Assembly: GCA_963789465.1 (NCBI GenBank)
Contig: CAWBLL010000016.1
Span: forward strand, 135,544 to 199,543
DNA: 64,000 bases
Direction of reading: 5' to 3'
From: an uncultured Bacteroidales bacterium
GTDB taxonomy: Bacteria; Bacteroidota; Bacteroidia; Bacteroidales; VadinHA17
Positions within the stretch are counted from its first letter, which is position 1; every line of letters begins with the position of its first letter. This document shows, one piece after another, positions 1-64,000 of this stretch. The notes under the pieces are model-generated. The model made no database searches, was not told the DNA's origin, and saw only the letters and a program-made list of their open reading frames with translations. The translations under genes and the position numbers were made by a program.

Positions 1-738
1 AACCGGCTTGTTAACTGTCTCTACATACTTCGTCAGTTCATCATTTATATCCTCACTTCCTATAATAATTCCATCGGAATACTTGATAGCCAGTTTTGAT
101 ACGTTGACAAAATCCGGTTTCTTCACCATTTTAAGACTCTCCCCGTCGATACCGTCAAAACGGAGTTTATCGGCGAATGATGATCTAAACGGAGTTTTGA
201 AATCATTATTGTAAATAGAGTATATAATCTTGTAATTATGAAAGAGAGGATCATCGTTATAAATGCTTCTCAGATAGACGGGGACCAATGCTGACATCCA
301 ACCCAGACAATGTACTATATCAGGAGCCCATCTCAGTTTCTTTACCGTTTCGATCACTCCCCTTGCAAAAAAAAGGGCTCTTTCATCATTATCCTCAAAT
401 TCTTTGCCTGTCGAGTCACTTACTATATTCTTTCTCTGAAAATAATCATCATTGTCAATAAAATAGACCTGCATTCGGGCCGACTGTATTGAAGCAACTT
501 TAATTATAAGGGGATGATCAGTATCGTCAATGATAAGGTTCATGCCAGAGAGACGTATAACCTCATGGAGCTGATTTCTTCGCTCATTGATGCAACCATA
601 CCGGGGCATGAAAGTTCGGATCTCCTTGCCCTTTTCCTGAATTCCCTGGGGGAGATACCTTCCTATTTTTGATAATTTCGTTTCACTTAGGTATGGAGTG
701 ATCTCCTGTGAAATAAATAATACCTTCCTGCTTTCCAT
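1..738 (-). CDS. glgA: glycogen/starch synthase, short Bacteroidota form (C-terminus cut by the window edge)
   Basis: Own translation of the minus strand from the ATG at 738: MESRKVLFISQEITPYLSETKLSKIGRYLPQGIQEKGKEIRTFMPRYGCINERRNQLHEVIRLSG... It stays open to position 1 and is absent from the ORF track because there is no stop in the window. Confidence 0.7.
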   Translation of the reverse strand, partial: MESRKVLFISQEITPYLSETKLSKIGRYLPQGIQEKGKEIRTFMPRYGCINERRNQLHEVIRLSGMNLIIDDTDHPLIIKVASIQSARMQVYFIDNDDYFQRKNIVSDSTGKEFEDNDERALFFARGVIETVKKLRWAPDIVHCLGWMSALVPVYLRSIYNDDPLFHNYKIIYSIYNNDFKTPFRSSFADKLRFDGIDGESLKMVKKPDFVNVSKLAIKYSDGIIIGSEDINDELTKYVETVNKPV

Positions 739-898
739 TTATCTGCCTGGATATACCATTCCGATTTAAGCTGCAAAGATAGTAAAAATTAATAATATAT
801 TGTATTAAGCGAATTTCAGGCCGATATCTGACTCTCTTATGCCAGTACCATTTCCTGTTAATAAACGACAGATTTATTTTAATTAGAATAAATTCAAT

Positions 899-906
899 TA
901 GGTTTG
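899..906 (+). promoter_or_regulatory. candidate Bacteroidota -7 promoter element (TAnnTTTG)
   Basis: TAGGTTTG lies 14 nt upstream of the panC ATG. Confidence 0.35.
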
Positions 907-920
907 TAAAAAAGTCATCT

Positions 921-1778
921 ATGAAGGTGTTAAGTACAGTTAGTGAGTTGAAGAAAGAAATCAGGAAGACGGCTCTGTCTCCGGTTGGATTTGTGCCAAC
1001 GATGGGAGCCCTTCACGATGGCCACCTTTCGCTTGTTGCTGCGGCATCAGCATCGTGCCCGTTAGTGGTGGTAAGCATATATGTTAATCCAACCCAGTTC
1101 AATGACAAAAATGACCTGATAAGTTATCCCAGGACGCCGGACACTGACCTGAAACTCCTGCAGAGTGTTCTCAGAGAAACCGATATAGTCTTCACTCCTG
1201 ACGATAAAGAGATCTACCCGGAGAAGGATGACAGGATATTCCATTTCGGTAACCTAAACAGGGTGATGGAAGCCCTGCACCGCCCGGGCCATTTCAACGG
1301 TGTGGCGCAGGTCGTAAGCAAACTCTTCGAAATAGTCGAACCCGATACAGCCTTCTTCGGGATGAAAGATTTTCAGCAGCTTGCGGTAATAAAGGAACTC
1401 GTCAGACAGACCGGTAATAAGGTTAAAATTACAGGCTGTCCCATAATCCGCGAAAGCGACGGTCTGGCAATGAGCAGCAGAAACCAGCTCCTTGAGCATG
1501 AGATCAGGAAAAACGCCCCGGTAATATTCAGGACAATTACCGCTGCCTCAGACATGATAAAAAGCCATGATATCGCTGAATTAAAAGCGTTTGTCACCAA
1601 TAGTATCAACTCCGTACCCGGCTTTAAGGTGGAATATTATGAAATAGTGGATGATACTGAGCTGATCCCAGTGAATTTCAAATCAGAATTGAAGAGTGGT
1701 ACAAAGTACTTTGGATGCATTGCAGTAAAAGCCGGCTATATACGTGTTATAGATAATGTGGAAATTGGGTTGGTCTGA
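921..1778 (+). CDS. panC: pantoate--beta-alanine ligase
   Basis: 285 aa. [13 protein letters not shown] and [10 protein letters not shown] motifs are typical of PanC. Confidence 0.95.
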
Positions 1779-1792
1779 TTAAAAAGGTTATT

Positions 1793-1800
1793 TACCTTTG
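1793..1800 (+). promoter_or_regulatory. candidate -7 promoter element (TAnnTTTG)
   Basis: TACCTTTG lies 28 nt upstream of the panD ATG. Confidence 0.4.
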
Positions 1801-1828
1801 CATAATATATATTACAAGTTACCCGCTG

Positions 1829-2179
1829 ATGCTTATAGAAGTTCTCAAATCAAAAATTCATATGGTTACCGTCACTGCGGCAAACCTGAATTACATTGGA
1901 AGCATAACAATAGATGAGGATCTTATGGATGCTGCACACCTGATTGAAAACGAAAAGGTCCATATTCTTAACCTGAATAACGGCGAACGGCTCGAAACCT
2001 ATATCATTAAAGGAACAAAAGGATCCGGGGAGATTTGCCTGAATGGTGCAGCTGCCAGAAAAGTGATGGTGGGAGATGTTGTAATAGTAATGTCATATGC
2101 ACTGGCCGATCTTCAGGAGGCAAAATCATTCCGGCCAACTATTATATTCCCTGATACTGCAACAAATAAACTGATCTGA
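1829..2179 (+). CDS. panD: aspartate 1-decarboxylase
   Basis: 116 aa. [33 protein letters not shown] contains the GS self-cleavage site. Confidence 0.95.
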
Positions 2180-2181
2180 CA

Positions 2182-3195
2182 TTGAGAAAAGGTATTCTGC
2201 AGACTTCCAAGTTCATAGCTTTCCTGGCAGTTGGAATTTTACTGCTCATGCTTGCCTTCAGCAATGTAAAATTTACCAGGCTTATCGCCGATTTAAAGGA
2301 AGCCAACTATTCATGGCTGCTGCTGTCAGTTTTTTTTGGATTTGTGGCATATGTCAGTCGTGCCCGCAGATGGATGCTCCTGATTCATCCTCTTGGCTAC
2401 CGGCCTACCCTGAAGAATTCGTTCTACGCACTGATGACAGGTTACCTTGCAAATCTTGCCCTGCCCAGGATCGGAGAGATAACCAGGTGTGTAGCACTTG
2501 GCAAGAAGGAAAAAATACCAGTCGACCAGCTGATCGGTACGGTAGTCATCGAACGCACAATCGACTTTTTTTCTCTTATGACTATAATGATCTTCCTGAT
2601 ATTCACAAGTGGTGAACAAATAAGTATTTTCCTCAGGGAGAGTATCCTGGTTCCCATACAGGAAAAAATATTATCTGTGTTCGACTCCACCTGGATATTG
2701 TGGGTTATCCTTTTCGTACTTATGGTTGCAGGTCTTTTCATACTTATAAAATATAAGAAAAAACTCAGGAAGATCAGGTTCTTTTCCAAATTATTCGACC
2801 TCGCCAGGGGGATAATAAACGGTCTGAAAACAATCACAAACCTGAAGAGGAAGTGGGAATTCATTCTGCTTACAGTTTTCATCTGGATAAACTATACTCT
2901 GATGACATGGGTAGTCGTTTTCGCTATCCCAAGCACATCTCATCTGACCCTCGGTGACAGCATCTTCCTCCTGGTAATAGGCGGTCTGGCTATGTCAGCA
3001 CCTGTACAGAGCGGCCTGGGGGCATTTCATTATATAATTTCAAGAGGACTCCTTTTTGTTAAAGGTATACCACTGGAAGACGGTCTGGTTTATGCATTGC
3101 TGACCCATGAATCCCAGCTGATATTTGTAGCTATTGTGGGAACTATTGCTTTCTTCATAATGTTCAGAAAACATGAGTCACCACCCTCCGGGTGA
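2182..3195 (+). CDS. flippase-like / lysylphosphatidylglycerol-synthase TM-region family membrane protein
   Basis: 337 aa and polytopic. The YVSRARRW and LPRIGEITRC segments are typical of the UPF0104 family. The TTG start is uncertain. Confidence 0.55.
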   Translation: MRKGILQTSKFIAFLAVGILLLMLAFSNVKFTRLIADLKEANYSWLLLSVFFGFVAYVSRARRWMLLIHPLGYRPTLKNSFYALMTGYLANLALPRIGEITRCVALGKKEKIPVDQLIGTVVIERTIDFFSLMTIMIFLIFTSGEQISIFLRESILVPIQEKILSVFDSTWILWVILFVLMVAGLFILIKYKKKLRKIRFFSKLFDLARGIINGLKTITNLKRKWEFILLTVFIWINYTLMTWVVVFAIPSTSHLTLGDSIFLLVIGGLAMSAPVQSGLGAFHYIISRGLLFVKGIPLEDGLVYALLTHESQLIFVAIVGTIAFFIMFRKHESPPSG

Positions 3196-3263
3196 CTCCA
3201 CAATAATTTTTGTCCGCTCATTGGTTGGGTTGGGGGGTTGACATTCACATTCAGAGAAAAAAC

Positions 3264-4625
3264 ATGGCGAAAAGCAAGACCATATTTATCTGTCAGAACT
3301 GTGGCGCGGAATCGGCCAAATGGATAGGAAGATGCCCATCCTGCAAGGAATGGAACACCTATCATGAGGAGATAATTGTTCCGGCTTCATCGCGGGATAC
3401 TTCGTTCCTTTCCAAACAGGAAAGAAGAAAGCCTGAGCTGCTGGATAACATATTCTCGGATGAAAAAGACCGCCAGAAAACCGGTATTTCCGAGCTAGAC
3501 AGGATCCTCGGCGGGGGTATAGTAGGAGGATCCCTCATATTGCTCGGAGGAGAACCCGGCGTAGGGAAATCTACCCTGGCACTCCAGCTTGCACTCGCCC
3601 TTAAATCCAGAAAAATCCTCTATGTCTCGGGTGAAGAAAGCGAAGCACAGATAAGCCTTAGGGCCAAAAGGTTGAAGAGCTCAAATCCCCAGTGTTACAT
3701 TCTGAGCGAGACTGAACTGGAGAGTATACTCATCCATTCTGAAAATATAAAGCCAGGCCTGATGATTATCGATTCTATCCAGACCATCAGTACAGGGATG
3801 CTGGAATCATCGGCAGGTTCCGTAACCCAGGTAAGGGAATGCGCCGCACAGCTGCTGAAGTATTCAAAATTAACGGGAATTCCTGTATTCCTTATCGGAC
3901 ACATAACCAAAGACGGGACACTTGCTGGTCCGAAGGTGCTTGAACACATTGTCGACGTTGTCCTGTATTTTGAAGGCGACAACAATTACGTATACCGGAT
4001 CCTGAGGTCAGTAAAAAACAGGTTCGGTTCTACCTCTGAACTGGGAATTTTTGAAATGCTTGAATCAGGGTTGAAGGAGGTTGCCAATCCTTCCGAGATG
4101 TTTATTAATCAGCATACCGAAGCGCTGAGCGGTATTTCAATTGCTGCCACAGTTGATGGCATAAGGCCATTTCTGATCGAGACACAGGCTCTCGTCAGCA
4201 GTGCTGTTTATGGCACGCCGCAAAGAAGCTCTACCGGCTTTGATATACGCAGGCTGAATATGCTTCTTGCCGTCCTGGAGAAAAGAGCAGGATTCAGGCT
4301 TGGAATAAAGGATGTTTTTCTGAATATTGCCGGTGGCTTAAAAGTAAACGATCCCGCCATTGACCTTGCAATTATAAGTTCAGTTCTCTCATCAAATCTT
4401 GATATTCCCATTGGAAGAGAGGTATGTTTTTCAGGTGAGACAGGCCTGTCGGGAGAGATACGCCCGGTATCACGAATTGACCAGCGTATAAGGGAAGCCT
4501 CAAAAATGGGATTCAGGAAGATCTATATATCAGGCTATCAAAAAAATATTGCATCAAACGGATCTGACATAGAAGTTATTCAGGTGAATAAGATCGAACA
4601 TCTTGTAAGGTCCTTGTTCAGCTGA
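3264..4625 (+). CDS. radA: DNA repair protein RadA
   Basis: N-terminal zinc ribbon (CQNCGAESAKWIGRCPSC), Walker A (GGEPGVGKST), KNRFG motif and Lon-like C-terminus. Start taken at the internal ATG at 3264 (MAKSKTIFIC). Confidence 0.95.
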   Translation: MAKSKTIFICQNCGAESAKWIGRCPSCKEWNTYHEEIIVPASSRDTSFLSKQERRKPELLDNIFSDEKDRQKTGISELDRILGGGIVGGSLILLGGEPGVGKSTLALQLALALKSRKILYVSGEESEAQISLRAKRLKSSNPQCYILSETELESILIHSENIKPGLMIIDSIQTISTGMLESSAGSVTQVRECAAQLLKYSKLTGIPVFLIGHITKDGTLAGPKVLEHIVDVVLYFEGDNNYVYRILRSVKNRFGSTSELGIFEMLESGLKEVANPSEMFINQHTEALSGISIAATVDGIRPFLIETQALVSSAVYGTPQRSSTGFDIRRLNMLLAVLEKRAGFRLGIKDVFLNIAGGLKVNDPAIDLAIISSVLSSNLDIPIGREVCFSGETGLSGEIRPVSRIDQRIREASKMGFRKIYISGYQKNIASNGSDIEVIQVNKIEHLVRSLFS

Positions 4626-4626
4626 A

Positions 4627-6975
4627 TCAGTATCTGTATCTCCTAGAGTTTTCTCCCTGCGGATTTTGTTTCTTGACCTTATCGCAATCAAGTTCCCAGT
4701 TAAAGTCTGCAGGTCGCTCAAACTCATCAGTCTCCATAATTCCAAACTGAGGATCATTATAAACTTTTCTGAGAAATATAGCGAAGATCGGTAATGCCAT
4801 ACTTGCTCCCTGTCCTTCATGAAGAGTTTCAAAATGAATTGCCTGGTCTTCCCATCCGCTCCATACACCACCTACAAGGTTAGGCGTGACTCCCATAAAC
4901 CAGCCGTTGGAATTGTTCTGAGTTGTACCGGTTTTGCCGCCTATCTGGTTCCTCAGATTGTACGGTTCATTGCGCAATCTTCTTCCTGAACCTGTAAGCA
5001 CTACACTCTGAAGGAGGTTAAGCATCAGGTATGCATGCTCTTCAGTCAGAACCTCTTCGATCTTCGGAGTGAATCTTGAGATCGTATTGCCATTTTTGTC
5101 CTCTATGCGGGTAACATACATCGGCCTTGTATAAACGCCTTTATTTGCAAAGGTGCCATAGGCGCCCACCATCTCCTCAAGCTTTATATCAGAGGTGCCC
5201 AGGAAAATGGACGGAACAGGGTCAATAAAACTCCGTATGCCCATCCTGTGCATGAGGTCCGTAACGGCTGTAGGTTTGAACTGCTCCATCAGCCATGCGG
5301 AAATATAATTTTCCGATTGTGCAAGACCCCATTTAAGCGTTACCATCTTTCCGTGATATTCCTTGGGCCCGGAGCTTCTGGGAGTCCAGGGAATGGAATC
5401 GCCCACATCGAACGATCTGGGTATGTCCTCAACCTCATAACAGGGTGAATAACCGTTCTGAATAGCAATCGTATACAGGAATGGCTTTATCGTACTCCCG
5501 ACCTGCTTTTTCTGTGAGGTTACAGCATCCCATTTAAAATACCTGAAATCGGGTCCGCCCACATATGCCTTCACATATCCGTTGTGGGGATCTTCAACCA
5601 TAAATGAGGATCTGATGAAATATTTGTAGTACCTGAGTGAGTCCAGAGGAGTCATTATCGTATCCCTCTCCCCCTTCCACGAAAATACTCTCATCTTTAC
5701 CGGGGTATTGAATGCAAGCATGATTGAATCTTCCGGAACACCGGCCAGCTTCATGGAATAATACCGGTCCGTCCTCTCCACGGAAGACATCATGATCTCA
5801 TCGACCTCCTTTTTAGTGAGATCATCAGAATAGGGTGGATTTTTGAAACTCCTTGCCCTTCGGTAAAAGTCGGGCTGGACCTCATTTGAAAGATGTTCCG
5901 TAACAGCCTCTTCGGCATATTTCTGCATCTTTGAATTGATGGTAGTGTAGATCTTCAATCCATCCTTATATATATCGTATGGTGTACCGTCAGGCTTTTT
6001 ATTTTTAATGCACCATCCATAAAGGGGATTATTATCCCATTCCCAAAAGGCATCCTGGTACGATGATTCCCTGACATACTTGTTCCTGTCAGGTTCCGGC
6101 TTCCTCATAGTGCTCCTGATATATTCCCGGAGGTAGGTTGCGAGCCCGGAGTTGTGGTCCTCAATCCTGAAATCGGTCTCAATAGGCAGCAACTCAACGG
6201 AGTCGGCCGTCTCAGAGGTAATATATCCGTATTTTGCCATCTGCGACAGCACTGTGTTGCGGCGCTGCAGCATCAGGTCAGGATTTCTCACCGGGTTGTA
6301 CCTGGTAGAGGCTTTGAGCATTCCGACCAGTACTGCAGCCTGTTGAAGATTGAGTGAATCGGGTGCAGAATTGAAATAAACTCTGGCCGCTGACTTGATA
6401 CCTATTGCATTATAGCTGAAGTCGAATTTGTTCAGGTACATGGTTATTATCTCTTCCTTCGTATAGCTTCGCTCAAGCTTGACAGAGGTCTGCCACTCCT
6501 TGAATTTAGCAACTCCCAGTTTCACTTTCTGCATAAAGGCTGAATTTTTTGCCGTGTCCCTCGGGTAAAGCTGTTTTGCCAGCTGCTGTGTTATGGTACT
6601 TCCGCCGCCGGTGCTCTGCCCCAGAAGAATAGTACGTATGCCCGCTCTTGCCAGCCCGCGAATGTCAATGCCTGAATGACGATAATAACGGATATCTTCA
6701 GTTGCTATAAGAGCATTGACAAGATAAGGTGAGATATGTTTGAAATCCGTCCATGTCCTGTTCTCAATGCTGATCTTCCCCAGGAGGACGCCATCTTCGG
6801 AAAAAACCTCGGCGGCAAGGTAATATTCCGGATTCTCAAGCTCTTCAAATGAAGGCATAGGACCGAGCTTGCCCCTTGATATAAGTATAAAAATTATTGT
6901 GATGACCACAAAGGGCAAAATGACAAGAACCCAGAACCCTATAAGATATTTTTTATTGTCTGTATAACCTTTCAT
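4627..6975 (-). CDS. mrcA: penicillin-binding protein 1A (bifunctional transglycosylase/transpeptidase)
   Basis: 782 aa. N-terminal TM segment, glycosyltransferase motifs (EDIRYYRHSGID, GGSTITQQLAK), and STIKP and KTGTT transpeptidase motifs. Confidence 0.9.
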   Translation of the reverse strand: MKGYTDNKKYLIGFWVLVILPFVVITIIFILISRGKLGPMPSFEELENPEYYLAAEVFSEDGVLLGKISIENRTWTDFKHISPYLVNALIATEDIRYYRHSGIDIRGLARAGIRTILLGQSTGGGSTITQQLAKQLYPRDTAKNSAFMQKVKLGVAKFKEWQTSVKLERSYTKEEIITMYLNKFDFSYNAIGIKSAARVYFNSAPDSLNLQQAAVLVGMLKASTRYNPVRNPDLMLQRRNTVLSQMAKYGYITSETADSVELLPIETDFRIEDHNSGLATYLREYIRSTMRKPEPDRNKYVRESSYQDAFWEWDNNPLYGWCIKNKKPDGTPYDIYKDGLKIYTTINSKMQKYAEEAVTEHLSNEVQPDFYRRARSFKNPPYSDDLTKKEVDEIMMSSVERTDRYYSMKLAGVPEDSIMLAFNTPVKMRVFSWKGERDTIMTPLDSLRYYKYFIRSSFMVEDPHNGYVKAYVGGPDFRYFKWDAVTSQKKQVGSTIKPFLYTIAIQNGYSPCYEVEDIPRSFDVGDSIPWTPRSSGPKEYHGKMVTLKWGLAQSENYISAWLMEQFKPTAVTDLMHRMGIRSFIDPVPSIFLGTSDIKLEEMVGAYGTFANKGVYTRPMYVTRIEDKNGNTISRFTPKIEEVLTEEHAYLMLNLLQSVVLTGSGRRLRNEPYNLRNQIGGKTGTTQNNSNGWFMGVTPNLVGGVWSGWEDQAIHFETLHEGQGASMALPIFAIFLRKVYNDPQFGIMETDEFERPADFNWELDCDKVKKQNPQGENSRRYRY

Positions 6976-6993
6976 TTACTCAAAAAGTTTGGC

Positions 6994-7001
6994 CAAAAAT
7001 A
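6994..7001 (-). promoter_or_regulatory. candidate -7 promoter element (TAnnTTTG)
   Basis: The minus strand reads TATTTTTG, 18 nt upstream of the PBP1A ATG. Confidence 0.35.
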
Positions 7002-7094
7002 GTAAATAATAAAGAATCTTAACGGTTTATTTTGAAGTTTGGTACCTAATTGATTTACTTTGTCGGGTTAAAAAAAGAATTAATTTCTCCCAGG

Positions 7095-9398
7095 ATGATT
7101 GAAAATCTTGTAATTGTTGAGTCGCCCGCCAAGGCGAAAACCATCGAAAAATTTCTCGGAAAGGATTTCCGCGTGGTCTCCAGTTTCGGCCATATCCGGG
7201 ATCTGTCGAAGAAAAATCTTGGTATTGAAATTGATAAAAATTTCACCCCTGTCTATGAGATCCCGAAAGAGAAATCAAAGGTGGTTGCTGAACTGCGCAA
7301 AGCTGCTGCAGGATCAAAAAATGTATGGATCGCCTCTGATGAGGACCGGGAAGGAGAGGCTATTGCATGGCACCTTGCAAATGTTCTGAACCTTGATCTA
7401 AGCACTACAAAAAGAATTGTGTTCCATGAAATAACAAAGGAAGCCATTTCGGCTGCAATTGAAAATCCGAGGCTTATTGATATGAACCTTGTGAATTCCC
7501 AGCAGGCCCGGCGTATACTCGACAGGCTTGTCGGCTTCGAAATCTCACCTGTCCTGTGGAAAAAGGTTCAGCCAGCCCTCTCAGCCGGAAGGGTTCAGTC
7601 TGTTGCTGTCCGCCTGATAGTCGACAGGGAACGGGATATTATCTCATTCGAAACTGAATCAGCATTCCGTGTTACTGCGATATTCAATATCCGTGGATCA
7701 GAGAGTGAAAATGCCATTCTGAAGGCAGAAGCAACAAAAAGGTTCACCGGGGAAAAGGAGGCAATGGCATTTCTGGAGCTTTGCAATGGCGCTGACTTCT
7801 CTGTTGCCGGCATCAGCATCAAGCCCGGGACCAGATCTCCCGCACCGCCATTTACTACCTCCACCCTTCAGCAGGAAGCCTATCGCAAACTTGGGTTTTC
7901 AGTTGCCCAGACAATGGCAGTGGCTCAGAAACTTTACGAAGCCGGTAGAATAACTTATATGAGAACTGATTCCACCAACCTCTCAAAAATGGCTCTGTCC
8001 AAATCCCGTGAGGTAATCATATCAGAATTTGGTGAGAAGTATTCAAGAACCAGACAGTTCAAGACAAAGACCCAGGGAGCACAGGAGGCACACGAGGCTA
8101 TCCGCCCTGCTTACCTGGATAATCCTGAAACTACAGGCAGCCAGAATGAGAAAAGACTTTATGAACTTATCTGGAAAAGGGCCATTGCATCACAGATGGC
8201 TGATGCTGAGATAGAAAAAACCTCAATATCAATAGATATGAGCAACTCTCCCGTGACTTTCCAGGCAAACGGTGAGGTTATTAAATTTGACGGGTTTCTG
8301 AGGGTATACACCGAATCAACAGACCAGGAAAACCCGGATGAAGAGAGATATGTAATTCCTCCTGTAAAGAAAGGCATGCAGCTGGACGATGAAAATGTAA
8401 CGGCAACACAGAAATTCACGGCAGCTCCTCCCAGATACACCGAAGCAAGCCTGGTGAAAAAACTAGAGGAGCTTGGAATCGGAAGACCTTCAACTTTTGC
8501 GCCCACAATTTCAACCATCCAGAACCGTGGTTATGTTTCCCGTGAAGACAGACCCGGAGAGAAACGCCAGATTAAAATACTAACTCTTAATAATGGCAAG
8601 ATAACCGCTACTGAAAAGACTGAGATAGCCGGAAAAGAAAAATCCAAGCTCTTTCCTCAGGATATTGGAATGATCGTAAATGACTTCCTGATTGAAAATT
8701 TCTCGGATATTGTAGATTACAATTTCACTGCTGATGTGGAAGAGCAGTTTGATGAGATAGCACTTGGCAATCTCATATGGACGAAAATGCTCGATAAATT
8801 TTACAACCCTTTTCATAAAACAGTTGTAAGTACGCTGGAGAAGAAGGAGAGAAAGACCGGAAGCAGAGTCCTGGGGAACCATCCCGAGACCGGGGAACCC
8901 GTAACTGTCAGAATGGGAAGATTTGGCCCGGTGGCCCAGATAGGCGATTCAGGAAATGACGAAAAACCCAGATTTGCAAGTCTGACAAAGAACCAGCTCC
9001 TTGAGACGATCACCCTGGCCGAGGCACTCGATCTTTTCAGGCTGCCAAGGTCACTCGGAGAATATGATAACGACCAGATGGTGGTTGGAATTGGTAAATT
9101 CGGGCCATATGTCAGATATAAAAGCAAGTTTTATTCCCTCAAAAAGGGTGTGGATGATCCATATATCCTTACATTTGACAGAGCGGTAGAGATTATCCTT
9201 GAAAAGAATGAGAACGACAAAAAGAAAGTGCTGAAGGATTTTGGTGAAATCAGGCTTCTGAACGGCAGATACGGACCTTACCTGGTTAAGGATAAAAAAA
9301 ATTACCGGCTGCCTAAAGGTGCTGATGCAGAAAAACTTACTAAGGAGGATTGTATCAGTATCATAGAAAAAATTGATAAAACAACCAAGAGCTCATAA
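7095..9398 (+). CDS. topA: DNA topoisomerase I
   Basis: Toprim N-terminus (LVIVESPAKAKTIEKFLG) and ITYMRTDS active-site Tyr motif. The ORF opens at 7050; the ATG at 7095 (MIENLVIVESP) fits the family N-terminus. Confidence 0.95.
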   Translation: MIENLVIVESPAKAKTIEKFLGKDFRVVSSFGHIRDLSKKNLGIEIDKNFTPVYEIPKEKSKVVAELRKAAAGSKNVWIASDEDREGEAIAWHLANVLNLDLSTTKRIVFHEITKEAISAAIENPRLIDMNLVNSQQARRILDRLVGFEISPVLWKKVQPALSAGRVQSVAVRLIVDRERDIISFETESAFRVTAIFNIRGSESENAILKAEATKRFTGEKEAMAFLELCNGADFSVAGISIKPGTRSPAPPFTTSTLQQEAYRKLGFSVAQTMAVAQKLYEAGRITYMRTDSTNLSKMALSKSREVIISEFGEKYSRTRQFKTKTQGAQEAHEAIRPAYLDNPETTGSQNEKRLYELIWKRAIASQMADAEIEKTSISIDMSNSPVTFQANGEVIKFDGFLRVYTESTDQENPDEERYVIPPVKKGMQLDDENVTATQKFTAAPPRYTEASLVKKLEELGIGRPSTFAPTISTIQNRGYVSREDRPGEKRQIKILTLNNGKITATEKTEIAGKEKSKLFPQDIGMIVNDFLIENFSDIVDYNFTADVEEQFDEIALGNLIWTKMLDKFYNPFHKTVVSTLEKKERKTGSRVLGNHPETGEPVTVRMGRFGPVAQIGDSGNDEKPRFASLTKNQLLETITLAEALDLFRLPRSLGEYDNDQMVVGIGKFGPYVRYKSKFYSLKKGVDDPYILTFDRAVEIILEKNENDKKKVLKDFGEIRLLNGRYGPYLVKDKKNYRLPKGADAEKLTKEDCISIIEKIDKTTKSS

Positions 9399-9404
9399 AT
9401 AATT

Positions 9405-10574
9405 ATGGTAGACCTGAATGATTATTTCAATCCTGTCAGCATTGAGGAACCTGTTTTTGAGCATCTCACCAGGCAGGCAGGTTTTGCGCACAGTATCACC
9501 ATTCATACCGAGAACTATACAATCAGGGACCTGAGTAAATTCAAGATAGCTCTGCTGGGAGTGCCCGATGGGAGGAATTCACCTGATAACGGTTCGGTAA
9601 AGGGACCTGATATGGTGAGGTCACAATTATATAAACTATCCAAGGTTCCCGGGAAATCCAGGATAATTGATCTGGGGAATATGAAGCAGGGAGTTACCTT
9701 CGGCGATACACTGGCAGGTCTCACTGATATACTGGTACAGATGCTTCACGAAAATCTGTTCCCGGTGATCATAGGTGGCAGCAGCGCCCTGGTACCGGCC
9801 ATCGACAATGCATTTACCCAGACCGGACTAAGGTACACCCTCATAGCTGTTGATTCACGAATTGATTATAACAATGAAAGAAAAGAGGCTGATTCCTGTA
9901 ACTACCTCAATGCAATTCAGAACAACCACAAGAGTACATTTGATCAGTATATAAATATCGGTTACCAGACCTACCTGAACGATCAGCAGGTTATAAACCG
10001 TTTTTTGAAGCGGGGTGCTGATCTTGTCAGGATCGGGGATGTCAGGCAGGCCATATATCTAACAGAACCACTGTTCAGGGATTCGGATGTGGCAATCTTT
10101 GATATGTCGGCGGTGCGCCAGTCAGAATCTCCCGGTACATTCGCCCCCTCCCCCAACGGTTTTTACGGAGAAGAGATCTGCCTGCTTTCACGATATGCGG
10201 GTATTTCCGATAAGCTGAAAATGTACGGGCTCTTCGATGTAAATCCGGAATTTGACATCAGGTCACAAACAGCAGGGCTGGCAGCACAGATCCTGTGGTT
10301 CTTCCTCGAAGGATTCTCGCAGAAACAATATGAAACACCCGTACTGAATATTGGAAATTCAGGCAGGTTTATCAAGTATCATGTCAGACTGACTGATCTT
10401 GGGGAAGATATGATATTTATTAAAAGCAATATGACAGACAGGTGGTGGATCGAACTCCCTGCCGGCGACGATAACAACGTTTATGTTGCATGTTCTCACG
10501 AGGATTACCTCAGGGCAAACAGGAACGAAGTCCCTGAAAGATGGGTCAAGGCCGTTGAAAGATTAAAATCATAG
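9405..10574 (+). CDS. arginase/formimidoylglutamase-fold family protein (metal-ligand motifs apparently degenerate)
   Basis: 389 aa. The layout resembles the arginase family (IIGGSSALV, VDSRIDY, FDMSAV...SPGTFAPSPNGF), but the GGDHS, DAHxD and DxD ligands are substituted. Confidence 0.55.
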   Translation: MVDLNDYFNPVSIEEPVFEHLTRQAGFAHSITIHTENYTIRDLSKFKIALLGVPDGRNSPDNGSVKGPDMVRSQLYKLSKVPGKSRIIDLGNMKQGVTFGDTLAGLTDILVQMLHENLFPVIIGGSSALVPAIDNAFTQTGLRYTLIAVDSRIDYNNERKEADSCNYLNAIQNNHKSTFDQYINIGYQTYLNDQQVINRFLKRGADLVRIGDVRQAIYLTEPLFRDSDVAIFDMSAVRQSESPGTFAPSPNGFYGEEICLLSRYAGISDKLKMYGLFDVNPEFDIRSQTAGLAAQILWFFLEGFSQKQYETPVLNIGNSGRFIKYHVRLTDLGEDMIFIKSNMTDRWWIELPAGDDNNVYVACSHEDYLRANRNEVPERWVKAVERLKS

Positions 10575-10681
10575 TTTCATGATCTCTCTCATGTCGCCTC
10601 CCGGGCCCCTTCGTTTCCTTTTGTCAAAGATAATGATACACTCATCAAAAGAGATCGTTTACAAGGGTAAATAATTAACAC

Positions 10682-10689
10682 TAAATTTG
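10682..10689 (+). promoter_or_regulatory. candidate -7 promoter element (TAnnTTTG)
   Basis: TAAATTTG lies 69 nt upstream of the porP-like ATG, ahead of the T9SS operon. Confidence 0.35.
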
Positions 10690-10758
10690 TAAAGGATTTA
10701 GATTTTTATTTATTTTACTCGTTCAACTAACATGTGAACTGCATCTGCAAATAAAGAG

Positions 10759-11703
10759 ATGAAGAAACTTACTGTCGCAGCTCTTTTATTAATCCTGGTA
10801 GCCTACCCTGTCTTCTCACAGCAGGATCCGTTATCCAGTCAGTATATGTTCAATACCCTGACATATAATCCCGGTGTTGCGGGTGTTTCAGGTATGATTT
10901 GCGCCACGGCGATTAACCGCCAGCAATGGGTAGGATTCAAGGGCGCTCCCTCCACAACGGTATTCAATATAAGTGCTCCGGTAAAACCTTTCAAAATACC
11001 GAGCGGTGCCGGTTTGCTTGTTGAGAGCGACAATGTGGGTTTTGACAAGGACATCAATATTTCCGCCTCCTATTCTTATCATCTCCAGTTAGGGCAGGGG
11101 ATCCTCGGCATGGGATTCAATGCAGGGATGATAAATAAAACTATTAACCCGACCTGGGAAATACCTACCGGAGACACTCATACGCCCGCTTCAGGAGATC
11201 CGCTGATACCTGAAAACAAGGAAAGTTATGTTGCCTTCGATGCCGGACTGGGGCTTTACTTTAAAACTGACAAGTATTATGCATCACTCTCTGTAACCCA
11301 TATCAATCAACCCAAAATAAAATTCAGTAAAGGAACACCATATATAAGCAGACATTACTATCTGACAGCCGGATACACACTGCAGTTGCCCGATCCGTCA
11401 CTGGAACTGCTTCCATCAGTTTTTGCCTTCAGCGACGGAAAAGTTATGCAATTTGATGTAACAACACTAATCAGATACAATAAAAAAGTATGGGGTGGCG
11501 TTTCATACAGATATGGCGATGCACTGGTTGGAATGATCGGCTTGGAATTGTTTAACGGGATCAGGTTGGGCTATGCCTACGACTTTACTATGTCAGAAAT
11601 GGGAAAAACCAGTAATGGGTCGCATGAATTTATGGTTAACTATTGTTTTGATTTGGGCCTTGGCAAAAGCCCCACGAAATATAAAAGCATCAGATTCTTA
11701 TGA
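10759..11703 (+). CDS. porP: PorP/SprF family type IX secretion system membrane protein
   Basis: 314 aa. Signal peptide then QQDPLSSQYMFNTLTYNPGVAG, the characteristic PorP/SprF N-terminus. Sits immediately upstream of gldKLMN. Confidence 0.8.
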   Translation: MKKLTVAALLLILVAYPVFSQQDPLSSQYMFNTLTYNPGVAGVSGMICATAINRQQWVGFKGAPSTTVFNISAPVKPFKIPSGAGLLVESDNVGFDKDINISASYSYHLQLGQGILGMGFNAGMINKTINPTWEIPTGDTHTPASGDPLIPENKESYVAFDAGLGLYFKTDKYYASLSVTHINQPKIKFSKGTPYISRHYYLTAGYTLQLPDPSLELLPSVFAFSDGKVMQFDVTTLIRYNKKVWGGVSYRYGDALVGMIGLELFNGIRLGYAYDFTMSEMGKTSNGSHEFMVNYCFDLGLGKSPTKYKSIRFL

Positions 11704-11750
11704 TAATAATAAAAAATTAACTTACTTGCAATACTAAATATTAAAGTATT

Positions 11751-13097
11751 ATGAAAAAGATAATCCTATCTGCTCTAATATTGACAATTCTGTTGGGTGG
11801 GTGCGGCTCCTCGAAGAATAACGGGGAACTTACCGGCGTTCAGGGAAGAAAAAGATTCTTCGAACCGGAACCATTCGAAATGGCATTTATTCCTGCCGGT
11901 AATTTCATGATGGGGCCCAGCGACCAGGATGCTGTTTTTGCGATGAACAGCATCTCTAAATCTGTTACCGTGGAAGCCTTCTGGATGGACCAGACCGAAA
12001 TAACCAATAACAAATACCGCCAGTTTGTTAACTATGTCCGCGATTCCATATTCAGAACTAAACTGGGTAATGCAGGCATTCCTGACCGGGAATATTTTAT
12101 AGTTGACAAGGAGGGGAATGTTATTGAACCCAATGTGATCAACTGGAATGAAAAGATAGATCCCGAAGAGGAAACAACCAAAGGGGTTCTCGAAGAGATG
12201 CTTTATCCACCGGAAGAAAGATTCAACGGGAAAATACAGGTAGATGTAAGGAAACTGAACTATTCATATTTCTGGGTAGACTATCAGCAGGCTGCTAAAG
12301 CTACTTACAAATATGATTATGTAAACAATACCGGCAAATACGAAGGACAGGTGACCAATATAGATGGCAGCCGTACTGATGTAAAGGACCGTTCATCATT
12401 TATCAAACACGGCATAATAAACGTTTATCCCGATACTCTCTGCTGGATCAGAGACTTTACCTATTCATTCAATGACCCACAGTCAGATCTCTATTTCTGG
12501 CACCCCTCCTTTGATGATTATCCTGTTGTCGGAGTTTCATGGGTACAGGCTACTGCTTTCAGTATCTGGAGGACAGACTATATGAACTCTGCACTCCGGA
12601 AGAATGACATTGCTGATGTTCAGAGTTACAGGCTGCCCCTCGAAACCGAATGGGAATACGCTGCAAGGGGAGGCCTTGATCTCTCAATGTATCCATGGGG
12701 CGGACCTTATACACGAAATTACAAAGGCTGTTTCCTGGCTAATTTTAAACCTCTGCGCGGTAACTATATCGACGACGGCAACGTTTATGCCGGGAAAGTT
12801 GGATCTTATGAACCCAACGAATTTGGATTGTACGATATGGCAGGAAACGTTGCAGAATGGACCTGCTGTGCTTACCACCCTTCTGCCTATATGTTCCAGC
12901 ATGACCTTCAGCCCAACTATGAATACAATGCAACACCACAGGATCCGCCAATCATGAAAAGAAAGGTGATCCGCGGAGGATCATGGAAAGATATTGCATA
13001 TTTTCTTCAGACAAGTACAAGAGACTTTGAATATCAGGATTCTGCAAAATCCTATGTGGGATTCAGAAATGTAAGGTCTTATATTGGAGTGAATTAA
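11751..13097 (+). CDS. gldK: gliding motility / T9SS lipoprotein GldK (PorK)
   Basis: 448 aa. Lipobox (LLGGCGS) and SUMF1/FGE-type domain (RGGSW, WEYAARGG). It is first in the K-L-M-N order. Confidence 0.9.
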   Translation: MKKIILSALILTILLGGCGSSKNNGELTGVQGRKRFFEPEPFEMAFIPAGNFMMGPSDQDAVFAMNSISKSVTVEAFWMDQTEITNNKYRQFVNYVRDSIFRTKLGNAGIPDREYFIVDKEGNVIEPNVINWNEKIDPEEETTKGVLEEMLYPPEERFNGKIQVDVRKLNYSYFWVDYQQAAKATYKYDYVNNTGKYEGQVTNIDGSRTDVKDRSSFIKHGIINVYPDTLCWIRDFTYSFNDPQSDLYFWHPSFDDYPVVGVSWVQATAFSIWRTDYMNSALRKNDIADVQSYRLPLETEWEYAARGGLDLSMYPWGGPYTRNYKGCFLANFKPLRGNYIDDGNVYAGKVGSYEPNEFGLYDMAGNVAEWTCCAYHPSAYMFQHDLQPNYEYNATPQDPPIMKRKVIRGGSWKDIAYFLQTSTRDFEYQDSAKSYVGFRNVRSYIGVN

Positions 13098-13129
13098 ACT
13101 TTTAAATTAAATTTATAATAACCTGGGAT

Positions 13130-14026
13130 ATGAGCCTAGCAGAAATAGTACAAAGCAGCGGTTGGAAAAATTTTATATCCAAACTTTATGGTTTGGGTGC
13201 TTCAGTCGTTATCGTCGGTGCATTATTTAAAATACAGCACTGGCCATTGGCAGGAACAATGCTGACAATCGGTCTTCTTACCGAAGCAGTGATCTTCTTC
13301 TTTTCTGCCTTTGAACCGCTACATGAAGAAATCGACTGGTCACTGGTATACCCTGAACTTGCAGGAATACCTGAAGACGAGACCGGAGAACTTGGCGCTC
13401 AGCAGGGAAAATACTCAGGATCCATTTCCACCGGAGGTGGCGGCGGCGGCGGATATGGTGGTGGTTCAGGTGCAGTTGCCCTGGCAAAATTCGATGAGAT
13501 GCTCGAGAATGCTGATATCTCACCCGACCTTTTTATGAAGCTCGGTGCAGGAATGAAAAAACTAAGCGACTCCACAGCCAACATTACAGCAATGGGAGAT
13601 ATCTCCTTAGCTTCTTCCAAATATATGAACACAATAAACGGTGCCAACGAGTCTCTCGGAAAACTCTCTGATTCATACCAGTCTACCGCAAAAATAATAA
13701 ATGAAACAGGGTCAACATACAGGAATATGGCAGACTCCCTTTCTTCAATCGAGATGGGAGGAAAATCATACCAGCAACAACTTGAAACACTCAACAAAAA
13801 CCTTTCTGCCCTTAATGCTGTCTATGAACTTCAACGCAAGGGAGCAGATGAGCACATAAAAGAATCGGATAATCTATACAGAGGCATCCAGGGTTTAATG
13901 AAAGACCTTTCGGATTCTTCCGGAGATGCTAAAAAATACCGTGAACAGATAACCAAACTCAGTGACAACCTGGCAGCATTGAATAATGTATATGGCAACA
14001 TGCTCTCTGCTATGAATGTTAAATAG
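13130..14026 (+). CDS. gldL: gliding motility / T9SS protein GldL (PorL)
   Basis: 298 aa. Two N-terminal TM helices (GASVVIVGALFKIQHWP, LLTEAVIFFFSAFEP) and a coiled C-terminus. Position in the operon fits. Confidence 0.85.
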   Translation: MSLAEIVQSSGWKNFISKLYGLGASVVIVGALFKIQHWPLAGTMLTIGLLTEAVIFFFSAFEPLHEEIDWSLVYPELAGIPEDETGELGAQQGKYSGSISTGGGGGGGYGGGSGAVALAKFDEMLENADISPDLFMKLGAGMKKLSDSTANITAMGDISLASSKYMNTINGANESLGKLSDSYQSTAKIINETGSTYRNMADSLSSIEMGGKSYQQQLETLNKNLSALNAVYELQRKGADEHIKESDNLYRGIQGLMKDLSDSSGDAKKYREQITKLSDNLAALNNVYGNMLSAMNVK

Positions 14027-14059
14027 AGTGGCTTTTTAATTAATTAAACTAACAAGAAA

Positions 14060-15667
14060 ATGGCTCACGAAAAGCTCTCTCCCCGGCAAAGAATGATCGG
14101 GATGATGTATCTGGTGCTTACTGCCATGCTTGCGCTTAACGTATCAAAAGAGGCTGTTGAAGCGTTTAAAAAAGTCGATAAAGGCCTCACTCTTACAGTA
14201 ACAAATTACGAAGCAAAAAATAACCTCATCTATAACGAATTCGACAGAGCAGCTGCTGAAAATCCAACCAAGGCAGGAAAATATAAAACACTGGCATACC
14301 AGGTCAAGGAACGGGCTGATGAAGCATTCAATTTTATACAGGATCTCAAAATCGAGATAATTACAAAAACAGAAAAGGGTATTGATGCAGAAAAGCCACA
14401 GGTAGTAGGCAACGAAGTATTTGTGGAAAATATAAAGAGGATTGACGACCCCAATGTGCCTTCGGAGATCCTTATCGGTGCCAATGAAAACGGGAAAGCA
14501 TACTCTCTTAAAAATGTCATTAACGAATACCGTGATTTCCTTATAGCAACTCTCGAGGGCAATAACCCCACAGCAGAGGAAGCACTGAGAGTAAGCCTAA
14601 ACACCGATGATGGAAAAGACCCTGACGGACAACGGGCACCCTGGGCAAACATGACTTTCCAGACTCTTCCGCTTGTTGCCGTTATCTGTATCCTGTCTGA
14701 AATGCAGCTCTCCGTGAGAAATGGTGAAACAGAGGTGCTTAATTACCTCTATTCACAAATTGACGCTGCTTCCTTCAAATTCAATAAGCTTAGCGCCATA
14801 GTAATACCGACTACATCAAATTATGTTACTGTGGGAAGCGATTATGAAGCTCATGTCTTTATTTCTGCAACCGATACAACTCAGAATCCTGTAATTACAG
14901 TCGGGGGCTCTGAACTTTCTCTTGATGATTCGGGCAGAGGTATCTATAAAGTGCATGCAACAAGTGTCGGCCCGAAAAAATGGGGTGGTATAATAGCAAT
15001 GAAAGCTCCTGACGGCACAATAAAGAATTATAACTTTGATGCAGCATATACCGTCGGCGAACCAAATGTTATTGTATCTCCGACAGCCATGAACGTTATG
15101 TATATGGGCATTGAAAACCCGATAGATGTTTCCGTTCCGGGTGTAAGTCCTGACAAAATAAAAATCCGCGTTGTAAACGGAACCGTCACCACTGAAAAGG
15201 TTAAAAACTCAAAGGGCGTAAACTTCAAGGGTACCTGGGCAGTAAAACCAACAGCCTCCGGTCAGAATGTACAGGTTATCGTAACTGCAGATATGAACGG
15301 GAAACCGGTTCAGTACCCACCCTATGAGTTCAGGGTAAAACCTATCCCCCCGCCAATAGCTGTATTCGGAGGAAAAAGCACAGGCAGCATACCAAGAGCA
15401 ACAGCCGCTGCCCAACAGGGAGTTTTTGCAGTCATGCCCGATTTTGATTTCGACCTCAGATACCAGATCACAGGATTTTCCGTTATCTACAATGATAAAG
15501 GCAATGATTACGAGGAAATAAGCAATAACAGTAACCTGACCGCAAAACAAAAAGACCTTATCGGCAGGCTTACACGTGGAAAAAATTTAATTATTAAAGA
15601 TATAAAGGCTCTCGGCCCGGATGGCAAAATAAGAGACCTGCAACCAATAATTTTAAAAATCGACTAG
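14060..15667 (+). CDS. gldM: gliding motility / T9SS protein GldM (PorM)
   Basis: 535 aa. N-terminus KLSPRQRMIGMMYLVLTAMLALNVSKE is the conserved GldM anchor. Confidence 0.9.
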   Translation: MAHEKLSPRQRMIGMMYLVLTAMLALNVSKEAVEAFKKVDKGLTLTVTNYEAKNNLIYNEFDRAAAENPTKAGKYKTLAYQVKERADEAFNFIQDLKIEIITKTEKGIDAEKPQVVGNEVFVENIKRIDDPNVPSEILIGANENGKAYSLKNVINEYRDFLIATLEGNNPTAEEALRVSLNTDDGKDPDGQRAPWANMTFQTLPLVAVICILSEMQLSVRNGETEVLNYLYSQIDAASFKFNKLSAIVIPTTSNYVTVGSDYEAHVFISATDTTQNPVITVGGSELSLDDSGRGIYKVHATSVGPKKWGGIIAMKAPDGTIKNYNFDAAYTVGEPNVIVSPTAMNVMYMGIENPIDVSVPGVSPDKIKIRVVNGTVTTEKVKNSKGVNFKGTWAVKPTASGQNVQVIVTADMNGKPVQYPPYEFRVKPIPPPIAVFGGKSTGSIPRATAAAQQGVFAVMPDFDFDLRYQITGFSVIYNDKGNDYEEISNNSNLTAKQKDLIGRLTRGKNLIIKDIKALGPDGKIRDLQPIILKID

Positions 15668-15687
15668 TATAAAATAAAAGTACAACC

Positions 15688-16512
15688 ATGAATAAGAAAA
15701 TTCTTTTTGGAATTATCTCCCTTCTATTATCAGGTGTTGTCAATGCCCAGAGCTTCGGCGATATTTATGAGAAAAACCTTCCCGATGCCAAGAAGATAGA
15801 TTACCCCTACCTCAGGGAAGCCGATGTTATCTGGTCAAAAAAGATGTACAGGCTGATAGATCTCAGAGAAAAGATGAATCAACCTCTGTATTATCCTACA
15901 CAGCCAACTCTCGATGGCAGGAAAAACCTTATAAACATCCTGCTCGATGAGATCAAGGCTGGCAGGCTTACGGCATATGATCCCCTGACCCCTACTGTCA
16001 ATACTACTTACTCCGATATAGAAGGCAAAATGGGAGCTGTAAGTAAAACGGAATCAATAACCATTAATGCAGAGGGGCTAACCAGGGATACCATCATTAA
16101 ACAGGATGCCAAACCGGAAGAGGTCAAACAGATACTTCTGTATGAAGAGTGGTATTTTGATAAAAAGCTCTCAAAATTGGATGTCAGAATAATCGGCATA
16201 CAACCATATTATATGGGTTATGATGAACAGTTGGGCTATGTCCTCAGGAAACCCTTGTTCTGGATAAAATATGACGACGCAAGGGATGCCCTGGCAAAAC
16301 AGGAAGTATATATGTACAGTAATGATGCCCAGAGAATTTCATATGATGATCTGTTCATGCAGAGACGATTCGGAAGTACTATTCAGGGAGAATCAAATGT
16401 TTACAATGACAGGAGAATCTCCGAATACGAAGTAGGTAAAAGCGCCCTGTTTGAAGCTGAACGAATTAAAAACGAACTATTTGACTTTGAACATGATCTC
16501 TGGGAATATTAA
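15688..16512 (+). CDS. gldN: gliding motility / T9SS protein GldN (PorN)
   Basis: 274 aa with a signal peptide. Last gene of the K-L-M-N cluster. Confidence 0.85.
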
Positions 16513-16534
16513 CAGGATCTGATTTTAAGATATA

Positions 16535-16566
16535 GACAAGGGGCTGGTCGTGACCAGCCCCTTGTC
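16535..16566. terminator. GC-rich hairpin between convergent gldN and the manC-like gene (possible bidirectional terminator)
   Basis: GACAAGGGGCTGGTC-GT-GACCAGCCCCTTGTC has perfect 15-nt arms, followed by ATTTTAT. Confidence 0.5.
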
Positions 16567-16587
16567 ATTTTATCCTCCCTGCATATC

Positions 16588-17674
16588 CTACAGAAATTTA
16601 TCCCTGGTGGATTTCTTTACATCATCGAGGTATTGCTTTATATTCTGTTCCTCCTCCTTTTTAACAATCAGCAGAACATCATCGGAATCAACTATGATAT
16701 AGTCACTAAGCCCTTGTAAAACGGCTACCTTCCCCGGCGATATATTAATTATATTCCCTTTGTTCTCATAGGAAAAGACATCTCCATCTCACAAGCGCAT
16801 TGCCCTTAAGATCAATAGGTACATGCTCATACAGGGAACTCCATGTTCCAAGATCCGACCAGCCGATATCCGTACACTTAACATAAACATTGTCGGCCTT
16901 TTCCATTATTCCATAGTCTATAGATATACTCTTGCACTCCGTATAGGTCTTGCTGATATAACTCTTTTCCTCTTCCGTGCCAAAATAATTTCTTCCTTCA
17001 TCAAAAACAGAATAGGTATCGGGAAGATATTTTTCAAACGCCGAAATAATAGATTTTATATTCCAGACAAATATTCCCGAATTCCAGTAAAAATCGCCGC
17101 TTTCCAAAAATACCCTTGCCAGATCGATATCCGGCTTTTCGGTAAATGTCTTTACTTTCAGCAAATTTCCATGACCATGAACGGGTTTTTTCTGATCAGC
17201 CTGAATATAGCCATAACCTGTTTCCGGTCTGTCAGGCTTTATGCCAAGGGTAATCAGTGCATCGTTACTGCCGGCAAACTCGAAACAACTCTGAATTTCT
17301 TCACAGAACTTATCCTCTTTAATTATTAAATGATCGGCAGGTGTTACCGCAATTATGGCATTGGGATTTTCCTTGAGAATCCTGAAAGTGCCATAGGCAA
17401 TACATGGCGCAGTATTCCGGCGCAATGGCTCCCCCAGAACATGCGATGGATCAATATCAAGCTGCTCCAAAACCAGATCCTTGTGATCGGCACTGGTTAC
17501 GACAAATATGTTTTTCTCGGGGCAGGTAGCTCTGAACCTCCTGTATGTCTGCTGGATAAGAGTCTCCCCTTTCCCAAGGATATCAAGAAATTGTTTCGGC
17601 TTTTCACTACGGCTAAGAGGCCAGAAACGGCTGCCTACTCCACCTGCCATTATAATTACATACCTGTTATCCAT
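16588..17674 (-). pseudogene. mannose-1-phosphate guanylyltransferase, interrupted by an apparent 1-nt insertion near 16786-16790
   Basis: N-terminus MDNRYVIIMAGGVGSRFWPLS. The listed ORF ends ...GNALVRWRCLFL*. Shifting one base restores GDVFSYENKGNIINISPGKVAVLQGLSDYIIVDSDDVLLIVKKEEEQNIKQYLDDV...*, with a stop at 16588. The span is 1087 nt (3n+1). Confidence 0.8.
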
Positions 17675-17703
17675 ACCTGAATTGATTTTGAAATAGTTTA
17701 TTG

Positions 17704-17711
17704 CAAATATA
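17704..17711 (-). promoter_or_regulatory. candidate -7 promoter element (TAnnTTTG)
   Basis: The minus strand reads TATATTTG, 29 nt upstream of the ATG at 17674. Confidence 0.35.
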
Positions 17712-17798
17712 TAATTAATTATGTATATGAGTTTCACAACCTTCTTTAAGGAAATACAGTAAATATTCGTAATTTTAACCGCATAAGATATTAATACA

Positions 17799-18542
17799 AT
17801 GCTCAGATTTCTTACTCAGCTGGGAAAATACGTACTGCTTCTTAAAAAGGTTTTCTCAAAACCAGAGAAAAGAGTGGTATATTACAAGCAAACAATGAGG
17901 GAATTTGTAAACCTGGGACTTACCTCCATTGGCATCATTGCAATTATTTCCTTCTTCATGGGGGCTGTTATCACCCTGCAAACTGCCTATAATACCGAAA
18001 ATCCTATCTATCCCAAATATCTTATCGGTCTGGGCTGCCGCGACTCCATGATCCTTGAGTTCTCTTCAACTATAGCGGCACTCATTTTAGCCGGAAAGGT
18101 AGGTTCCAATATTGCAGCAGAAATTGGTACCATGAGAGTTACAGAACAGATTGATGCCCTGGAAATAATGGGTATCAATTCCGCTTCATATCTGATTCTT
18201 CCAAAATTGATCGCCACACTTATTTTTAATCCTTTTCTTACTCTTATTGCCATCATAGTGGGTATTTTCGGAGGAGGAATTGCAGGGACTCTATCAGGCG
18301 TTATTACAACGCAGAACTTCATCTATGGAATTCAATATGCCTTCATCCCCTATTATATAACTTACTCTCTCATTAAAACTGTCGTATTTGCCTTTATTAT
18401 CACCAGTGTTTCTGCCTTCCAGGGCTATTATGTTGAAGGAGGATCACTTGAAGTGGGCCGGGCAAGTACGAAGGCCGTGGTCTTCAGTAGTGTTCTTATT
18501 CTCCTGTTCAATGTGATTCTAACTCAACTGCTGTTATCATGA
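17799..18542 (+). CDS. MlaE-family ABC transporter permease
   Basis: 247 aa and polytopic. EIGTMRVTEQIDALEIMGINS is the MlaE signature region. Confidence 0.85.
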   Translation: MLRFLTQLGKYVLLLKKVFSKPEKRVVYYKQTMREFVNLGLTSIGIIAIISFFMGAVITLQTAYNTENPIYPKYLIGLGCRDSMILEFSSTIAALILAGKVGSNIAAEIGTMRVTEQIDALEIMGINSASYLILPKLIATLIFNPFLTLIAIIVGIFGGGIAGTLSGVITTQNFIYGIQYAFIPYYITYSLIKTVVFAFIITSVSAFQGYYVEGGSLEVGRASTKAVVFSSVLILLFNVILTQLLLS

Positions 18543-19294
18543 TAAGCATCAGAAATCTGAGTAAATCATTTAACGGAAAGAGTGTTCTGAAGGATATCAA
18601 CGTGACATTCGAATCAGGCAAGACCAATCTTATTATCGGAAGAAGTGGTTCCGGCAAAACGGTTCTTCTCAAATCAATCGTGGGACTTCACGAAATCGAT
18701 ACCGGTGAGATCTGGTATGAAGATACATTGTTTAACAAGCTTAGTTTTGTCGACAAAAAGAAGATACGCAGTGAAATGGGTATGCTGTTCCAGGGAAGCG
18801 CTCTTTTTGATTCCCTTACCGTGGAACAAAATGTCCGCTTCCCGCTTGACATGTTCGCAGAGACGAGCTTTGAGGAGAAAGAAGATAGGGTCAATTTCTG
18901 TCTGAAAAGAGTTAATATCTTGAATGCAAACAATTTATACCCTGCCGAATTGTCCGGTGGAATGAAAAAAAGAGTCGCCATTGCCAGGGCTATTGCGTTG
19001 AATCCTAAATATCTCTTTTGCGATGAACCCAATTCCGGCCTGGATCCCCTTACCTCAATCCTCATAGACGCACTTATCAAGGAGCTGACCGAAGAATACG
19101 GGATGACTACCATAATCAATACTCACGATATGAACTCAGTAATGGAGATTGGTGAAAAAATCATTTTTATCAGTGATGGAATGAAAAACTGGGAAGGAAA
19201 CAAAAATGATATTCTTACTTCAGACTGCGAATCACTCAATGATTTTGTTTTCGCAAATGCCCTTGCGAAAAAACTCAGATCTGCCGGTAAATAA
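18539..19294 (+). CDS. ABC transporter ATP-binding protein (MlaF-like)
   Basis: Walker A GRSGSGKT, signature LSGGMKKRV and Walker B YLFCDEP. There is a 4-nt overlap with the permease gene. Confidence 0.85.
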   Translation: MISIRNLSKSFNGKSVLKDINVTFESGKTNLIIGRSGSGKTVLLKSIVGLHEIDTGEIWYEDTLFNKLSFVDKKKIRSEMGMLFQGSALFDSLTVEQNVRFPLDMFAETSFEEKEDRVNFCLKRVNILNANNLYPAELSGGMKKRVAIARAIALNPKYLFCDEPNSGLDPLTSILIDALIKELTEEYGMTTIINTHDMNSVMEIGEKIIFISDGMKNWEGNKNDILTSDCESLNDFVFANALAKKLRSAGK

Positions 19295-19305
19295 TCAATT
19301 AAAGA

Positions 19306-19494
19306 TTATTTCTTTAATTCTTCATAATCAATATACTCACCTACTTTTTTCGATACTTTCTTATTCCCCTGCTTATCATCATTGTCCCTACTATTCTGTA
19401 CGGAAGATGATCCGCCGCTGGCTCCATGTCTGGCAAATGATCTTACAAGCAGGTAGACTATAAGACCTATCAATATATAACGAATAAAAATCAT
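19306..19494 (-). CDS. DUF4834-like small membrane protein
   Basis: 62 aa. N-terminal TM helix, low-complexity middle and a GEYIDYEELKK tail typical of that family. Confidence 0.5.
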   Translation of the reverse strand: MIFIRYILIGLIVYLLVRSFARHGASGGSSSVQNSRDNDDKQGNKKVSKKVGEYIDYEELKK

Positions 19495-19501
19495 CTGGAA
19501 A

Positions 19502-22180
19502 TCATTTATTATCAGTTTCTATCTTATAATTATAAAGGAACCTGTCAGTACCGCCGACAATAAGGTGCCATCCGCTTTTATCCGATAATTTCCCGATTGA
19601 GAACATTGATGCTCCCCTGAGAGGAAATCCTTCAATGGTCTTACCCTGCTTGTCTATCAGGTATATGAGTTTCTTATTCACATCAAATATTCCAATCTTC
19701 CTGTTGGTACCCGAAAAAATAAAATTAATCGGCCCCCCAAGGTTTTCCGAATCAAAATCTCTTGAAAATATCTTTGCCCGATCATGGCTGTAAAGATACA
19801 ATACACCTTTGTCAATAAAAATATATTCACCAAATCCATCCCCGTTCACATCAAAAATGTCGAAGGAATGTTCAGGTGAAAACTTCCCGAGACTGAACTT
19901 CCGTACCGTGCCGTCGAAATAAATATGCTGTACGGTCCCGTCAGGCGCCGAACAAACAACAGACTGCTCAGATCCGGGTGTAAGGCGCATTGCAGACCCT
20001 TTTGCCCTCGTCACAGCCTGACTGAGATTAAGCCTTTTGTTTCCCCTGCGGTCAAGAAAATATATTGAATAATCATCAGAGGCTACAATATAATCCTTGC
20101 CGGACACTTTAAAATAATCTATCTCATGTTCAACCGTTCCGGCTGTTCTGAAAGGTTTCCAACCTTTTACCACACTCCCGGTCTTGTCATAGGAATAGAT
20201 CATCTTATCTTCACCAGCAATAAACAGCCTGTAATCAAGATTATTATCATAATCAAAAATCGCAAGGGAATTGGTTGCGGGTGATCTCAGCCTTACCGGA
20301 TAGCGCTCCACATAGTTGCCATTTCTGTCAAGAAGATGCAGGAAATCCTTACCTGAAAACAATAACTGATATTTGCCATTCCTGAAATAATCTATCATGT
20401 AAATATTGCCGGTTATCCTTTCATTGAGGGGGACTTTCCATAATACCCTCCCAGCGGCATTTATCAGATAGGTATTATTATTCAGATCCTGAATAAAAAT
20501 CTCCTTCGCTCCTGTTATATGATTAGTAAAAAAGAATGGTTTTATTGCTGCAACAGTATCGAGAAGAGTTTCCCATTCTGTGGTTGATTCCTCCCTTGCC
20601 TCCTCCTTGTACCTTAATGATAAGCTGTTATACACCATTCCGTTACTCGATGCCAGTTGATAGCCTGCTGCCTGCAATTTATTGAGAGAGCTTTTATTGG
20701 ATTTCAATACTTCAATAATATCCTCATTCAGGAATTGTGACAGGTAGTTGATGAGCCTGGAAGGAACACAGTAAAAGAAGTAACTCGCCCTGCTGGGCAG
20801 TGTATTTTCAAAATCGCGGTAGATGAGGTCATTCGCCAATGTCTTCTTAAGAAGATTATCATATAATAATCTGGAAACTGTAATATAAGAGCTGCCTGAA
20901 ATCATGTAGTTATCATCAAATGCGAAATATCTTTCCTCAATCCCCGGATCAAAGCCCGGTTTCACCATTCCGCTCAATCCTGCAAAATGGGTGTTGTAAA
21001 CAGGAAGTCTAACCTGATCATCAGGTTCAAAATAATCTATCTCCGGGTTTGGACCCAGTTCTTCAAGAAATATCTGTTCGGCCCTGTCCCTGTTGGACAG
21101 CTCATATACCACAAGATAATTTTTGGCTATCGGCTGGTTCTTGATATCTACAAGTGCCCTTGTAATTTCTTCTCCGGTATATTCCTTCAGTCGCTCAGCC
21201 AGATGGTTTGATTTTCCAAGACCTGAGGCATCCGGATGAACGATCTTATCCGGCCCTGGAAGAATAAAAGTCTCAAACAGGATTGTGGAGGATGGTAGAA
21301 TTTTATAGTTATTCAGCTCCTTCGGAGTCAAAAACTTGAATTTGTAAAGATAATCCGTGGAATCAGTGCTCTCCATGTACCCGCTGAGAACAAGTCCATT
21401 TTCATTTATATAGATATCACTCCCTGCTGTGCCTGCAAGTTTCGGTATCTTTGCCGCAAGGTTCTGCTTTCCTGATGAAAGGCATTTTCTGATGACTTCA
21501 GGAAGGTTTGAAAATACTATAAAGATCTTGTCAGCATTCTTTCCCGATGCCATATGAACCCGCGTAAAGCCAGGCATATCCCTTATGTCATTTGATTTTG
21601 TAATTTGAGCCACAGCTTTTTCCGCTTCAGCCATAGATGTGCTGCATAGCAATAAGCCCGACGTAAGAGAGAGATAAACAGTGTCTTTCTGATTATTCAC
21701 ATCGAAGGGAAGGCTGATAAAATCATTGGCTCCTGAACTGTTCTCTGTAATATTATTTATCCCTGTGGAATGCAGGATATCCTTTAAATGACGGCTCCTT
21801 ATGGCATCAGGCAGACTGACAATCAGAAGGGGCTTAAGCCTGCCTTCCTCATCAGGAGTGAATGAAATCAGAACAGTTCCGCCATCCAGCAGCTCAGTAT
21901 ATCCCGGTTTATTCAGCTGGTCGGCAAGAAACTGAAGCTTAATCTTAAAAGTTTCAATTTCCTTTATTTTCTCTACTTCTCCGAATAAACCCTTCCCTGT
22001 AGTAAGTGAATTGAGAAAACTCTGAAGATCTACAGTTTCAATAATGATACATGCTGACGGTGTAATCGCCTTGAAAGGATCTGTAAGCAATCGTTTTCTT
22101 CCCTGCTGGATATAATAACCCAGGATTGCCAGACTGATAAACAGGATTATAACAGAGAATATAGCTACCCTTTTTCCCAA
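19502..22180 (-). CDS. large membrane-anchored hypothetical protein with a repeat/propeller-like C-terminal half
   Basis: 892 aa, TTG start, N-terminal TM (VAIFSVIILFISLAILGYY). The C-terminal half has FG-GAP-like segments (FDVNGDGFGEYIFID, LAIFDYDNNLDYRLFIAG). Confidence 0.6.
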   Translation of the reverse strand: MGKRVAIFSVIILFISLAILGYYIQQGRKRLLTDPFKAITPSACIIIETVDLQSFLNSLTTGKGLFGEVEKIKEIETFKIKLQFLADQLNKPGYTELLDGGTVLISFTPDEEGRLKPLLIVSLPDAIRSRHLKDILHSTGINNITENSSGANDFISLPFDVNNQKDTVYLSLTSGLLLCSTSMAEAEKAVAQITKSNDIRDMPGFTRVHMASGKNADKIFIVFSNLPEVIRKCLSSGKQNLAAKIPKLAGTAGSDIYINENGLVLSGYMESTDSTDYLYKFKFLTPKELNNYKILPSSTILFETFILPGPDKIVHPDASGLGKSNHLAERLKEYTGEEITRALVDIKNQPIAKNYLVVYELSNRDRAEQIFLEELGPNPEIDYFEPDDQVRLPVYNTHFAGLSGMVKPGFDPGIEERYFAFDDNYMISGSSYITVSRLLYDNLLKKTLANDLIYRDFENTLPSRASYFFYCVPSRLINYLSQFLNEDIIEVLKSNKSSLNKLQAAGYQLASSNGMVYNSLSLRYKEEAREESTTEWETLLDTVAAIKPFFFTNHITGAKEIFIQDLNNNTYLINAAGRVLWKVPLNERITGNIYMIDYFRNGKYQLLFSGKDFLHLLDRNGNYVERYPVRLRSPATNSLAIFDYDNNLDYRLFIAGEDKMIYSYDKTGSVVKGWKPFRTAGTVEHEIDYFKVSGKDYIVASDDYSIYFLDRRGNKRLNLSQAVTRAKGSAMRLTPGSEQSVVCSAPDGTVQHIYFDGTVRKFSLGKFSPEHSFDIFDVNGDGFGEYIFIDKGVLYLYSHDRAKIFSRDFDSENLGGPINFIFSGTNRKIGIFDVNKKLIYLIDKQGKTIEGFPLRGASMFSIGKLSDKSGWHLIVGGTDRFLYNYKIETDNK

Positions 22181-22208
22181 AATGAGACAGTTTTTATTTG
22201 TTTTTTCT

Positions 22209-22216
22209 CAAAATTA
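22209..22216 (-). promoter_or_regulatory. candidate -7 promoter element (TAnnTTTG)
   Basis: The minus strand reads TAATTTTG, 28 nt upstream of the start at 22180. Confidence 0.35.
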
Positions 22217-22281
22217 ACAAATAAAAGATTAATCTGCCTGATTTTAGTGCACTGGAATTAGAAGTGAATAGCTCCTGCCTC

Positions 22282-23868
22282 TTAAGCCTCTTCCGTAACT
22301 TTCCATCCTATCGCCTCAGCCAGTCCATAAACCGGTTCCTTCAGGTCACCATAAAAAGTTACCCTGTGCCAGCCCCATTTGTCCCACATTGTGAAAAGCT
22401 TTTCAATATCTCCTATCGGCTCAGCACACAGCTTGGTTCTGCAAGCACGGTCATCCGGATCATTATCAACAGCTATTGCCTGGTGGAACAGTATCTCCTT
22501 CTTATCTTTATCGATCTCCAGAGTGGTGGTCATGTAATTTACCGGCAGTATTGACCTTACTGAAGCACCGCTCCTGTCTTCGGAATGGGTCATAATATGA
22601 AAAGGATTGACAGGCCCCTGTGGACCGAATGCTTTGTTTGAAGCCACACAATGTGAATAGATAATTTGTCGCCTTGAAGTATCCAGAACGGGATCTGAGA
22701 TATATCCGGGCCTGCCACCTGTCATCGTTGTAAAAGCAAGCATGGTGGCAGTTGACCTTATGTCGCATTCACATGCTCCAACAAGTCCCTCATTGTTCAA
22801 TTCATGGAAACCCAGACAGGGATAAGCATGAATATGCCCCCCATAAAAGCCTCCAAGGCAATTTATGGTAATTGCTCCGGCTTCATGATCCTTAAGTACC
22901 GATTTCATACCAAGATACATGGCTGCAGAGGTAAGCAGCGTTTCATCTGAAACTCCTGTTATAGCTACTGCAGTCTTTTTCCATCGTTCAACGATAATGG
23001 CAGATTCATCCTTATCTGCATTTTTCCAGGCGTTATTTACTTCAGCAAATGGAATATATTCGAGCGGTATGCCCATTAGTGGTTCCGCTGTTTCAGCTTT
23101 CTGATCCTTTACCGCGAGGATCCTGGATTTCGAAAGACGGTTGAGTGTCTCTTCAGGAGAAAGGGCTGTTATTGAATTTTCAGACGGAGAATAATTTCCG
23201 GCAGGCTGACAGGTGCTTAATCGTGTTTTTGTTACTGCCTCTGCAAATCCATTGGCTGTTCCGCCGTCCCGCATCAGTTTAAAACACGTCACTGCAGACA
23301 GAAGATCTTCAATACGGGAGGAAGCAACAAAACCTACATTCCCTGTTTTATTGCGAAGGAAGGCAGAAGTGTAAACAAGAAATCCTCCGCTCCCTCCAAA
23401 CTGATAATCAACATAGAGTACCGGTTTTCCTGTCTTTGCAACGCTCTGCACCACCTGGTTCCAGCAGTTCATCTGAAAAACGATATATCCGTCAATATTT
23501 TCCAGGCTATCCCGGGATAAGATCTTTTCTGCATCTTCAGGTCCCCTGGCCAGTCCCGGCAAAAATTCAAAATCCGGAAAATTCTTGGTAAGCGCCATGT
23601 TGAACCTGGTCATTGCAGGATTGAAATCAAATCCAATATTAGGCCAGTCAGGCTGACCCTGGACAGGAGCATGAAGTGAATAAAGAACACGGATCTTCAT
23701 ATTCCCCATCACTTTTCCCGAAAAGGATGATGAATTGAGAAATCCCATTGGTGCCAGGGCAGCACAGGCAGCACAGGCGGAGCATGAAGAGATAAAATTT
23801 CTTCTTGTAAAACAGTTCCCATTTCTCGATTTAAGATTGACGGAATAATCAGGGGTTATGGTTTTCAT
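22282..23868 (-). CDS. hypothetical protein with a twin-arginine-like signal; C-terminal part resembles the L-fucose/arabinose isomerase-like fold (tentative)
   Basis: 528 aa. TRRNFISSCSACAACAALAP at the N-terminus; the ...NCLGG...PCLGFHELNNEGLVGACECDIRSTATML pattern is isomerase-like. Confidence 0.4.
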   Translation of the reverse strand: MKTITPDYSVNLKSRNGNCFTRRNFISSCSACAACAALAPMGFLNSSSFSGKVMGNMKIRVLYSLHAPVQGQPDWPNIGFDFNPAMTRFNMALTKNFPDFEFLPGLARGPEDAEKILSRDSLENIDGYIVFQMNCWNQVVQSVAKTGKPVLYVDYQFGGSGGFLVYTSAFLRNKTGNVGFVASSRIEDLLSAVTCFKLMRDGGTANGFAEAVTKTRLSTCQPAGNYSPSENSITALSPEETLNRLSKSRILAVKDQKAETAEPLMGIPLEYIPFAEVNNAWKNADKDESAIIVERWKKTAVAITGVSDETLLTSAAMYLGMKSVLKDHEAGAITINCLGGFYGGHIHAYPCLGFHELNNEGLVGACECDIRSTATMLAFTTMTGGRPGYISDPVLDTSRRQIIYSHCVASNKAFGPQGPVNPFHIMTHSEDRSGASVRSILPVNYMTTTLEIDKDKKEILFHQAIAVDNDPDDRACRTKLCAEPIGDIEKLFTMWDKWGWHRVTFYGDLKEPVYGLAEAIGWKVTEEA

Positions 23869-24087
23869 GGCATTTGAAATATTTAAATAAACTCTTTACG
23901 AAGGGTAAGAAGTTATTAAATATACAAAATATTACAGACTAACAAGCTATTCGGAAGTTTATAGCTCTAATGGTTTTTACTGTAAGAAGCAAATCTGTTT
24001 AGATCAATTCAGATCAATTTGGCACGCTATTTGATCTTATATCAGAAATACCAGCAATCTCAATCATATACTTGATCTTTCAAGGTC

Positions 24088-24109
24088 AGCCAGGCTAACA
24101 AGCCTGGCT
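24088..24109. terminator. hairpin immediately after the trpS stop codon
   Basis: AGCCAGGCT-AACA-AGCCTGGCT (9-bp stem). The T-tract (24110-24116) is on the plus side only, so termination of minus-strand trpS is uncertain. Confidence 0.3.
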
Positions 24110-24113
24110 TTTT

Positions 24114-25110
24114 TTATTGAATGAAAGGCCTGTATCCTATTATCTGCCTGACTTCACGGATTGTCTTCGCAGCACTTGCCCTTGCCTTTTCTGCCCCCTC
24201 TGCAACCACTTTTGCCAGGTACTTGTTATCAGCACTGATCTCTGATATTTTTTCCCTTATGGGCTCAGTGAATTTAATTATATCTTCAGCAAGCTGCTTT
24301 TTCATATCCCCGTATCTTATCTCACATAAGGAATGCTTTTCCTTGAAATATTTTAGAGTTTCCTGATCTGAAACAACACTCATAATAGTAAACAGATTAT
24401 TTACCGGTTCAGAAGGTGTCTCATTTTGTTCTGCCGGACCTGTATCAGTTACAGCTCTCATAACTTTTTTTCTGATCTCACCGGGGCGTATCGGCAAGAA
24501 AGATCCCATTCCCTTCGCTTTTACCCATCTTTCCTGTTCCATCGAGACCAGGGATCTTAACCAGCTGTTTCCCGAAATTATAGGCATCGGGTTCAGGAAA
24601 ATAGTCAACACCATACATGGTATTGAATCTTCTTGCAAATCTCCTGGTCATTTCAAGATGCTGTTCCTGGTCTTTCCCTACCGGTACCTTGTTGGCCTTA
24701 TGAATTATTATATCGGCTGCCATTAATACCGGATAAGTGAGCAACCCGGCATTAATATTATCCGGCTGCTTTCTTATCTTCTCCTTGAATGAAGTTGTTC
24801 TTTCAAGTTCCCCAACATAGGCATTCATATTGAGAAGGAGGTAGAGTTCTGATACTTCAGGCACATCGCTCTGGATAAAAACAGTTGCAATCTCAGGGTC
24901 AATGCCGCAGGCAAGGTACTCCGCCAGCACCTGTCTTATATTTCCGTGAAGATCGTCAGGGTGGGGATGGGTAGTCAGGGCATGATAATCAGCTATGAAA
25001 AAAAAACAATTATTCTCCGTCTGCATTTTCAGAAAGTTCCTGATAGCACCAAAATAATTTCCCAGGTGAAGATTACCTGTCGATCTGATACCACTGACTA
25101 CTGTGTCCAT
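24114..25110 (-). pseudogene. trpS: tryptophan--tRNA ligase, split by an apparent 1-nt insertion in a C4 run (plus-strand GGGG at 24483-24486)
   Basis: Fragment 1 (25110..24478) has GNLHLGNY and KMGKSEGNGIFLADTPR*. Fragment 2 continues EIRKKVMRAVTDTG.... Removing one C gives ...ADTPGEIRKKVM.... Confidence 0.85.
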
Positions 25111-25135
25111 TGCTTTAATTTATAAAAATCAAGCG

Positions 25136-25143
25136 CAAAGCTA
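25136..25143 (-). promoter_or_regulatory. candidate -7 promoter element (TAnnTTTG)
   Basis: The minus strand reads TAGCTTTG, 25 nt upstream of the trpS ATG. Confidence 0.35.
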
Positions 25144-25239
25144 ATAAAAAAGGTGTTATGGCACAACGACTCATCCATCAGGGTTAACAAGGCGGAACCA
25201 TAAAGAGCTCATGCCATTATACCGTTTATCCTTTTTTAT

Positions 25240-25247
25240 TACCTTTG
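25240..25247 (+). promoter_or_regulatory. candidate -7 promoter element (TAnnTTTG)
   Basis: TACCTTTG lies 19 nt upstream of the rbfA ATG. Confidence 0.4.
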
Positions 25248-25266
25248 CCGCATAATATATAGGGCC

Positions 25267-25606
25267 ATGGAATCAACAAGACAGAAAAAAGTATCACGAC
25301 TAATTCAAAAAGAGCTGGCCGACATCTTTCTCAAGAGAGGAAATGAATTCGCACACGGGAAACTGGTCTCAATAACAAGGGTAAGAATCAGTCCCGATCT
25401 ATCTTTTGCAAAAGTCTATATAAGTATCTTCCCGGCAACAAACCAGGATGATATACTTCATTCTATACAGGATCACAGCTTCAAAAATAAGGTTTGATCT
25501 GGGTCATAAAGTCAGATCTCAGCTTCGTATTGTGCCGGATATTGCATTTCATATCGATGACAGCCTCGACTATATTGATAAAATTGATAAGCTGCTGAAA
25601 TCCTGA
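25267..25606 (+). pseudogene. rbfA: ribosome-binding factor A, interrupted by an apparent 1-nt insertion in an A5 run (25483-25487)
   Basis: The listed ORF stops at 25497 after ...IQDHSFKNKV*. The +1 frame continues KIRFDLGHKVRSQLRIVPDIAFHIDDSLDYIDKIDKLLKS*, the typical RbfA C-terminus. The span is 340 nt (3n+1). Confidence 0.8.
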
Positions 25607-25609
25607 TAT

Positions 25610-26419
25610 ATGCAATACGAACCTATTAAAAGATCTGTAAGCAGATTCTTCACGGGTCCTCCCGCCATGAGAAAAATTCTCTATGTACTGCTCGACCTGC
25701 TCCTGCTGCGCACCTGGCATGTAAAGAGAGCGTTGAGAAAAATAGCTGTTAAATACCCCGGGCACGCTTCTGTACTGGATGCAGGATCCGGATTCGGCCA
25801 GTATACATGGCGCATGAGCCGGATGAACACACTGTGGAAGATCAAAGCAATCGATATAAACTCCGAACATACAGAAGATTGCAGAAAGTTTTTCGGTAAA
25901 GCAGGACTCGCAAACAGAGTGGCCTTTGAGACAGGTGATCTCACAAACCTGGATGATCACAAAGCCTATAACATAATCCTCTCTGTTGATGTAATGGAGC
26001 ATATAGAAGAGGACGTGAGGGTATTCCGGAATTTTCACAATGCACTGAAGGATGATGGCATTTTACTTATATCTACTCCCTCCGACCAGGGAGGATCCGA
26101 TGTTCACAATGAAGAGGAGGAGTCATTCATTGATGAGCATGTCAGGGACGGTTACAGCATCAGCGATATTACTGAAAAACTGTCTGCCGCCGGCTTCAGA
26201 AATATTGAAGCTTCATATACCTACGGCAGACCCGGAAATATCTCATGGCGGCTTTCAATGAAATACCCGGTAATGATGCTTAATTTCTCCTACCTGTTTT
26301 TCATTGTACTTCCCGTTTATTATCTCATTGTTTTCCCGGTTTCGGTTGTCCTTAACTTCTTGGACCTTTATTCAACACACCAGACCGGAACAGGATTGCT
26401 TGTCATTGCCAGAAAGTAA
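25610..26419 (+). CDS. class I SAM-dependent methyltransferase with a C-terminal membrane segment
   Basis: 269 aa. VLDAGSGFGQY (motif I) and ILSVDVMEHI. Confidence 0.75.
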   Translation: MQYEPIKRSVSRFFTGPPAMRKILYVLLDLLLLRTWHVKRALRKIAVKYPGHASVLDAGSGFGQYTWRMSRMNTLWKIKAIDINSEHTEDCRKFFGKAGLANRVAFETGDLTNLDDHKAYNIILSVDVMEHIEEDVRVFRNFHNALKDDGILLISTPSDQGGSDVHNEEEESFIDEHVRDGYSISDITEKLSAAGFRNIEASYTYGRPGNISWRLSMKYPVMMLNFSYLFFIVLPVYYLIVFPVSVVLNFLDLYSTHQTGTGLLVIARK

Positions 26420-26425
26420 GAAAGA

Positions 26426-27646
26426 GTGAAGCTCTCATTATATATAGCAAAAAGATACCTGCTCGCAAAAAAATCGCGAAACGCTATAAATGTGATATCC
26501 GGCGTTTCCATAGCAGGTGTTGCCGTGGGTACTATGGCCCTGATAATCATCCTGTCTGTGTTTAACGGACTGGAAACAATGGTGAGATCAATATTCAATA
26601 CTTTTGACCCTGATATAAAGATCACTGCTGCTGTAGGTAAAACTTTCGTCCCCGATTCATCCCGGCTGAAAATGCTGGCAAATGTTGAAGGGGTATCCTG
26701 CTATTCACTGACACTTGAGGAAAATGCACTTCTTAAATATGGTGACCGTCAGTATCTGGCTACGATTAAAGGCGTCGACGATAATTATACAAAAGTGACC
26801 GACATTGACAGCTCAATGTGGGAGGGTGACTTCACTCTCATGTCGGAGCGGGGAAGACCATATGCAATACCTGGCGTCGGAGTGGCTCAATCATTGGGTA
26901 TAAGGGTTAACTTTATCACTCCCCTGAATATTTATGTGCCACGAAGAGAAGGCAATGCAACTGATGCGGAAAATGCTTTCAACAGAAAGTTTATCTTCCC
27001 TTCCGGCATTTTCCAGATTGAAAAAGAATACGATTCCAAATATGTATATATCCCTCTTGAATTTGCCCGTGAGCTGACAGAAATTGATGATGGAGTGACA
27101 GCCATAGAAATCAAATTCAAGGAAAATGCAAATGGCGGATCAGTAGAGAAAAAAATAAAGAAGATCTATGATAAAGGATTCCTGGTAAGGAACAGGTATG
27201 AACAACAGGAGATCTTTTACAAAGTGATGCAGGCTGAAAGACTGGCGATATTTTTTATTCTCACTCTGATACTTACTATAGCTTCATTCAATATCATAGG
27301 ATCGCTGACCATGCTCATAATCGAGAAGGAAAGAGATATTGAAATACTCAAGAGCCTGGGTGCCAACAGCGACCTTATCAGGAAGATATTTATTATTGAA
27401 GGATGGATGATCTCAATTGTGGGGGCAGCAATGGGTGTTATTCTTGGATTCATTATCTGCTGGGCACAACAGACTTTCGGAATCGTCAAACTCCAGAGCG
27501 AGACACTGATAATGGATGCATATCCTATTGTCATGAAGCTGAAGGATTTCATTATCGTACCTTCCACTGTTCTGCTTATAGGATACTGGGCCGCCTGGTA
27601 TCCGGTGAGGTTTCTTACCAGGAAATTCCTTAACAAGGAAGTATGA
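26426..27646 (+). CDS. FtsX-like ABC transporter permease (LolC/E family)
   Basis: 406 aa with a GTG start. MKLSLYIAKRYLLAKKSRNAINVIS is the typical LolE N-terminus; the FtsX domain is C-terminal. Confidence 0.8.
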   Translation: MKLSLYIAKRYLLAKKSRNAINVISGVSIAGVAVGTMALIIILSVFNGLETMVRSIFNTFDPDIKITAAVGKTFVPDSSRLKMLANVEGVSCYSLTLEENALLKYGDRQYLATIKGVDDNYTKVTDIDSSMWEGDFTLMSERGRPYAIPGVGVAQSLGIRVNFITPLNIYVPRREGNATDAENAFNRKFIFPSGIFQIEKEYDSKYVYIPLEFARELTEIDDGVTAIEIKFKENANGGSVEKKIKKIYDKGFLVRNRYEQQEIFYKVMQAERLAIFFILTLILTIASFNIIGSLTMLIIEKERDIEILKSLGANSDLIRKIFIIEGWMISIVGAAMGVILGFIICWAQQTFGIVKLQSETLIMDAYPIVMKLKDFIIVPSTVLLIGYWAAWYPVRFLTRKFLNKEV

Positions 27647-27712
27647 GAATCATTGCTATCTTTAGTTTCTGAACCAAAATACTGATAAAACAGATACTAA
27701 TTATCCCGCCAA

Positions 27713-28486
27713 ATGATCAGGTATATATTATTTTCATTTTTCACAATCTCTCTGGTTTTTGCCTCATGCGAAAGCAGAAGAACCAGGCTTGACCGGAAAA
27801 ACCTGATACCTGAAAATGAGCTTGTACCCATACTGATGGATATTTACCTCACTGACGGAATCCTGGGAATGCCCCGGATCACAATGAAATATCCGCCCGT
27901 TGACTCCATTTCTACCTATACCAATGTGATCGGGAAACACGGTTACACCAAGGAAGATCTGGATAGGACACTTAAATACTATTTTATTAAAAATCCAAAA
28001 AAACTTATAAAAATATACGACAGGGTGCTCAGTAAGCTTAGTGTAATGGAATCGCTTGTCCAGAAAGAAAATCTCATGACCAGGGCAAATGCAGGTAACC
28101 TGTGGCCGGGACTGGAGAGCTATTCTTTCCCGGATCCTGCAGGAACAGATTCCACTGAATTCGATGTCACTTTCAAACAATCGGGTTACTATATTCTATC
28201 GGCCAGTATAACCCTTTTTCCTGATGATCAGACACTCAATCCCCGGCTGGTTGCATTTTCATGCAATGCCGATAGTATGGAAACAGGAAAAAGGCACTAT
28301 ATCAAACCTGTATGTTATATAAAAGATGGCCAGGAACACAAATACAATGTGACATTCTCCGTCGCTCCCAAATCAAGGATCCGGATAAAGGGGTCTCTTT
28401 ATGAATTTGACAACTGCCCCGATGATTGGGGAAAGCATGTTGTCATACAGAATATTTCGTTAGTACATTCCCTGGTTGAATTATGA
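27713..28486 (+). CDS. DUF4296-like lipoprotein
   Basis: 257 aa. Lipobox (LVFASC) followed by IPENELVPILMDIYLTDG. Confidence 0.5.
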   Translation: MIRYILFSFFTISLVFASCESRRTRLDRKNLIPENELVPILMDIYLTDGILGMPRITMKYPPVDSISTYTNVIGKHGYTKEDLDRTLKYYFIKNPKKLIKIYDRVLSKLSVMESLVQKENLMTRANAGNLWPGLESYSFPDPAGTDSTEFDVTFKQSGYYILSASITLFPDDQTLNPRLVAFSCNADSMETGKRHYIKPVCYIKDGQEHKYNVTFSVAPKSRIRIKGSLYEFDNCPDDWGKHVVIQNISLVHSLVEL

Positions 28487-29658
28487 ACCATTTCTCCGCC
28501 CAGTACATAATAACCAATGCCGGATCTCCATTAAAAAGAGGCATAATATCAGCCGGGACCGACGGTACTATAGTTAATATTGAAGATACTTCCGGCAACC
28601 TGAAGGAGAAGAGATCAGTTGAATTTCATAATGGTATAATAATCCCCGGATTTGTGAACTCCCATTGCCATCTGGAATTGTCACATCTGAAGGGAGCGAT
28701 AGCCCCTGGCAAAGGACTGACAGAGTTTATAGACAAGGTCAGGAACAGGAGGGCCGCCACGGCTGACAGCATTTTAAGCGCTGCAAGAACTGCTGATCAG
28801 GATATGTATAATGCAGGAGTGAATGTTTGTGCGGATATCTGTAATACCCCGGTTACCTTCAGCTTAAAAAAAGAGGGCAGAATAAAATACATAAATCTTC
28901 TTGAAGTATTCGGGATCGACCCTTTGAAGGCTGACCGCAGAATGGACGAGCTCATGAAACTTTCAGAGATTGCCAGTGAAGAGGATCTTGACTTCTGCCT
29001 TGTGCCCCATTCTGTTTATTCCCTGTCACTGCCACTTTTCAGGCTTCTCAGAAAGGAAACCAAAAATAACAGGGTTACCTCCATACATTTTATGGAAAAT
29101 CCCGGAGAAGCTGATCTTGTTGAGAGACATAGCGGAACAATGATGGACTCCTACATCGGGGCAGGTTTAATATCATCCGGAATCGAGACGGTCACAAGCC
29201 ATTCAGATGCAGTTCTTAACGAGATCACCCTCAGCGGTAATCTGTTGCTTGTACATAACACCTATGCAGACAGGGATAGCATCAATAAAGTAAAAGTAAG
29301 GGACAATCTATTCTGGTGCCTCTGCCCCGGATCAAATATTTATATTGAAAACAAAATTCCTCCGGTTGACCTTCTGATGGAAGAAGGTTGCGACATCATC
29401 ATCGGTACCGACAGCCTGGCGTCGAACAGTAAACTTGACATACTTGGGGAACTCAAGACACTTCAGTTGCATTTCCCCCATCTTTGCATTCCGGAGCTTG
29501 TCAGGTGGGCAACATTTAATGGTGCCAGAGCCCTTGGAATGGAGAAGGAATACGGGAAAATTGAGACGGGTAAAAAACCCGGTCTTCTTCTGCTTCAAAA
29601 TGTCGATCTGCAAAATATGAAGTTATTGCCTGAAAGTTTTGTAACCCGATTAATATGA
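28483..29658 (+). CDS. amidohydrolase family protein (metal-dependent deaminase/chlorohydrolase-like)
   Basis: 391 aa. IIIPGFVNSHCHLELS metal-binding motif and a GTDSLASN segment. Confidence 0.75.
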   Translation: MNHFSAQYIITNAGSPLKRGIISAGTDGTIVNIEDTSGNLKEKRSVEFHNGIIIPGFVNSHCHLELSHLKGAIAPGKGLTEFIDKVRNRRAATADSILSAARTADQDMYNAGVNVCADICNTPVTFSLKKEGRIKYINLLEVFGIDPLKADRRMDELMKLSEIASEEDLDFCLVPHSVYSLSLPLFRLLRKETKNNRVTSIHFMENPGEADLVERHSGTMMDSYIGAGLISSGIETVTSHSDAVLNEITLSGNLLLVHNTYADRDSINKVKVRDNLFWCLCPGSNIYIENKIPPVDLLMEEGCDIIIGTDSLASNSKLDILGELKTLQLHFPHLCIPELVRWATFNGARALGMEKEYGKIETGKKPGLLLLQNVDLQNMKLLPESFVTRLI

Positions 29659-29699
29659 ACTTACTACAGCTCCCCAAAGATTTGAATATAACAGATTTA

Positions 29700-29728
29700 A
29701 CCTCCCTTTAGAGGGGAAGGGGCGCAAA
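29700..29728. repeat. degenerate half-copy of the C-tract/TTTA/G-tract element family seen at 44657-44741
   Basis: ACCTCCCTTTAGAGGGGAAGGGGCGCAAA versus ACCCCCCTTTAGGGGGGCAGGGGGGCAAA at 44711-44739. They match at 25 of 29 positions by eye. Confidence 0.5.
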
Positions 29729-29744
29729 CTTCATCAAATATTGT

Positions 29745-29752
29745 TAATTTTG
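29745..29752 (+). promoter_or_regulatory. candidate -7 promoter element (TAnnTTTG)
   Basis: TAATTTTG lies 21 nt upstream of the ATG at 29774. Confidence 0.4.
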
Positions 29753-29773
29753 CAGCCGAAAAATAGATCAAAA

Positions 29774-30559
29774 ATGGGTACTTTTCTTTTTGATGAGATA
29801 ATTTTCGGGCCTGTAAAAAGCAGAAGACTGGGTGTATCACTTGGCATAAACCTGCTCCCTACAAAAAGAAAACTTTGCAATTTCAATTGTATCTATTGCG
29901 AATGCGGCTGGACAAGAAATATCGAAAAAGTATCGGGGCGTTTGCCCTCCAGGGAGGAGGTATCAGCTGCCCTTGACAACAAACTGGCCCTGATGACAGA
30001 AAAGGGAGAAAAACCTGATGTGATAACCTATGCCGGCAATGGAGAACCAACCCTTCATCCCGATTTCCCGGAGATAATTGATGATAGTATCTCCCTCCGA
30101 AACAAGTATTTTCCCCAGGCAAAGATTGCTGTTCTGTCAAATTCCACAACTATTACCGATCATAGGGTAAAATCTGCACTTCTTAAAGTGGATATGAATA
30201 TTCTGAAACTCGATTCTGCATACGACACAACGGTTTCCATCCATAACCAGCCAGCTGCAAAGATCGATGTCAGGGAACTCATTGATAATCTTGCAGGCTT
30301 TAACGGAAAGCTTATTATCCAGACTCTTTTTCTGAGGGGGAGATACAACGGGAGAGTAATTGACAATACAACTCCTGAGGAACTTGATGCCTGGTTCAAG
30401 GCAATAGAAAAGATCAGACCTGAAGAGGTGATGATCTATACTATCTCAAGGGACACTCCGCCTGAAGGAGGAGAGCTTGGTAAAGTCCCGGCGAAAGAGC
30501 TCAGGGAAATTGCATCAACTGTGGAAAAACTTGGCATTAAAACTCAGGTGTCTTCATAA
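29774..30559 (+). CDS. radical SAM protein
   Basis: CNFNCIYCECGW (CxxxCxxC). The ORF opens at 29741 (TTG); the ATG at 29774 (MGTFLFDEIIFGPVKSRRLG) is preferred. Confidence 0.8.
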   Translation: MGTFLFDEIIFGPVKSRRLGVSLGINLLPTKRKLCNFNCIYCECGWTRNIEKVSGRLPSREEVSAALDNKLALMTEKGEKPDVITYAGNGEPTLHPDFPEIIDDSISLRNKYFPQAKIAVLSNSTTITDHRVKSALLKVDMNILKLDSAYDTTVSIHNQPAAKIDVRELIDNLAGFNGKLIIQTLFLRGRYNGRVIDNTTPEELDAWFKAIEKIRPEEVMIYTISRDTPPEGGELGKVPAKELREIASTVEKLGIKTQVSS

Positions 30560-30561
30560 AA

Positions 30562-31653
30562 TTGATTAATAATCATAATATACTTATCTGTCCCCTTGAA
30601 TGGGGATTGGGGCATGCTGCACGAATGATACCGGTGGCAGTAAAACTGATGGAAATGAACCAGAATGTGTTCGTTGCATCAGGAGAAGAACATCTAAACC
30701 TATACCGCACAGAATTGCCCGGGATTACCTGCATCCCTTTTTCAGGATTCAAACCAGGGTATTCCAGGCATTTGCCTCAGTACATCCCCCTTCTTCTAAA
30801 AAGCCCGCTTTTGGTTTTTCATATTGTCAGGGAACACTTCTTGCTCAAAAGAGTTATAAAGGAATATTCCATCGATATAGTAATCAGTGATAACCGTTTC
30901 GGACTCTGGAACAGTGATATCAGGACAGCCTACGTAACCCATCAGCCACTGATTCCTTTTCCCGGGAAATTTAAATTTCTTGAGTTCATTGGTGTCGCTC
31001 TTCACAGATTTATCATAAAAAAGTATTCACTCTGCCTTATTCCTGACATGCCGGGCGAAATAAATCTGAGCGGACGACTTTCCCATGGAATGAAACTTCC
31101 GGGAAACGTAAGGTACATAGGCATACTTTCCAGGTTTCCGGCAAAAAATAAACCCCGGTCAGACAGGCTTACGGTTTCCGGATACATCACGGTGATCCTG
31201 TCGGGACCGGAGCCTCAGAAATCAATCTTCAGGCAAAAGGTTTCAGAACTATCTGAACATACTAAAAAAATTATGGTGATTCTCGAGGGCAGGACTGGAA
31301 AAGAGGAAGGGTTTAAAAGATCCGGTAATTTAATCTCTATTAGTCATCTCGCCACGCCTGAAATGGAACGGATCATCGTCTCAGGCGATAAAATAATCAC
31401 CAGGGCAGGATATTCGACAATAATGGAACTGGTCAGCCTTGGACGAAGTGCCCTGCTTGTTCCTACACCAGGACAGCCCGAGCAGGAATATCTGGCTGAA
31501 TACCTCTCTTCAGGGGGATTCTTCTCTTACTGTACCCAGAAAAATCTAAAGGAGGGATTTTCATTTGAAAAAGATAACGTCCAACTGCCGGAGAAATTAA
31601 TTGAAGAGAGTTCCACGCTGCTTGATTTGGCACTGACCGAGTTGTTAAAATAA
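30562..31653 (+). CDS. glycosyltransferase (MurG/GT28-like family)
   Basis: 363 aa. N-terminal ILICPLEWGLGHAARM and C-terminal RAGYSTIMELVSLGRSALLVPTPGQPEQ. Confidence 0.7.
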   Translation: MINNHNILICPLEWGLGHAARMIPVAVKLMEMNQNVFVASGEEHLNLYRTELPGITCIPFSGFKPGYSRHLPQYIPLLLKSPLLVFHIVREHFLLKRVIKEYSIDIVISDNRFGLWNSDIRTAYVTHQPLIPFPGKFKFLEFIGVALHRFIIKKYSLCLIPDMPGEINLSGRLSHGMKLPGNVRYIGILSRFPAKNKPRSDRLTVSGYITVILSGPEPQKSIFRQKVSELSEHTKKIMVILEGRTGKEEGFKRSGNLISISHLATPEMERIIVSGDKIITRAGYSTIMELVSLGRSALLVPTPGQPEQEYLAEYLSSGGFFSYCTQKNLKEGFSFEKDNVQLPEKLIEESSTLLDLALTELLK

Positions 31654-32277
31654 CATCCCGATTGCTGAATATACGATTAACCCGCTTGCAAATCCGATCC
31701 ACACCTGAGCTGAATTGCTGTGTTTTAGCTGTAATCTGGAAGACAACATAAGCCCTGCAGTAAAAATGACCGGAATAAGGTACCACAGAAGTGGCGTGTA
31801 CATCTTAAATGAAAGGTTGAGCACAATGGCCAGAAGCATTCCGGCTCCTATGGAATGAAGTGATATTTTCCATCTGAAATTGATCACTGTTACCGTAAGT
31901 GACAGAACAGCAGTACCCAGGAAAAATGATTTCAGCAAAGAGGGAACGGAGAACCTGAATATAATAAATGCGGTTACTCCATACAATATAGTGCTTATAA
32001 TCAATGGTATAACTCTATCTTTTTTATCCAGCATAGACCATGACCCTATAAATTTCCTGTTCACAAGGAAAGGCATCAATGACAGTGGCAGCAACACATT
32101 GTTGACCAGCACTATAAGGATTATCAGCCGCTTGATTTCAGCGGGCATATAATTGTACAGAGTGGGGGCTGTGAAGATGATAATCAATCCATAGACAGGT
32201 ACGAGATAAGGATGGAAAATAAATGATATTATTCCAGCCAGTTTATCCGGGAAAGTTGAAGATCCGCTATTATTCAT
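31645..32277 (-). CDS. PAP2-like integral membrane protein
   Basis: 210 aa with about 6 TM segments. SLHSIGAG and SSRLQLKHS resemble PAP2 motifs only loosely. Confidence 0.45.
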   Translation of the reverse strand: MNNSGSSTFPDKLAGIISFIFHPYLVPVYGLIIIFTAPTLYNYMPAEIKRLIILIVLVNNVLLPLSLMPFLVNRKFIGSWSMLDKKDRVIPLIISTILYGVTAFIIFRFSVPSLLKSFFLGTAVLSLTVTVINFRWKISLHSIGAGMLLAIVLNLSFKMYTPLLWYLIPVIFTAGLMLSSRLQLKHSNSAQVWIGFASGLIVYSAIGMLF

Positions 32278-32339
32278 TCGGGGTGTATAAAATTACTTTA
32301 TGTCATTTATAGAGAGTATTCGCCGTAGTCTTCCATTCT

Positions 32340-33794
32340 TTAGATTTCCCTTCTCAGTCTTGCTACGGGAATATTTAGTTGTTCGCGATATTTTGCCACG
32401 GTTCTGCGGGCGATCTGATATCCTTTTTCCTGCAGTATCTCAGTGAGTCTTTCGTCAGTCAATGGCCTTCTTTTATGCTCGTTTTCAATACAGTCCTGCA
32501 ATATTCTTTTGATCTCTCTTGTTGAGACCTCTTCTCCACTGTCTGTTTGAAGGCCTTCAGAAAAGAAAAACTTAAGGGGAAAGATCCCGAAGTGTGTCTG
32601 TATAAATTTGCTGTTGGCAACTCTCGATACTGTTGAAATATCGAGACCTGTCATTTCGGCAACATCCTTAAGTATCATCGGACGCAAATTGGTTTCATCA
32701 CCGTCAATGAAATAATCCTGCTGGTATTCCAGGATGGCATTCATGGTAAGAAGGAGAGTATTTTGCCGTTGCTTGATAGCATCTATGAACCATTTTGCGG
32801 AATCAATCTTCTGCTTAACAAAGAGAGCTGCATCCTTCATCTCTTTCTTCTGGCTTTTATCCCTGCTGTATGAATGGAGCATATCGCTGTAGGCCGGACT
32901 TAACCTCAACTCCGGAAGATTGCGGGAATTGAGGTGCAGGTCAAATCCGTCCTCGTCGAGCTCGAGTATAAAATCCGGTATTATCGGCTGTGAGACTTTA
33001 CTGAAAGGATCACTGTAAACTCCACCCGGCTTTGGATTCAATTTAAGAATTTCTTCAATTGCAGCTTTTAGCTGAGTCTCAGTTATCCCGAGACGCAGAA
33101 TTATCTTGTCATAATGTCTTTTCGTAAATTCTTCAAAATACTGGTCAAGAATGGAATGGGCTGTCTTCAATGCCGGTACAGAATTGCCTCTTTTTTCAAT
33201 CTGCAGAAGAAGGCACTCCCTGAGAGACCTGGCACCTATCCCGGTGGGTTCCAGATCCTGAATTACTGTCAATACCTCCTGTAGTTCAGCTTCAGTTGTT
33301 TCGATATTCTGGAGAAAGGCGAGATCATCCACGATATTAATCAGTTCTCTCCTCAGATATCCATCCTCATCGATATTCCCGATAATATATTCCCCCAGGA
33401 GCTTTTGTTTGTCAGTCAGGTCTCTCAGCCCAAGCTGGGATTCAAGATGTTCATGAAAAGAGAATCCGACGGAAAAAGGGATCTCTGTCCTCTTATCCTC
33501 ATCCTTGCTGTAGTTCTTCTCCTGCAACCGGTAATCAGGGATATCGTCTTCCTCAATATAATCATCAAGGGTGAACTCATCCTGATCCTTATCTGTTTCC
33601 TCAAATTGTTCTTCTTCAGGTTCCCCGTTTACATCTTCCTCTTCCGAGCCCTCTTCCAGAGCCGGATTTTCCTCCAGCTCCTTTTTGATACGCTGCTCTA
33701 TCTGCAATGTAGGGACCTCAAGAAGCTTTATCATCTGGATCTGCTGAGGAGATAGCTTCTGAAGCAGTTTTTGCTGTAACCTTTGCTTTAACAT
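32340..33794 (-). CDS. rpoN: RNA polymerase sigma-54 factor
   Basis: 484 aa. N-terminus MLKQRLQQKLLQKLSPQQIQMIKLLE, an acidic linker and a C-terminal RpoN box (ARRTVAKYRE). Confidence 0.95.
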   Translation of the reverse strand: MLKQRLQQKLLQKLSPQQIQMIKLLEVPTLQIEQRIKKELEENPALEEGSEEEDVNGEPEEEQFEETDKDQDEFTLDDYIEEDDIPDYRLQEKNYSKDEDKRTEIPFSVGFSFHEHLESQLGLRDLTDKQKLLGEYIIGNIDEDGYLRRELINIVDDLAFLQNIETTEAELQEVLTVIQDLEPTGIGARSLRECLLLQIEKRGNSVPALKTAHSILDQYFEEFTKRHYDKIILRLGITETQLKAAIEEILKLNPKPGGVYSDPFSKVSQPIIPDFILELDEDGFDLHLNSRNLPELRLSPAYSDMLHSYSRDKSQKKEMKDAALFVKQKIDSAKWFIDAIKQRQNTLLLTMNAILEYQQDYFIDGDETNLRPMILKDVAEMTGLDISTVSRVANSKFIQTHFGIFPLKFFFSEGLQTDSGEEVSTREIKRILQDCIENEHKRRPLTDERLTEILQEKGYQIARRTVAKYREQLNIPVARLRREI

Positions 33795-33833
33795 GCTCGT
33801 CCTTTCCCCATTAAAATTCCCCTGTAAGTTTTT

Positions 33834-35223
33834 CTAAAACTCAGCATTTTTTGGTGTCCTCGGGAATGGTATCACATCCCTTATATTTGACATACCGGTA
33901 ACAAATAGTATAAGCCGTTCAAATCCGAGACCGAATCCGCTGTGAGGAGCTGTTCCAAACCTCCTGGTATCAAGGTACCACCATAGATCCTTCTCGGGCA
34001 TCTTCATCTCCTTAATGCGTGCAATCAGTTTATCATAGTTCTCTTCCCTCTGGGATCCTCCAATAATCTCGCCTATTCCCGGGAAAAGAACATCCATTGC
34101 CCTGACTGTTTTATGGTCGTCATTCTGCTTCATGTAAAATGCCTTTATCTCCTTTGGATAATCGGTAAGTATCACTGGGCGGTTGAAATGCTCCTCGACA
34201 AGGTATCTTTCATGTTCAGCCTGCAGGTCACGGCCCCACCCGACAGGAAATTCCCACTTCTTACCTGCTGAAGTAAGAATCCCGACAGCTTCAGTATAAG
34301 TGATCCTCACGAAATCATTTTTAAGCACAAAATCCAATCGTTCAAGCAGCTCCTTGTCTATCATGTTGTTGAGAAAATCAAGATCATCACGGCAGTTATC
34401 AAGTGCATACTTAATAAGATATTTGACAAACTCTTCTGCAAGATCCATGTTATCAATCGAGATCATAAAATGCCATCTCAGGTTCTATCATCCAGAATTC
34501 CGCAAGATGCCTAGGGGTATTTGAATTCTCTGCCCTGAATGTTGGTCCGAATGTGTAAATATCACCCAGGGAAAGAGCGCCAAGTTCCCCCTCAAGCTGA
34601 CCAGATACTGTCAGGTTGGTTTCCCTGCCGAAAAAGTCATTCCTGAAATCAATACTCCCGTCTTCATTCCTCGGCATATTCTTCAGATCCATCGTCGTAA
34701 CATGGAACATCTCCCCGGCGCCTTCTGCATCACTCCCTGTGATAATTGGTGTATGAAGATAGAAAAATCCTTTATCGTTGAAATATTTATGAATGGCAAA
34801 AGCCATGGCATGCCTTATCCTGAAAACAGCTCCGTAAGTATTCGTTCTGAAACGAAGGTGAGCTATCTCCCTGAGAAATTCCATCGAATGTCCTTTCTTC
34901 TGAAGCGGATAGATCTCAGGATCACTTTTCCCGTAAAGCTCAATGGAGGAGGCATTTATTTCTACTTTCTGACCCTGCCCCTGTGATTCAACAAGCATGC
35001 CGGTAACAGCTATGCAGGCACCGGTGGAGATATCCCTGAGAAGTCCTTCATCAAATGATGCAGCGTCAACAACTACCTGAATGTTATTAATTACCGATCC
35101 ATCATTCAGGGCAATAAAAATAATGTTTTTATTCCCCCGCTTGGTTCTTACCCAGCCTTTAACTACTACTTCTTTTCCTACGGGTGCGGAGGCTAATAAC
35201 TCTTTTATCTTGGTTCTTTTCAT
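33834..35223 (-). pseudogene. asnS: asparagine--tRNA ligase, split by an apparent 1-nt insertion (coding-strand TT, plus-strand AA at 34455-34456)
   Basis: Fragment 1 ends ...[14 protein letters not shown]. Fragment 2 reads (M)[16 protein letters not shown].... Deleting one T gives ...[13 protein letters not shown].... The class II motif 3 is at the C-terminus (GFGLGFERL). Confidence 0.85.
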
Positions 35224-35257
35224 TATGATCGGCTATTGATAACAAAAAAATTTATCG

Positions 35258-35265
35258 CAAAAATA
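35258..35265 (-). promoter_or_regulatory. candidate -7 promoter element (TAnnTTTG)
   Basis: The minus strand reads TATTTTTG, 34 nt upstream of the asnS ATG. Confidence 0.35.
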
Positions 35266-35483
35266 ATAAAATGCTACATTAATCTGCCTTATTGAATCGG
35301 GTCATTGACATTTTATCAACGGAAATTTCAATATTTCATTATATATGGCACTGTTTTTGTTCCAGGGAGCTCCCTTAATAAATTTTACGCTCTCCCTCTT
35401 ATAATAATTTCTATTCCCCGGAGTTATTAATATTTAATAGAGAACCCAATAACATATTGGTTTGTAATTTGATAAAATCTGAA

Positions 35484-35491
35484 TAACTTTG
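35484..35491 (+). promoter_or_regulatory. candidate -7 promoter element (TAnnTTTG)
   Basis: TAACTTTG lies 28 nt upstream of the ATG at 35520. Confidence 0.4.
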
Positions 35492-35519
35492 AATAATAAA
35501 CCGAAAAACCAAAAATACT

Positions 35520-36371
35520 ATGGAAGAACATAAGAACTTAATAGTTGTACCATGGGATTTTACCCCTGTTGCGTCAAATGCCCTTGCTCATGCAGCAAAA
35601 ATCAGTCGTATGGTTGGGAATGAAATAACTCTGTTGCATATTGTCGAAACAGGAATCAGTCAGAAGGCTTTGGCTGAGAGAAGAGCTCGTCTTCAGAGAG
35701 CTGCCGAAGAGGGCAGCAAAAAATATAACATCGCACTAGCGTGGCAAATTACAAAGGGAAGCATCTTTCATGCAATAGCAGAATTCGCAAATGAAAATGA
35801 GGCCAGCCTTGTAATTATGGGCACCCATGGAATGAAGGGGATGCAGAAACTTACCGGAAGCTGGGCCCTCAAGGTAATGGTCAAATCAAAAACCCCGTTC
35901 ATCGTAATCCAGGATCCGCCTTCTGATCAGGAAAAATATCATGACATTGTCTTCCCCGTTGACTTCAGGAGCGAAAATAAGGAAAAGATGAAGATGGCAA
36001 TTTTCATGGGGAAATATTTTGATTCGAAAATTCATATGTTCGTTGCCGGCACCAATGACAAGAATCTTGCCAAAAAGACCAAGGTAAATCTGAATTTTGC
36101 AATTAAATACCTTATACAGAATAATATAGAATACAAGATCCATACGGTTCCCAAAAAGAACTTCGCACAGCAGACTATTGATTTCGCACAGGAAATCAAT
36201 GCTGACCTCATTCTCATTATAACGACCAAGAATATTACTTTCGCTGATTACACATTTGGGGCATCGGAACAATTTATTATTGCCAACAGCTCCAGGATTC
36301 CGGTAATTTGTGTCAACCCGAAAGTGACTTTTACCAAGACAGGTCAATTTATGGGTGGATGGGGAGATTAG
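35520..36371 (+). CDS. universal stress protein family (tandem Usp domains)
   Basis: 283 aa. LIVVPWDFT..., SLVIMGTHGMKG and a second half ending with ...SRIPVICV. Confidence 0.75.
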   Translation: MEEHKNLIVVPWDFTPVASNALAHAAKISRMVGNEITLLHIVETGISQKALAERRARLQRAAEEGSKKYNIALAWQITKGSIFHAIAEFANENEASLVIMGTHGMKGMQKLTGSWALKVMVKSKTPFIVIQDPPSDQEKYHDIVFPVDFRSENKEKMKMAIFMGKYFDSKIHMFVAGTNDKNLAKKTKVNLNFAIKYLIQNNIEYKIHTVPKKNFAQQTIDFAQEINADLILIITTKNITFADYTFGASEQFIIANSSRIPVICVNPKVTFTKTGQFMGGWGD

Positions 36372-36426
36372 GAAGCCCGCATTGCATTATCTTAGCAGCC
36401 GGTAGTGTAATATCATTAATCGGAAT

Positions 36427-37341
36427 ATGTCAATTGTAGTTCAGGAGGTTACAAAGTTGTTCGGGCGGCAGAAGGCTCTTGATAATGTCTCCTTCGAAGT
36501 AAAAACAGGTGAGATTGCAGGTTTTCTCGGGCCAAATGGCGCAGGGAAATCAACAATGATGAGGATCATTACAGGATTTATGCCTGCAACGACCGGCAGG
36601 GTATTTGTAAATGAACTTGAAACCGGAAACGACAATACCGAAGTACGGAAAATAATAGGCTATCTTCCTGAAAACAACCCTCTTTACCCTGAAATGTATG
36701 TCAGGGAATATCTTGGATTCGTTGCTTCTGTTTATAAATCCGGCAAACCTGTCAGGAAACAGGTGGAGGAGATTATAGAGCTCACCGGGCTGGCCCCGGA
36801 GCAGAAAAAGAAGATCGGTTCCCTGTCAAAGGGATACAGGCAGAGAGTAGGACTTGCACAGGCTCTCATTCATAACCCCTCTGTACTCATCCTCGATGAA
36901 GCCACAACAGGACTTGATCCCAACCAGATCGTTGAAATAAGAAACCTTATAAAGGAAGCCGGCAGGGAAAAGACTGTTTTGATTTCCACTCATATTATGC
37001 AGGAAGTAGAAGCAATCTGCGACAGGGTCATAATAATTGATAAAGGTATAATTGTGGCCAATGAAGAGAAAAGCAATATCTACTCGGTGATGAGACAGCC
37101 AAAACAAATTGTCCGGGTTGAGTTCGATAAAGACATTCCATCAGTTGAGCTGCAGGGAATTTCAAGTATAAAAAGTGTGCGTAAAATCAACGACAATACA
37201 TGGATCATTGAAGCTGAAGGTGAAGAGGATGTCCGGCCTGCCCTGTTCAATTTTGCTGTAAAGAAAGGCCTTACCGTGATGTCTCTTCAGAAAAATGAGA
37301 GCAATCTGGAAGAGGTTTTCAGACATCTCACCAATGGCTGA
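36427..37341 (+). CDS. ABC transporter ATP-binding protein (ABC-2 type, GldA-like)
   Basis: Walker A GPNGAGKST, signature LSKGYRQRV and Walker B LILDEAT. Size and N-terminus resemble Bacteroidota GldA. Confidence 0.8.
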   Translation: MSIVVQEVTKLFGRQKALDNVSFEVKTGEIAGFLGPNGAGKSTMMRIITGFMPATTGRVFVNELETGNDNTEVRKIIGYLPENNPLYPEMYVREYLGFVASVYKSGKPVRKQVEEIIELTGLAPEQKKKIGSLSKGYRQRVGLAQALIHNPSVLILDEATTGLDPNQIVEIRNLIKEAGREKTVLISTHIMQEVEAICDRVIIIDKGIIVANEEKSNIYSVMRQPKQIVRVEFDKDIPSVELQGISSIKSVRKINDNTWIIEAEGEEDVRPALFNFAVKKGLTVMSLQKNESNLEEVFRHLTNG

Positions 37342-37514
37342 TGATTTTGTATTTTCAATTTTTTTTACGTTCTTTGCATCCATTATATGATGGTGGACAG
37401 ATTTGAGCTGATTGCAACCACGGGAAAAAATGCTAAACCGCGTATGATTTCCTTTTATATATCGACTTAAAAATCCCCCACCTGTTTACTTACTAAAATT
37501 TAATATTAGGTATT

Positions 37515-38858
37515 ATGGGATATTTATTTACTTCAGAATCAGTTTCCGAGGGCCACCCGGATAAGGTAGCCGATCAGATATCAGACGCACTCCTCGATGA
37601 ATTTCTCAAGTGGGATCCCGAATCAAAAGTTGCCTGTGAAACATTCGTTACTACCGGACTGGTTGTCTGCGGGGGAGAAGTGAGGACGGAAGGATGGGTG
37701 GACGTTCAGGAGACTGCCCGCAAGGTTATCAGAAATATAGGCTATACCAAGGCTGAATACCGTTTTGATTGCGATTCCTGTGGTGTCATATCGACCATCC
37801 ATGAGCAATCGAGCGACATCAGGCAGGGTGTTGATCGTGAAAAACCTGAAGAACAGGGAGCCGGCGATCAGGGAATGATGTTCGGCTATGCATGCCGTGA
37901 GATGGATAACTTTATGCCCTTCACTATCGAGCTGGCCCACAGGCTTCTCCATGAACTTGCCGCGATAAGACGTGAGGGGAAAAAGATGAAATACCTGAGA
38001 CCCGACAGTAAATCTCAGGTTACCGTTGAGTACGACGACAATAATCAGCCTCTTCGTATCGATTCAATCGTTATCAGTACGCAGCATGATGAATTTATCC
38101 TTCCCAAAAATAAATCACAAGCTTCTGAAAAAGCTGCTGAAAAAGCCATGCAGGACCAAATCACTTCAGATGTGAAAGAGATACTTATACCTCGGGTAAA
38201 GAAGCTGCTTCCTGCCAGGATCCGGAAACTTTTCCAGAGCGATTTTAAGCTTTTTGTCAATCCTACCGGAAAATTTGTTATCGGGGGCCCGCATGGAGAT
38301 ACAGGACTGACAGGCAGAAAGATAATCGTTGACACCTATGGTGGCCACGGCGCACATGGCGGTGGAGCATTTTCCGGCAAAGACTCATCGAAAGTAGACA
38401 GATCGGCAGCCTATGCTGCAAGGCATATTGCCAAGAACATGGTTGCGGCAGGAGTCTGCGATCAGGTATTGATACAGGTGGCATATGCAATTGGCGTTGC
38501 TGATCCTGTCGGCCTCTATGTAAATACATACGGAACGGCAAAGGTCAGAGACAGTAAAGGTGCTGTGCTTCATGACGAAGAGATCTCAAAAAGAATTTCG
38601 AAGCTTTTTGATATGCGCCCATACTCCATTGTGAAGCGTTTTGGCCTGAAAGATCCTGTGTTTACAGCCACGTCGGCCTATGGCCATTTTGGTCGTGACA
38701 GCTATTCAGAGAATGTCGATGTATATTATGAGGTTCCCGGCGGCAAACCAAAAGGGAAGAATGCCAATGGGAAGAATGTTTATCAGAAAAAGGTAGAATT
38801 CTTTGCCTGGGAAAAGCTTGATTATGCAGACAGGATCAAGAAAGAATTCAAACTTTAG
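37515..38858 (+). CDS. metK: S-adenosylmethionine synthetase (long form)
   Basis: 447 aa. [32 protein letters not shown] and GGGAFSGKD motifs, plus an internal insert and a Lys-rich C-terminal extension. Confidence 0.95.
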
Positions 38859-38869
38859 GACGGTTAACA

Positions 38870-39037
38870 GGGGGTGTTTAAAAGTCAAAATCCATTAACC
38901 GCAAAGTGCGCCAAGGTTTACGCAAAGTACACAAAGACAAAGCATTGTTATTTAGATTTTTGCGTCCAGATAGCTATCGGGATCTGCGTAATCTCTTTGC
39001 GATCTCTGCGGTTATTAAAGCCTTTTTCGACAACCCC
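38870..39037. repeat. MITE-like intergenic element with imperfect terminal inverted repeats (copy 1)
   Basis: Left end GGGGGTGTTTAAAAGTCAAAATCCATTAACCGCAAAG. The right end reverse-complements to GGGGTTGTCGAAAAAGGCTTTAATAACCGCAGAG. It shares a 24-mer (38880-38903) with the inverted copy at 60348-60371 and has an internal GATAGCTATC palindrome. Confidence 0.65.
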
Positions 39038-39069
39038 AATATGCGGATTAAGGTAAACACTGAAAAAGT

Positions 39070-39948
39070 ATGACTATATTAGACGAACTGACAGAACGTA
39101 AAATACTTATCTCCGACGGAGCACTGGGTACAATACTCCAGTCAAAGGGACTTAAGCCCGGTGAATGTCCCGAACTATGGAATATAACTCACCGGCAGGA
39201 CATTAAGGAAATTGCAGAATCTTATCTGAGGGCAGGTTCCGATATCGTTTCCACGAACAGTTTCGGAGCCAGCAGAATTAAGCTCTCACAATATGGCCTT
39301 GGTGACAGGACAGCTGAACTTAACAGGTCAGCTGCAGCCATCTGCAGGGAAGCGGCAGGTCCGGGGAAACATGTTGCCGGATCCATCGGACCCACCGGGA
39401 AAATGCTCATGATGGGAGATATCACAGAAGAGGAACTGTCGGATAGCTTCCGTGAACAGGCTATAGCTCTTGAACAGGGTGGTGCCGATATAATCATAAT
39501 CGAAACCATGTCGGCAGCTGACGAGGCATCACTGGCTGTAAAAGCTGCAAGATCCGCCACCAATTGTACTGTTATTGTTACCATGACCTTTTCTGCCGAC
39601 AATGCTGGCAATTACTTCACTATGATGGGAGTTTCACCAGAGGAGATGACAAGCCTCATGAAGGAATCAGGCGCTCATGTCGTTGGTTCGAACTGTGGAA
39701 ATGGCATCAGGGACATGATCGGGATTGTCAGGGCCATTCGCTCAGCTGATGCTACTATACCTGTCATTATACAGGCAAACGCCGGTATACCGGATCTCAT
39801 TGATGGGGTGACAGTCTTTCATGAAACACCTGACATGATGGGTTCATTCGTTACTGAACTGATCGGTGCGGGAGCCAATATAATTGGAGGGTGCTGTGGC
39901 ACTACACCAGCACATATTCAGGAGATCGCAAAAGCAGCCGGTCGTTAA
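39070..39948 (+). CDS. homocysteine S-methyltransferase domain protein (stand-alone Hcy-binding module)
   Basis: 292 aa. ILISDGALGT, ...VGSNCG... and [13 protein letters not shown] (zinc-binding Cys pattern of the S-methyl_trans domain). Confidence 0.8.
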   Translation: MTILDELTERKILISDGALGTILQSKGLKPGECPELWNITHRQDIKEIAESYLRAGSDIVSTNSFGASRIKLSQYGLGDRTAELNRSAAAICREAAGPGKHVAGSIGPTGKMLMMGDITEEELSDSFREQAIALEQGGADIIIIETMSAADEASLAVKAARSATNCTVIVTMTFSADNAGNYFTMMGVSPEEMTSLMKESGAHVVGSNCGNGIRDMIGIVRAIRSADATIPVIIQANAGIPDLIDGVTVFHETPDMMGSFVTELIGAGANIIGGCCGTTPAHIQEIAKAAGR

Positions 39949-40898
39949 AAAGAGGCTTTCACGATCCTGGCAATATTGTCTGACCGGCCGAGGGTATAAT
40001 AGTGGATGCCCGGAACACCTTCTTTTATCAGTTCCTTTGACTGCATGGTTGCCCATTCAATTCCAACCTCACGGGCTTCACTGTCAGTCCTGCATTTTTC
40101 TACTGCAGTGACCAGAGCGTTGGGAAGATCAATATGGAATACCTGGGGCAATAATTTTATATCATTAATGGCAGATATCGGTTTCATCCCCGCGACGATA
40201 GGCACTGTTATGCCGGCCTTTATACACTCGTCCCTGAAACGGCAAAACTTATTATTGTCAAAAAACATCTGGGTTACTATATAGCTCGCGCCCGCATCGA
40301 TCTTTAACTTCAGGTTTGTCAGATCCACCTGCCTGTTGGGAGCTTCAAAATGCTTCTCAGGATATCCGGCCACACCTACACAAAAGTTCGTGGGAAAAGT
40401 GTCCACCAATGATTCCTCGAGATATTTGCCATTATTCATATTGATGATCTGCTTTACCAGTTCATGAGTATTGCCATGCCCGTCCTTCTCAGCAATAAAA
40501 CGCCGGCTTCCCTTCTGAGGATCACCCCTTAATGCCAGAACATCATCAATACCGAGAAAGTTCATCTCAATCAGCACGTTTTCAGTCTCTTCTTTGGTAA
40601 ATCCGCCACAGAGAATATGGGGAACAACTGTTATGTTGTACTTATATTTTACTGCCGCCGCCAGAGCTATCGTTCCGGGCCTGAGGCGTACCACTCTTTT
40701 CTCAAGAAGCCCGTCAGGCCTTTCATGATATATGGTTTCGTTTCTATGGGAAGTAAAATTTATATAAGCAGGATCGAATTCCAGCAATCTTTCTATTGCA
40801 GTGTATGTTTTTTCAATGCTATGTCCTTTCAGCGGCGGAAGAAGTTCAAATGTGAACAGGGGACCCCTGGCATTCTTAATCTTGTCAATAACACTCAT
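39945..40898 (-). CDS. metF: methylenetetrahydrofolate reductase
   Basis: 317 aa. FTFELLPPLKG, GIDDVLALRGD and YIVTQMFFD motifs. Confidence 0.9.
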   Translation of the reverse strand: MSVIDKIKNARGPLFTFELLPPLKGHSIEKTYTAIERLLEFDPAYINFTSHRNETIYHERPDGLLEKRVVRLRPGTIALAAAVKYKYNITVVPHILCGGFTKEETENVLIEMNFLGIDDVLALRGDPQKGSRRFIAEKDGHGNTHELVKQIINMNNGKYLEESLVDTFPTNFCVGVAGYPEKHFEAPNRQVDLTNLKLKIDAGASYIVTQMFFDNNKFCRFRDECIKAGITVPIVAGMKPISAINDIKLLPQVFHIDLPNALVTAVEKCRTDSEAREVGIEWATMQSKELIKEGVPGIHYYTLGRSDNIARIVKASF

Positions 40899-40907
40899 AT
40901 CTGCATA

Positions 40908-43900
40908 TTATAAGTTTGGTGCGAGCCACCTGGCCGCCTCTTTAATAGTCATATTTTTCCGTTTTGCATAGTCCTCAAGCTGATCTGAATTTATCTTACC
41001 TATATTGAAATAGGTTGATTTCGGATGTGAAAAGATATATCCGCTCACCGATGCAGGAGGTACCATTGCATAATTTTCCGTAAGACTTGTACCAATAAGT
41101 TTTTCAGCTCCCAAAAGATCAAAGATAATTTGTTTTTCGGTATGATCAGGACATGCAGGATATCCTGGCGCCGGCCTTATTCCCCTGTATTTTGCTTTCA
41201 GAAGATCTTCAACTTCCAGATTTTCATTGGCCGCGTAAGCCCAGTATTCCTTGCGTATAGTCTCGTGCAGCCATTCCGCTGCCGCTTCAGCCAACCTGTC
41301 GCTCAGTATTCTGATCATGATCGAGGCATAATCGTCCTGTGCATACTTTTTCATTTTTTCATCATCGATGTCAGCTGAAACAACAAAAGCACCAATATTA
41401 TCTGTCAGCCCGGATGACTCAGGGGCAATATAATCGGAAAGTGCAAGATTCGGGACATCCTTTTCCTTTGGCTCCTGGTTTCTTAAAAACCTGAAAACCG
41501 CATCCGGTTCATTCTTCATCCTGTCAGAATAGACTTTTACATCATCTCCATCGGATACTGCCTGGTACAGGCCAAATACACCCTTTGCAGAAAGGAGCCT
41601 GGTATCGATTATCTTCTTCAGATACACCTGAGCATCGTCAAATAGCTTTCTTGCCTCAGTTCCCTTTACCGGATCACTGAAGATTGCAGGGTATTTGCCC
41701 GACATTTTCCATGAAAAGAAAAAGAAGGTCCAGTCTATGTATTTCTCCAGAATTTTCAAATCGATGTCTGGCAGGTGATGTAATCCCGGTTTAAGAGGTT
41801 CGAAGGGGATGAAATTATTCCAGTCTGTGAAAAGCCTGTTCTTCCGTGCATCGCCGATTGAAAGAAGATGCCTTTCTGTCTGTTTCGAATTATGGTCATC
41901 CCGCATCCGGTCGTACTTCTCCTTCATTGAAGATATATACGCGCTGTTATCTTTCTTAAGAAGAGATGAGATAACACCTGCTGCCTTTGAGGCATCCTTT
42001 ACATGAATGACGGTATTGGAATAGGCCGGCGCAACTTTCACTGCGGCATGTATCTCAGATGTTGTGGCACCACCTATAAGCAGTGGAGTTTTCATTTTCC
42101 TTCGCTCCATCTCGGAAGCGACATGGACCATTTCCTCAAGTGATGGTGTTATCAGTCCACTCAGCCCGATTATGTCGATATTCTCTTTGATGGCAGTATC
42201 GAGTATCCTGTCGGCAGGGACCATCACACCAAGATCCATGATCTCATAGTTGTTGCACGAGAGAACGACTCCCACAATATTTTTTCCAATATCGTGCACA
42301 TCTCCTTTCACGGTAGCAAGCAGTACCCTGCCTGCAATTTTCTTCTCCTGGCCTTCACTTTCCTTCTCGATATAAGGTGCAAGTTTTGCCACTGCTTTCT
42401 TCATCACACGGGCGCTCTTGACTACCTGCGGAAGGAACATCTTTCCTGAGCCGAACAGGTCACCGACCTCATTCATTCCTCCCATCAGCGGACCTTCGAT
42501 AAGTTCGATAGACCTCCGGAAGAGTGACCTGGCTTCTTCAACATCCTCTTCAATGAATGCATCTATACCTCTTATAAGGGAATGTTTGATACGCTCAATC
42601 ACTGGTAGCAGACGCCAGGCATCTTCCTTTTCCTCCTTCTTCCCTTCGTTCTTTATGCCTTCCGCGAATTTCACGAGTCTCTCAGTGGCGTCTTTTCTCC
42701 TGTTAAAAATGATGTCCTCTGTAAGATGAAGAAGATCAGGATCAATTTCAGTGTATACCTGCAGCATGCCGGGGTTGACTATTGCCATATCAAGTCCTGA
42801 CCTGATGGCATGATAAAGGAAAACTGAATGCATTGCCTCACGCACCTTGTCGGTTCCCCTGAAGGAGAAGGAGAGATTGCTGATTCCTCCGCTAACCCTG
42901 GCAAAAGGAAGATTTTGCTTTATCCACTCTATGGCTTTTATATAGTTTTTTGCATATTCATTGTGTTCTTCTATCCCAGTGGCAACGGCAAGGACGTTGG
43001 GATCGAAAATTATGTCTTCGGGAGGAAATCCAAGTTTATCCACAAGAAGCCTGTACGAACGTTCCGCAACCTTTATCTTCTTTTCGTAAGTATCAGCCTG
43101 ACCAACTTCATCGAACAACATTACAACCACGGCTGCTCCGTACTTTCTTACCTTGTGTGCATGTTCGAGAAATATTTCTTCCCCTTCCTTGAGGCTGATG
43201 GAATTCACTACTGATTTACCCTGTATGCACTTAAGTGCTGATTCAATAACCGCCCATTTGGAAGAATCTATCATGAGAGGCAGTTTTGCAATATCAGGCT
43301 CAGCCATTACCAGATTCACAAACTTCACCATAGCTTTTTCCGAATCAAGCATTGCCTCATCCATGCAAATATCAATGATATTGGCTCCTCCTTCAACCTG
43401 GTTCCGTGCAACGGCAAGAGCCTCATCGTATTTTTCATCCCTGATAAGACGGGCAAACCTGATTGAACCGGATACATTGGTTCTCTCCCCTATATTAATA
43501 AAATTGGTTTCTGGTGTGATAGTAAGTACCTCCAGTCCGCTGAGACGTGTATATCTTTTAATTTCCGGCTTAATCCTGGGACTGTATTGCTTAGCCGATT
43601 CTGCTATTTTGCGGATATGAAGGGGAGTTGTTCCGCAACAGCCCCCGATAATATTTACCCAGCCCTCTTTCATAAAATCTTCCACTATCGAAGCCATGAA
43701 CCCGGCGCTCTGATCATATTCCCCAAACTGGTTTGGCAGGCCTGCATTAGGATGGACAGAGACATAATAGCCTGTCTTTGAAGATAATTCTTCAACGAAG
43801 GGTCGCAGCTGTTCCGCTCCGAGTGCACAGTTAAGACCTATACTGAGAAGCGGGAAATGCGATACGGATACCACGAATGCCTCCAGAGTCTGGCCGGTAA

Positions 43901-44558
43901 GTGTACGGCCGCTGGCGTCAGTAATCGTTCCGGATACCATCACCGGCAGTCTGGCACCTTTTTCCTCAAAAACCGAATCGATGGCAAAAAGTGCTGCCTT
44001 GCAATTGAGAACGTCAAATATGGTCTCTACCATAAGCAGGTCGACACCTCCGTCCATCAGCCCCCTGATCTGCTCTGAATAGGCCTCTGTCAGCTGGTCA
44101 AAAGTCACTGTCCTCGCGCCGGGGTCATTGACATCGGATGACATTGAAGCGGTCCTGTTAGTAGGCCCAAGCGTCCCGGCAATGTAATGATTCCCGTCAC
44201 CGCCGGATCTTTCATATTCTGCGATTGTTTCGGCGGCAATGCGGGCCGATTGAAGATTCATTTCATAAACAAGTTCTTCCATGCCATAATCAGACATGGA
44301 GATCCTGTTCGAATTGAAAGTGTTTGTTGTGATAATATCAGCTCCTGCCTCAAGATACTGCCTGTGGATCTCTTTTATTATTTCAGGTTTGGTTATTGAG
44401 AGAAGGTCATTATTCCCTTTCAGGAGTTTTGGGTGATCACTGAACCTCACACCACGGAAGTCATTCTCCTGAAACTTATGTTTCTGGATCATTGTGCCCA
44501 TCGCTCCATCGAGGATCAGGATCTTTTGATTTATAATATCTTCAATTTGATGTTTCAA
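40908..44558 (-). CDS. metH: cobalamin-dependent methionine synthase
   Basis: 1216 aa (TTG start) with all four modules: Hcy domain ([10 protein letters not shown]), pterin domain, B12 domain (GDVHDIGKN) and AdoMet activation domain. Confidence 0.95.
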
Positions 44559-44656
44559 TTCCTGTAATGTGTTAATTAATTTATAATCTGCTTGTTACAA
44601 AATTTATTAATTCATGTTTTGCCCAACTGACGCCCGGGCTGTCTTTCTTCCTCTTA

Positions 44657-44741
44657 TTTTTTGCCCCCCACCCCCCCTAAAGGGGGGCTTGAAACCTGTA
44701 TCGGATTTGAACCCCCCTTTAGGGGGGCAGGGGGGCAAAAA
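44657..44741. repeat. G/C-homopolymer inverted repeat inside the met operon (between hom and metH)
   Basis: Left arm T6-G-C6-A-C7-TAAA-G6 (44657-44687). Right arm C6-TTTA-G6-CA-G6-C-A5 (44712-44741). The arms are reverse complements except for 2 positions, and each arm is itself a C-run/G-run hairpin. The spacer is 24 nt. Confidence 0.85.
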
Positions 44742-44770
44742 CCGGGGGGTTGTGGGCCTCATCTTCATGA

Positions 44771-45970
44771 TCAGACAACCTTTCTTCCGGTATTCACTAT
44801 AAAAACATCCATCCCGCCAAGTTGTTCCCTGATGGCATAAAGTCTTTCCAGATTTATTACTCCAATCACGTATTTAAAGAACTTACCGCTAAAGTATTCC
44901 GAGACTTCCTCAAATCCAAATAATTCTTTATCCTTTTCATCTTTATACCTCAGGTAGATCTCCAGTTTGTAGTCACGGGTATAATGTGAGACAGTACCCT
45001 GCTGGTATTTCTTATATTCATACCGGTATCCGTAGGAGTTGGCAGAAATATCCGACAAAACCGCACTACCTGTGGCATGTCCTCCGGCTCCCTTGCCACT
45101 GAAAAACTGTTTGTCGGCAAATGCTGCCTCCGTAATCACCCCGTTATACTCATTATCAACATTATATAGGTATTTATCGGAAGAGATAAACCGGGGAAGC
45201 ACAAAGCTTGTTATGGTGCTGTCATTGGTCTTTCCGACAAAGGGCACCAGCTTTATTTTAAATCCTTTCTCCCTGGCATACTGTACATCGAATCCGGATA
45301 TCATTCTGATCCCATAATGAAAAACCTCATCAGGATTGAGAAACAGTCCGTAGGCATGACCTGTAATAATGCACAGCTTAAATTTTGCATCCCAGCCATC
45401 CACATCCAGTGTAGGATCCGATTCCGCAAAACCCTTTTCCTGGGCCTCCTTCAAGGCATCTGCATATTGAATTCCTTCATTATACATTTTTGTGAGAATA
45501 TAGTTGGTCGTACCATTAAGAATACCACGAAGCGAATGCAAAAGTTCATTATCATAGTATTCCTCCAGATTTCGTATAATTGGAATACTTGCTCCTGCGG
45601 AGGCTTCGTAAAGGAGCGATACCTTGTACCTGGACTGCATTTCCACGAGTTCCCTGAAATGAGTAGCAACCATCATCTTGTTGGCCGTAACCACATTCTT
45701 GCCGCTTCGCATCGCGGTGGTCACAATGTTGAAAGCTTCCTCTGCATCGTCGATAAGTTCCACAACAAGGTTTATTGAGGGATCATTCAGGATCTCATTC
45801 TTGTCAAATGTAAAATTCGACATATCGATCCTTCTCTTTTTTGTGCGGTCCTTCACACAGATTTTTACAATATCAGCCTTGAATCCTTTGCTGCTGTTCA
45901 GTACATCATGCAGTCCCTGACCTACACATCCGTATCCGAATAATCCTATCCTGAGTTTTTCTCTTGTCAT
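44771..45970 (-). CDS. hom: homoserine dehydrogenase
   Basis: 399 aa. N-terminal LRIGLFGYGCVGQG (NAD-binding), central catalytic region and an ACT-like C-terminus. Confidence 0.85.
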   Translation of the reverse strand: MTREKLRIGLFGYGCVGQGLHDVLNSSKGFKADIVKICVKDRTKKRRIDMSNFTFDKNEILNDPSINLVVELIDDAEEAFNIVTTAMRSGKNVVTANKMMVATHFRELVEMQSRYKVSLLYEASAGASIPIIRNLEEYYDNELLHSLRGILNGTTNYILTKMYNEGIQYADALKEAQEKGFAESDPTLDVDGWDAKFKLCIITGHAYGLFLNPDEVFHYGIRMISGFDVQYAREKGFKIKLVPFVGKTNDSTITSFVLPRFISSDKYLYNVDNEYNGVITEAAFADKQFFSGKGAGGHATGSAVLSDISANSYGYRYEYKKYQQGTVSHYTRDYKLEIYLRYKDEKDKELFGFEEVSEYFSGKFFKYVIGVINLERLYAIREQLGGMDVFIVNTGRKVV

Positions 45971-45994
45971 TCCTGATTCAATTTTAAATGTCTT

Positions 45995-47368
<1,374 letters not shown>

Positions 47369-47490
47369 TTAATTAATAAGAAGCTGGTTGGAAATCATAT
47401 TCCCTGCCTGCACATGCGCATAGGCATGAGCGGCATAATGAAGTTGTTGTGAGTGAGATGAATTGAATCCATTGTTTCAGTGTTAAATTT

Positions 47491-47597
47491 TTATTATCTC
47501 CCGGCTCTCCGGGATTAGGTTTTGGCACCGTTCTCCTTTTCTGAAGGAGTGGTTGCCAGGGTTTCACAGAGCCTAATCTCTTCACCCTTCTTAATAA
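47491..47597 (-). promoter_or_regulatory. SAM-I (S-box) riboswitch aptamer upstream of metY-hom-metH-metF
   Basis: The minus strand reads TTATTAAGAAGGGTGAAGAGATTAGGCTCTGTGAAACCCTGGCAACCACTCCTTCAGAAAAGGAGAACGGTGCCAAAACCTAATCCCGGAGAGCCGGGAGATAATAA. Elements: P1 TTATTA/TAATAA, GA kink-turn motifs, GGCAACC...GGTGCC (P3), P4 TCCCGG-AGAG-CCGGGA, and P2-loop TTAGG able to pair with CCTAA in J3/4. Confidence 0.85.
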
Positions 47598-47640
47598 AAA
47601 CCAAACACCCTTAAAGGAAGGAATATTTGATTTGTGGGAC

Positions 47641-47648
47641 CAAAGGTA
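47641..47648 (-). promoter_or_regulatory. candidate -7 promoter element (TAnnTTTG) driving the riboswitch and met operon
   Basis: The minus strand reads TACCTTTG, about 43 nt upstream of the aptamer 5' end. Confidence 0.45.
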
Positions 47649-47862
47649 AAAATGATTTTCTGAATTACAAAATAAAATCTGATAACGATCACAGGCGATC
47701 AATAATGCTCATTTTCTTTCTGTCTTGGCTGTGTTCGTCAGAAGAGGATATAATAAAGGTCCTTTGTGGGTCTTCGCTCAATCGCGGGAGTAATTTGAAT
47801 CTAATCAGGGATTATTGAAAGGATAATCATCAAAAGCATAAACAAAAATTTAATATTTACCT

Positions 47863-47870
47863 TACTTTTG
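47863..47870 (+). promoter_or_regulatory. candidate -7 promoter element (TAnnTTTG)
   Basis: TACTTTTG lies 19 nt upstream of the cysS ATG. Confidence 0.4.
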
Positions 47871-47889
47871 TCAGATCAAATCATCCTGT

Positions 47890-49362
47890 ATGGAAAATAA
47901 ACTATTCATCTACAACACCCTTTCAAAAAAGAAGGAACTATTTAAACCTCTTCATGCTCCTTTCGTCGGTATTTATGTATGTGGTCCGACCGTTTACAGC
48001 AATCCGCACCTGGGACATGCACGACCAACCATAATATTTGACCTGCTCGACAGATACCTTCTTCATCTGGGCTATAAGGTCAGATATGTAAGGAATATAA
48101 CCGATGTCGGGCATCTGGAAGATGAAAATGCAGGAGAGGGCGAGGACAAAATAACAAAAAAGGCAAGGCAGGAACAACTTGAGCCTATGGAAGTGGTTCA
48201 GAAATACCTGAATACCTATCACCGGAACCTGGATCAGCTGAATACTCTTCAGCCATCGATAGAGCCCAGGGCAAGCGGACATATTATTGAGCAGCAGGAA
48301 CTTATAAAAATGATAATAGAAAATGGCTTTGCCTATGAAGTTAACGGTTCTGTATATTTCGATGTAGTAAAGTACAACGAAAAATATAATTACGGAAAGC
48401 TTTCAGGCAGGGTGCTGGAAGATCTTCAGAGCAATACCAGGATATTGGACGGACAGGATGAAAAAAGAAATCCCTTCGATTTTGCTCTCTGGAAGAAAGC
48501 CGCGCCGGAACATATAATGAAGTGGCCATCACCATGGAGCATAGGGTTTCCCGGATGGCACCTGGAGTGCTCAGCAATGAGCATAAAGTATCTCGGAGAA
48601 GTTTTCGATATACATGGAGGGGGAATGGATCTTCAGTTCCCTCATCATGAATGTGAAATTGCCCAGTCGACGGCTGCAAACGGAAAAGAATCGGTCCGCT
48701 ACTGGATGCATAATAACATGATTACCATAAACGGACAGAAGATGGCTCGTTCTCTTGGTAATTTTATTACTCTCGACGAGCTCTTCAAAGGAGAACATCC
48801 GCTCCTGGTTCAGCCATACAGCCCCATGACCGTCAGGTTTTTTATACTGCAGGCTCACTACCGCAGCACAATCGATTTCTCTAATGAGGCCCTCCAGGCC
48901 GCAGAAAAGGGTCTACAGAAACTTCTAAAGGCTACGGCTACTCTTGGAAAACTAAAAGTATCTGAATCAACTACTTTCGATGTCGGACAACTGAAGGAAA
49001 AATGTTATGAAGCAATGGATGACGACCTGAACAGCCCTGTCCTTCTCTCATATCTTTTTGAAGCAGTCAGGTTCATAAATTCCGTTGCCGATGGAAATGA
49101 AAAAATCGATCAGGCAAGTCTCACCGGACTTAAGGAACTCCTCAATACCTTTATCTTTGATATCCTGGGGCTTAAGGATGAAACTAAAGAAAAAGAGGAT
49201 GAATTGCTTACCGGTAAACTGATCAATATGATAGTTGATCTGCGGCAGGATGCCAAAAACCGTAAGGAATGGGATATTTCTGATAAGATCCGCCAGACTC
49301 TCAGAGAGCTGGGAATAATTGTCAAAGACCGCAAGGACGGCGCTGACTGGGAGAGGGAGTGA
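47890..49362 (+). CDS. cysS: cysteine--tRNA ligase
   Basis: 490 aa. HLGHARP (HIGH), Zn-binding CGPTVY... and KMARSLGN (KMSKS). Confidence 0.95.
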
Positions 49363-49381
49363 TTTCTGTTGAGATGAGAGT

Positions 49382-49438
49382 TTTCCCTTCCCAGGAGAGC
49401 CTGTCCCGCTTCGGTGGGAGGCCAGGGGTGGGTTTAAA
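49382..49438. repeat. GC-rich hairpin element, copy 1 (REP-like)
   Basis: TTTCCCTTCCCAGGAGAGCCTGTCCCGCTTCGGTGGGAGGCCAGGGGTGGGTTTAAA, with a CCCGC-TTCG-GTGGG core stem extended by GCC/GGC. Confidence 0.8.
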
Positions 49439-49489
49439 CTCAGATGTAACCAATGAACTCAGAAGCAGATAGGATGAACAATGGTAAGG

Positions 49490-49545
49490 TTCCCCTCCCA
49501 GGAGAGCCTGTCCCGCTTCGGCGGGAGGCCAGGGGTGGGTTTAAA
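49490..49545. repeat. GC-rich hairpin element, copy 2 (REP-like)
   Basis: TTCCCCTCCCAGGAGAGCCTGTCCCGCTTCGGCGGGAGGCCAGGGGTGGGTTTAAA. It is near-identical to copy 1, which lies 108 nt upstream, and ends 11 nt before the DUF559 ATG. Confidence 0.8.
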
Positions 49546-49556
49546 TATTTATTGGT

Positions 49557-49916
49557 ATGAAGAGAAAAATAATCCCATATAACCCTCATTTAAAAGATCT
49601 TGCAAAGGAGCTAAGAAGAAATATGACACTTTCTGAAGTATTATTATGGAAGGAACTTAGAAATAAAAATATGCTGGGTTATGATTTTGACAGGCAACGC
49701 CCGATAGGAAACTTTATAGTCGACTTTTATTGCAAAGATCTTGCCCTGGCTATTGAAATAGATGGCGACACACATATTTACAGATATGATTATGATGAAG
49801 AAAGACAAGAAGTTCTTGAAAAATCAGGGGTCAATTTCTTAAGATTTGAAGATATTGAAGTAAAAAAGAACATGATAAATGTCTTAAGGGTGATTGCGGA
49901 TTGGATTGAAAAAAAT
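49557..49916 (+). other. DUF559 (Vsr-like endonuclease fold) domain-coding portion of the long ORF
   Basis: About 120 aa match the usual stand-alone DUF559 protein length and motif order. No stop codon follows. Confidence 0.7.
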
Positions 49917-52751
49917 CAACCCACCCCTGACCCCTCCCAGGAGGGGAACCCTAAAGATGATAATCCGGCTAAAATGAATAAACCCACCCCTGACCACTCC
50001 AAGGAGGGGAACCCCAAAGATGATAATCCGGCTAAAATGATTAAACCCACCCCTGACCACTCCCAGGAGGGGAACCCTGAAGAAGGTAATCCGGCTAAAA
50101 TGATTAAACCCACCCCTGACCACTCCCAGAAGGGGAACCCTAAAGAAGATAATCCGGCTAAAATGATTAAACCCACCCCTGACCACTCCCAGGAGGGGAA
50201 CTCTAAAGAAGATAATCCGGTTAAAATGATTAAACCCACCCCTGACCACTCCCAGGAGGGGAACCCTAAAGAAGATAATCCGGCTAAAATGATTAAACCC
50301 ACCCCTGACCACTCCCAGGAGGGGAACCCTAAAGAAGATAATCCGGCTAAAATGATTAAACCCACCCCTGACCACTCCCAGAAGGGGAACCCTGAAGAAG
50401 GTAATCCGGCTAAAATGATTAAACCCACCCCTGACCACTCCCAGAAGGGGAACCCTAAAGATGATAATCCGGCTAAAATGATTAAACCCACCCCTGACCC
50501 CTCCCAGGAGGGGAACCCTAAAGAAGATAATCCGGCTAAAATGAATAAACCCACCCCTGACCACTCCCAGGAGGGGAACCCTAAAGAAGATAATCCGGCT
50601 AAAATGATTAAACCCACCCCTGACCACTCCCAGAAGGGGAACCCTAAAGAAGATAATCCGGCTAAAATGATTAAACCCACCCCTGACCACTCCCAGGAGG
50701 GGAACCCTGAAGAAGATAATCCGGCTAAAATGATTAAACCCACCCCTGACCACTCCCAGGAGGGGAACCCTAAAGAAGATAATCCGGCTAAAATGAATAA
50801 ACCCACCCCTGACCACTCCCAGGAGGGGAACCCTAAAGAAGATAATCTGTCGAAAATGAATAAACCAACAACTGCCCCATCCCAGGGAGACCACAGGGGA
50901 TATAAATATGTTTCTCCGACTATCATGGTCGGCAACGTCGCTCTTGGCGCTACCCACCCCATCCGTATCCAGTCGATGACAAATACAGACACTCTCGATA
51001 CTGATGCTTCTGTTGCCCAATGCATAAGAATCATTGAGGCAGGAGCTGATTTTGTGAGGCTTACAGCCCAGGGAGTCAGGGAGGCCGAGAACCTTGCCGC
51101 AATAAAGAAGGAACTGAGGAAAGCAGGATTCGACAATCCTCTGATTGCCGATATACATTTCAATCCAATGGCAGCTGAGACGGCTGCCCGGATCGTGGAA
51201 AAAGTAAGGATCAATCCGGGTAACTATGCCGATAAAAGAGCGACTTTCATAAACACTGACCTTACAGATGAGCAGTATAATGAAGAGCTTGAAAGAATAC
51301 ATGAAAAACTTCTGCCCCTGATAAATATCTGCAGGGAAAATAAAACTGTAATACGTATTGGAATAAACCATGGATCATTATCCGACCGTATAATGACCCG
51401 TTACGGAAATACCCCTTCGGGAATGGTTGTTTCCGCAATGGAATTCATAAAGATCTTCAGGAGCGAAAATTTTAATGATCTCGTGCTGTCGATGAAATCC
51501 TCAGATACCTCGGTCATGATAGAAGCGACCAGGCTTCTTGTTGGTGAATTGCAGGAAAGCGGATTGTCATATCCGCTTCATCTGGGTGTTACCGAAGCCG
51601 GGGAAGGAGAAGACGGAAGGATCCGCTCAGCAGCAGGGATAGGAGCCCTTCTTGCAGAAGGTATCGGCGATACGATCAGGATCTCCCTGTCGGAAGATCC
51701 GGAGTTTGAAATTCCGGTTGCAAAAAAACTAGCTGGCTATTATCCCAGGGATATAGCTGGCACAAACCAGGCAGGACCAATAGTTTATAAAACACCTGCA
51801 ATAAAACCGGATATCCTCAGGAGCGTTTCCGGTCCACTTGTAGTAATGAATATGACTTCCTATCCGGATTTTGACATAAAGGGCTACAGGGATGCCGGCT
51901 TCAATATAAATGAAAATTCAGGTGAGATCAAAAAAACTGACAGCTCGGCTGATTTCATTATCACCAGGGATGTACCCCGGATCTTGCCCGATGACGTTTC
52001 GATCATCCTTCCATTTAAAAAATGGTATGACCAGAAGGAAAATGAAAAGCTGTTTCCATTGTTCTCCCCTGAAACTTACCATGATGCTGCATTCAGGTCC
52101 CCCAAACTGAATTTTCTGCTTACCGGGTCACACTTTGACATCAGGTATCTCATGAAACCTGATCCTATGATAACGGTCATTGTATTTACCTTCAATCCCG
52201 ACACTGAAAAATATGCCCCTGACAAGTTTCTCAAAACCCTCGAAGAAAATAATCTTAACCACAATGTTCTCCTGAATCCGGTATTCCATGAAGCGGATTC
52301 CGACGATCTGAGGATAAAAGCGGCCGCACTTCTTGGCCGGTTCGTAATTGACAAAAGAGTAGCAGGGATATGTCTCCATAATATAGGCGAGATCAGCATG
52401 AAGGATGTAACGGCTATTTCATTTTCCATTCTCCAGTGCACAGAGACACGGATAACCAGAACATTGTATTTGTCGTGCCCAACATGCGGCCGCACAAAAT
52501 TCAATCTCCCGGAATCAGTCAGAAAAGTAAAGGAAGCTACAAGTCACCTCAAGGGTTTGAAAATTGCAGTTATGGGATGTATCGTTAACGGACCCGGCGA
52601 GATGGCAGGATCGGATTACGGATATGTAGGTGCTGCAGATGGCAAGGTACATATTTATCGCGGTACTGTTCCTGTACTGAAGAATATTCCGGAAAGTGAT
52701 GCGGCAGGTGAGTTGCTGAAGCTTATTGAACGGGACCTCTCAGGAAGCTGA
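49557..52751 (+). CDS. ispG: single open frame joining a DUF559 endonuclease-like domain, fifteen 21-aa repeats and IspG (HMBPP synthase)
   Basis: The 1064-aa ORF has no stop between its parts. N-terminus: LRRNMTLSEVLLWKELRN...FDRQRPIGNFIVDFYC...AIEIDGDTH...FLRFEDIEV (DUF559 pattern). Then the KPTPDHSQEGNPKEDNPAKMI repeats. Then PIRIQSMTNTDT...IADIHFNP...INPGN...CPTCGRT...GCIVNGPGE (IspG). Confidence 0.7.
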   Translation: MKRKIIPYNPHLKDLAKELRRNMTLSEVLLWKELRNKNMLGYDFDRQRPIGNFIVDFYCKDLALAIEIDGDTHIYRYDYDEERQEVLEKSGVNFLRFEDIEVKKNMINVLRVIADWIEKNQPTPDPSQEGNPKDDNPAKMNKPTPDHSKEGNPKDDNPAKMIKPTPDHSQEGNPEEGNPAKMIKPTPDHSQKGNPKEDNPAKMIKPTPDHSQEGNSKEDNPVKMIKPTPDHSQEGNPKEDNPAKMIKPTPDHSQEGNPKEDNPAKMIKPTPDHSQKGNPEEGNPAKMIKPTPDHSQKGNPKDDNPAKMIKPTPDPSQEGNPKEDNPAKMNKPTPDHSQEGNPKEDNPAKMIKPTPDHSQKGNPKEDNPAKMIKPTPDHSQEGNPEEDNPAKMIKPTPDHSQEGNPKEDNPAKMNKPTPDHSQEGNPKEDNLSKMNKPTTAPSQGDHRGYKYVSPTIMVGNVALGATHPIRIQSMTNTDTLDTDASVAQCIRIIEAGADFVRLTAQGVREAENLAAIKKELRKAGFDNPLIADIHFNPMAAETAARIVEKVRINPGNYADKRATFINTDLTDEQYNEELERIHEKLLPLINICRENKTVIRIGINHGSLSDRIMTRYGNTPSGMVVSAMEFIKIFRSENFNDLVLSMKSSDTSVMIEATRLLVGELQESGLSYPLHLGVTEAGEGEDGRIRSAAGIGALLAEGIGDTIRISLSEDPEFEIPVAKKLAGYYPRDIAGTNQAGPIVYKTPAIKPDILRSVSGPLVVMNMTSYPDFDIKGYRDAGFNINENSGEIKKTDSSADFIITRDVPRILPDDVSIILPFKKWYDQKENEKLFPLFSPETYHDAAFRSPKLNFLLTGSHFDIRYLMKPDPMITVIVFTFNPDTEKYAPDKFLKTLEENNLNHNVLLNPVFHEADSDDLRIKAAALLGRFVIDKRVAGICLHNIGEISMKDVTAISFSILQCTETRITRTLYLSCPTCGRTKFNLPESVRKVKEATSHLKGLKIAVMGCIVNGPGEMAGSDYGYVGAADGKVHIYRGTVPVLKNIPESDAAGELLKLIERDLSGS
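49917..50861 (+). repeat. 63-bp tandem repeat, 15 full units plus a degenerate 16th
   Basis: The unit is AAACCCACCCCTGACCACTCCCAGGAGGGGAACCCTAAAGAAGATAATCCGGCTAAAATGATT. 15 x 63 = 945 nt, counted unit by unit in the translation. Variants (H/P, E/K, D/E/G, I/N) are shuffled among the units. Confidence 0.95.
50856..52751 (+). CDS. ispG: IspG core from the last in-frame ATG of the repeat tract (candidate native start)
   Basis: MNKPTTAPSQGDHRGYKYVSPTIMVGNVALGATHPIRIQSMTN.... The distance from this Met to PIRIQSMT matches the usual IspG N-terminus. This is an alternative reading of the previous CDS. Confidence 0.5.
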   Translation: MNKPTTAPSQGDHRGYKYVSPTIMVGNVALGATHPIRIQSMTNTDTLDTDASVAQCIRIIEAGADFVRLTAQGVREAENLAAIKKELRKAGFDNPLIADIHFNPMAAETAARIVEKVRINPGNYADKRATFINTDLTDEQYNEELERIHEKLLPLINICRENKTVIRIGINHGSLSDRIMTRYGNTPSGMVVSAMEFIKIFRSENFNDLVLSMKSSDTSVMIEATRLLVGELQESGLSYPLHLGVTEAGEGEDGRIRSAAGIGALLAEGIGDTIRISLSEDPEFEIPVAKKLAGYYPRDIAGTNQAGPIVYKTPAIKPDILRSVSGPLVVMNMTSYPDFDIKGYRDAGFNINENSGEIKKTDSSADFIITRDVPRILPDDVSIILPFKKWYDQKENEKLFPLFSPETYHDAAFRSPKLNFLLTGSHFDIRYLMKPDPMITVIVFTFNPDTEKYAPDKFLKTLEENNLNHNVLLNPVFHEADSDDLRIKAAALLGRFVIDKRVAGICLHNIGEISMKDVTAISFSILQCTETRITRTLYLSCPTCGRTKFNLPESVRKVKEATSHLKGLKIAVMGCIVNGPGEMAGSDYGYVGAADGKVHIYRGTVPVLKNIPESDAAGELLKLIERDLSGS

Positions 52752-54884
52752 TCCATTCACCAGTCGGAAATCCAGCTGCTTCTTCTGCAGATCGGCCTTT
52801 ACGACCTCTATATTTACTCGGTCGCCCAGGGTATAAACTTTCCCCGTGGAACGGCCCTTAATGCAATAATTCTCCTCATCATATTCATAGAAATCATCTG
52901 CGAGTTCCCTGATATGAATCATCCCCTCGCACTGATTCTCAATTATCTCAACATAAATGCCCCATTCGGTAACTCCGGAGATAACTCCCTCAAATTCCAT
53001 TCCGGTTTTATCGCTCATATATTCAACCTGCTTGTATTTTACAGATGCTCTTTCTGCTTCGGAAGCAAGTCTCTCCATCTTTGAGGAATGCTGGCATAAT
53101 TTCTCGTACTTATCCTGCGATCCGGGGTTTTCGCTGGCAAGATAGGCCGACAACAGCCTGTGCACCATCATATCCGGATAACGGCGAATTGGAGAGGTGA
53201 AATGGGTATAAAACTTGAAAGCCAATCCGTAATGCCCTATGTTTTCAGTTGAATATATGGCTTTTGCCATGGAACGAAGCGCAAGGTTCTCAATAATATT
53301 CTGCTCCTTTTTCCCTGCTACTGATGTCAGCAATTTATTCATTGCCTTTGGAAGTGACGACTTTTCACCATCACCAAGCTTATAGCCGAAGCGGGTAATG
53401 AAATGGCTGAAATTACTAAGTTTCTCCGGATCCGGCTTATCATGAATACGGTATACAAATGTTTTGCCTTTCAGCTTTTTGCCGACATATTCAGCGACAT
53501 GCCTGTTTGCAAGAAGCATGAATTCCTCAACCAGCTGATTGGCAGTTCCCATATCACGGAATTTAATCCCCACGGGCTTCCCGTTCTCATCAAGATCAAA
53601 CCTGATCTCAATCTTTTCAAAGGCAAAGGCTCCGGCGGCAAATCGCTTTGTCCTGAGCTGCTGGGCAAGCCTGTGAAGGACGAGAACCTCATCCTTCATG
53701 TCGCCGTCACCAGTATCTATAACCAGTTGTGCCTCAGCATATGAAAACCTTCTGTCTGAGTTAATTATTGTCCTCCCAAACCACTCATTCACCACCTCTG
53801 ATTTGTCATTCAATTCAAAAACAGCTGAATAGGTAAGCTTGTCTTCAGAAGGATTCAAAGAGCAGATATGATTTGAAAGTCTTTCGGGCAACATTGGCAC
53901 AACCCTGTCTACAAGATATACGGAAGTAGCCCTCTGTTTGGCTTCTTCCTCAACAAGTGAGGCTTCCTTTACATAGTAAGTCACATCTGCAATATGCACA
54001 CCGACTTCCCGGTTCCCGTTATCAAGTTGACGCAATGAAAGTGCATCATCAAAATCCTTTGCATCAGCAGGATCGATGGTAAAAGTCGGTATCTGTCTGA
54101 AATCGCGTCGCGATTTTATCTCATTTTCGCTTATCTCCCCTTTTATCTGTTCAGCATCGTGTTCAACTTCCTCTGTAAAACTGTACGGAAGCTCGAATTC
54201 TGCCAGGATAGCATGCATCTCTGTCTCATGAAGTCCCGGATATCCCAGAACATTAATGATCTCAGCCACAGGATTTTTTGATTTTGAATCCCAGTCGACA
54301 ACCCTGGCGACAGCTTTTTGTCCCTGAAGTGCACCATTGAGTTTTGAACTTGGAATAAAAAGATCGAAGGGCATGTTTTTATTATCCGGGATGAGAAATG
54401 CAAAGTTTGGCATAACCTCAACTGTTCCGACAAAGGATGTCCTCCATCTCTCAATAATTTCCACAACCTCTCCCTCAGGTCTGGATCCTTTACGCCTGGC
54501 ATACAGCCTTACCTTTACTTTATCACCATGAAGGGCTGTTTTAAGGTTATTGGCTGCTACAAAAACATCATCCTCAAGATCCTCGGTTTTGATGTATCCG
54601 GAACCCATCCTGGTCATATCTACCGTACCTGTTATAAAACCCTTGCCAGTCTTGATCTTGTATTTTCCGGGATAGACCTCCGTAATACTGCCCTTTTCTG
54701 CATTTTCAGCCAGAATTTCTGAAACCATCTGCCTCATGGAAGGATCGGTAATATTCAGTCGTTTGGCTATTTGCTTGTAGTTTACTCCCTGTTCGGGATA
54801 TTTAGATAAGGCAGAAAGTATCTGGTCCGTAAGAACTTCTCTTGAAACACTATAACTTTTACCACCTCTTCCCTTTTTACTCAT
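52740..54884 (-). CDS. rnr: ribonuclease R
   Basis: 714 aa. N-terminal HTH-like region, RNB domain (IDPADAKDFDDALS, YLVDRVVPMLP) and a C-terminal S1 domain. Confidence 0.9.
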   Translation of the reverse strand: MSKKGRGGKSYSVSREVLTDQILSALSKYPEQGVNYKQIAKRLNITDPSMRQMVSEILAENAEKGSITEVYPGKYKIKTGKGFITGTVDMTRMGSGYIKTEDLEDDVFVAANNLKTALHGDKVKVRLYARRKGSRPEGEVVEIIERWRTSFVGTVEVMPNFAFLIPDNKNMPFDLFIPSSKLNGALQGQKAVARVVDWDSKSKNPVAEIINVLGYPGLHETEMHAILAEFELPYSFTEEVEHDAEQIKGEISENEIKSRRDFRQIPTFTIDPADAKDFDDALSLRQLDNGNREVGVHIADVTYYVKEASLVEEEAKQRATSVYLVDRVVPMLPERLSNHICSLNPSEDKLTYSAVFELNDKSEVVNEWFGRTIINSDRRFSYAEAQLVIDTGDGDMKDEVLVLHRLAQQLRTKRFAAGAFAFEKIEIRFDLDENGKPVGIKFRDMGTANQLVEEFMLLANRHVAEYVGKKLKGKTFVYRIHDKPDPEKLSNFSHFITRFGYKLGDGEKSSLPKAMNKLLTSVAGKKEQNIIENLALRSMAKAIYSTENIGHYGLAFKFYTHFTSPIRRYPDMMVHRLLSAYLASENPGSQDKYEKLCQHSSKMERLASEAERASVKYKQVEYMSDKTGMEFEGVISGVTEWGIYVEIIENQCEGMIHIRELADDFYEYDEENYCIKGRSTGKVYTLGDRVNIEVVKADLQKKQLDFRLVNGSAS

Positions 54885-55149
54885 AATTCAGTTTTTGCGA
54901 AGGTACAAAAAGGAATTATAAAATTGAATTGATTTATATATGTAGATATACAAGTACTTATAATATTTGAGATAACAGAGATTTATTGCTCTGAAAGGAA
55001 AAATCCTGCTGACAATAAATCTTTGATCAGAAATAAGCGGGCTGCCTTATTTAATCTTCGTAATTTTAATATATAAAATATAAACCTATATAATTCCCCG
55101 GTCATAGAGTGCCGAACCAATAGATCTCGTATGATCAAAGATTTCCAGA

Positions 55150-56517
55150 ATGAAGAGACTGATTTGTTATCTCGCTGTTTATATCTTTTTCTCCTGCTCC
55201 CTGTTACTGGCTCAGACATTTAGTGCCAGGGAGTACTGGAAAATGGAGAATGATTCCTCCTATTCTGTTCTGCTTCAGCATCAGAAAGCCGGAGTTTCCA
55301 TGTCACAACAGGAACAGAATTACCTGAATGATTACCAGGCCAGGCTCAGTGAATATTTTGCAAATATGCCGGATGAAGAAAAGGCGACATATTACAAAAA
55401 CCGGACGATGTGGTCGTCGCAACCGGGTACCGTTTATAATACTCCCCAAAGTCAGGAAGAAAACGTCTTTGCCGGGGAAAGAAGCAAGTATACGCAATAC
55501 ATGTTTTCCTCAGGATTCTTTGGATTTCTATATGGAGCCAGTGCCGCTTATATAATCGGTATCGATAATTCAGGTGCCATTTCCCTCCCCTTACTTACAG
55601 CCGGTGCTTCGACCCTGATCCCGATGCTCTCACTTAAGGATAAAAATATAACCTACAATTCACTCGCACTGGCAAATCACGGAAAGGCTGTGGGCGGCCT
55701 TCAGGGTGTTGCATCAGGATTTCTGATTACAGGTGATAATGCCGGAGATGGGAAATTTATACTGGGAATGGCAACCTTATCGAGTATAGGTCTTGGCAGG
55801 TTAGGGTATGTTCTCGGGCGTGATAAACCATGGTCAGAGGGAAGGGTCGCCCTATATACACATTACGGTTTGCTCATGCCTTTGGAAGGATTGGCAATAG
55901 ATGTTGCATTCGATGCAAGTAACACAAGAGTTCTGGCTGCTACATCACTGGTATTCGGAGCAGGAGGATATATTATTGCGGACCGTGTAGCAGACTGGAA
56001 TGATTTTACAAGAGGGGATGTCACTGCAACCTCAACACTTTCAACGATGAACGGATTATTAGGATTATTTATTTTGGTAGACTTAGCTGACAGATCAGAT
56101 TTGCCTTCTGCCAATATATTAATTCCTGCTGCAGGCGCTCTTGGGGGAACAATTGCAGGACATTTTTGGCTTAAAAATGCCAGGCTGACAAGCCAGCAGG
56201 GACGAAATACCGCTTTAGGCTCTTTTGGCGGTACTCTGGTTGGCCTCGGGCTGACTGCAATAGTAAGTCCCGAAACTGTTACACCATACTATATTGTGGG
56301 CTATGCAACAGGAATGGCAACCTTTGCAATATTGGTCAATCAATACAAACAAACCAATGGTATCGCTTCAAAAGATGATGGGAAGACAAATCGCTGGAAC
56401 GTAAATCTTATGCCACAAAATCTACTGATCAACAGAAAAATAGCAACTCTTGTAAATGCCAATCCTGGGAAACGCATAAATTTTCTGCCGGCTTTTTCTG
56501 CAACTCTGAATTTCTGA
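55150..56517 (+). CDS. hypothetical polytopic membrane protein
   Basis: 455 aa. Signal peptide, a ~100-aa soluble segment, then many Gly/Ala-rich TM helices. No family recognised. Confidence 0.55.
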   Translation: MKRLICYLAVYIFFSCSLLLAQTFSAREYWKMENDSSYSVLLQHQKAGVSMSQQEQNYLNDYQARLSEYFANMPDEEKATYYKNRTMWSSQPGTVYNTPQSQEENVFAGERSKYTQYMFSSGFFGFLYGASAAYIIGIDNSGAISLPLLTAGASTLIPMLSLKDKNITYNSLALANHGKAVGGLQGVASGFLITGDNAGDGKFILGMATLSSIGLGRLGYVLGRDKPWSEGRVALYTHYGLLMPLEGLAIDVAFDASNTRVLAATSLVFGAGGYIIADRVADWNDFTRGDVTATSTLSTMNGLLGLFILVDLADRSDLPSANILIPAAGALGGTIAGHFWLKNARLTSQQGRNTALGSFGGTLVGLGLTAIVSPETVTPYYIVGYATGMATFAILVNQYKQTNGIASKDDGKTNRWNVNLMPQNLLINRKIATLVNANPGKRINFLPAFSATLNF

Positions 56518-56665
56518 CATCAGTCTTCAGGCTTATCTGATTATTACCTTAATTGCCCTGATAAAAAATCTGGCATCAGACCGGTTCTTCATCCGGAATC
56601 GCATTCTATCATTCGATTTAACTCATTTTATGTCAGGGCTTAACAAACAAACAATAAAATTTTAA

Positions 56666-56673
56666 TACTTTTG
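56666..56673 (+). promoter_or_regulatory. candidate -7 promoter element (TAnnTTTG) for the PqqD cluster
   Basis: TACTTTTG lies 10 nt before the TTG at 56684 and 19 nt before the ATG at 56693. Confidence 0.4.
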
Positions 56674-56683
56674 AGGTTACAAT

Positions 56684-56980
56684 TTGAAATTCATGACCGG
56701 GTTGAAATCAGTACTTACACGTTCGCAATCAGTTGTTACCACCAAAACAGGTAATGAATATGTGCTTGTTCCCATTGCAAACAACATTGCCGATATGAAC
56801 AGTATGTACACTCTTAATGAGACAGGGGCTTTCATCTGGGAACATATTGACGGTAAAAAGGATGTTCAGGATATTATCAGTGAAATGATTTCAGAGTATG
56901 AAGTTGATTATGACACTGCATCAAATGATGTTTTCTCATTTATAGATGACATGAGGAAATATCTGGTAATTGATGAATAA
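56684..56980 (+). CDS. PqqD-family protein (RiPP recognition element-like)
   Basis: 98 aa (start TTG at 56684 or ATG at 56693). LNETGAFIWEHIDGKKDVQDIISEMISEYEVDYDTASNDVFSFIDDM is a typical PqqD pattern. Confidence 0.8.
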   Translation: MKFMTGLKSVLTRSQSVVTTKTGNEYVLVPIANNIADMNSMYTLNETGAFIWEHIDGKKDVQDIISEMISEYEVDYDTASNDVFSFIDDMRKYLVIDE

Positions 56981-57026
56981 TAAATGGATTGTTTAAAATA
57001 TTTTTTATTGCGGATATTTCTGAAAA

Positions 57027-57926
57027 ATGAGAAACTTTATTTTGAAAATAGCAGGTTACAGCATAGGTTTTGAGGCATCTGCCGGCGGACCTGACCTTGC
57101 CGTTGCTCCAAAATTTCTCAGAAATATCAGTCATAATTCACACTTTGATGTCCTTATAAAAGTCCATTCCGGACCTTATATCCTGCCCCCGGATGCCGAA
57201 CGGGTTTTCCATGCCCCATTTGTGGAGGAGAGATATGGGATCCTTATCCATAATAATCCCGATTTCTGGAGTGTATGGAAGCATAATTCCCTCCTCTTCA
57301 TAAAAACTATTTTTCCTCTTTCGGAATATCCCAAAAATGCAGTACTCAGATTTTCCGTCTCGGAAAAGGTATGGGACCTTTGGATGGAAACTGATAAACC
57401 CGAGACAGATCCTATTGAGTATCCTCTTGATGGCCTGATACTTTACTATCTCACTGTTATCAACAATGATATAATGATACATGCTTCCGGCGTAAATTAT
57501 AACGGAAAGGGATACCTCTTCAGCGGAGTCTCCGGGAAAGGAAAATCGACAATGGCCAGGCTCTGGGCAGACCACCAGGCCATCGTAATTCATGATGACA
57601 GACTCATAATCAGAAAATCAGGATATGGGTATATAATGTATAACACCCCCATTTATAATACTGATCAGCCTCTCAACTCAGAGCTCAGCAGGATCTTCAT
57701 TATTGAACATGGAAATGAAAACAGGCTGATCCGGCTTAAAGGGGCCTCTGCTGTCAGCCATGTGATGGCGAATTGTATTCAGCATACATGGGGACCTGCA
57801 ATAGTTTCAGTGCTGCTGGAATCCGTATCTGAAATGTGCAACTTAATTCCCGTTTACAGGCTTCTCTTCATGCCGGAAAAAAGTGTAATTGATAATATAC
57901 TAAAGTTAGATGAGCAATCCGGATAA
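57027..57926 (+). CDS. HPr-kinase-like (HprK C-terminal domain-like) P-loop protein
   Basis: 299 aa. MIHASGVNYNGKGYLFSGVSGKGKSTMA resembles the HprK P-loop context. Confidence 0.65.
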   Translation: MRNFILKIAGYSIGFEASAGGPDLAVAPKFLRNISHNSHFDVLIKVHSGPYILPPDAERVFHAPFVEERYGILIHNNPDFWSVWKHNSLLFIKTIFPLSEYPKNAVLRFSVSEKVWDLWMETDKPETDPIEYPLDGLILYYLTVINNDIMIHASGVNYNGKGYLFSGVSGKGKSTMARLWADHQAIVIHDDRLIIRKSGYGYIMYNTPIYNTDQPLNSELSRIFIIEHGNENRLIRLKGASAVSHVMANCIQHTWGPAIVSVLLESVSEMCNLIPVYRLLFMPEKSVIDNILKLDEQSG

Positions 57927-58357
57927 AAGGAAGATAGTTAAAGATACAGGACTGACTCTTCTCTCAGAAGGTAAAACGATCCGTATAAAAGCTCACGGCT
58001 ACAGCATGTATCCATGCATTAAACCAGGCTCCCTGGTACTTATTGAACCAATTAACCTGAAAGGGCCTCCGGTTCCGGGAGAGATCATCGCGATATCAAG
58101 AAAAGACGGCATGATAATCCATCGTCTTGAGAAAATACTTACAACAGGTAAGTGCCAAAAAGTACATTGCAAGAGGCGACAGCAACGCATTTGCAGACCC
58201 TCCCGTTACACTTGACAAGATTGCAGGAAGGATTGCAGGCGCTGAGACAACAGGAGAAAACCCTCTTCCGGCTGACATCAGGATCAATACAAGACCTTTC
58301 CATTTTATAAACAGACTAAGAGTTATCGGCTTGCACTTATGGAAGAAATTAAAGTAA
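57910..58357 (+). pseudogene. S24/S26-family peptidase, interrupted by an apparent 1-nt insertion in an A5 run (58157-58161)
   Basis: Fragment 1 has AHGYSMYPCIKPGSLVLIEP (Ser nucleophile motif). The +1 frame continues KYIARGDSNAFADPPVTLDKIAGRIAG (GDN-type motif). The span is 448 nt (3n+1). Confidence 0.7.
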
Positions 58358-60159
58358 GGATCATGCAGAATATCCGAAAAAAAACACGTCTGTTCCGGGA
58401 ATCCATCCTTCTGGTCTGGAAGAGTTCTCCGGTCTGGGCGACTGCAAATATCCTGATATCGGTTCTCAGAAGTTTTCTTCCACTGATCCTTATCTGGCTG
58501 TTAAAGGTTCTCATCGATGATATCAGCGCTGCAGCAGCAAATGGATCAGGAATTGTTTCAGGAAACCTTCTCCGTATGATCATAGCAGTTGTGACGGTAT
58601 ATTTTATTGATGAAGGGCTGTCTGACCTCAGCAATTTCATCAGGAAGAAGCAGGCACTTAAACTTGAAGTCTACATGTATGACCTTCTTCATATAAAGTC
58701 AGTGAAGCTTGATCTGATTAACTTTGAAAAGCCTGAATATTTTGATTGCCTGTCACGCGCCACAAGAGAAGCGCCCTGGCGACCCAATTCCATCCTGAAC
58801 AACCTTGTTGCCTTTCTTCGGGGACTCATCTCACTGCTTCTTATGGCCGGACTTATACTAACACTGAACTGGGCAATTGCAGTTGTTCTTCTTGTTGCCA
58901 ACATACCTGCTATATGGCTTCGGCTTCATTATGCCGGGATACTTTATAATTTTCAAAGAGAACAGACACCCGAGGCGCGGAAATCAGCATATTTCAACTG
59001 GCTGCTTACCGGAGAGAGGCCATCCAGAGAAATAAGGCTTTTCGGATTGGGTAACTATTTCATCAATCTTTTTAAAAAATCGTTTATAAAGCAAAAAGAG
59101 GATGAAATAGCAATTATCCGCAAAAGAACTGCTATTGAACTTGTTTCTGACCTTTTCAAGGCTTCTGCCTTTCTGGTCACATTATGGTATATCGCACAGA
59201 AAACTACCACAGGAAGCCTTTCCATCGGGCAGATGGCAATGTTCCTGCTTGCATTCAGACAGGGAATGATGTATATCAAGGATCTCTTCAGCTCGATGGC
59301 AGGACTTTATGAAGACAGCCTTTTCATTGAAGATACATTCGAGTTCCTCGAACTCGAGGAGAATATCAAAGCTGAAAGTCCGGTATCGGTGCCATCAACA
59401 CTACAGAGAAATATAGTTGTCGAAAATCTGTCTTTCACCTATCCGGGCAATAACCGGAAAACATTAAATAATATCTCGTTTGAAGTGGGGAAAGGAGAAG
59501 TTATTGCTCTTGTCGGGCCCAATGGAGCTGGAAAGAGTACACTGGCAAGGATTTTATGCAGGCTTTATGATCCGGATTCAGGTTCAGTAATTTATGACGG
59601 GCAGAATATAAAAAACATGAACCCCGATGAATACAGGAAATTCTTCTCTGTCGTTTTTCAGGATTTTATGCTTTACAACCTCAATGCAGGCGAGAATATC
59701 AGGATGGGCAATATCGATGAAGAAACCGGTAGCGACAAAATACGGTCCGCTGCAGTAAATGCCGGTATTGATGAGCTCATCTCCGGTCTTCCGGACGGAT
59801 ACGACACCCCTATAGGAAATCTGTTTGACAACAGCAGGGAACTGAGCTGGGGAGAATGGCAGAAGATAGCTATTGCCAGGGCTCTCTTCAGGGAGGCGCC
59901 TGTTCTAATTCTCGATGAACCATCAAGCTCCCTCGATGCCGATACGGAATATGAGATTTTTAGCCGGTTCAGGGAGATTGTCAAAGGGCGCACTTCAATA
60001 TTAATCAGTCACAGGTTTGTCAATGTGAGCCTCGCCGACAGGATCATCGTACTTGATAAGGGATCAGTGATCGAAACCGGGACACATGATAAACTGATGG
60101 ACAATGGCGGTTTATACAGCAAAATGTTCATGAAACAAAGCAGCCGCTTCAACAATTAG
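58339..60159 (+). CDS. ABC exporter, fused permease and ATPase
   Basis: 606 aa. Six-TM N-terminal half, then Walker A GPNGAGKST, LSWGEWQKIAIARA and ILDEPSS. Confidence 0.85.
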   Translation: MEEIKVRIMQNIRKKTRLFRESILLVWKSSPVWATANILISVLRSFLPLILIWLLKVLIDDISAAAANGSGIVSGNLLRMIIAVVTVYFIDEGLSDLSNFIRKKQALKLEVYMYDLLHIKSVKLDLINFEKPEYFDCLSRATREAPWRPNSILNNLVAFLRGLISLLLMAGLILTLNWAIAVVLLVANIPAIWLRLHYAGILYNFQREQTPEARKSAYFNWLLTGERPSREIRLFGLGNYFINLFKKSFIKQKEDEIAIIRKRTAIELVSDLFKASAFLVTLWYIAQKTTTGSLSIGQMAMFLLAFRQGMMYIKDLFSSMAGLYEDSLFIEDTFEFLELEENIKAESPVSVPSTLQRNIVVENLSFTYPGNNRKTLNNISFEVGKGEVIALVGPNGAGKSTLARILCRLYDPDSGSVIYDGQNIKNMNPDEYRKFFSVVFQDFMLYNLNAGENIRMGNIDEETGSDKIRSAAVNAGIDELISGLPDGYDTPIGNLFDNSRELSWGEWQKIAIARALFREAPVLILDEPSSSLDADTEYEIFSRFREIVKGRTSILISHRFVNVSLADRIIVLDKGSVIETGTHDKLMDNGGLYSKMFMKQSSRFNN

Positions 60160-60207
60160 CCTTTACCAGGAAGGAAATCATTCATTTGACTGAGGCAATT
60201 CCAGTTT

Positions 60208-60380
60208 AGGGGGTGTTGAAAAAATCTTTTTAACCGCGCTAAATTGGCCCAAATCACTCAACTTCAAAGCATTGATATTAATCCTGATAGCTATCAGAGC
60301 TTTGCGTCTCGATAGCTATCAGGATTTGCGGCAATTCTTTGTGAAATGTGCGGTTAATGGATTTTGACTTTTGAGACAGC
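60208..60380. repeat. MITE-like intergenic element (copy 2, inverted relative to copy 1)
   Basis: Its ends are GGGGGTGTTGAAAAAATCTTTTTAACCGCG and ...TGCGGTTAATGGATTTTGACTTTTGAGACAGCC. It has two GATAGCTATC palindromes. The 24-mer at 60348-60371 is the reverse complement of 38880-38903. Confidence 0.65.
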
Positions 60381-60517
60381 CTGGAGTCATGACAATGAAT
60401 CACTGATTATCTTCATTTTAATAGTAATTTTTTTGCAAAAAAGTTTTTTTGTTTAAAAATATTTTGTTTAATTTTATAGTGATGTTGCTAGTCAAATAGG
60501 TTTATCATTTAAGGAAG

Positions 60518-60727
60518 ATGAACAAGTTCAGAAAAGAGACTCTGAAAGTCCGGCTTTTAAAACTTGCTGAACTGAAGTGCACAGGGGCGCCTGCAGATCT
60601 GGCTTTAAGATTTGAAATCAGTGAGCGTCATGTCAAGAGAATTGTCAAGGAGATCCGGGATGACGGTACTGAGATTTGGTACAGTCCGACAAGGAGGTCA
60701 TATATTACTGGGGAAGAGTATCAATAG
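60518..60727 (+). CDS. small HTH-domain protein (YafY/DeoR N-terminal-like)
   Basis: 69 aa. LLKLAELKCTGAPADLALRFEISERHVKRIVKEIRDDG is a helix-turn-helix pattern. Confidence 0.55.
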   Translation: MNKFRKETLKVRLLKLAELKCTGAPADLALRFEISERHVKRIVKEIRDDGTEIWYSPTRRSYITGEEYQ

Positions 60728-60960
60728 TCAAAAAAAAATGTGATTTTTTGATTATTATGTCCCCGGCTCTTTTTAAAATTGTATTAGCAATGAGATATAT
60801 CCTGTTCTTCTCACTAAAATGAATATTATGACTTAGTGTTTTGAGATTTGAGGGGTTATGTTTACTCAGGGCTTCGTTTTTTCCAGGGCAAGTCTCGCTG
60901 CATTCCGTGCTAATGCGGGTTCTTGATGAACTGCCGGTCTCCTAGGCCGACGACCCCACT

Positions 60961-60996
60961 CCCCGGGAAATGATCCAACATTTTCCGGGGTTTTTT
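60961..60996 (+). terminator. intrinsic terminator
   Basis: CCCCGGGAAAT-GATCCAAC-ATTTTCCGGGG (11-nt arms with one mismatch) followed by TTTTTT. Confidence 0.65.
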
Positions 60997-61083
60997 ATGT
61001 CTGGACTAAAACCATTACATTATATGAAGCTGATTGGAATGGCAGGTGTCCCCTGAAAGTGATAAGAAATATATCAACAAGAA

Positions 61084-61284
61084 CTATTTTGCATTATTGA
61101 TTTTACGGATCTCCATATACATGGCCACTGCCCCGAGAAGACATATAAAAGTCATAAAAATAGTCAGAAAGAGATTCCTTCCAGAGGGGCTGAAAATGAG
61201 GATAAATGTGAACAGGAGAATTGAAATAGTGAGGTTAGCAGTGAGGAGTATCTTGTACAAAAGTAATTTGCTCATAAGGCTCAA
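61084..61284 (-). CDS. possible small two-TM hydrophobic protein
   Basis: 66-aa ORF (TTG at 61284, or ATG at 61274 giving MSKLLLYKILL...). It has two hydrophobic stretches. There is no family match or conservation evidence. Confidence 0.25.
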   Translation of the reverse strand: MSLMSKLLLYKILLTANLTISILLFTFILIFSPSGRNLFLTIFMTFICLLGAVAMYMEIRKINNAK

Positions 61285-61460
61285 TTTTTATCAGTAATAA
61301 TTCCGTTTTTTCACATTTTCCAGTATCATGATTCCTTGATCAGGGTTAGATGCCCGGTCTTTAATAATTTTCATCACAAAGGTAAAGAAAGGAGTTCTAA
61401 ATCGTACAATCTGATGTAGGATTATGTAATAATTATGAACCAGTAAGCCGGCCTGATTAC

Positions 61461-64000
61461 GGGCTGAAGCCCGGACTTAGAGGACCCTCCCCTGATCACT
61501 CTCTGCCCGGAGACCTGTCATACTGATCGCCGCTCCGCCGGCCAGGGCAGTGGTCCCAGCATGTAAGCAGCTCTGCCTGACAAACGCCGGGCTTCAGCCC
61601 GGTGTTGACGATCGCCAGCATGGGTTGGGCTTTAGCCCGGAACAAGCATGGGATGATGACAGTCCCTGGTGGATCCCATCTCCACCATGGCACTCCTTGA
61701 AGAGAGTCACTGCCTGGGGGTTAGGATGTCCGGGCTGAAGCCCGGACTTAGAAGACTCTCCCCATATCACTCTCTGTCCGGATAGCTGTCATACTGATCG
61801 CCGCTCCGCCGGCCAGGGCAGTGGTCCCAGCATGTAAGCAGCTCTGCCTGACAAACGCCGGGCTTCAGCCCGGTGTTGACGATCGCCAGCATGGGTTGGG
61901 CTTTAGCCCGGAACAAGCATGGGATGATGACAGTCCCTGGTGGATCCCATCTCCACCACGGCACTCCTTGAAGAGAGTCACTGCCTGGGGGTTAGTATAT
62001 CCGGGCTGAAGCCCGGACTTAGAGGACCCTCCCCTGATCAATCTCTGCCCGGATAGCTGTCATACTGATCGCCGCTCCGCCGGCCAGGGCAGTGGTCCCA
62101 GCATGTAAGCAGCTCTGCCTGACAAACGCCGGGCTTCAGCCCGGTGTTGACGATCGCCAGCATGGGTTGGGCTTTAGCCCGGAACAAGCATGGGATGATG
62201 ACAGTCCCTGGTGGATCCCATCTCCACCACGGCACTCCTTGAAGAGAGTCACTGCCAGGGGGTTAGTATGTCCGGGCTGAAGCCCGGACTTAGAGGATCC
62301 TCTCCTGATCAATCTCTGCCCGGAGAGCTGTCATACTGATCGCCGCTCCGCCGGCCAGGGCAGTGGTCCCAGCATGTAAGCAGCTCTGCCTGACAAACGC
62401 CGGGCTTCAGCCCGGTGTTGACGATCGCCAGCATGGGTTGGGCTTTAGCCCGGAACAAGCATGGGATGATGACAGTCCCTGGTGGATCCCATCTCCACCA
62501 TGGCACTCCTTGAAGAGAGTCACTGCCAGGGGGTTAGTATGTCCGGGCTGAAGCCCGGACTTAGAGGACTCTCCCCATATCACTCTCTGCCCGGAGAGCT
62601 GTCATACTGATCGCCGCTCCGCCGGCCAGGGCAGTGGTCCCAGCATGTAAGCAGCTCTGCCTGACAAACGCCGGGCTTCAGCCCGGTGTTGACGATCGCC
62701 AGCATGGGTTGGGCTTTAGCCCGGAACAAGCATGGGATGATGACAGTCCCTGGTGGATCCCATCTCCACCATGGCACTCCTTGAAGAGAGTCACTGCCAG
62801 GGGGTTAGTATGTCCGGGCTGAAGCCCGGACTTAGAGGACTCTCCCCATATCACTCTCTGCCCGGAGAGCTGTCATACTGATCGCCGCTCCGCCGGCCAG
62901 GGCAGTGGTCCCAGCATGTAAGCAGCTCTGCCTGACAAACGCCGGGCTTCAGCCCGGTGTTGACGATCGCCAGCATGGGTTGGGCTTTAGCCCGGAACAA
63001 GCATGGGATGATGACAGTCCCTGGTGGATCCCATCTCCACCACGGCACTCCTTGAAGAGAGTCACTGCCAGGGGGTTAGTATGTCCGGGCTGAAGCCCGG
63101 ACTTAGAGGACCCTCCCCATGATCACTCTCTGCCCGTAGAGCTGTCATACTGATCGCCGCTCCGCCGGCCAGGGCAGTGGTCTCAGCATGTAAGCAGCTC
63201 TGCCTGACAAACGCCGGGCTTCAGCCCGGTGTTGACGATCGCCAGCATGGGTTGGGCTTTAGCCCGGAACAAGCATGGGATGATGACAGTCCCTGGTGGA
63301 TCCCATCTCCACCATGGCACTCCTTGAAGAGAGTCACTGCCAGGGGGTTAGTATGTCCGGGCTGAAGCCCGGACTTAGAGGACCCTCCCCATATCACTCT
63401 CTGCCCGTAGAGCTGTCATACTGATCGCCGCTCCGCCGGCCAGGGCAGTGGTCCCAGCATGTAAGCAGCTCTGCCTGACAAACGCCGGGCTTCAGCCCGG
63501 TGTTGACGATCGCCCGCATGGGTTGGGCTTTAGCCCGGAACAAGCATGGGATGATGACAGTCCCTGGTGGATCCCATCTCCACCATGGCACTCCTTGAAG
63601 AGAGTCACTGCCAGGGGGTTAGTATGTCCGGGCTGAAGCCGGACTTAGAGGACCCTCCCCATATCACTCTCTGCCCGTAGAGCTGTCATACTGATCGCCG
63701 CTCCGCCGGCCAGGGCAGTGGTCCCAGCATGTAAGCAGCTCTGCCTGACAAACGCCGGGCTTCAGCCCGGTGTTGACGATCGCCAGCATGGGTTGGGCTT
63801 TAGCCCGGAACAAGCATGGGATGATGACAGTCCCTGGTGGATCCCATCTCCACCACGGCACTCCTTAAAGAGAGTCACTGCCAGGGGGTTAGTATGTCCG
63901 GGCTGAAGCCCGGACTTAGAGGACTCTCCCCATATCACTCTCTGTCCGGATAGCTGTCATATTGATCGCCGCTCCGCCGGCCAGGGCAGTGGTCCCAGCA
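61461..64000. repeat. tandem array with a ~271-bp period, 9 full units plus a partial 10th, truncated by the window end
   Basis: The GGGCTGAAGCCCGG landmark occurs at 61461, 61732, 62003, 62274, 62545, 62816, 63087, 63359, 63630 and 63900. Units are near-identical outside one short variable segment. Confidence 0.97.

Follow-up and report, generated by a model that had tools for sequence, protein, structure and literature searches.

The locus described here raises the question of how the essential gene ispG comes to lie in one reading frame, with no intervening stop codon, behind a nuclease-type domain and a long tandem repeat, and which proteins would be made from such an arrangement. The window, that is the whole stretch of DNA analysed, comprises 64,000 nt from an uncultured Bacteroidales bacterium (GCA_963789465.1 CAWBLL010000016.1:135544-199543). 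The ORF listing of the window revealed a single ORF of 1064 aa at 49557..52751 on the plus strand, stop-free throughout, in which a DUF559 domain is followed by 15 units of 63 nt and a full-length IspG (Table 1). The Pfam search assigned residues 12-115 to DUF559 (PF04480; 99.8 bits, cut-off 20.6, E 1e-28; profile positions 3-106 of 109) and residues 455-1058 to GcpE/IspG (PF04551; E 7e-115, 384 bits; profile positions 3-342 of 343). The chimeric ORF reported in the preliminary description was thereby confirmed.

The first 119 aa clearly belong to the DUF559/Vsr-like endonucleases, as indicated by the HMM score, by the match of PDB 3hrl over residues 23-113 (E 8e-15) and by the core IVDFYC...IEIDGDTH, which fits the pattern VDF...E-x-D-G-x-x-H. 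The structure 3hrl, Vsr (E. coli 1cw0), DUF559 and the homing endonuclease 3r3p belong to one clade (PMC3424549). DUF559 and REase_MTES_1575, both of the PD-(D/E)XK type, were the only Pfam families found on this part of the protein, and the domain shares 84-87% identity with its orthologues in L004 and L008. The last 631 aa form an ordinary long Bacteroidetes-type IspG (PF04551 + PF26540) in conserved synteny, 64-78% identical to those of the closest genome relatives (L002-L008, L010), with all Fe-S ligand motifs, including both 4Fe-4S cysteine motifs CPTCGR and GCIVNGPGE. Pfam gave no Hint or intein match in the 1064-aa ORF, an Rfam search of the locus gave no intron, riboswitch or other structured RNA, and an exact database look-up of the 1064-aa protein returned no record.

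Table 1. Features of the cysS-ispG region, in window coordinates.
Feature	Position	Strand	Basis
cysS (cysteinyl-tRNA synthetase), 490 aa, conserved upstream neighbour	47890..49362	+	ORF, relatives
Upstream element copy 1, long form with central hairpin insert, inverted relative to array units	49383..49438	+	Repeat search
Upstream element copy 2, long form, inverted; 11 nt short of the DUF559 ATG	49490..49545	+	Repeat search
DUF559 (Vsr-like PD-(D/E)XK endonuclease) coding region	49557..49913	+	Pfam PF04480, PDB 3hrl similarity, orthologues
Array of 15 x 63 nt; unit = 33-nt short-form element (direct orientation) + 30-nt A-rich spacer	49914..50858	+	Tandem Repeats Finder
15 in-frame ATGs, one per unit, A at -3; possible internal IspG starts	49974..50858	+	
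ispG (GcpE, HMBPP synthase), full length	50856..52751	+	Pfam PF04551, Fe-S cysteine motifs in translation
Relic of second-type DUF559 element, read as APSQGDHRG, within the ispG 5' coding leader	50874..50900	+	Type-2 match
rnr (RNase R), conserved convergent downstream neighbour; 12-nt overlap with the ispG 3' end	52740..54884	-	

Uncultured Bacteroidales share the conserved gene order cysS-[DUF559]-ispG-rnr. The window CysS is 74-86% identical to its counterparts at this position in relatives, and Pfam tRNA-synt_1e is present in the orthologous cysS loci. Between cysS and ispG, DUF559 is present in L001, L004, L008 and L010 and absent in L002, L005-L007 and L024. Comparison of the ispG 5' region showed that it varies among relatives, both in the presence of DUF559 and in the number of element copies, which is 1-6 in relatives versus 15 in the window, the extreme case; no conspecific sequence turned up in the public collections searched. 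In some relatives the DUF559 gene ends in a stop codon, followed by a separate ispG ATG; in these unfused loci the distance from the stop to the ispG ATG ranges from -4 to +79 nt. L081 and L085 have an ATGA stop/start overlap, and in L109 and L114 the gap is 3 nt.

DUF559 is flanked by a GC-rich palindromic element of about 34 nt, AAACCCACCCCT-nn-CCCCTCC-nnGG-AGGGGA. Upstream copy 1 belongs to the direct-repeat family D2 and takes part in the inverted pairs I16-I25, with 77-80% complementarity to the unit core; like copy 2, the element of most related loci lies close to the DUF559 ATG, at about -30 to -40. All 17-18 occurrences of the element core in the 64-kb window lie at this locus, against an expectation of 0.55-1.5, and related loci have few distant copies within their 4-kb flanks. 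A REP-like dispersed element was rejected, as the copies are confined to the locus. An inverted-element bracket surrounds DUF559 in 53 of 83 related loci, and the two elements of one locus resemble each other more than non-self pairs do (25.6 vs 23.3 of 34 positions; none of 5000 permutations reached the observed value). In two further DUF559 lineages, the gene is likewise flanked by an inverted element specific to the lineage. The flanking element is the obvious candidate for the DNA target of the putative DUF559 nuclease. From presence and absence at one site, together with a second conserved site, next to the PNP gene, we infer that the DUF559 cassette is mobile; no transposition footprint was identified for it.

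The 3' copy of the element is always read as a C-terminal tail, ...KPTPxPSxEGN. All of the closest DUF559 homologues end in this tail, many with 2-7 tandem copies. Arrays 5' of DUF559 are non-coding yet also amplified, with periods of 22-44 nt. The relic in the ispG leader corresponds to TCCCCCTCCCAGGGGGACCACAGGGGG, the type-2 element of L001 and L010, and among the 120 closest IspG proteins 38 have an SPSQGDHRGS motif at the equivalent place. The array unit is built on the DUF559-associated palindromic element and is not an anonymous satellite. DUF559 and ispG would share a frame because the element copies in both are read in one frame, and not by the one-in-three accident against which the preliminary description had cautioned.

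Tandem Repeats Finder reported the array at 49918-50866 with a period of 63, 15.1 copies, 95% matches and 0% indels, in agreement with the 945 nt of 63-bp repeat described before. The consensus unit in the ORF frame is IKPTPDHSQEGNPKEDNPAKM; its 33-nt element part is read as KPTPDHSQEGN and its 30-nt spacer ends in AAAATG. As had been claimed, every unit carries an in-frame ATG, the 15 of them lying 63 nt apart from 49974 to 50856, the last one proximal to IspG; one additional in-frame ATG lies at 50925. Two minus-strand frames had also been described as stop-free. Only one of them is fully open, as is frame +0, whereas the second has one stop at the edge; the minus-strand ORFs across the array are 49884..51371 and 49916..51214, and the remaining frames have 14-75 stops each. 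The array has 14 sites at which the units vary. The four-gamete test failed for 6 of 15 informative site pairs, which supports the mosaicism described before and recombination among the units. Twelve of the variants are non-synonymous and two synonymous with no third-position bias, so that no coding constraint is visible; such a lack is expected of a young array, coding or non-coding alike. A homologous Met-bearing 63-nt unit with the shared TAAAATGA motif is found in L163.

Whether such an ORF can be a gene is best judged from relatives. In-frame DUF559-element(s)-IspG fusions were found in 6 of 16 independent metagenome loci (L084, L087, L093, L100, L111 and L115) and in 41 protein clusters from related uncultured Bacteroidales. 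L084, L087, L111 and L115 have no ATG, GTG or TTG from the end of the domain to the IspG anchor. A linker Met is absent from 28 of the 41 fusion proteins, making translation of the linker obligatory in those. The distance from the IspG anchor to the closest preceding Met is 45 aa or more in 33 of 40 fusions and 100 aa or more in 12 of 40. The IspG cysteine motifs (CxxCGR and GC(I/V)VNGPGE) are kept in all 41 and the DUF559 core motif in 40. Both domains are under purifying selection, with dN/dS of 0.05-0.08 for DUF559 (about 0.06; 0.06 against L008) and 0.13 or lower for IspG. Therefore, the recurrent fusions, with their mostly Met-less linkers and two selected domains, are real genes in these relatives. 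A fraction of 6 of 16 is near the one in three expected for the frame by chance, so the argument is built on the absent start codons and on selection and makes no use of frequency. Frame statistics were rejected as evidence for selection because they are circular: the arrays at ispG loci, whose periods are all divisible by three, share a homologous 63-nt unit. A neighbour-joining tree of the fusions requires at least 31 state changes, which we treat as an unreliable count of independent fusions; combinations of DUF559 type and IspG type give at least 4-5. The 41 related fusions appear to be undescribed so far, and the DUF559 literature searched contained nothing on flanking repeats or IspG fusions. 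All fusion-bearing organisms are uncultured.

We consider it probable that a DUF559 cassette with its own inverted elements was inserted between cysS and ispG and became fused in frame to ispG through recombining element copies. The cassette, bracketed by inverted copies of its element, would have brought a translated copy in the DUF559 tail into the neighbourhood of a same-frame copy in the ispG leader, and the two would form direct repeats around the DUF559-stop/ispG-start junction. Deletion between these repeats would drop the stop and the start to yield an in-frame fusion, and unequal crossover would generate tandem arrays of element plus spacer. In the window, the amplified unit would also include the ispG start context (AAAATGA), copied 15 times. 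Since no stop intervenes and DUF559 is translated and under selection, initiation at 49557 should give a 1064-aa DUF559-linker-IspG protein, while initiation at one or other of the 15 AAAAUG sites would give IspG with 0-14 extra 21-aa units, extensions that the IspG N-terminus would tolerate. For the window organism, we infer this recombination mechanism, co-transcription with cysS and the protein forms made. The preliminary description had left a choice between a 1064-aa fusion and internal starts. Fusions of this kind have proved to be real genes in relatives, and judging from the sequence both the fusion and internally started IspG isoforms are possible in the window.

The array might instead be a non-coding satellite 5' of a normal ispG, with IspG made from 50856 only, DUF559 silent or poorly initiated, and the long ORF arising simply because the unit length is a multiple of three. 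The unit is largely open in three of six frames, and the missing synonymous bias among its variants would fit this reading. Stand-alone IspG homologues begin MN(D)KPTPNPSREG... at the site equivalent to the unit ATG, and their own starts lie 26-39 codons ahead of the [IV]R[IL]QSMT motif; ATG 50856, part of the last unit and with no preceding stop, lies 35 codons upstream of that motif. The DUF559 ATG has G at -3, unlike the unit ATGs, and in Bacteroidia A at -3 favours initiation (PMC6847099). ATG 50856 alone could yield a normal IspG, so array translation is not required for viability. However, DUF559 is intact and under strong purifying selection, ribosomes would meet no releasing stop ahead of IspG, and the linker must be translated in the related fusions that have no linker Met. 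Transcription signals also speak against a separate ispG. No TAnnTTTG box occurs on either strand in 49300-51000, where the relaxed TATGTTTC at 50907 is the sole promoter-like match, and sigma-70-type matches are not enriched at the locus; a promoter within the array was rejected on these grounds. No plus-strand terminator-like site lies between DUF559 and ispG either. We regard a purely non-coding array as unlikely. The source of the transcript through DUF559-ispG is probably cysS.

Another reading takes the array as an adaptive amplification of the ispG start region, in which 15 AAAAUG sites in an unstructured A-rich context would boost ribosome loading on an essential gene whose own promoter and start context the cassette had displaced; the DUF559 fusion would then be incidental. 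Every unit indeed has an ispG-like start context and the spacers are unpaired in predicted folds, and Bacteroidia choose their starts by upstream adenines and low structure and normally avoid extra AUGs close to starts (PMC6847099). However, relatives have just 0-4 such ATGs and most fusions none, and the amplification of non-coding arrays 5' of DUF559 points to a property of the element for which selection is not needed. This reading seems to us quite improbable. Predicted folds of elements and units are no stabler than shuffles (z +0.45 to -1.05). With the negative Rfam search this led us to reject a structured RNA leader or riboswitch, and it also weakened a further idea, that hairpins block de novo initiation and force coupling. 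That the array or its copy number is an assembly artefact, and the true locus like that of L008 or L004, where a stop codon sets ispG apart, is very improbable: although 945 nt of 95%-identical units are difficult to assemble from short reads, so that the copy number could be wrong, and neither an identical protein nor the repeat junction (0 matches in a metagenome scan) was found in the public collections searched, the 14 variable sites stand in consistent register with no indels, the frame relation is independent of copy number, and the stop-free joint of last unit and ispG recurs in L163 and in 41 independent fusions.

The fused cassette we favour resembles several known systems in part. 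Described DUF559/Vsr-like members have no cognate inverted palindromes, element-encoded tail or fusion to a metabolic enzyme. In REPIN-RAYT systems, a small gene is flanked by inverted short GC-rich palindromes that co-vary with the gene lineage; the REP elements are dispersed in hundreds of copies, and RAYT is an HUH/Y1 transposase. Similar to RAYT genes, DUF559 is flanked by inverted palindromic copies in the window as in the bracketed related loci, but the protein is a PD-(D/E)XK nuclease, the element is confined to the gene flanks within 64 kb, and its 3' copy is translated. Like inteins and homing-endonuclease genes, the cassette is nuclease-type, selfish-looking, in frame with an essential gene, and variably present among relatives at one exact site. 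Unlike inteins, it forms an N-terminal fusion instead of an internal insertion and has no splicing domain; the nuclease presumably remains attached via a disordered linker, and any homing would be hypothetical. Compared with ordinary IspG, the start region is replaced by element-derived sequence, and the protein may carry 0-14 extra 21-aa units or the whole DUF559 domain. Contingency loci vary phase through repeat slippage, which switches frame when the unit is not divisible by three. The array shares with them a homogeneous tandem structure in or ahead of a coding region and signs of recombination among units. Phase variation was nevertheless rejected, because with 63 = 3 x 21 a change in copy number never shifts the frame; such a change would alter linker length or the number of starts and provides no on/off switch.

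More speculatively, DUF559 and its cognate inverted elements might be an unrecognised selfish nuclease cassette whose repeated fusion makes the host dependent on it, a form of addiction by fusion that we put forward only tentatively. The translated 3' element of the cassette would recombine with the element relic in the host ispG leader; the host would then rely on the start codon of the cassette, and probably on its transcript, making deletion impossible. This would differ from both inteins and toxin-antitoxin systems.

DUF559 is a very large family without assigned biology, and the clade considered here alone has more than 5000 homologues at E 1e-10 or better. From the lineage-specific elements, the family gains a candidate DNA target and a model open to testing: a DUF559 nuclease that acts on its own flanks. 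As the fusions are annotated simply as IspG in public databases, the phenomenon is currently invisible. The recurrent in-frame joining of the cassette to IspG indicates that the beginning of an essential gene can be remodelled by a repeat element, with obligate fusion proteins in dozens of lineages as the outcome, and implies that IspG tolerates large N-terminal additions.

The DUF559 domain, the tandem repeat and IspG form a single open reading frame in the window, as the preliminary description had claimed, with the array lying between two domains recognized by Pfam. The consensus unit translated in the ORF frame reads IKPTPDHSQEGNPKEDNPAKM. Every unit contains an in-frame ATG, 15 in total from 49974 to 50856, also in agreement with that description. 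Of the two minus-strand frames it called stop-free, one is open across the array like the ORF frame, and the second has a single stop at the edge. The units differ at 14 variable sites, and of 15 informative site pairs 6 violate the four-gamete criterion, indicating that the earlier account of the variants as a mosaic is correct. With 12 non-synonymous against 2 synonymous variants and third-position bias absent, the array units themselves show no sign of peptide-level selection.

Coordinates of the features in the window
Feature	Position	Strand	Details
Single ORF, 1064 aa	49557..52751	+	ORF listing
DUF559, PF04480	aa 12-115 of the 1064-aa ORF		Pfam, E 1e-28
GcpE/IspG, PF04551	aa 455-1058 of the 1064-aa ORF		Pfam, E 7e-115
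Tandem array, 63-nt unit, 15.1 copies	49918-50866		95% matches, no indels; Tandem Repeats Finder
Upstream element copy, 56 nt	49383-49438		inverted relative to units; long form with central hairpin insert
Upstream element copy, 56 nt	49490-49545		inverted relative to units; long form with central hairpin insert
Type-2 element relic, read APSQGDHRG	50874-50900		inside the ispG leader
SAM-I (S box) aptamer, 78.8 bits	47488-47600	-	5' of minus-strand ORF 45995..47299
SAM-II long-loop aptamer, 51.3 bits	37387-37446	+	5' of ORF 37515..38858

Each unit consists of a 33-nt GC-rich core (AAACCCACCCCTGACCACTCCCAGGAGGGGAAC) and an A-rich spacer of 30 nt whose last bases are AAAATG. The two upstream copies of this element, just 5' of DUF559, are 77-80% complementary to the array units, and no further copies were found in the 64-kb window outside the locus. 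We surveyed 83 loci, comprising 80 metagenome loci (query, the DUF559 domain alone), the related loci L004 and L008, and the window. In 53 of them DUF559 is bracketed by an inverted copy about 30-40 nt 5' of the ATG and a direct copy immediately past the domain, with the consensus AAACCCACCCCT-nn-CCCCTCC-nnGG-AGGGGA. The two copies of a locus resemble each other more than non-self pairs do (observed value reached in 0 of 5000 permutations). Judged from these sequences, the element bracket around DUF559 is general. All of the nearest DUF559 proteins, with identities of 70-89%, have the C-terminus ...DWIxKNKPTPxPSxEGN, a translation of the element, and many of them carry 2-7 tandem copies. The same genomes contain two further DUF559 lineages, each flanked by a different inverted element of its own. 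Arrays 5' of DUF559, which are non-coding, are amplified too, with periods of 22-44 nt that do not favour multiples of three; therefore, tandem amplification is a property of the element. In L004, a DUF559 5'-end fragment is duplicated upstream of the gene of the orthologous cassette (5130-5180) and the cassette tail carries a 2 x 123-nt tandem duplication (5700-5930), so both cassette ends are duplication-prone. A third DUF559 lineage, absent from the window, is found 5' of cysS in relatives (L005 3983-4261 (-), L081 1748-2026 (-), L102 242-508 (-), L100 2-235 and L162 2820-3215 (-)); it is flanked by an inverted element of its own (AGCCCCCTTTAGGGGGTTGGGGGCA and complement), and its tail reads ...SLSPL.

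The nearest genomes are uncultured Bacteroidales MAGs with an IspG identity of 64-78% (L002-L008, L010), and the gene order cysS-[DUF559]-ispG-rnr(-) is maintained throughout the relatives compared. cysS directly adjoins ispG in L002, L005, L006, L007 and L024, an orthologous DUF559 (84-87% identity to that of the window) is present in L004 and L008, and a second, 43%-identical type occupies the same spot in L001 and L010. By this comparison, the DUF559 cassette is a variable insertion at a conserved locus. Purifying selection on the DUF559 domain is strong: the median dN/dS is 0.069 (dS >1.2), and fused loci give the same value. At another conserved site (L082, L088, L096, L098, L105, L108, L113, L116), DUF559 of the window's kind (type 1) is found with equal similarity between an approximately 870-aa protein ending in ...KGKTKSWKKVCAVIRN and a convergent gene of 269 aa, nucleoside-phosphorylase-like by sequence reading; no fusion occurs there because the downstream gene is convergent. 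The 3' ends of ispG (+) and rnr (-, RNase R) converge with a 12-nt overlap at 52740-52751, and similarly tight convergence is seen in L161 and L162. L007 contains a second, inverted and divergent ispG and cysS (34-54% identity) directly past the first pair (7761-10809), which may be a real paralogous pair or a chimeric assembly.

The DUF559-ispG junction was visible in 16 metagenome loci. Ten have a stop followed by a separate ispG start, the ATG lying 26-27 codons 5' of the IspG motif [IV]R[IL]QSMT in nine and further upstream in a different frame in L095. The other six (L084, L087, L093, L100, L111, L115) are fused, DUF559 running in frame through 1-6 element copies into IspG without a stop; the ispG 5' region, which the preliminary description had proposed to compare among related genomes, differs both in these copies and in the presence or absence of DUF559. 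No ATG, GTG or TTG lies between the end of the DUF559 domain and the motif in L084, L087, L111 and L115. In the protein database, fused proteins form 41 distinct clusters (638-805 aa); they represent both DUF559 types and come from JGI, ENA, NCBI and Logan, on contigs of up to 468 kb. A linker Met is missing in 28 of the 41. In 33 of 40, no Met occurs closer than 45 aa 5' of the motif; in 12 of 40 the distance is 100 aa or more, which places the nearest Met deep within DUF559. The IspG Fe-S cysteine motifs are kept in all 41 and the DUF559 core in 40, and IspG dN/dS in fused loci is at most 0.13 (dS saturated). Where IspG, essential and under selection, lacks its own start, translation must continue from the upstream ORF. 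On this sequence evidence, in-frame DUF559-IspG fusions are recurrent, real genes. Fused and unfused states are interleaved in the IspG tree. As a count of independent fusions, only a minimum of 4-5 is trusted, which follows from how DUF559 types are paired with IspG types. In unfused loci the DUF559 ORF, including repeats, usually ends -4 to +79 nt from the ispG ATG, with an ATGA overlap in L081 and L085 and a 3-nt gap in L109 and L114; this proximity suggests translational coupling.

Element copies are also found in ispG leaders. The type-2 element, which belongs to the second DUF559 kind, forms the IspG N-terminus, M-(9 aa)-SPSQGDHRGS, in 38 of the 120 closest IspG, and many stand-alone IspG start with the type-1 element, MN(D)KPTPNPSREG.... 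The window leader has both, its last unit, which begins ATG AAT AAA CCA ACA ACT, being joined to the type-2 relic. Both elements share the core TCC CAG G, read in the same frame, so direct copies flank the junction of DUF559 stop and ispG start. Deletion between these copies would yield an in-frame fusion, and unequal crossover between them would yield a tandem array. Locus L163 (P0247) has 3-4 homologous 63-nt units, including the TAAAATGAAT Met, 5' of IspG, indicating that the unit is an older module amplified to 15 copies in the window. In the type-2 cassette of L001 (3507-3700), two direct copies of the type-2 element (...GGGGGTCGCAATCATGAAGG...) flank the ispG ATG; this unfused counterpart of the window's arrangement is the strongest candidate for a precursor.

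The consensus of the Bacteroidetes -7 promoter box, TAnnTTTG, has no match on either strand in 49300-51000, and no terminator-like site was found on the plus strand from cysS to ispG; therefore, DUF559-ispG is likely co-transcribed with cysS in the window. The sole near match from cysS to ispG, TATGTTTC (50907-50914), lies 11 nt 5' of an in-frame ATG at 50925, from which IspG would lack the conserved YxS leader. Ribosomes starting at 49557 meet the first stop at 52749. The unit ATGs have A at -3 and lie in an A-rich stretch unpaired in predicted folds, a start context favourable in Bacteroidia (PMC6847099). Plausible products are the 1064-aa fusion and a series of IspG isoforms of stepped length, neither being favoured over the other. 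Hairpins forcing translational coupling were dropped, as the RNA structures predicted at the locus are not exceptional. Two SAM riboswitch classes occur within the one 64-kb window; the syntenic counterpart of ORF 45995..47299 in L162 is assigned to Pfam Cys_Met_Meta_PP.

The N-terminal domain in the window is a clear DUF559/Vsr-like member, and the C-terminal part is an ordinary IspG. The cassette resembles REP-RAYT systems in its inverted flanking palindromes, but differs in protein type and dispersal. Similar to inteins, it is in frame with an essential gene, whereas it lacks any splicing domain. A phase-variation locus was rejected for the array. Our literature searches returned nothing on elements flanking DUF559 or on its fusion to IspG. 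The DUF559-repeat-IspG finding is real, and the phenomenon is more general than the preliminary description had it and assembled from known kinds of parts, the window being the most extreme example among those seen.

Follow-up and report, generated by a model that had tools for sequence, protein, structure and literature searches.

The window, i.e., the whole 64-kb stretch of DNA that was analysed, contains four co-directional genes on the forward strand (56684/56693-56980, 57027-57926, 57910-58357 and 58339-60159). The features of the locus are as follows.

56666..56673, + strand: TACTTTTG, probable Bacteroidota-type -7 promoter element, 20 nt before the PqqD ATG; promoter function predicted
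56693..56980, + strand: PqqD-family RiPP recognition element (RRE), discrete, 95 aa; Pfam PqqD 1.2e-19
57027..57926, + strand: HPr-kinase-like P-loop protein, 299 aa, predicted peptide Ser/Thr kinase; weak profile matches, fold, similarity to BsfK
57910..58357, + strand: SipW/archaeal-type S26 signal-peptidase-I homologue without membrane anchor, predicted leader peptidase; split by T58153
58339..60159, + strand: MsbA-like half-size ABC exporter, 606 aa, without C39 peptidase domain; ABC_membrane and ABC_tran
60518..60727, + strand: winged-helix (HTH_11-like) protein, 69 aa; weak HTH matches; conserved downstream neighbour, possible member of the system, not the precursor

Gene cluster and its conservation

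The four genes are real. An earlier note on this DNA had described them as tightly packed and co-directional, with overlaps of 17 nt and 19 nt, and the coordinates of the open reading frames bear this out (57910-57926 and 58339-58357). The second overlap depends on the start chosen for the ABC exporter gene, 58339 or Met9 at 58363. The start may be Met9, with which the overlap vanishes, because relatives align only from residue 9-12 onward.

The gene order of the cassette is kept beside rnr in about 60 Bacteroidales species, with open reading frames that overlap or nearly abut in a tight, conserved order. Among related loci the PqqD gene was found in 64 of 64, the peptidase gene in 59 of 66, the ABC exporter gene in 52 of 60 and a nucleotidyltransferase gene in 28 of 52. 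All cassette genes are under purifying selection (pN 0.09-0.24 vs pS 0.55-0.84). Of the two outcomes named beforehand as speaking against the earlier note, failure of the PqqD or HprK assignments in domain searches and lack of conservation as a unit, neither was observed. The neighbours of the cassette, rnr and ispG, are housekeeping genes. A search of positions 56400-64000 against Rfam matched no family.

The TAnnTTTG motif that had been noted ahead of the genes is present as TACTTTTG at 56666-56673. Matches to this motif are not enriched in the window (49 observed vs 49.2 expected), and presence alone therefore proves nothing. In 52 of 60 related loci, however, a copy stands some 26 nt ahead of the PqqD ATG, and on account of this placement TACTTTTG is probably a true promoter element. 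The true PqqD start would therefore be the ATG at 56693, from which the 95 aa are counted; the open reading frame as listed starts at TTG 56684. The PqqD proteins of relatives align from residue 4.

Proteins of the cassette

The PqqD assignment of the first gene holds (Pfam PqqD 1.2e-19). The best NCBIfam match is lasso_PqqD_Bac (1.2e-12, under its cut-off), and sequence matches in the PDB, to RREs of lasso systems and of the LPP study cited below, are 9x90_B (5e-6), TbiB1 5v1u, 9x8z_B and TfuB1. The window protein keeps an Asn (TLNETG) and an Asp (SNDVF), and both align to such a pair in 9x8z_B, where the two are 37 residues apart. We take 9x8z_B to be LppB (see below) and the pair to be its N33 and D70; both the identity and the numbering are our assumption.

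The second protein matches Hpr_kinase_C (0.02), HprK_rel_B (4e-7) and ScmC (3e-6), in each case on the P-loop region and far under the family cut-offs. Its similarity to HprK is limited to about 70 residues, and TIGR00679, the equivalog model of HprK/P, gives 16.7 bits (cut-off 240) with no full-length match. Judged by these profiles, the protein resembles HPr kinase/phosphorylase proper in the nucleotide-binding core only. An AlphaFold2 model (pLDDT 78.8) has PEPCK and HPrK/P (1knx, 3tqf, 1kkl; E 3e-6 to 1e-3) as its best Foldseek matches, and a stretch of 72 residues is 36% identical to BsfK, a lasso kinase that has been characterised. The earlier assignment to HprK is thus upheld by the fold and by the likeness to BsfK, but the sequence profiles that speak for it are weak and under their cut-offs. 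Of 1073 homologues, the best 120 carry PF27840, a family of which no mention was found in the literature search.

The third gene, earlier called an S24/S26 peptidase gene, is not a single open reading frame in the window. Its pieces (57910-58215 and 58127-58357) lie in different frames because of one extra T at 58153, a base that is surplus relative to four related loci (L001, L002, L007 and L008). Run X4, from the same study, yielded a short-read contig that is identical to 58095-58246 except that T58153 is absent, which restores the frame. Both halves stand in a single frame in 54 of 55 relatives, and both are under selection (pN about 0.1 vs pS above 0.65). The read-through protein supports the S26 part of the assignment: it matches TIGR02228, the archaeal-type signal peptidase I, at 5.3e-13 (49.1 bits, cut-off 51.85) and the SipW model at 1.3e-6, while the S24 Pfam match is under its cut-off. 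The motifs SMYP, IIHR and ARGDSN can be read in the sequence. They correspond to the SMxP Ser box, the HR His box and the GDxN box of the SipW/Sec11/archaeal type I signal peptidases (S26B). Unlike these enzymes, the window protein has a length of 148 aa without an N-terminal membrane anchor (nor has it a DNA-binding domain), and its gene sits inside a RiPP-type cassette. Its role is probably the removal of leaders in the cytoplasm rather than secretion.

The fourth protein is an ABC exporter, as had been stated (ABC_tran 2.4e-33, ABC_membrane 6e-10). Its best NCBIfam match is MsbA_lipidA (2e-83, under its cut-off). Of 60 relatives, 52 have the gene downstream in the same orientation, and an identical protein is encoded on an independent 2.2-kb Logan contig. 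In 28 of 52 relatives the ABC gene is followed by one for an NTP_transf_5 nucleotidyltransferase (2.8e-47). No homologue of this LppN-type NTP transferase was found in the 64-kb window, and L012 holds a remnant only. By gene content, the four-gene set of the window is a reduced form, to which about half of the relatives add NTP_transf_5.

A check for a conserved small precursor-type open reading frame beside the cassette led to the 69-aa protein at 60518..60727, which 31 related loci keep behind the ABC or nucleotidyltransferase gene, with up to 90% identity. It was rejected as a precursor, being a winged-helix protein without a YxxP leader.

The precursor peptide

A family of conserved peptides of about 57 aa was found in relatives and is the precursor family, with 762 database members; the analysis gathered 74 distinct precursors. 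The leader reads YxxPx[I/V]xxxxLDxSIS and the core LVMMT..PPNP..SPFxSPFxDKPF. Core and leader are conserved alike (mean identity 0.67 and 0.68, respectively), and the C-terminal residue is variable (G 24, S 22, N 22). The predicted core begins with L or V, and has neither Asp/Glu at positions 7-9 nor Ser at position 3, the phosphosite of the peptides discussed below.

In relatives the precursor gene is found after the nucleotidyltransferase gene, 25 to 65 kb off, or on another contig. It directly follows the nucleotidyltransferase gene in L046, L047, L052 and L074. It lies between the PqqD and HprK-like genes in three cultured Marinilabiliales, i.e., Alkaliflexus imshenetskii, Alkalitalea saponilacus and Natronoflexus pectinivorans, whose loci have a compact RRE-precursor-kinase arrangement. 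In 14 cassette-bearing MAGs a precursor lies apart from the cassette, including chromosome OY764960.1 (25 kb downstream) and contig CAWHSA010000006.1 (about 65 kb off); same-MAG pairings of this kind could include binning errors. Of the 140 fetched loci, 117 have the precursor gene immediately after a beta-helix T9SS cargo gene. Downstream follow PorG-like, CHU_C (type-B T9SS cargo) and PorP/SprF genes, with polysaccharide-synthesis genes beside them.

The earlier note had seen no plausible precursor at 56518-56683 or between the genes, and six-frame searches with an HMM and a regular expression likewise found none in the 64 kb, nor any within 10 kb in close relatives. This absence is accounted for by the relatives, which encode the conserved precursor at another locus, and the genome of the window organism would be expected to hold one too. 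A strict motif scan found no precursor in the MAGs of the two closest relatives (L001, L002) or in the complete close-clade chromosomes OY970276.1 and OY970346.1. That scan required exact LDxSISLxMMT and therefore misses variants. The residue preceding LD varies in close-clade precursors, which is why the narrower first genome scans had missed them. Small open reading frames in the 500-nt PqqD-HprK spacers of relatives were rejected as precursors; they belong to inserted GxxExxY/PD-(D/E)XK or DUF559 genes.

Comparison with known systems

The pairing of a P-loop protein resembling HprK with a small member of the PqqD family is found also in the HPr-rel-A system of NCBIfam (TIGR04352/TIGR04355) and in the SynChlorMet cassette (ScmC/ScmD). 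The window proteins score far under the cut-offs of the corresponding models (HprK_rel_B and ScmC as above; ScmD 7e-10). HPr-rel-A and SynChlorMet cassettes carry radical-SAM/SPASM or other partners, and these are absent at the window cassette. A paper on RiPP mining in Bacteroidales does not mention the cassette (PMC10352776).

The closest published counterpart is the pathway of the linear polyphosphorylated peptides (LPP), reported in Nat Commun 2026 as restricted to Bacillota, with SpI, an RRE, a kinase resembling HprK, an NTP transferase and a transporter resembling MsbA as core genes (PMC13381572). In the lppA-K-B-S-D-N cluster of Paenibacillus alginolyticus DSM5050, the leader carries YxxP with Y-16 and P-13, which are bound by D70 and N33 of LppB; LppS cleaves and LppK phosphorylates Ser3 (PMC13381572). 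The match of the cassette to this gene set is established here, on the same footing as the identities of the genes, their conservation and selection, and the precursor family in relatives. Both have a discrete RRE, a kinase that resembles HprK, an archaeal-type/SipW-like signal peptidase I and an MsbA-like ABC pump, and neither has a cyclase; the window kinase is likened to the LPP kinase by class rather than by LppK sequence, and its activity is predicted. The NTP transferase is shared by Bacteroidales relatives but not by the window. The precursors share the YxxPx[V/I] leader, in which a cut after S-I-S would put Tyr at -16 and Pro at -13; and, provided that 9x8z_B is LppB, the Asn and Asp by which P-13 and Y-16 are fixed are conserved in the window RRE. 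Polysaccharide biosynthesis genes lie near the loci of both.

The differences are several. The hosts belong to another phylum and are diderm. An LPP cluster contains its 1-3 precursors, which have variable C-termini, whereas in Bacteroidales a single precursor with a conserved core is usually unlinked and placed in a T9SS cargo operon. An in-cluster YxxPx[V] precursor, such as LPP clusters have, is lacking in the window; relatives encode a YxxPx[I/V] precursor either within the cluster or in trans. Beyond that motif the leader has VLxHQxIxFET in LPP and LDxSIS in Bacteroidales, and Ser3 of the LPP core has no equivalent in the predicted Bacteroidales core. Gene order also differs, and the window and about half of the relatives are without the nucleotidyltransferase. 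Since the RRE, HprK-like kinase, SipW-like peptidase, NTP transferase and MsbA-like pump make up the LPP core, the loci are best described as a variant in another phylum with a trans-encoded precursor and a conserved core.

Proposed pathway

The cassette is likely a Bacteroidales version of the LPP RiPP pathway, acting in trans on the conserved peptide of about 57 aa encoded outside the window. The biochemical steps, the cleavage site and the phosphorylation site given here are predictions from sequence. The PqqD protein would bind the YxxPx[I/V] leader of the precursor. The HprK-like kinase, assisted by the RRE, would phosphorylate the core on a Ser or a Thr. The leader would be cut off by the SipW-like S26 peptidase, which has no anchor, most likely after S-I-S; such a cut would give the Tyr -16 and Pro -13 of LppA and leave small residues in positions -3 and -1. 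The linear product would then leave through the inner membrane by way of the MsbA-like ABC pump. The NTP_transf_5 enzyme, whose gene is absent from the window but present in about half of the relatives, would decorate the phosphate further in the latter.

The earlier note had proposed a RiPP-type, non-lasso system of phosphorylation, trimming and export, and the domains, the conservation as a unit and the purifying selection support it. Its description of the system as uncharacterised has to be given up, since the LPP family, demonstrated by experiment in P. alginolyticus, is defined by this same set of genes (PMC13381572). Phosphorylation of a C-terminal Ser, to which it had pointed, does have precedents, but the published ones also include the internal Ser3 (PMC13381572).

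Alternative explanations

The cassette might be orphaned in the sub-lineage of the window, L001 and L002, having lost the precursor and the nucleotidyltransferase, with the rest decaying or serving another substrate. The window does lack both genes, the MAGs of L001 and L002 and the two complete close-clade chromosomes gave no motif match, and losses occur elsewhere, as the nucleotidyltransferase remnant of L012 and the missing peptidase of L003, L010, L032 and L063 indicate. The frameshift in the window assembly would also fit decay, but the independent read contig is without it, and the four genes, both peptidase halves included, are under strong purifying selection against L001 and L002. 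Moreover, at least three MAGs without an adjacent nucleotidyltransferase gene (L010, L027, L058) do hold the precursor, and the scan, in demanding exact LDxSISLxMMT, misses variants. Orphaning is therefore regarded as unlikely.

It is distinctly improbable that the RRE, kinase and pump are the remnant or accessory half of a lasso system with cyclase and B2 elsewhere. Phosphorylated lasso clusters (paeninodin, pseudomycoidin, and bsf of Bradymonas sediminis; PMC8498205, PMC10368454) do share with the Bacteroidales loci a B1-type RRE, a kinase resembling HprK, an NTP transferase, an ABC exporter and a YxxPxL leader. In paeninodin-type clusters, HprK-like and NTP-transferase genes serve for tailoring (PMC8498205), and the lasso kinase acts on the linear precursor with the help of the RRE, BsfB1 speeding phosphorylation by BsfK (PMC10368454). 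The RRE of the window is closest to lasso RREs, its kinase resembles BsfK, and the leader has the lasso-type YxxPx[L/I/V] motif. The lasso clusters differ in their macrolactam cyclase and transglutaminase-type B2 protease, in place of which the window has an S26 serine peptidase, as in LPP. Neither an Asn-synthetase-like cyclase nor a transglutaminase-like B2 was found among the large open reading frames of the window or the flanking ones read in relatives, and radical-SAM and YcaO genes were not found in the window, in agreement with the earlier note. The cores of the related precursors (LVMMT..PPNP) lack the Gly/Ala/Ser/Cys at position 1 and the Asp/Glu at 7-9 of lasso cores; beginning with L or V and without Asp/Glu at 7-9, they cannot form a lasso ring.

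That four unrelated housekeeping genes merely adjoin here (among them one for an HprK-type kinase with a regulatory task, one for a LexA/S24-like or secretory signal peptidase and one for an MsbA flippase of lipids) would fit the MsbA models as best matches of the ABC protein, the S24 and HprK Pfam matches under their cut-offs, and the rnr and ispG neighbours, but is the least probable explanation given the tight conserved order of overlapping or near-abutting genes in about 60 species, the stand-alone RRE as first gene, the peptidase without membrane anchor or DNA-binding domain, the precursor inside the cluster in several lineages and the exact equality with the LPP gene set.

Implications

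Returning to the reading as an LPP-type pathway, the class extends beyond Bacillota into environmental Bacteroidales, in which about 60 species carry the cassette. The maturation genes and the precursor can be separated between distant loci, and cluster-based genome mining would therefore miss the precursor. A more tentative idea, to which we give a rather low probability, is that the mature product is a conserved, housekeeping, surface-tied phospho(glyco)peptide of Bacteroidales and not a variable antibiotic, the cassette being a module that matures, in trans, a peptide linked to the surface or to secretion. Such a product might serve, e.g., as a glycan primer or anchor, or as a factor for particular T9SS cargos. 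The conserved core and the fixed place of the precursor gene in a T9SS cargo operon offer a starting point for testing what biological role these phosphopeptides have, and the three cultured Marinilabiliales with the compact RRE-precursor-kinase version are open to direct study.

Layout of the cassette

The cassette consists of four co-directional genes, taken from the ORF list:

56684-56980 (likely start ATG 56693), PqqD gene, encoding the leader-binding protein (RRE)
57027-57926, HprK-like kinase gene
57910-58215 and 58127-58357, peptidase gene in two overlapping pieces
58339-60159 (or from Met9 at 58363), ABC exporter gene

The overlaps of 17 nt and 19 nt reported in the earlier note are both present as described. 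A start at Met9 was considered for the ABC gene because the alignment of relatives begins only at residue 9-12; with this start the 19-nt overlap disappears. The promoter-like motif TACTTTTG is located at 56666-56673. TAnnTTTG is uninformative by itself, since the window holds no excess over expectation (49 observed, 49.2 expected). Its position about 26 nt upstream of the PqqD ATG, kept in 52 of 60 related loci, argues for a genuine Bacteroidota promoter element.

Gene identities

Gene 1 encodes a PqqD domain standing alone (Pfam 1.2e-19), and its closest solved structures, 9x90_B (5e-6), TbiB1, 9x8z_B and TfuB1, are RREs from studies of lasso peptides or linear polyphosphorylated peptides (LPP). 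The protein retains an Asn and an Asp that align with two residues of 9x8z_B standing 37 positions apart; we take 9x8z_B to be LppB, the LPP RRE. The likeness of gene 2 to HprK is confined to the surroundings of the P-loop, with scores all far under the cut-offs (Hpr_kinase_C 0.02, HprK_rel_B 4e-7, ScmC 3e-6). Its AlphaFold2 model (pLDDT 78.8) gave PEPCK and HPrK/P as best folds (E 3e-6 to 1e-3), and over a 72-residue stretch it shares 36% identity with BsfK, a lasso-peptide kinase of demonstrated activity (PMC10368454). Gene 4 encodes an MsbA-type half-size ABC exporter, in which no C39 domain was found.

The two pieces of gene 3 occupy different frames in the window, and alignment with four relatives indicates one surplus base near 58150. 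A 151-nt short-read contig from X4, a soil metagenome run of the same study as the window, is identical to 58095-58246 save for the omission of T58153, which restores the frame (...ILTTGKAKKYIARGDSN...). An independent Logan contig starts at 58155. All but one of 55 relatives keep the peptidase halves in a single frame, and purifying selection acts on both halves (pN about 0.1, pS above 0.65). Given the X4 contig, the single frame in relatives and this selection, the frame break is either an error of assembly or a variant of very recent origin. Read through, the peptidase has 148 aa; it matches TIGR02228 (archaeal-type signal peptidase I, 5.3e-13) and SipW (1.3e-6) and carries SMxP, HR and GDxN boxes; no membrane anchor was seen on reading its sequence. 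The four-gene description in the earlier note holds on the whole, except that the peptidase is split rather than one ORF and that HprK is weakly supported by sequence.

Conservation across Bacteroidales

The database contains 1073 kinase homologues, and 69 kinase loci were identified in species-representative genomes, nearly all from uncultured Bacteroidales. The typical order is ispG, rnr (opposite strand), PqqD, kinase, peptidase, ABC. Among related loci, all 64 of 64 have PqqD, while the peptidase occurs at 59 of 66 and the ABC exporter at 52 of 60. An additional gene, an NTP_transf_5 nucleotidyltransferase (2.8e-47), is found at 28 of 52; the 64-kb window contains no such nucleotidyltransferase. 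Overall, the cassette genes show pN of 0.09-0.24 versus pS of 0.55-0.84. Housekeeping genes adjacent by chance are contradicted by this conserved order and by the precursors located inside the cluster in some relatives.

A predicted membrane protein of 455 aa without family match (55150-56517) sits between rnr and the cassette. This insertion occurs only in the window and at two related loci (L016, L038); elsewhere the rnr-PqqD gap is about 70 nt. Intergenic spacers in both the cassette and the precursor operon repeatedly contain inserted small genes of mobile appearance, encoding GxxExxY/PD-(D/E)XK (about 129 aa), DUF559 and 23S_rRNA_IVP four-helix proteins (L005, L006, L008, L012, L020, L037, L038, L047, L056, L079, L113).

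Precursor peptides

No precursor candidate was found in the window, which reaches only 3.8 kb past the cassette, nor in close relatives out to 10 kb. In Alkaliflexus imshenetskii, Alkalitalea saponilacus and Natronoflexus pectinivorans, three Marinilabiliales in culture, an ORF of 76-79 aa separates PqqD from the kinase gene. The result is a compact trio of RRE, precursor and HprK-like protein (L064, 9191-10669; L066, 9011-10573; L067) that no peptidase, pump or nucleotidyltransferase gene adjoins. At L046, L047, L052 and L074, an ORF of 52-55 aa lies downstream of the nucleotidyltransferase. Both sets share Y-x-x-P-x-[I/L]-x4-[L/I]-D-x-S-I-S-L and an [S/N]PF motif. Profile search yielded 762 precursor-like peptides, all unnamed and without Pfam domain; a genome scan for LDxSISLxMMT hit 102 stretches, of which about 90 are true precursor ORFs. 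The consensus of 74 distinct sequences is YxRPxVxRIELDNSIS-LVMMTxAPPNPPPR...SPFxSPFxDKPFx, with mean identities of 0.67 (core) and 0.68 (leader) and a variable final residue (G 24, S 22, N 22).

In 14 cassette-bearing MAGs the precursor is apart from the cassette, mostly on a separate contig; it lies 25 kb downstream on chromosome OY764960.1 and about 65 kb away on contig CAWHSA010000006.1. No exact LDxSISLxMMT match came from the MAGs of L001 and L002, the closest relatives, or from two complete chromosomes of the close clade, so a precursor in the window's own genome is putative only. That the cassette is orphaned in this sub-lineage appears improbable.

Of 140 fetched loci, some of which overlap, 117 have the precursor gene directly behind a gene whose product of about 910 aa combines Beta_helix and Por_Secre_tail domains. 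A PorG-like protein, a giant CHU_C (type-B T9SS, type IX secretion) protein and PorP/SprF often follow 3', and the operon adjoins polysaccharide-synthesis genes. The arrangement with the beta-helix T9SS cargo gene was observed at L079, L084, L113-L118 and about 110 more loci.

Other features of the window

A 271-bp unit is repeated in tandem across 61460-64000 (9.4 copies, 97% matches), and the array continues past the window end. Its G+C content is about 60%, versus about 43% elsewhere; it is rich in short GGGCTGAAGCCC-type hairpins and has no Rfam match. The 1064-aa ORF at 49557-52751 fuses a DUF559 endonuclease-like domain, fifteen in-frame 63-bp repeats (49918-50866; PTPDHSQEGNPKEDNPAKMIK) and IspG/GcpE; IspG of relatives aligns with its final 580 or so residues only. 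On the minus strand, the ORF at 61087-61287 encodes 66 aa that include two hydrophobic stretches; it is kept only in L001 (81%) and L002 (51%). Adjacent large ORFs of 892 and 528 aa (19502-22180 and 22282-23868, minus strand) have no Pfam match at 1e-5 and proved unrelated to the precursor-associated beta-helix protein.

Comparison with LPP and lasso systems

LPP were defined, and described as Bacillota-restricted, in PMC13381572 (Nat Commun 2026). Their precursors bear YxxPxVLxHQxIxFETxxS, with Y-16 and P-13 held by LppB D70 and N33; LppS cuts the leader off after T-1, and LppK adds several phosphates to Ser3 (PMC13381572). The clusters are frequently within capsular polysaccharide loci and their biological role is unknown (PMC13381572). 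Signal peptidase I, RRE, HprK-like kinase, NTP transferase and MsbA-like transporter make up the LPP core genes (PMC13381572). The window cassette shares the LPP gene set except for the NTP transferase and the precursor. Counted from the Tyr, a cut after S-I-S, with small residues at -3 and -1, would give Tyr and Pro the positions that they have in LppA (-16 and -13), and we infer cleavage there; lasso-type spacing (Y-17; PMC10368454) would shift it to after S-I-S-L. The LPP phosphosite Ser3 has no counterpart in the Bacteroidales core, so the candidate phosphosites are Thr5 in LVMMT and the serines in the SPF motifs. A remnant of a lasso cluster is unlikely: neither cyclase nor B2 was found among the large ORFs of the window or the flanking ORFs read in relatives, and the precursor core is unable to form the lasso ring.

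Most likely, the cassette acts by RRE binding, phosphorylation, leader removal and export. The RRE would bind the YxxP leader of a precursor encoded in trans, and the kinase would phosphorylate the core; in the lasso analogue, BsfK is accelerated by the RRE BsfB1 (PMC10368454). The S26 peptidase, without anchor, would then cut the leader off, and the ABC pump would move the linear product to the periplasm. The earlier proposal of a minimal peptide-modification and export system, possibly phosphorylating, is borne out in substance. The system is a relative of the recently described LPP outside Bacillota. It differs from them in phylum, in its conserved core, in the frequent loss of the nucleotidyltransferase and in a precursor encoded mostly in trans, within a T9SS cargo operon, a setting that hints at a connection with the cell surface or type IX secretion.

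Follow-up and report, generated by a model that had tools for sequence, protein, structure and literature searches.

A tandem array of REP-like hairpins in a Bacteroidales genome and its probable link to a Y1 transposase locus

The substrates of Y1 HUH enzymes are hairpins formed by single-stranded DNA. Tandem REPIN clusters beside the genes of REP-associated tyrosine transposases (RAYTs) are already known in Pseudomonas. In P. fluorescens SBW25 a REPIN cluster repeated in tandem, flanks included, is reported next to every RAYT gene, along with tandem arrays of 12 REPs (PMC3116915); the inverted hairpins of the doublets and of the GI-GIII arrays are spaced by 110-112 bp (Bertels & Rainey 2011, PMC3116915). 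Passages of Di Nocera et al. 2013 (PMC3733652) describe REP clusters tandemly reiterated with flanking DNA, as well as REPtrons. Among the TnpA_Y1 proteins, subclass 1.2 is defined by the motif Y---Q--HH and is low-copy and not IS-like (Quentin et al. 2018, PMC6006769). This subclass is said to generally lack the typical terminal secondary structures of IS200, and the table of that study gives it no REP type (PMC6006769). Here we describe an array of 271-bp units at the end of a 64-kb window (the whole stretch of DNA that was analysed, 64,000 nt) from an uncultured member of the Bacteroidales. This array is likely to be a cluster of REP-like DNA hairpins that was amplified in tandem; it is similar to BIMEs and REPINs and would belong to a resident Y1 (HUH, IS200/IS605-superfamily) transposase locus.

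Architecture of the array and its hairpins

Tandem Repeats Finder, run on the window, delimited a repeat at 61460-64000 with a period of 271, 9.4 copies, 97% matches and a score of 4814. Unit starts anchored on GGGCTGAAGCC were located at 61461, 61732, 62003, 62274, 62545, 62816, 63087, 63359, 63630 and 63900, with spacings of six times 271, then 272, 271 and 270 nt. Both results agree with the period and the nine copies plus 101 nt given by the original prediction, made from the letters of the sequence. The array runs off the window, as had been noticed there, so the copy count in the window is a lower bound. The G+C content of the units is 0.59-0.61, compared to 0.38-0.49 in the remainder of the window, and the array reaches 60% G+C against 43% for the Bacteroidales host chromosome; the earlier estimate of about 60 percent for unit 62545-62815 was borne out by measurement (Table 1).

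Table 1. Positions in the window of the array, its components and its left flank
Feature	Position	Strand	Description	Basis
Tandem array	61460..64000	.	9 full 271-bp units and 101 nt of a tenth; continues past the window edge	Tandem Repeats Finder, unit starts, alignment
Reference unit	62545..62815	+	271 nt, G+C 0.601	hairpin map, alignment
Left junction of array	61459..61461	.	unique flank ...CCTGATTA joins CGGGCTGAAGCCCGG at the 5' foot of the first H1	
H1	61728..61747	+	GTCCGGGC-TGAA-GCCCGGAC, then CTTAG; every 271 nt	
Hypervariable segment	62564..62601	+	38 nt directly 3' of H1, unit columns 20-57; equivalent in each unit	
Double hairpin (DH, H2 + H3)	61583..61644	+	every 271 nt; homologous to the relatives' DH at the Y1 stop codon	
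H2	61583-61606	+	AACGCCGGGC-TTCA-GCCCGGTGTT; 20-nt spacer separates H2 from H3	
H3	61627-61640	+	GGGC-TTTA-GCCCGG	
H4	61664..61690	+	CCCTGGTGGA-TCCCATC-TCCACCA(T/C)GG	
GC-rich structured stretch	60860..60996	+	terminator-like hairpin at its end (60961-60990 and T run); conserved flank, outside the array	
Small hydrophobic ORF, 65 aa	61084..61281	-	kept in relatives; left edge of the slot holding their Y1 gene and hairpins	

The unit is laid out as H1, a hypervariable segment, a spacer of about 112 nt, H2, 24 nt, H3 and a linker of about 90 nt that contains a further hairpin, H4. Three copies of the palindrome CCGGGC-NNNN-GCCCGG are present in each unit, H1 in one orientation and H2 and H3 in the opposite one. 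Since H1 is inverted relative to H2 and H3, it can form an inverted doublet with H3 when the DNA is single-stranded: the two are 93% complementary over 15 nt and, when the segment from H1 to H3 was folded as single-stranded DNA, H1 paired with H3 with z = -3.4, none of 200 shuffles being as stable. H1 and H3 thereby have the property that characterizes a REPIN, an inverted REP doublet able to form a long hairpin. The sequence GGGCTNNAGCCC occurs 27 times in the window, every time within the array, against 0.05 occurrences expected by chance. The secondary structures that had been read from the letters were all recovered: CCGGGCTGAAGCCCGG at 61730-61745 and its reverse complement at 61858-61873, GGGCTTTAGCCC, TGGTGGA-TCCCATC-TCCACCA (61667-61687), and the long-range complements CTGTCAT/ATGACAG (61515-61521 and 61656-61662) and ACTCTCT/AGAGAGT (61498-61504 and 61701-61707). 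About 20 nt upstream of H4, ATGGGAT complements its loop; comparison with the relatives' loci revealed no homologue of H4 outside the window.

The internal junctions seen in the unit alignment consist of ...TATGTC followed by CGGGCTGAAG. Sequence variation between units is concentrated directly 3' of H1, where 12 of the array's 20 variable columns fall in the hypervariable segment (12/38 vs 8/234, Fisher p = 6e-7, for a region chosen post hoc). A CTCTC/GAGAG hairpin with compensatory changes was considered within this segment and rejected, the variants being non-compensatory in the alignment inspected by eye. A higher-order repeat of 8 units was likewise rejected, as a single similar distant pair (61732 and 63900) is insufficient. 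No frame is open beyond 65 codons in the array, the placeable changes in its 62-aa ORF alter the amino acid, and a six-frame translation of the unit had no relative among 5.8 billion protein clusters. BLAST detected no further unit copies in the window outside the array, and nothing relevant was found in viral contigs.

A Y1 gene amid the same hairpins in relatives

Relatives were found through homologues of the ABC transporter (73-84% identity), which gave nine loci with the gene order of the window in related Bacteroidales. The left flank is shared with them: window 60453-61275 is 76.6-76.7% identical at the DNA level to loci L122, L123 and L124, and the GC-rich stretch, located downstream of a 69-aa HTH-like ORF (60518-60727), is also present in L122, L128, L186 and L227. 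Rfam searches of this flank at E<=1 gave chance-level matches alone. In 8 of the 9 loci the slot that follows the ABC-transporter gene and the small ORFs contains a Y1_Tnp (PF01797) gene on the minus strand (L122, L123, L125, L126, L127, L128, L226, with two Y1 copies 2 kb apart, and L227); in L228 the gene is at another position, 5 kb further on. The hairpin-linked type of Y1 was found in 5 of the 8 slot loci. A different paralogue (about 30% identity), devoid of such hairpins, fills the same slot in L125-L127, and the slot could therefore be no more than a hot spot for insertions.

In the relatives the hairpin-linked Y1 gene is flanked by GGGCTNNAGCCC hairpins, which are usually tandemly iterated and are inverted across the gene, with TTCA loops on one side and TGAA or TAAA loops on the other. 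In L122, for instance, one side has TTCA hairpins at 15396 and 15433 and the opposite side a TGAA hairpin at 15925; L128 shares this organization. The relatives' double hairpin abuts the 3' end of the Y1 gene, the TGA stop being inside a hairpin loop. The window's double hairpin (61583-61644) shows 80% identity to that of L122 (15390-15448, 16213-16273) and 73-81% identity to those of L128, L175, L186 and L226, and H1 has its counterpart in a 'REP-B' hairpin, CCCGGGCTGAAGCCCGG(G/A)CTTAG, beside the Y1 gene. Outside the hairpins no alignment with relatives was obtained except for two weak stretches beside H1 (62-68% identity); unit positions 1-142, a stretch that includes H1, are 62.5% identical to L175 over 144 nt. 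The 100-300 nt between hairpins are unrelated among relatives and the 112-nt spacer is without clear homologue. Neither a GTAG nor a CGTC tag is conserved next to the hairpins in the window and the relatives' loci: H2-type hairpins are preceded by ..ACAAAC, ..CATAAC, ..TATAAC or ..GTACAAC, and CGTC was seen on the minus strand in the window only.

This association of hairpins and Y1 genes recurs in at least 10 independent loci, with 38-77% protein identity and in varied genomic places (among them L228, L034, L036 and L064). Solitary doublets also exist in other Bacteroidota genomes; L033, another Bacteroidales MAG, harbours a solitary four-hairpin element of the same architecture between divergent genes. 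GGGCTNNAGCCC is restricted to the array within the 64-kb window and to the Y1 locus within each relative locus of about 20 kb; in this limited sample of each genome, the dispersed high copy number that defines REPs was not seen.

The Y1 proteins of Bacteroidota loci (about 144 aa) are intact, and the motifs H-u-H and Y---Q--HH (Y113, Q117, H120, H121) are invariant in the 12 that were aligned. One such relatives' protein marginally passes the IS200/IS605 model of NCBIfam (NF033573, 56.5 bits vs a cut-off of 55) and stays well below the cut-off of the RAYT model (NF047646, 22 bits vs 80). The tyrosine motif ends in NQ..HH and not in the ..NP of class 2, and the best PDB matches are Deinococcus/ISDra2 TnpA (2fyx and 2xm3) followed by IS608 TnpA (2a6m). 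The relatives' genes, all from Bacteroidota, combine the Y---Q--HH motif, short core and low copy number of subclass 1.2, a subclass of Bacteroidetes or Cyanobacteria, and judged by these features their enzyme is of that type. A search of plasmids with the Y1 protein gave no match.

The array is read as a Y1-tied, REP/BIME/REPIN-like cluster because its hairpins are shared with the Y1 locus of relatives, the filler is not conserved and the stems covary, as described below. Since the gene itself is not in the window, its presence is deduced from synteny and hairpin homology: we infer a Y1 gene on the minus strand a little beyond 64000, where the array would end.

Searches with isolated hairpin sequences had a broader yield. 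The two-hairpin pattern in genome contigs returned, among the matches listed, REPIN-type elements of GC-rich Proteobacteria, Acidobacteria and others, which were rejected as homologues of the unit because the homology does not extend beyond the hairpin; some Bacteroidota matches among those listed adjoin Y1 homologues. The H2 24-mer was found at 97 metagenomic loci, of which only L174, L175 and L186 are of Bacteroidales type. About 92 of the 97 are contigs of 50-64% G+C and were set aside, the 24-mer belonging there to another dispersed family, in which a CTCATT hairpin is followed by AACCGTTTCAACGGTT hairpins.

Tandem arrays in relatives and the origin of the array

Tandem iteration was observed in relatives with quite different units. 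L122 and L123, two independent assemblies of one relative, contain an identical array of 338 bp x 7.0 that terminates at the double hairpin and the Y1 gene. The repeats measure 147 bp x 3.4 in L128, 147 bp x 3.2 in L227 and 69 bp x 4 in L228; in L186 the double hairpin and a 3' fragment of Y1 are repeated about 180-200 nt apart, and in a distant Bacteroidia genome (L034) hairpin triplets of 199 bp x 3 immediately follow the Y1 homologue. Whole Y1 elements form head-to-tail tandems of 1126 bp in L125/L127 and of 911 bp in L126.

The agreement between L122 and L123 and the comparable arrays in many assemblies make it extremely unlikely that the array is an assembly artefact, for example a repeat that was collapsed, expanded or made chimeric when a long-read MAG was built. 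The differences between units are, moreover, substitutions common to several units and not random errors, although one unit lacks a single base in a C run, as is typical of long-read error. The far end of the array is not followed in the window, and the contig of L127 breaks inside its Y1 tandem. Exact-protein look-ups of two small flanking ORFs, seeking another assembly of the left junction, returned no record, and that of the ABC-transporter protein returned one 2.2-kb Logan contig, ending short of the array.

The original prediction had favoured an array of structured ncRNA modules, in which each unit would be transcribed and folded, possibly after processing from a multimeric precursor. 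Hairpin density points in this direction, as do three G-U wobble pairs of H2 and H3 on the plus strand only, the pseudoknot that the H4 loop and its upstream complement could make, and the near-invariance of 236 of the 271 nt between copies. The covariation analysis that had been proposed as a check was also positive: across 49 distinct hairpins the stems scored 0.244 compared to 0.183 ± 0.017 for shuffles, none of 500 being as high, and stem pair 7-18 was G-C 39 times and A-U 8 times. However, covariation of short palindromes is equally expected for single-stranded DNA hairpins recognised by Y1 enzymes. Folding of whole units barely beats shuffles (z = -1.9 and -1.7). Rfam 15 at gathering thresholds identified nothing in the array, its only matches in the whole window being two SAM riboswitches elsewhere, and a search of three and a half units at E<=10 yielded best matches at chance level (13-16 bits), in line with the earlier remark that the array could not be assigned to a familiar RNA family. 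The units are free of promoter- and terminator-like sites, except for a promoter-like match that is specific to one variant (minus strand, 63148-63119). Distant-mode blastn against phage and plasmid records gave no match, and a unit-specific 21-mer had no exact match in JGI metagenome contigs. Finally, relatives keep the hairpins only, with periods of 338, 147, 199 and 69 and unrelated filler. Taken together, these results make an ncRNA array very unlikely.

Could the array be an ordinary recombinational satellite, a GC-rich segment with terminator-like hairpins by chance, amplified by slippage or unequal crossing-over, with the Y1 gene as a bystander and hairpins acting at most as terminators or mRNA stabilisers? 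The units are 97% alike and their variants occur in shared blocks, as unequal exchange predicts; the GGGCTGAAGCCC/GGGCTTCAGCCC hairpin is very common across many phyla, and the double hairpin is at the 3' end of a gene, the expected place of a terminator. Yet no T run comes after the hairpins, so they do not resemble intrinsic terminators. Their association with divergent Y1 genes in different genomic places, and the repeated emergence beside the Y1 gene of arrays with the same hairpins and unrelated filler, render such a satellite, with Y1 as a bystander, unlikely.

The tandems of whole Y1 elements, together with the left boundary of the array at the foot of H1, would suit another origin, in which a non-autonomous, MITE- or PATE-like element of the IS200/IS605 type forms a head-to-tail multimer. 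Here a circular single-stranded copy bounded by hairpins would have re-inserted repeatedly beside the resident copy, the element end recreating the target site, and each 271-bp unit would be one transposition product and not a recombinational duplicate. The tandem junction of L186, which fuses a truncated Y1 3' fragment straight to the 5' flank of the double hairpin, is consistent with such events, as are the match of the relatives' Y1 to the IS200/IS605 model and the solitary module of L033. We nevertheless find this origin rather improbable: the flanking hairpins are inverted, as in the RAYT type, and are not the same-strand left- and right-end hairpins of IS200/IS605; no target tetranucleotide is conserved at the junctions; the variants common to non-adjacent units fit recombinational turnover equally well; and enzymes of the Y---Q--HH subclass are said to occur in low copy number and not to be IS-like (PMC6006769).

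For a REP-like cluster tied to a Y1 locus, the reading that we prefer, the hairpins would be the predicted recognition and cleavage sites of the Y1 enzyme on single-stranded DNA. The array might grow and shrink by Y1-mediated cleavage and rejoining near the resident copy, or because the repeated hairpins slip or recombine unequally; the enzyme and ordinary recombination both remain candidate makers of the array. The GC-rich filler would be passenger sequence carried along, and a cellular effect, putatively transcription termination or stabilisation of the 3' end of the Y1 mRNA, would be secondary, if any. An 'amplified mobile hairpin element' had been listed in the original prediction as an alternative to the ncRNA array. 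It is this alternative that fits the relatives, whose Y1 transposase gene is flanked by these hairpins, and the passing mention of 'ssDNA-forming' modules was nearly right, given that hairpins of single-stranded DNA are what Y1 HUH enzymes work on. The premise that no transposase is nearby holds for the window, in which tblastn with Y1 proteins gave no match, but is misleading: relatives carry a transposase directly after their arrays, which makes the premise an artefact of the window edge.

We also entertain, as a speculative and improbable extension, that the Y---Q--HH Y1 nucleases of Bacteroidota are domesticated, position-conserved builders of locus-restricted hairpin arrays with a cellular role. 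They might perform iterative, self-targeted cleavage and rejoining of single-stranded DNA, with the 38-nt segment beside H1 as the putative joining site, and the array could, for instance, provide single-stranded DNA or hairpin DNA, or regulate the RiPP and bacteriocin export clusters that flank it.

Comparison with known systems

If the preferred reading is true, the array is not a new RNA class but clearly exemplifies, for Bacteroidota, a hairpin array of REP/BIME-like type with a tie to a Y1 HUH nuclease. What is unusual here is the Y1 subclass, the phylum, the large unit, the fact that the hairpins were seen at one locus only and the hypervariable 38-nt segment. These loci would provide a natural series of arrays (units of 69, 147, 199, 271 and 338 bp) for the study of Y1- or hairpin-driven creation of tandem repeats. 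They also call for caution: such arrays break short-read assemblies and may be mistaken for novel ncRNA or CRISPR-like loci. Like CRISPR arrays, the array is regularly periodic, has a repeat element that is palindromic and contains one short variable segment per unit. CRISPR arrays, however, have a period of about 60-70 and unique spacers; this array repeats every 271 nt, and its variable segments are over 80% alike. The absence of unique spacers and cas genes had been correctly noted from the sequence: the variable segments are near-identical, and no cas-like domain was detected among the scanned window neighbours or in the gene tables of the relatives' loci.

IS200/IS605 elements and the derived PATEs/MITEs resemble these loci in their enzyme of the Y1 HUH superfamily, their hairpins at element ends and their gene-less modules (here L033). 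Unlike in IS200/IS605, the hairpins are inverted across the gene and not on the same strand, no target-site motif was identified, and the position of the Y1 gene is conserved across species whose neighbouring proteins are 73-84% identical.

The array resembles the REPIN/REP clusters of SBW25 and the BIMEs of E. coli in its layout, with short GC-rich palindromes in alternating orientation, tandemly repeated with their flanks. In the relatives, as in SBW25, the cluster adjoins a single-copy Y1 HUH gene flanked by inverted palindromes, a gene that at our locus would lie beyond 64000, and the inverted-hairpin spacing of 112 nt compares with the 110-112 bp of the SBW25 doublets. The unit is larger than in REPINs and BIMEs (271 bp, with three hairpins and about 200 nt of filler) and is present in at least 9 copies at one locus. 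In contrast to REPIN/RAYT systems, the relatives' enzyme is not a class-2 RAYT by its model score, the array has no GTAG tag, its hairpins were not seen dispersed in 61 kb of the host genome, and the host belongs to the Bacteroidota and not to the Proteobacteria. The REPtrons and TIRtrons presented in passages of PMC3733652 are also tyrosine-transposase genes decorated by REP-like palindromes, which sometimes overlap the 3' end of the gene; as quoted there, they include species without large dispersed REP families, and REP clusters tandem with flanking DNA. They differ from our locus in that no GTAG/CGTC is conserved here, and the size of the array and its 271-bp composite unit exceed those of the groups quoted.

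With the enzymes of TnpA_Y1 subclass 1.2 (PMC6006769) the relatives' Y1 shares the Y---Q--HH motif (YIxNQExHH in the relatives), an H-u-H motif, a length of about 144 aa, low copy number and occurrence in Bacteroidetes. In contrast to the description of the subclass (PMC6006769), REP-like hairpins and tandem hairpin arrays consistently flank the genes of the relatives. The Y---Q--HH subclass is without known substrate and was reported without flanking structures; these loci therefore supply candidate DNA substrates for it, namely H1 and the H2-H3 double hairpin.

Structure of the array and its chromosomal setting

The array is made of 271-bp units whose starts, anchored on GGGCTGAAGCC, fall at 61461, 61732 and so on to 63900. 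The first six spacings are 271, and those after them are 272, 271 and 270. Both the repeat and its period series, as given in the original prediction, were thus borne out by Tandem Repeats Finder and by anchoring, and all the hairpins and complements that it listed were found where it had placed them. Unit G+C is 59-61% compared to 38-49% across the remaining 61 kb of the window. All 27 occurrences of GGGCTNNAGCCC in the window lie within the array (expected 0.05), and BLAST found no extra copies of the unit elsewhere in the window. Look-ups of the two small flanking ORFs and of the ABC transporter turned up no second assembly spanning the array's left junction. The nine full units differ from one another mostly just 3' of hairpin H1, where 12 of 38 columns are variable compared to 8 of 234 elsewhere (Fisher p = 6e-7, for a region picked post hoc). 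These variants are common to non-adjacent units and are not compensatory.

The window is a stretch of bacterial chromosome with housekeeping genes (RNase R, GcpE/IspG, CysS, MetH, MetK, topoisomerase I and sigma-54) together with gliding and T9SS genes (GldM and a GldK-like FGE-sulfatase protein), the latter placing it in the Bacteroidota. Named homologues of the ABC transporter adjoining the array all come from Bacteroidales or Bacteroidia MAGs. Using this transporter, syntenic loci were retrieved from nine related assemblies (73-84% protein identity). They have in common with the window the order homoserine dehydrogenase, Cys/Met PLP enzyme, CysS, (DUF559), GcpE, RNase R, PqqD, ScmC, small ORF, ABC transporter, 69-aa HTH-like ORF and structured terminator region; in the nine loci this series is usually completed by a small minus-strand membrane ORF. 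The structured stretch, downstream of the HTH-like ORF, was present in every relative read; it had no Rfam match and might represent a small RNA that has escaped annotation, or part of a 3' UTR. In the relatives, the slot that follows is located between the RiPP-like cluster and a C39-peptidase ABC exporter with several 47-60-aa ORFs (bacteriocin-like); only the upstream cluster is visible in the window.

A second tandem repeat of the window, with a 63-bp unit, separates the DUF559 and GcpE domains of a single mechanical 1064-aa ORF. In relatives these are separate genes only about 20 nt apart, which gives the repeat the appearance of an in-frame insertion, either in the intergenic gap or next to it. 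An 88-bp x 2.3 repeat that contains a similar CCCTGGAGGGG motif lies a short way upstream of DUF559 in two relatives (L126 and L127).

Coordinates and repeat units of features in the window and in loci of related genomes or metagenomes (L-numbers)
Feature	Locus	Position	Description
271-bp array	window	61460-64000	period 271, 9.4 copies, 97% matches (Tandem Repeats Finder); runs off window end
H1	window	112 nt before H2	GTCCGGGC-TGAA-GCCCGGAC-TTAG
H2	window	within 61583-61644	AACGCCGGGC-TTCA-GCCCGGTGTT
H3	window	within 61583-61644, 20 nt after H2	GGGC-TTTA-GCCCGG
Hypervariable 38-nt segment	window	62564-62601 and equivalent in every unit	12 of the 20 variable columns of the array
Double hairpin	L122	15390-15448 and 16213-16273	80% identity to window 61583-61644 (H2-20 nt-H3)
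68-nt direct repeat	L122	12958-13025 and 16285-16352	88% identity
Tandem array	L122/L123		338-bp unit x 7.0, one hairpin each; two independent assemblies
Tandem array	L128		147-bp unit x 3.4 (double hairpin and linker), then gene, more hairpins and truncated second copy of gene 3' end
Recurring element	L186		double hairpin and Y1 3' fragment, about 180-200 nt apart
Tandem array	L227		147 bp x 3.2
Tandem array	L228		69 bp x 4
Tandem array	L034 (distant Bacteroidia genome)		Y1-A homologue (38% identity), then directly three 199-bp units of three hairpins each; among the pattern-scan matches listed
Y1-B tandems	L125; L127; L126	13383-15698; 13663-15262; 13539-15366
63-bp tandem repeat	window	49918-50866	15.1 copies, 95% alike (Tandem Repeats Finder); inside ORF 49557-52751
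RiPP-like cluster	window	57027-60159	PqqD-ScmC-small ORF-ABC transporter
ABC transporter	window	58339-60159
Structured stretch	window	60860-60996	GC-rich (..GGCA.GTCTCGCTGCATTCCGTGCT..), strong terminator at end
Its counterparts	L122; L128; L227; L186	12340-12490; about 12430-12570; 13580-13710; 
SAM-I riboswitch	window	47488-47600 (-)	upstream of Cys/Met PLP enzyme gene
SAM-II-type aptamer	window	37387-37446 (+)	upstream of metK

Y1 genes and related hairpins in the same slot

In eight of the nine relatives a minus-strand Y1_Tnp (PF01797) gene comes next in the slot; L228, the ninth, has its Y1 gene 5 kb further on. Two paralogues were distinguished, with about 30% identity to one another. 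Y1-A is carried by L122/L123, L128, L226, L227, L228 and the metagenome contigs L175 and L186, its proteins being 60-77% identical to that of L122. Y1-B is found in L125-L127 and has the motifs NHVH and YIANQESHH. It is repeated head to tail, with units of 1126 or 911 bp that lack GGGCTNNAGCCC hairpins; in L127 the contig terminates within this tandem. That different relatives hold two unrelated Y1 paralogues in the slot is as much an argument for a hot spot as for vertical inheritance. Y1-A proteins (about 144 aa, with H-u-H and Y---Q--HH both invariant) pass the NCBIfam IS200/IS605 model marginally (56.5, cut-off 55) and fail the RAYT model (22, cut-off 80); their nearest solved structures are the ISDra2 and IS608 TnpA proteins. 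The Y---Q--HH signature defines TnpA_Y1 subclass 1.2 (Quentin et al. 2018, PMC6006769).

Each Y1-A gene is surrounded by GGGCTNNAGCCC hairpins, which are absent from the rest of these roughly 20-kb loci. The double hairpin H2-H3 of the window matches one directly adjoining the 3' end of the Y1-A gene in L122, and equivalent elements in L128, L175, L186 and L226 with 73-81% identity. The last codons and TGA stop of Y1-A lie in the stem and loop of the hairpin on the coding strand (...F-T-G-stop in L122, ...F-P-G-stop in L128). H1 has its counterpart, in relatives, in a CCCGGGCTGAAGCCCGG(G/A)CTTAG hairpin on the opposite side of the gene, and the H1-112 nt-H2 layout has a weak one in L175 (62.5% over 144 nt). 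Nothing else of the unit aligned to the relatives' loci: the 112-nt spacer, the linker, and H4 together with its pseudoknot-like complement occur in the window array alone.

Tandem repetition recurs across these Y1/hairpin loci. In L122/L123 the array runs up to the double hairpin and the Y1 gene, and the gene itself lies within a final 823-bp repeat; no clustering of variation comparable to that of the window was seen in the L122 array. In L122, the closest relative, the direct repeat brackets the whole block of array and gene, which suggests that the block originated inside a larger duplicated unit or was inserted as one. The 271-bp unit is unusual, being large, of 60% G+C within a 43% genome, and built on filler unrelated to that of its sister arrays, which implies fast turnover or capture of passenger DNA.

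Folding, RNA and coding tests

For the covariation test, 49 distinct hairpins of 24 nt were collected from the window and from the Y1-A loci with a search pattern without forced pairing. At stem pair 7-18, 39 of them have G-C and 8 have A-U, and the covariation score of 0.244 exceeded that of shuffles (0.183 +/- 0.017, none of 500 as high) and of slid-partner controls (0.08-0.14). The hairpins are selected as hairpins. Folded as single-stranded DNA, the H1 to H3 region is predicted to pair H1 with H3 (z = -3.4, none of 200 shuffles as stable), resembling the inverted-doublet geometry of a REPIN.

The original prediction favoured structured non-coding RNA modules, a reading that these data do not support: the unit had no match in Rfam 15 on either strand, even at E<=10, and folded only slightly better than dinucleotide shuffles (z = -1.9 and -1.7). 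As for coding potential, no open frame in the array exceeds 65 codons, those substitutions that could be placed in a 62-aa ORF of the unit alter the amino acid, and a search of 5.8 billion predicted protein clusters with the unit's six-frame translation found no relative. Phage and plasmid collections held no sequence similar to the unit, and a unit-specific 21-mer had no exact match in JGI metagenome contigs.

A two-hairpin pattern scan of genomes gave listed matches dominated by unrelated REPINs. A solitary element with all four hairpins of the architecture (TAAA, TGAA ... TTCA, TTTA) stands between divergent genes of another Bacteroidales MAG (L033), and there are solitary doublets in Hymenobacter, Chitinophaga, Chryseobacterium, Cyclobacteriaceae and Bacteroides loci. 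An identical copy of the AAC(A/G)CCGGGCTTCAGCCCGGTGTT 24-mer was seen in a different, apparently dispersed hairpin family, in about 90 of the JGI contigs L129-L225 (50-64% G+C), with CTCATT before the 24-mer and AACCGTTTCAACGGTT-type hairpins about 15-20 nt after it.

Origin of the array and comparison with REP systems

On this comparative evidence, the array can best be understood as a cluster of REP-like hairpins that has been amplified in tandem and belongs to a Y1 HUH transposase locus. An amplified mobile hairpin element, put forward earlier as an alternative, appears essentially right, since in relatives the same hairpins flank the Y1-A gene. Judging from these relatives, the window's own Y1 gene is most probably a minus-strand gene just past the window end that has the array in its 3' flank. 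Both IS200/IS605 TnpA and E. coli TnpA-REP are known to bind single-strand DNA hairpins, and to cleave and rejoin nearby, which would offer a plausible route to local iteration of units. Repeated hairpins would give the same local iteration through ordinary slippage or unequal exchange. There is a small chance that the array points to a function of subclass 1.2 Y1 nucleases.

The Y1-A proteins differ in Y1 subclass from classical RAYTs. REPs are defined by dispersal, whereas the GGGCTNNAGCCC-type hairpins of the window lineage were seen at this one locus within the 64-kb window and the roughly 20-kb relative loci sampled. In P. fluorescens SBW25 every RAYT gene has a cluster of tandemly repeated REPINs beside it, and REPs also form tandem arrays of 12 with a 112/72-bp spacing (PMC3116915); a tandem hairpin cluster beside a transposase gene is an already known kind of structure.
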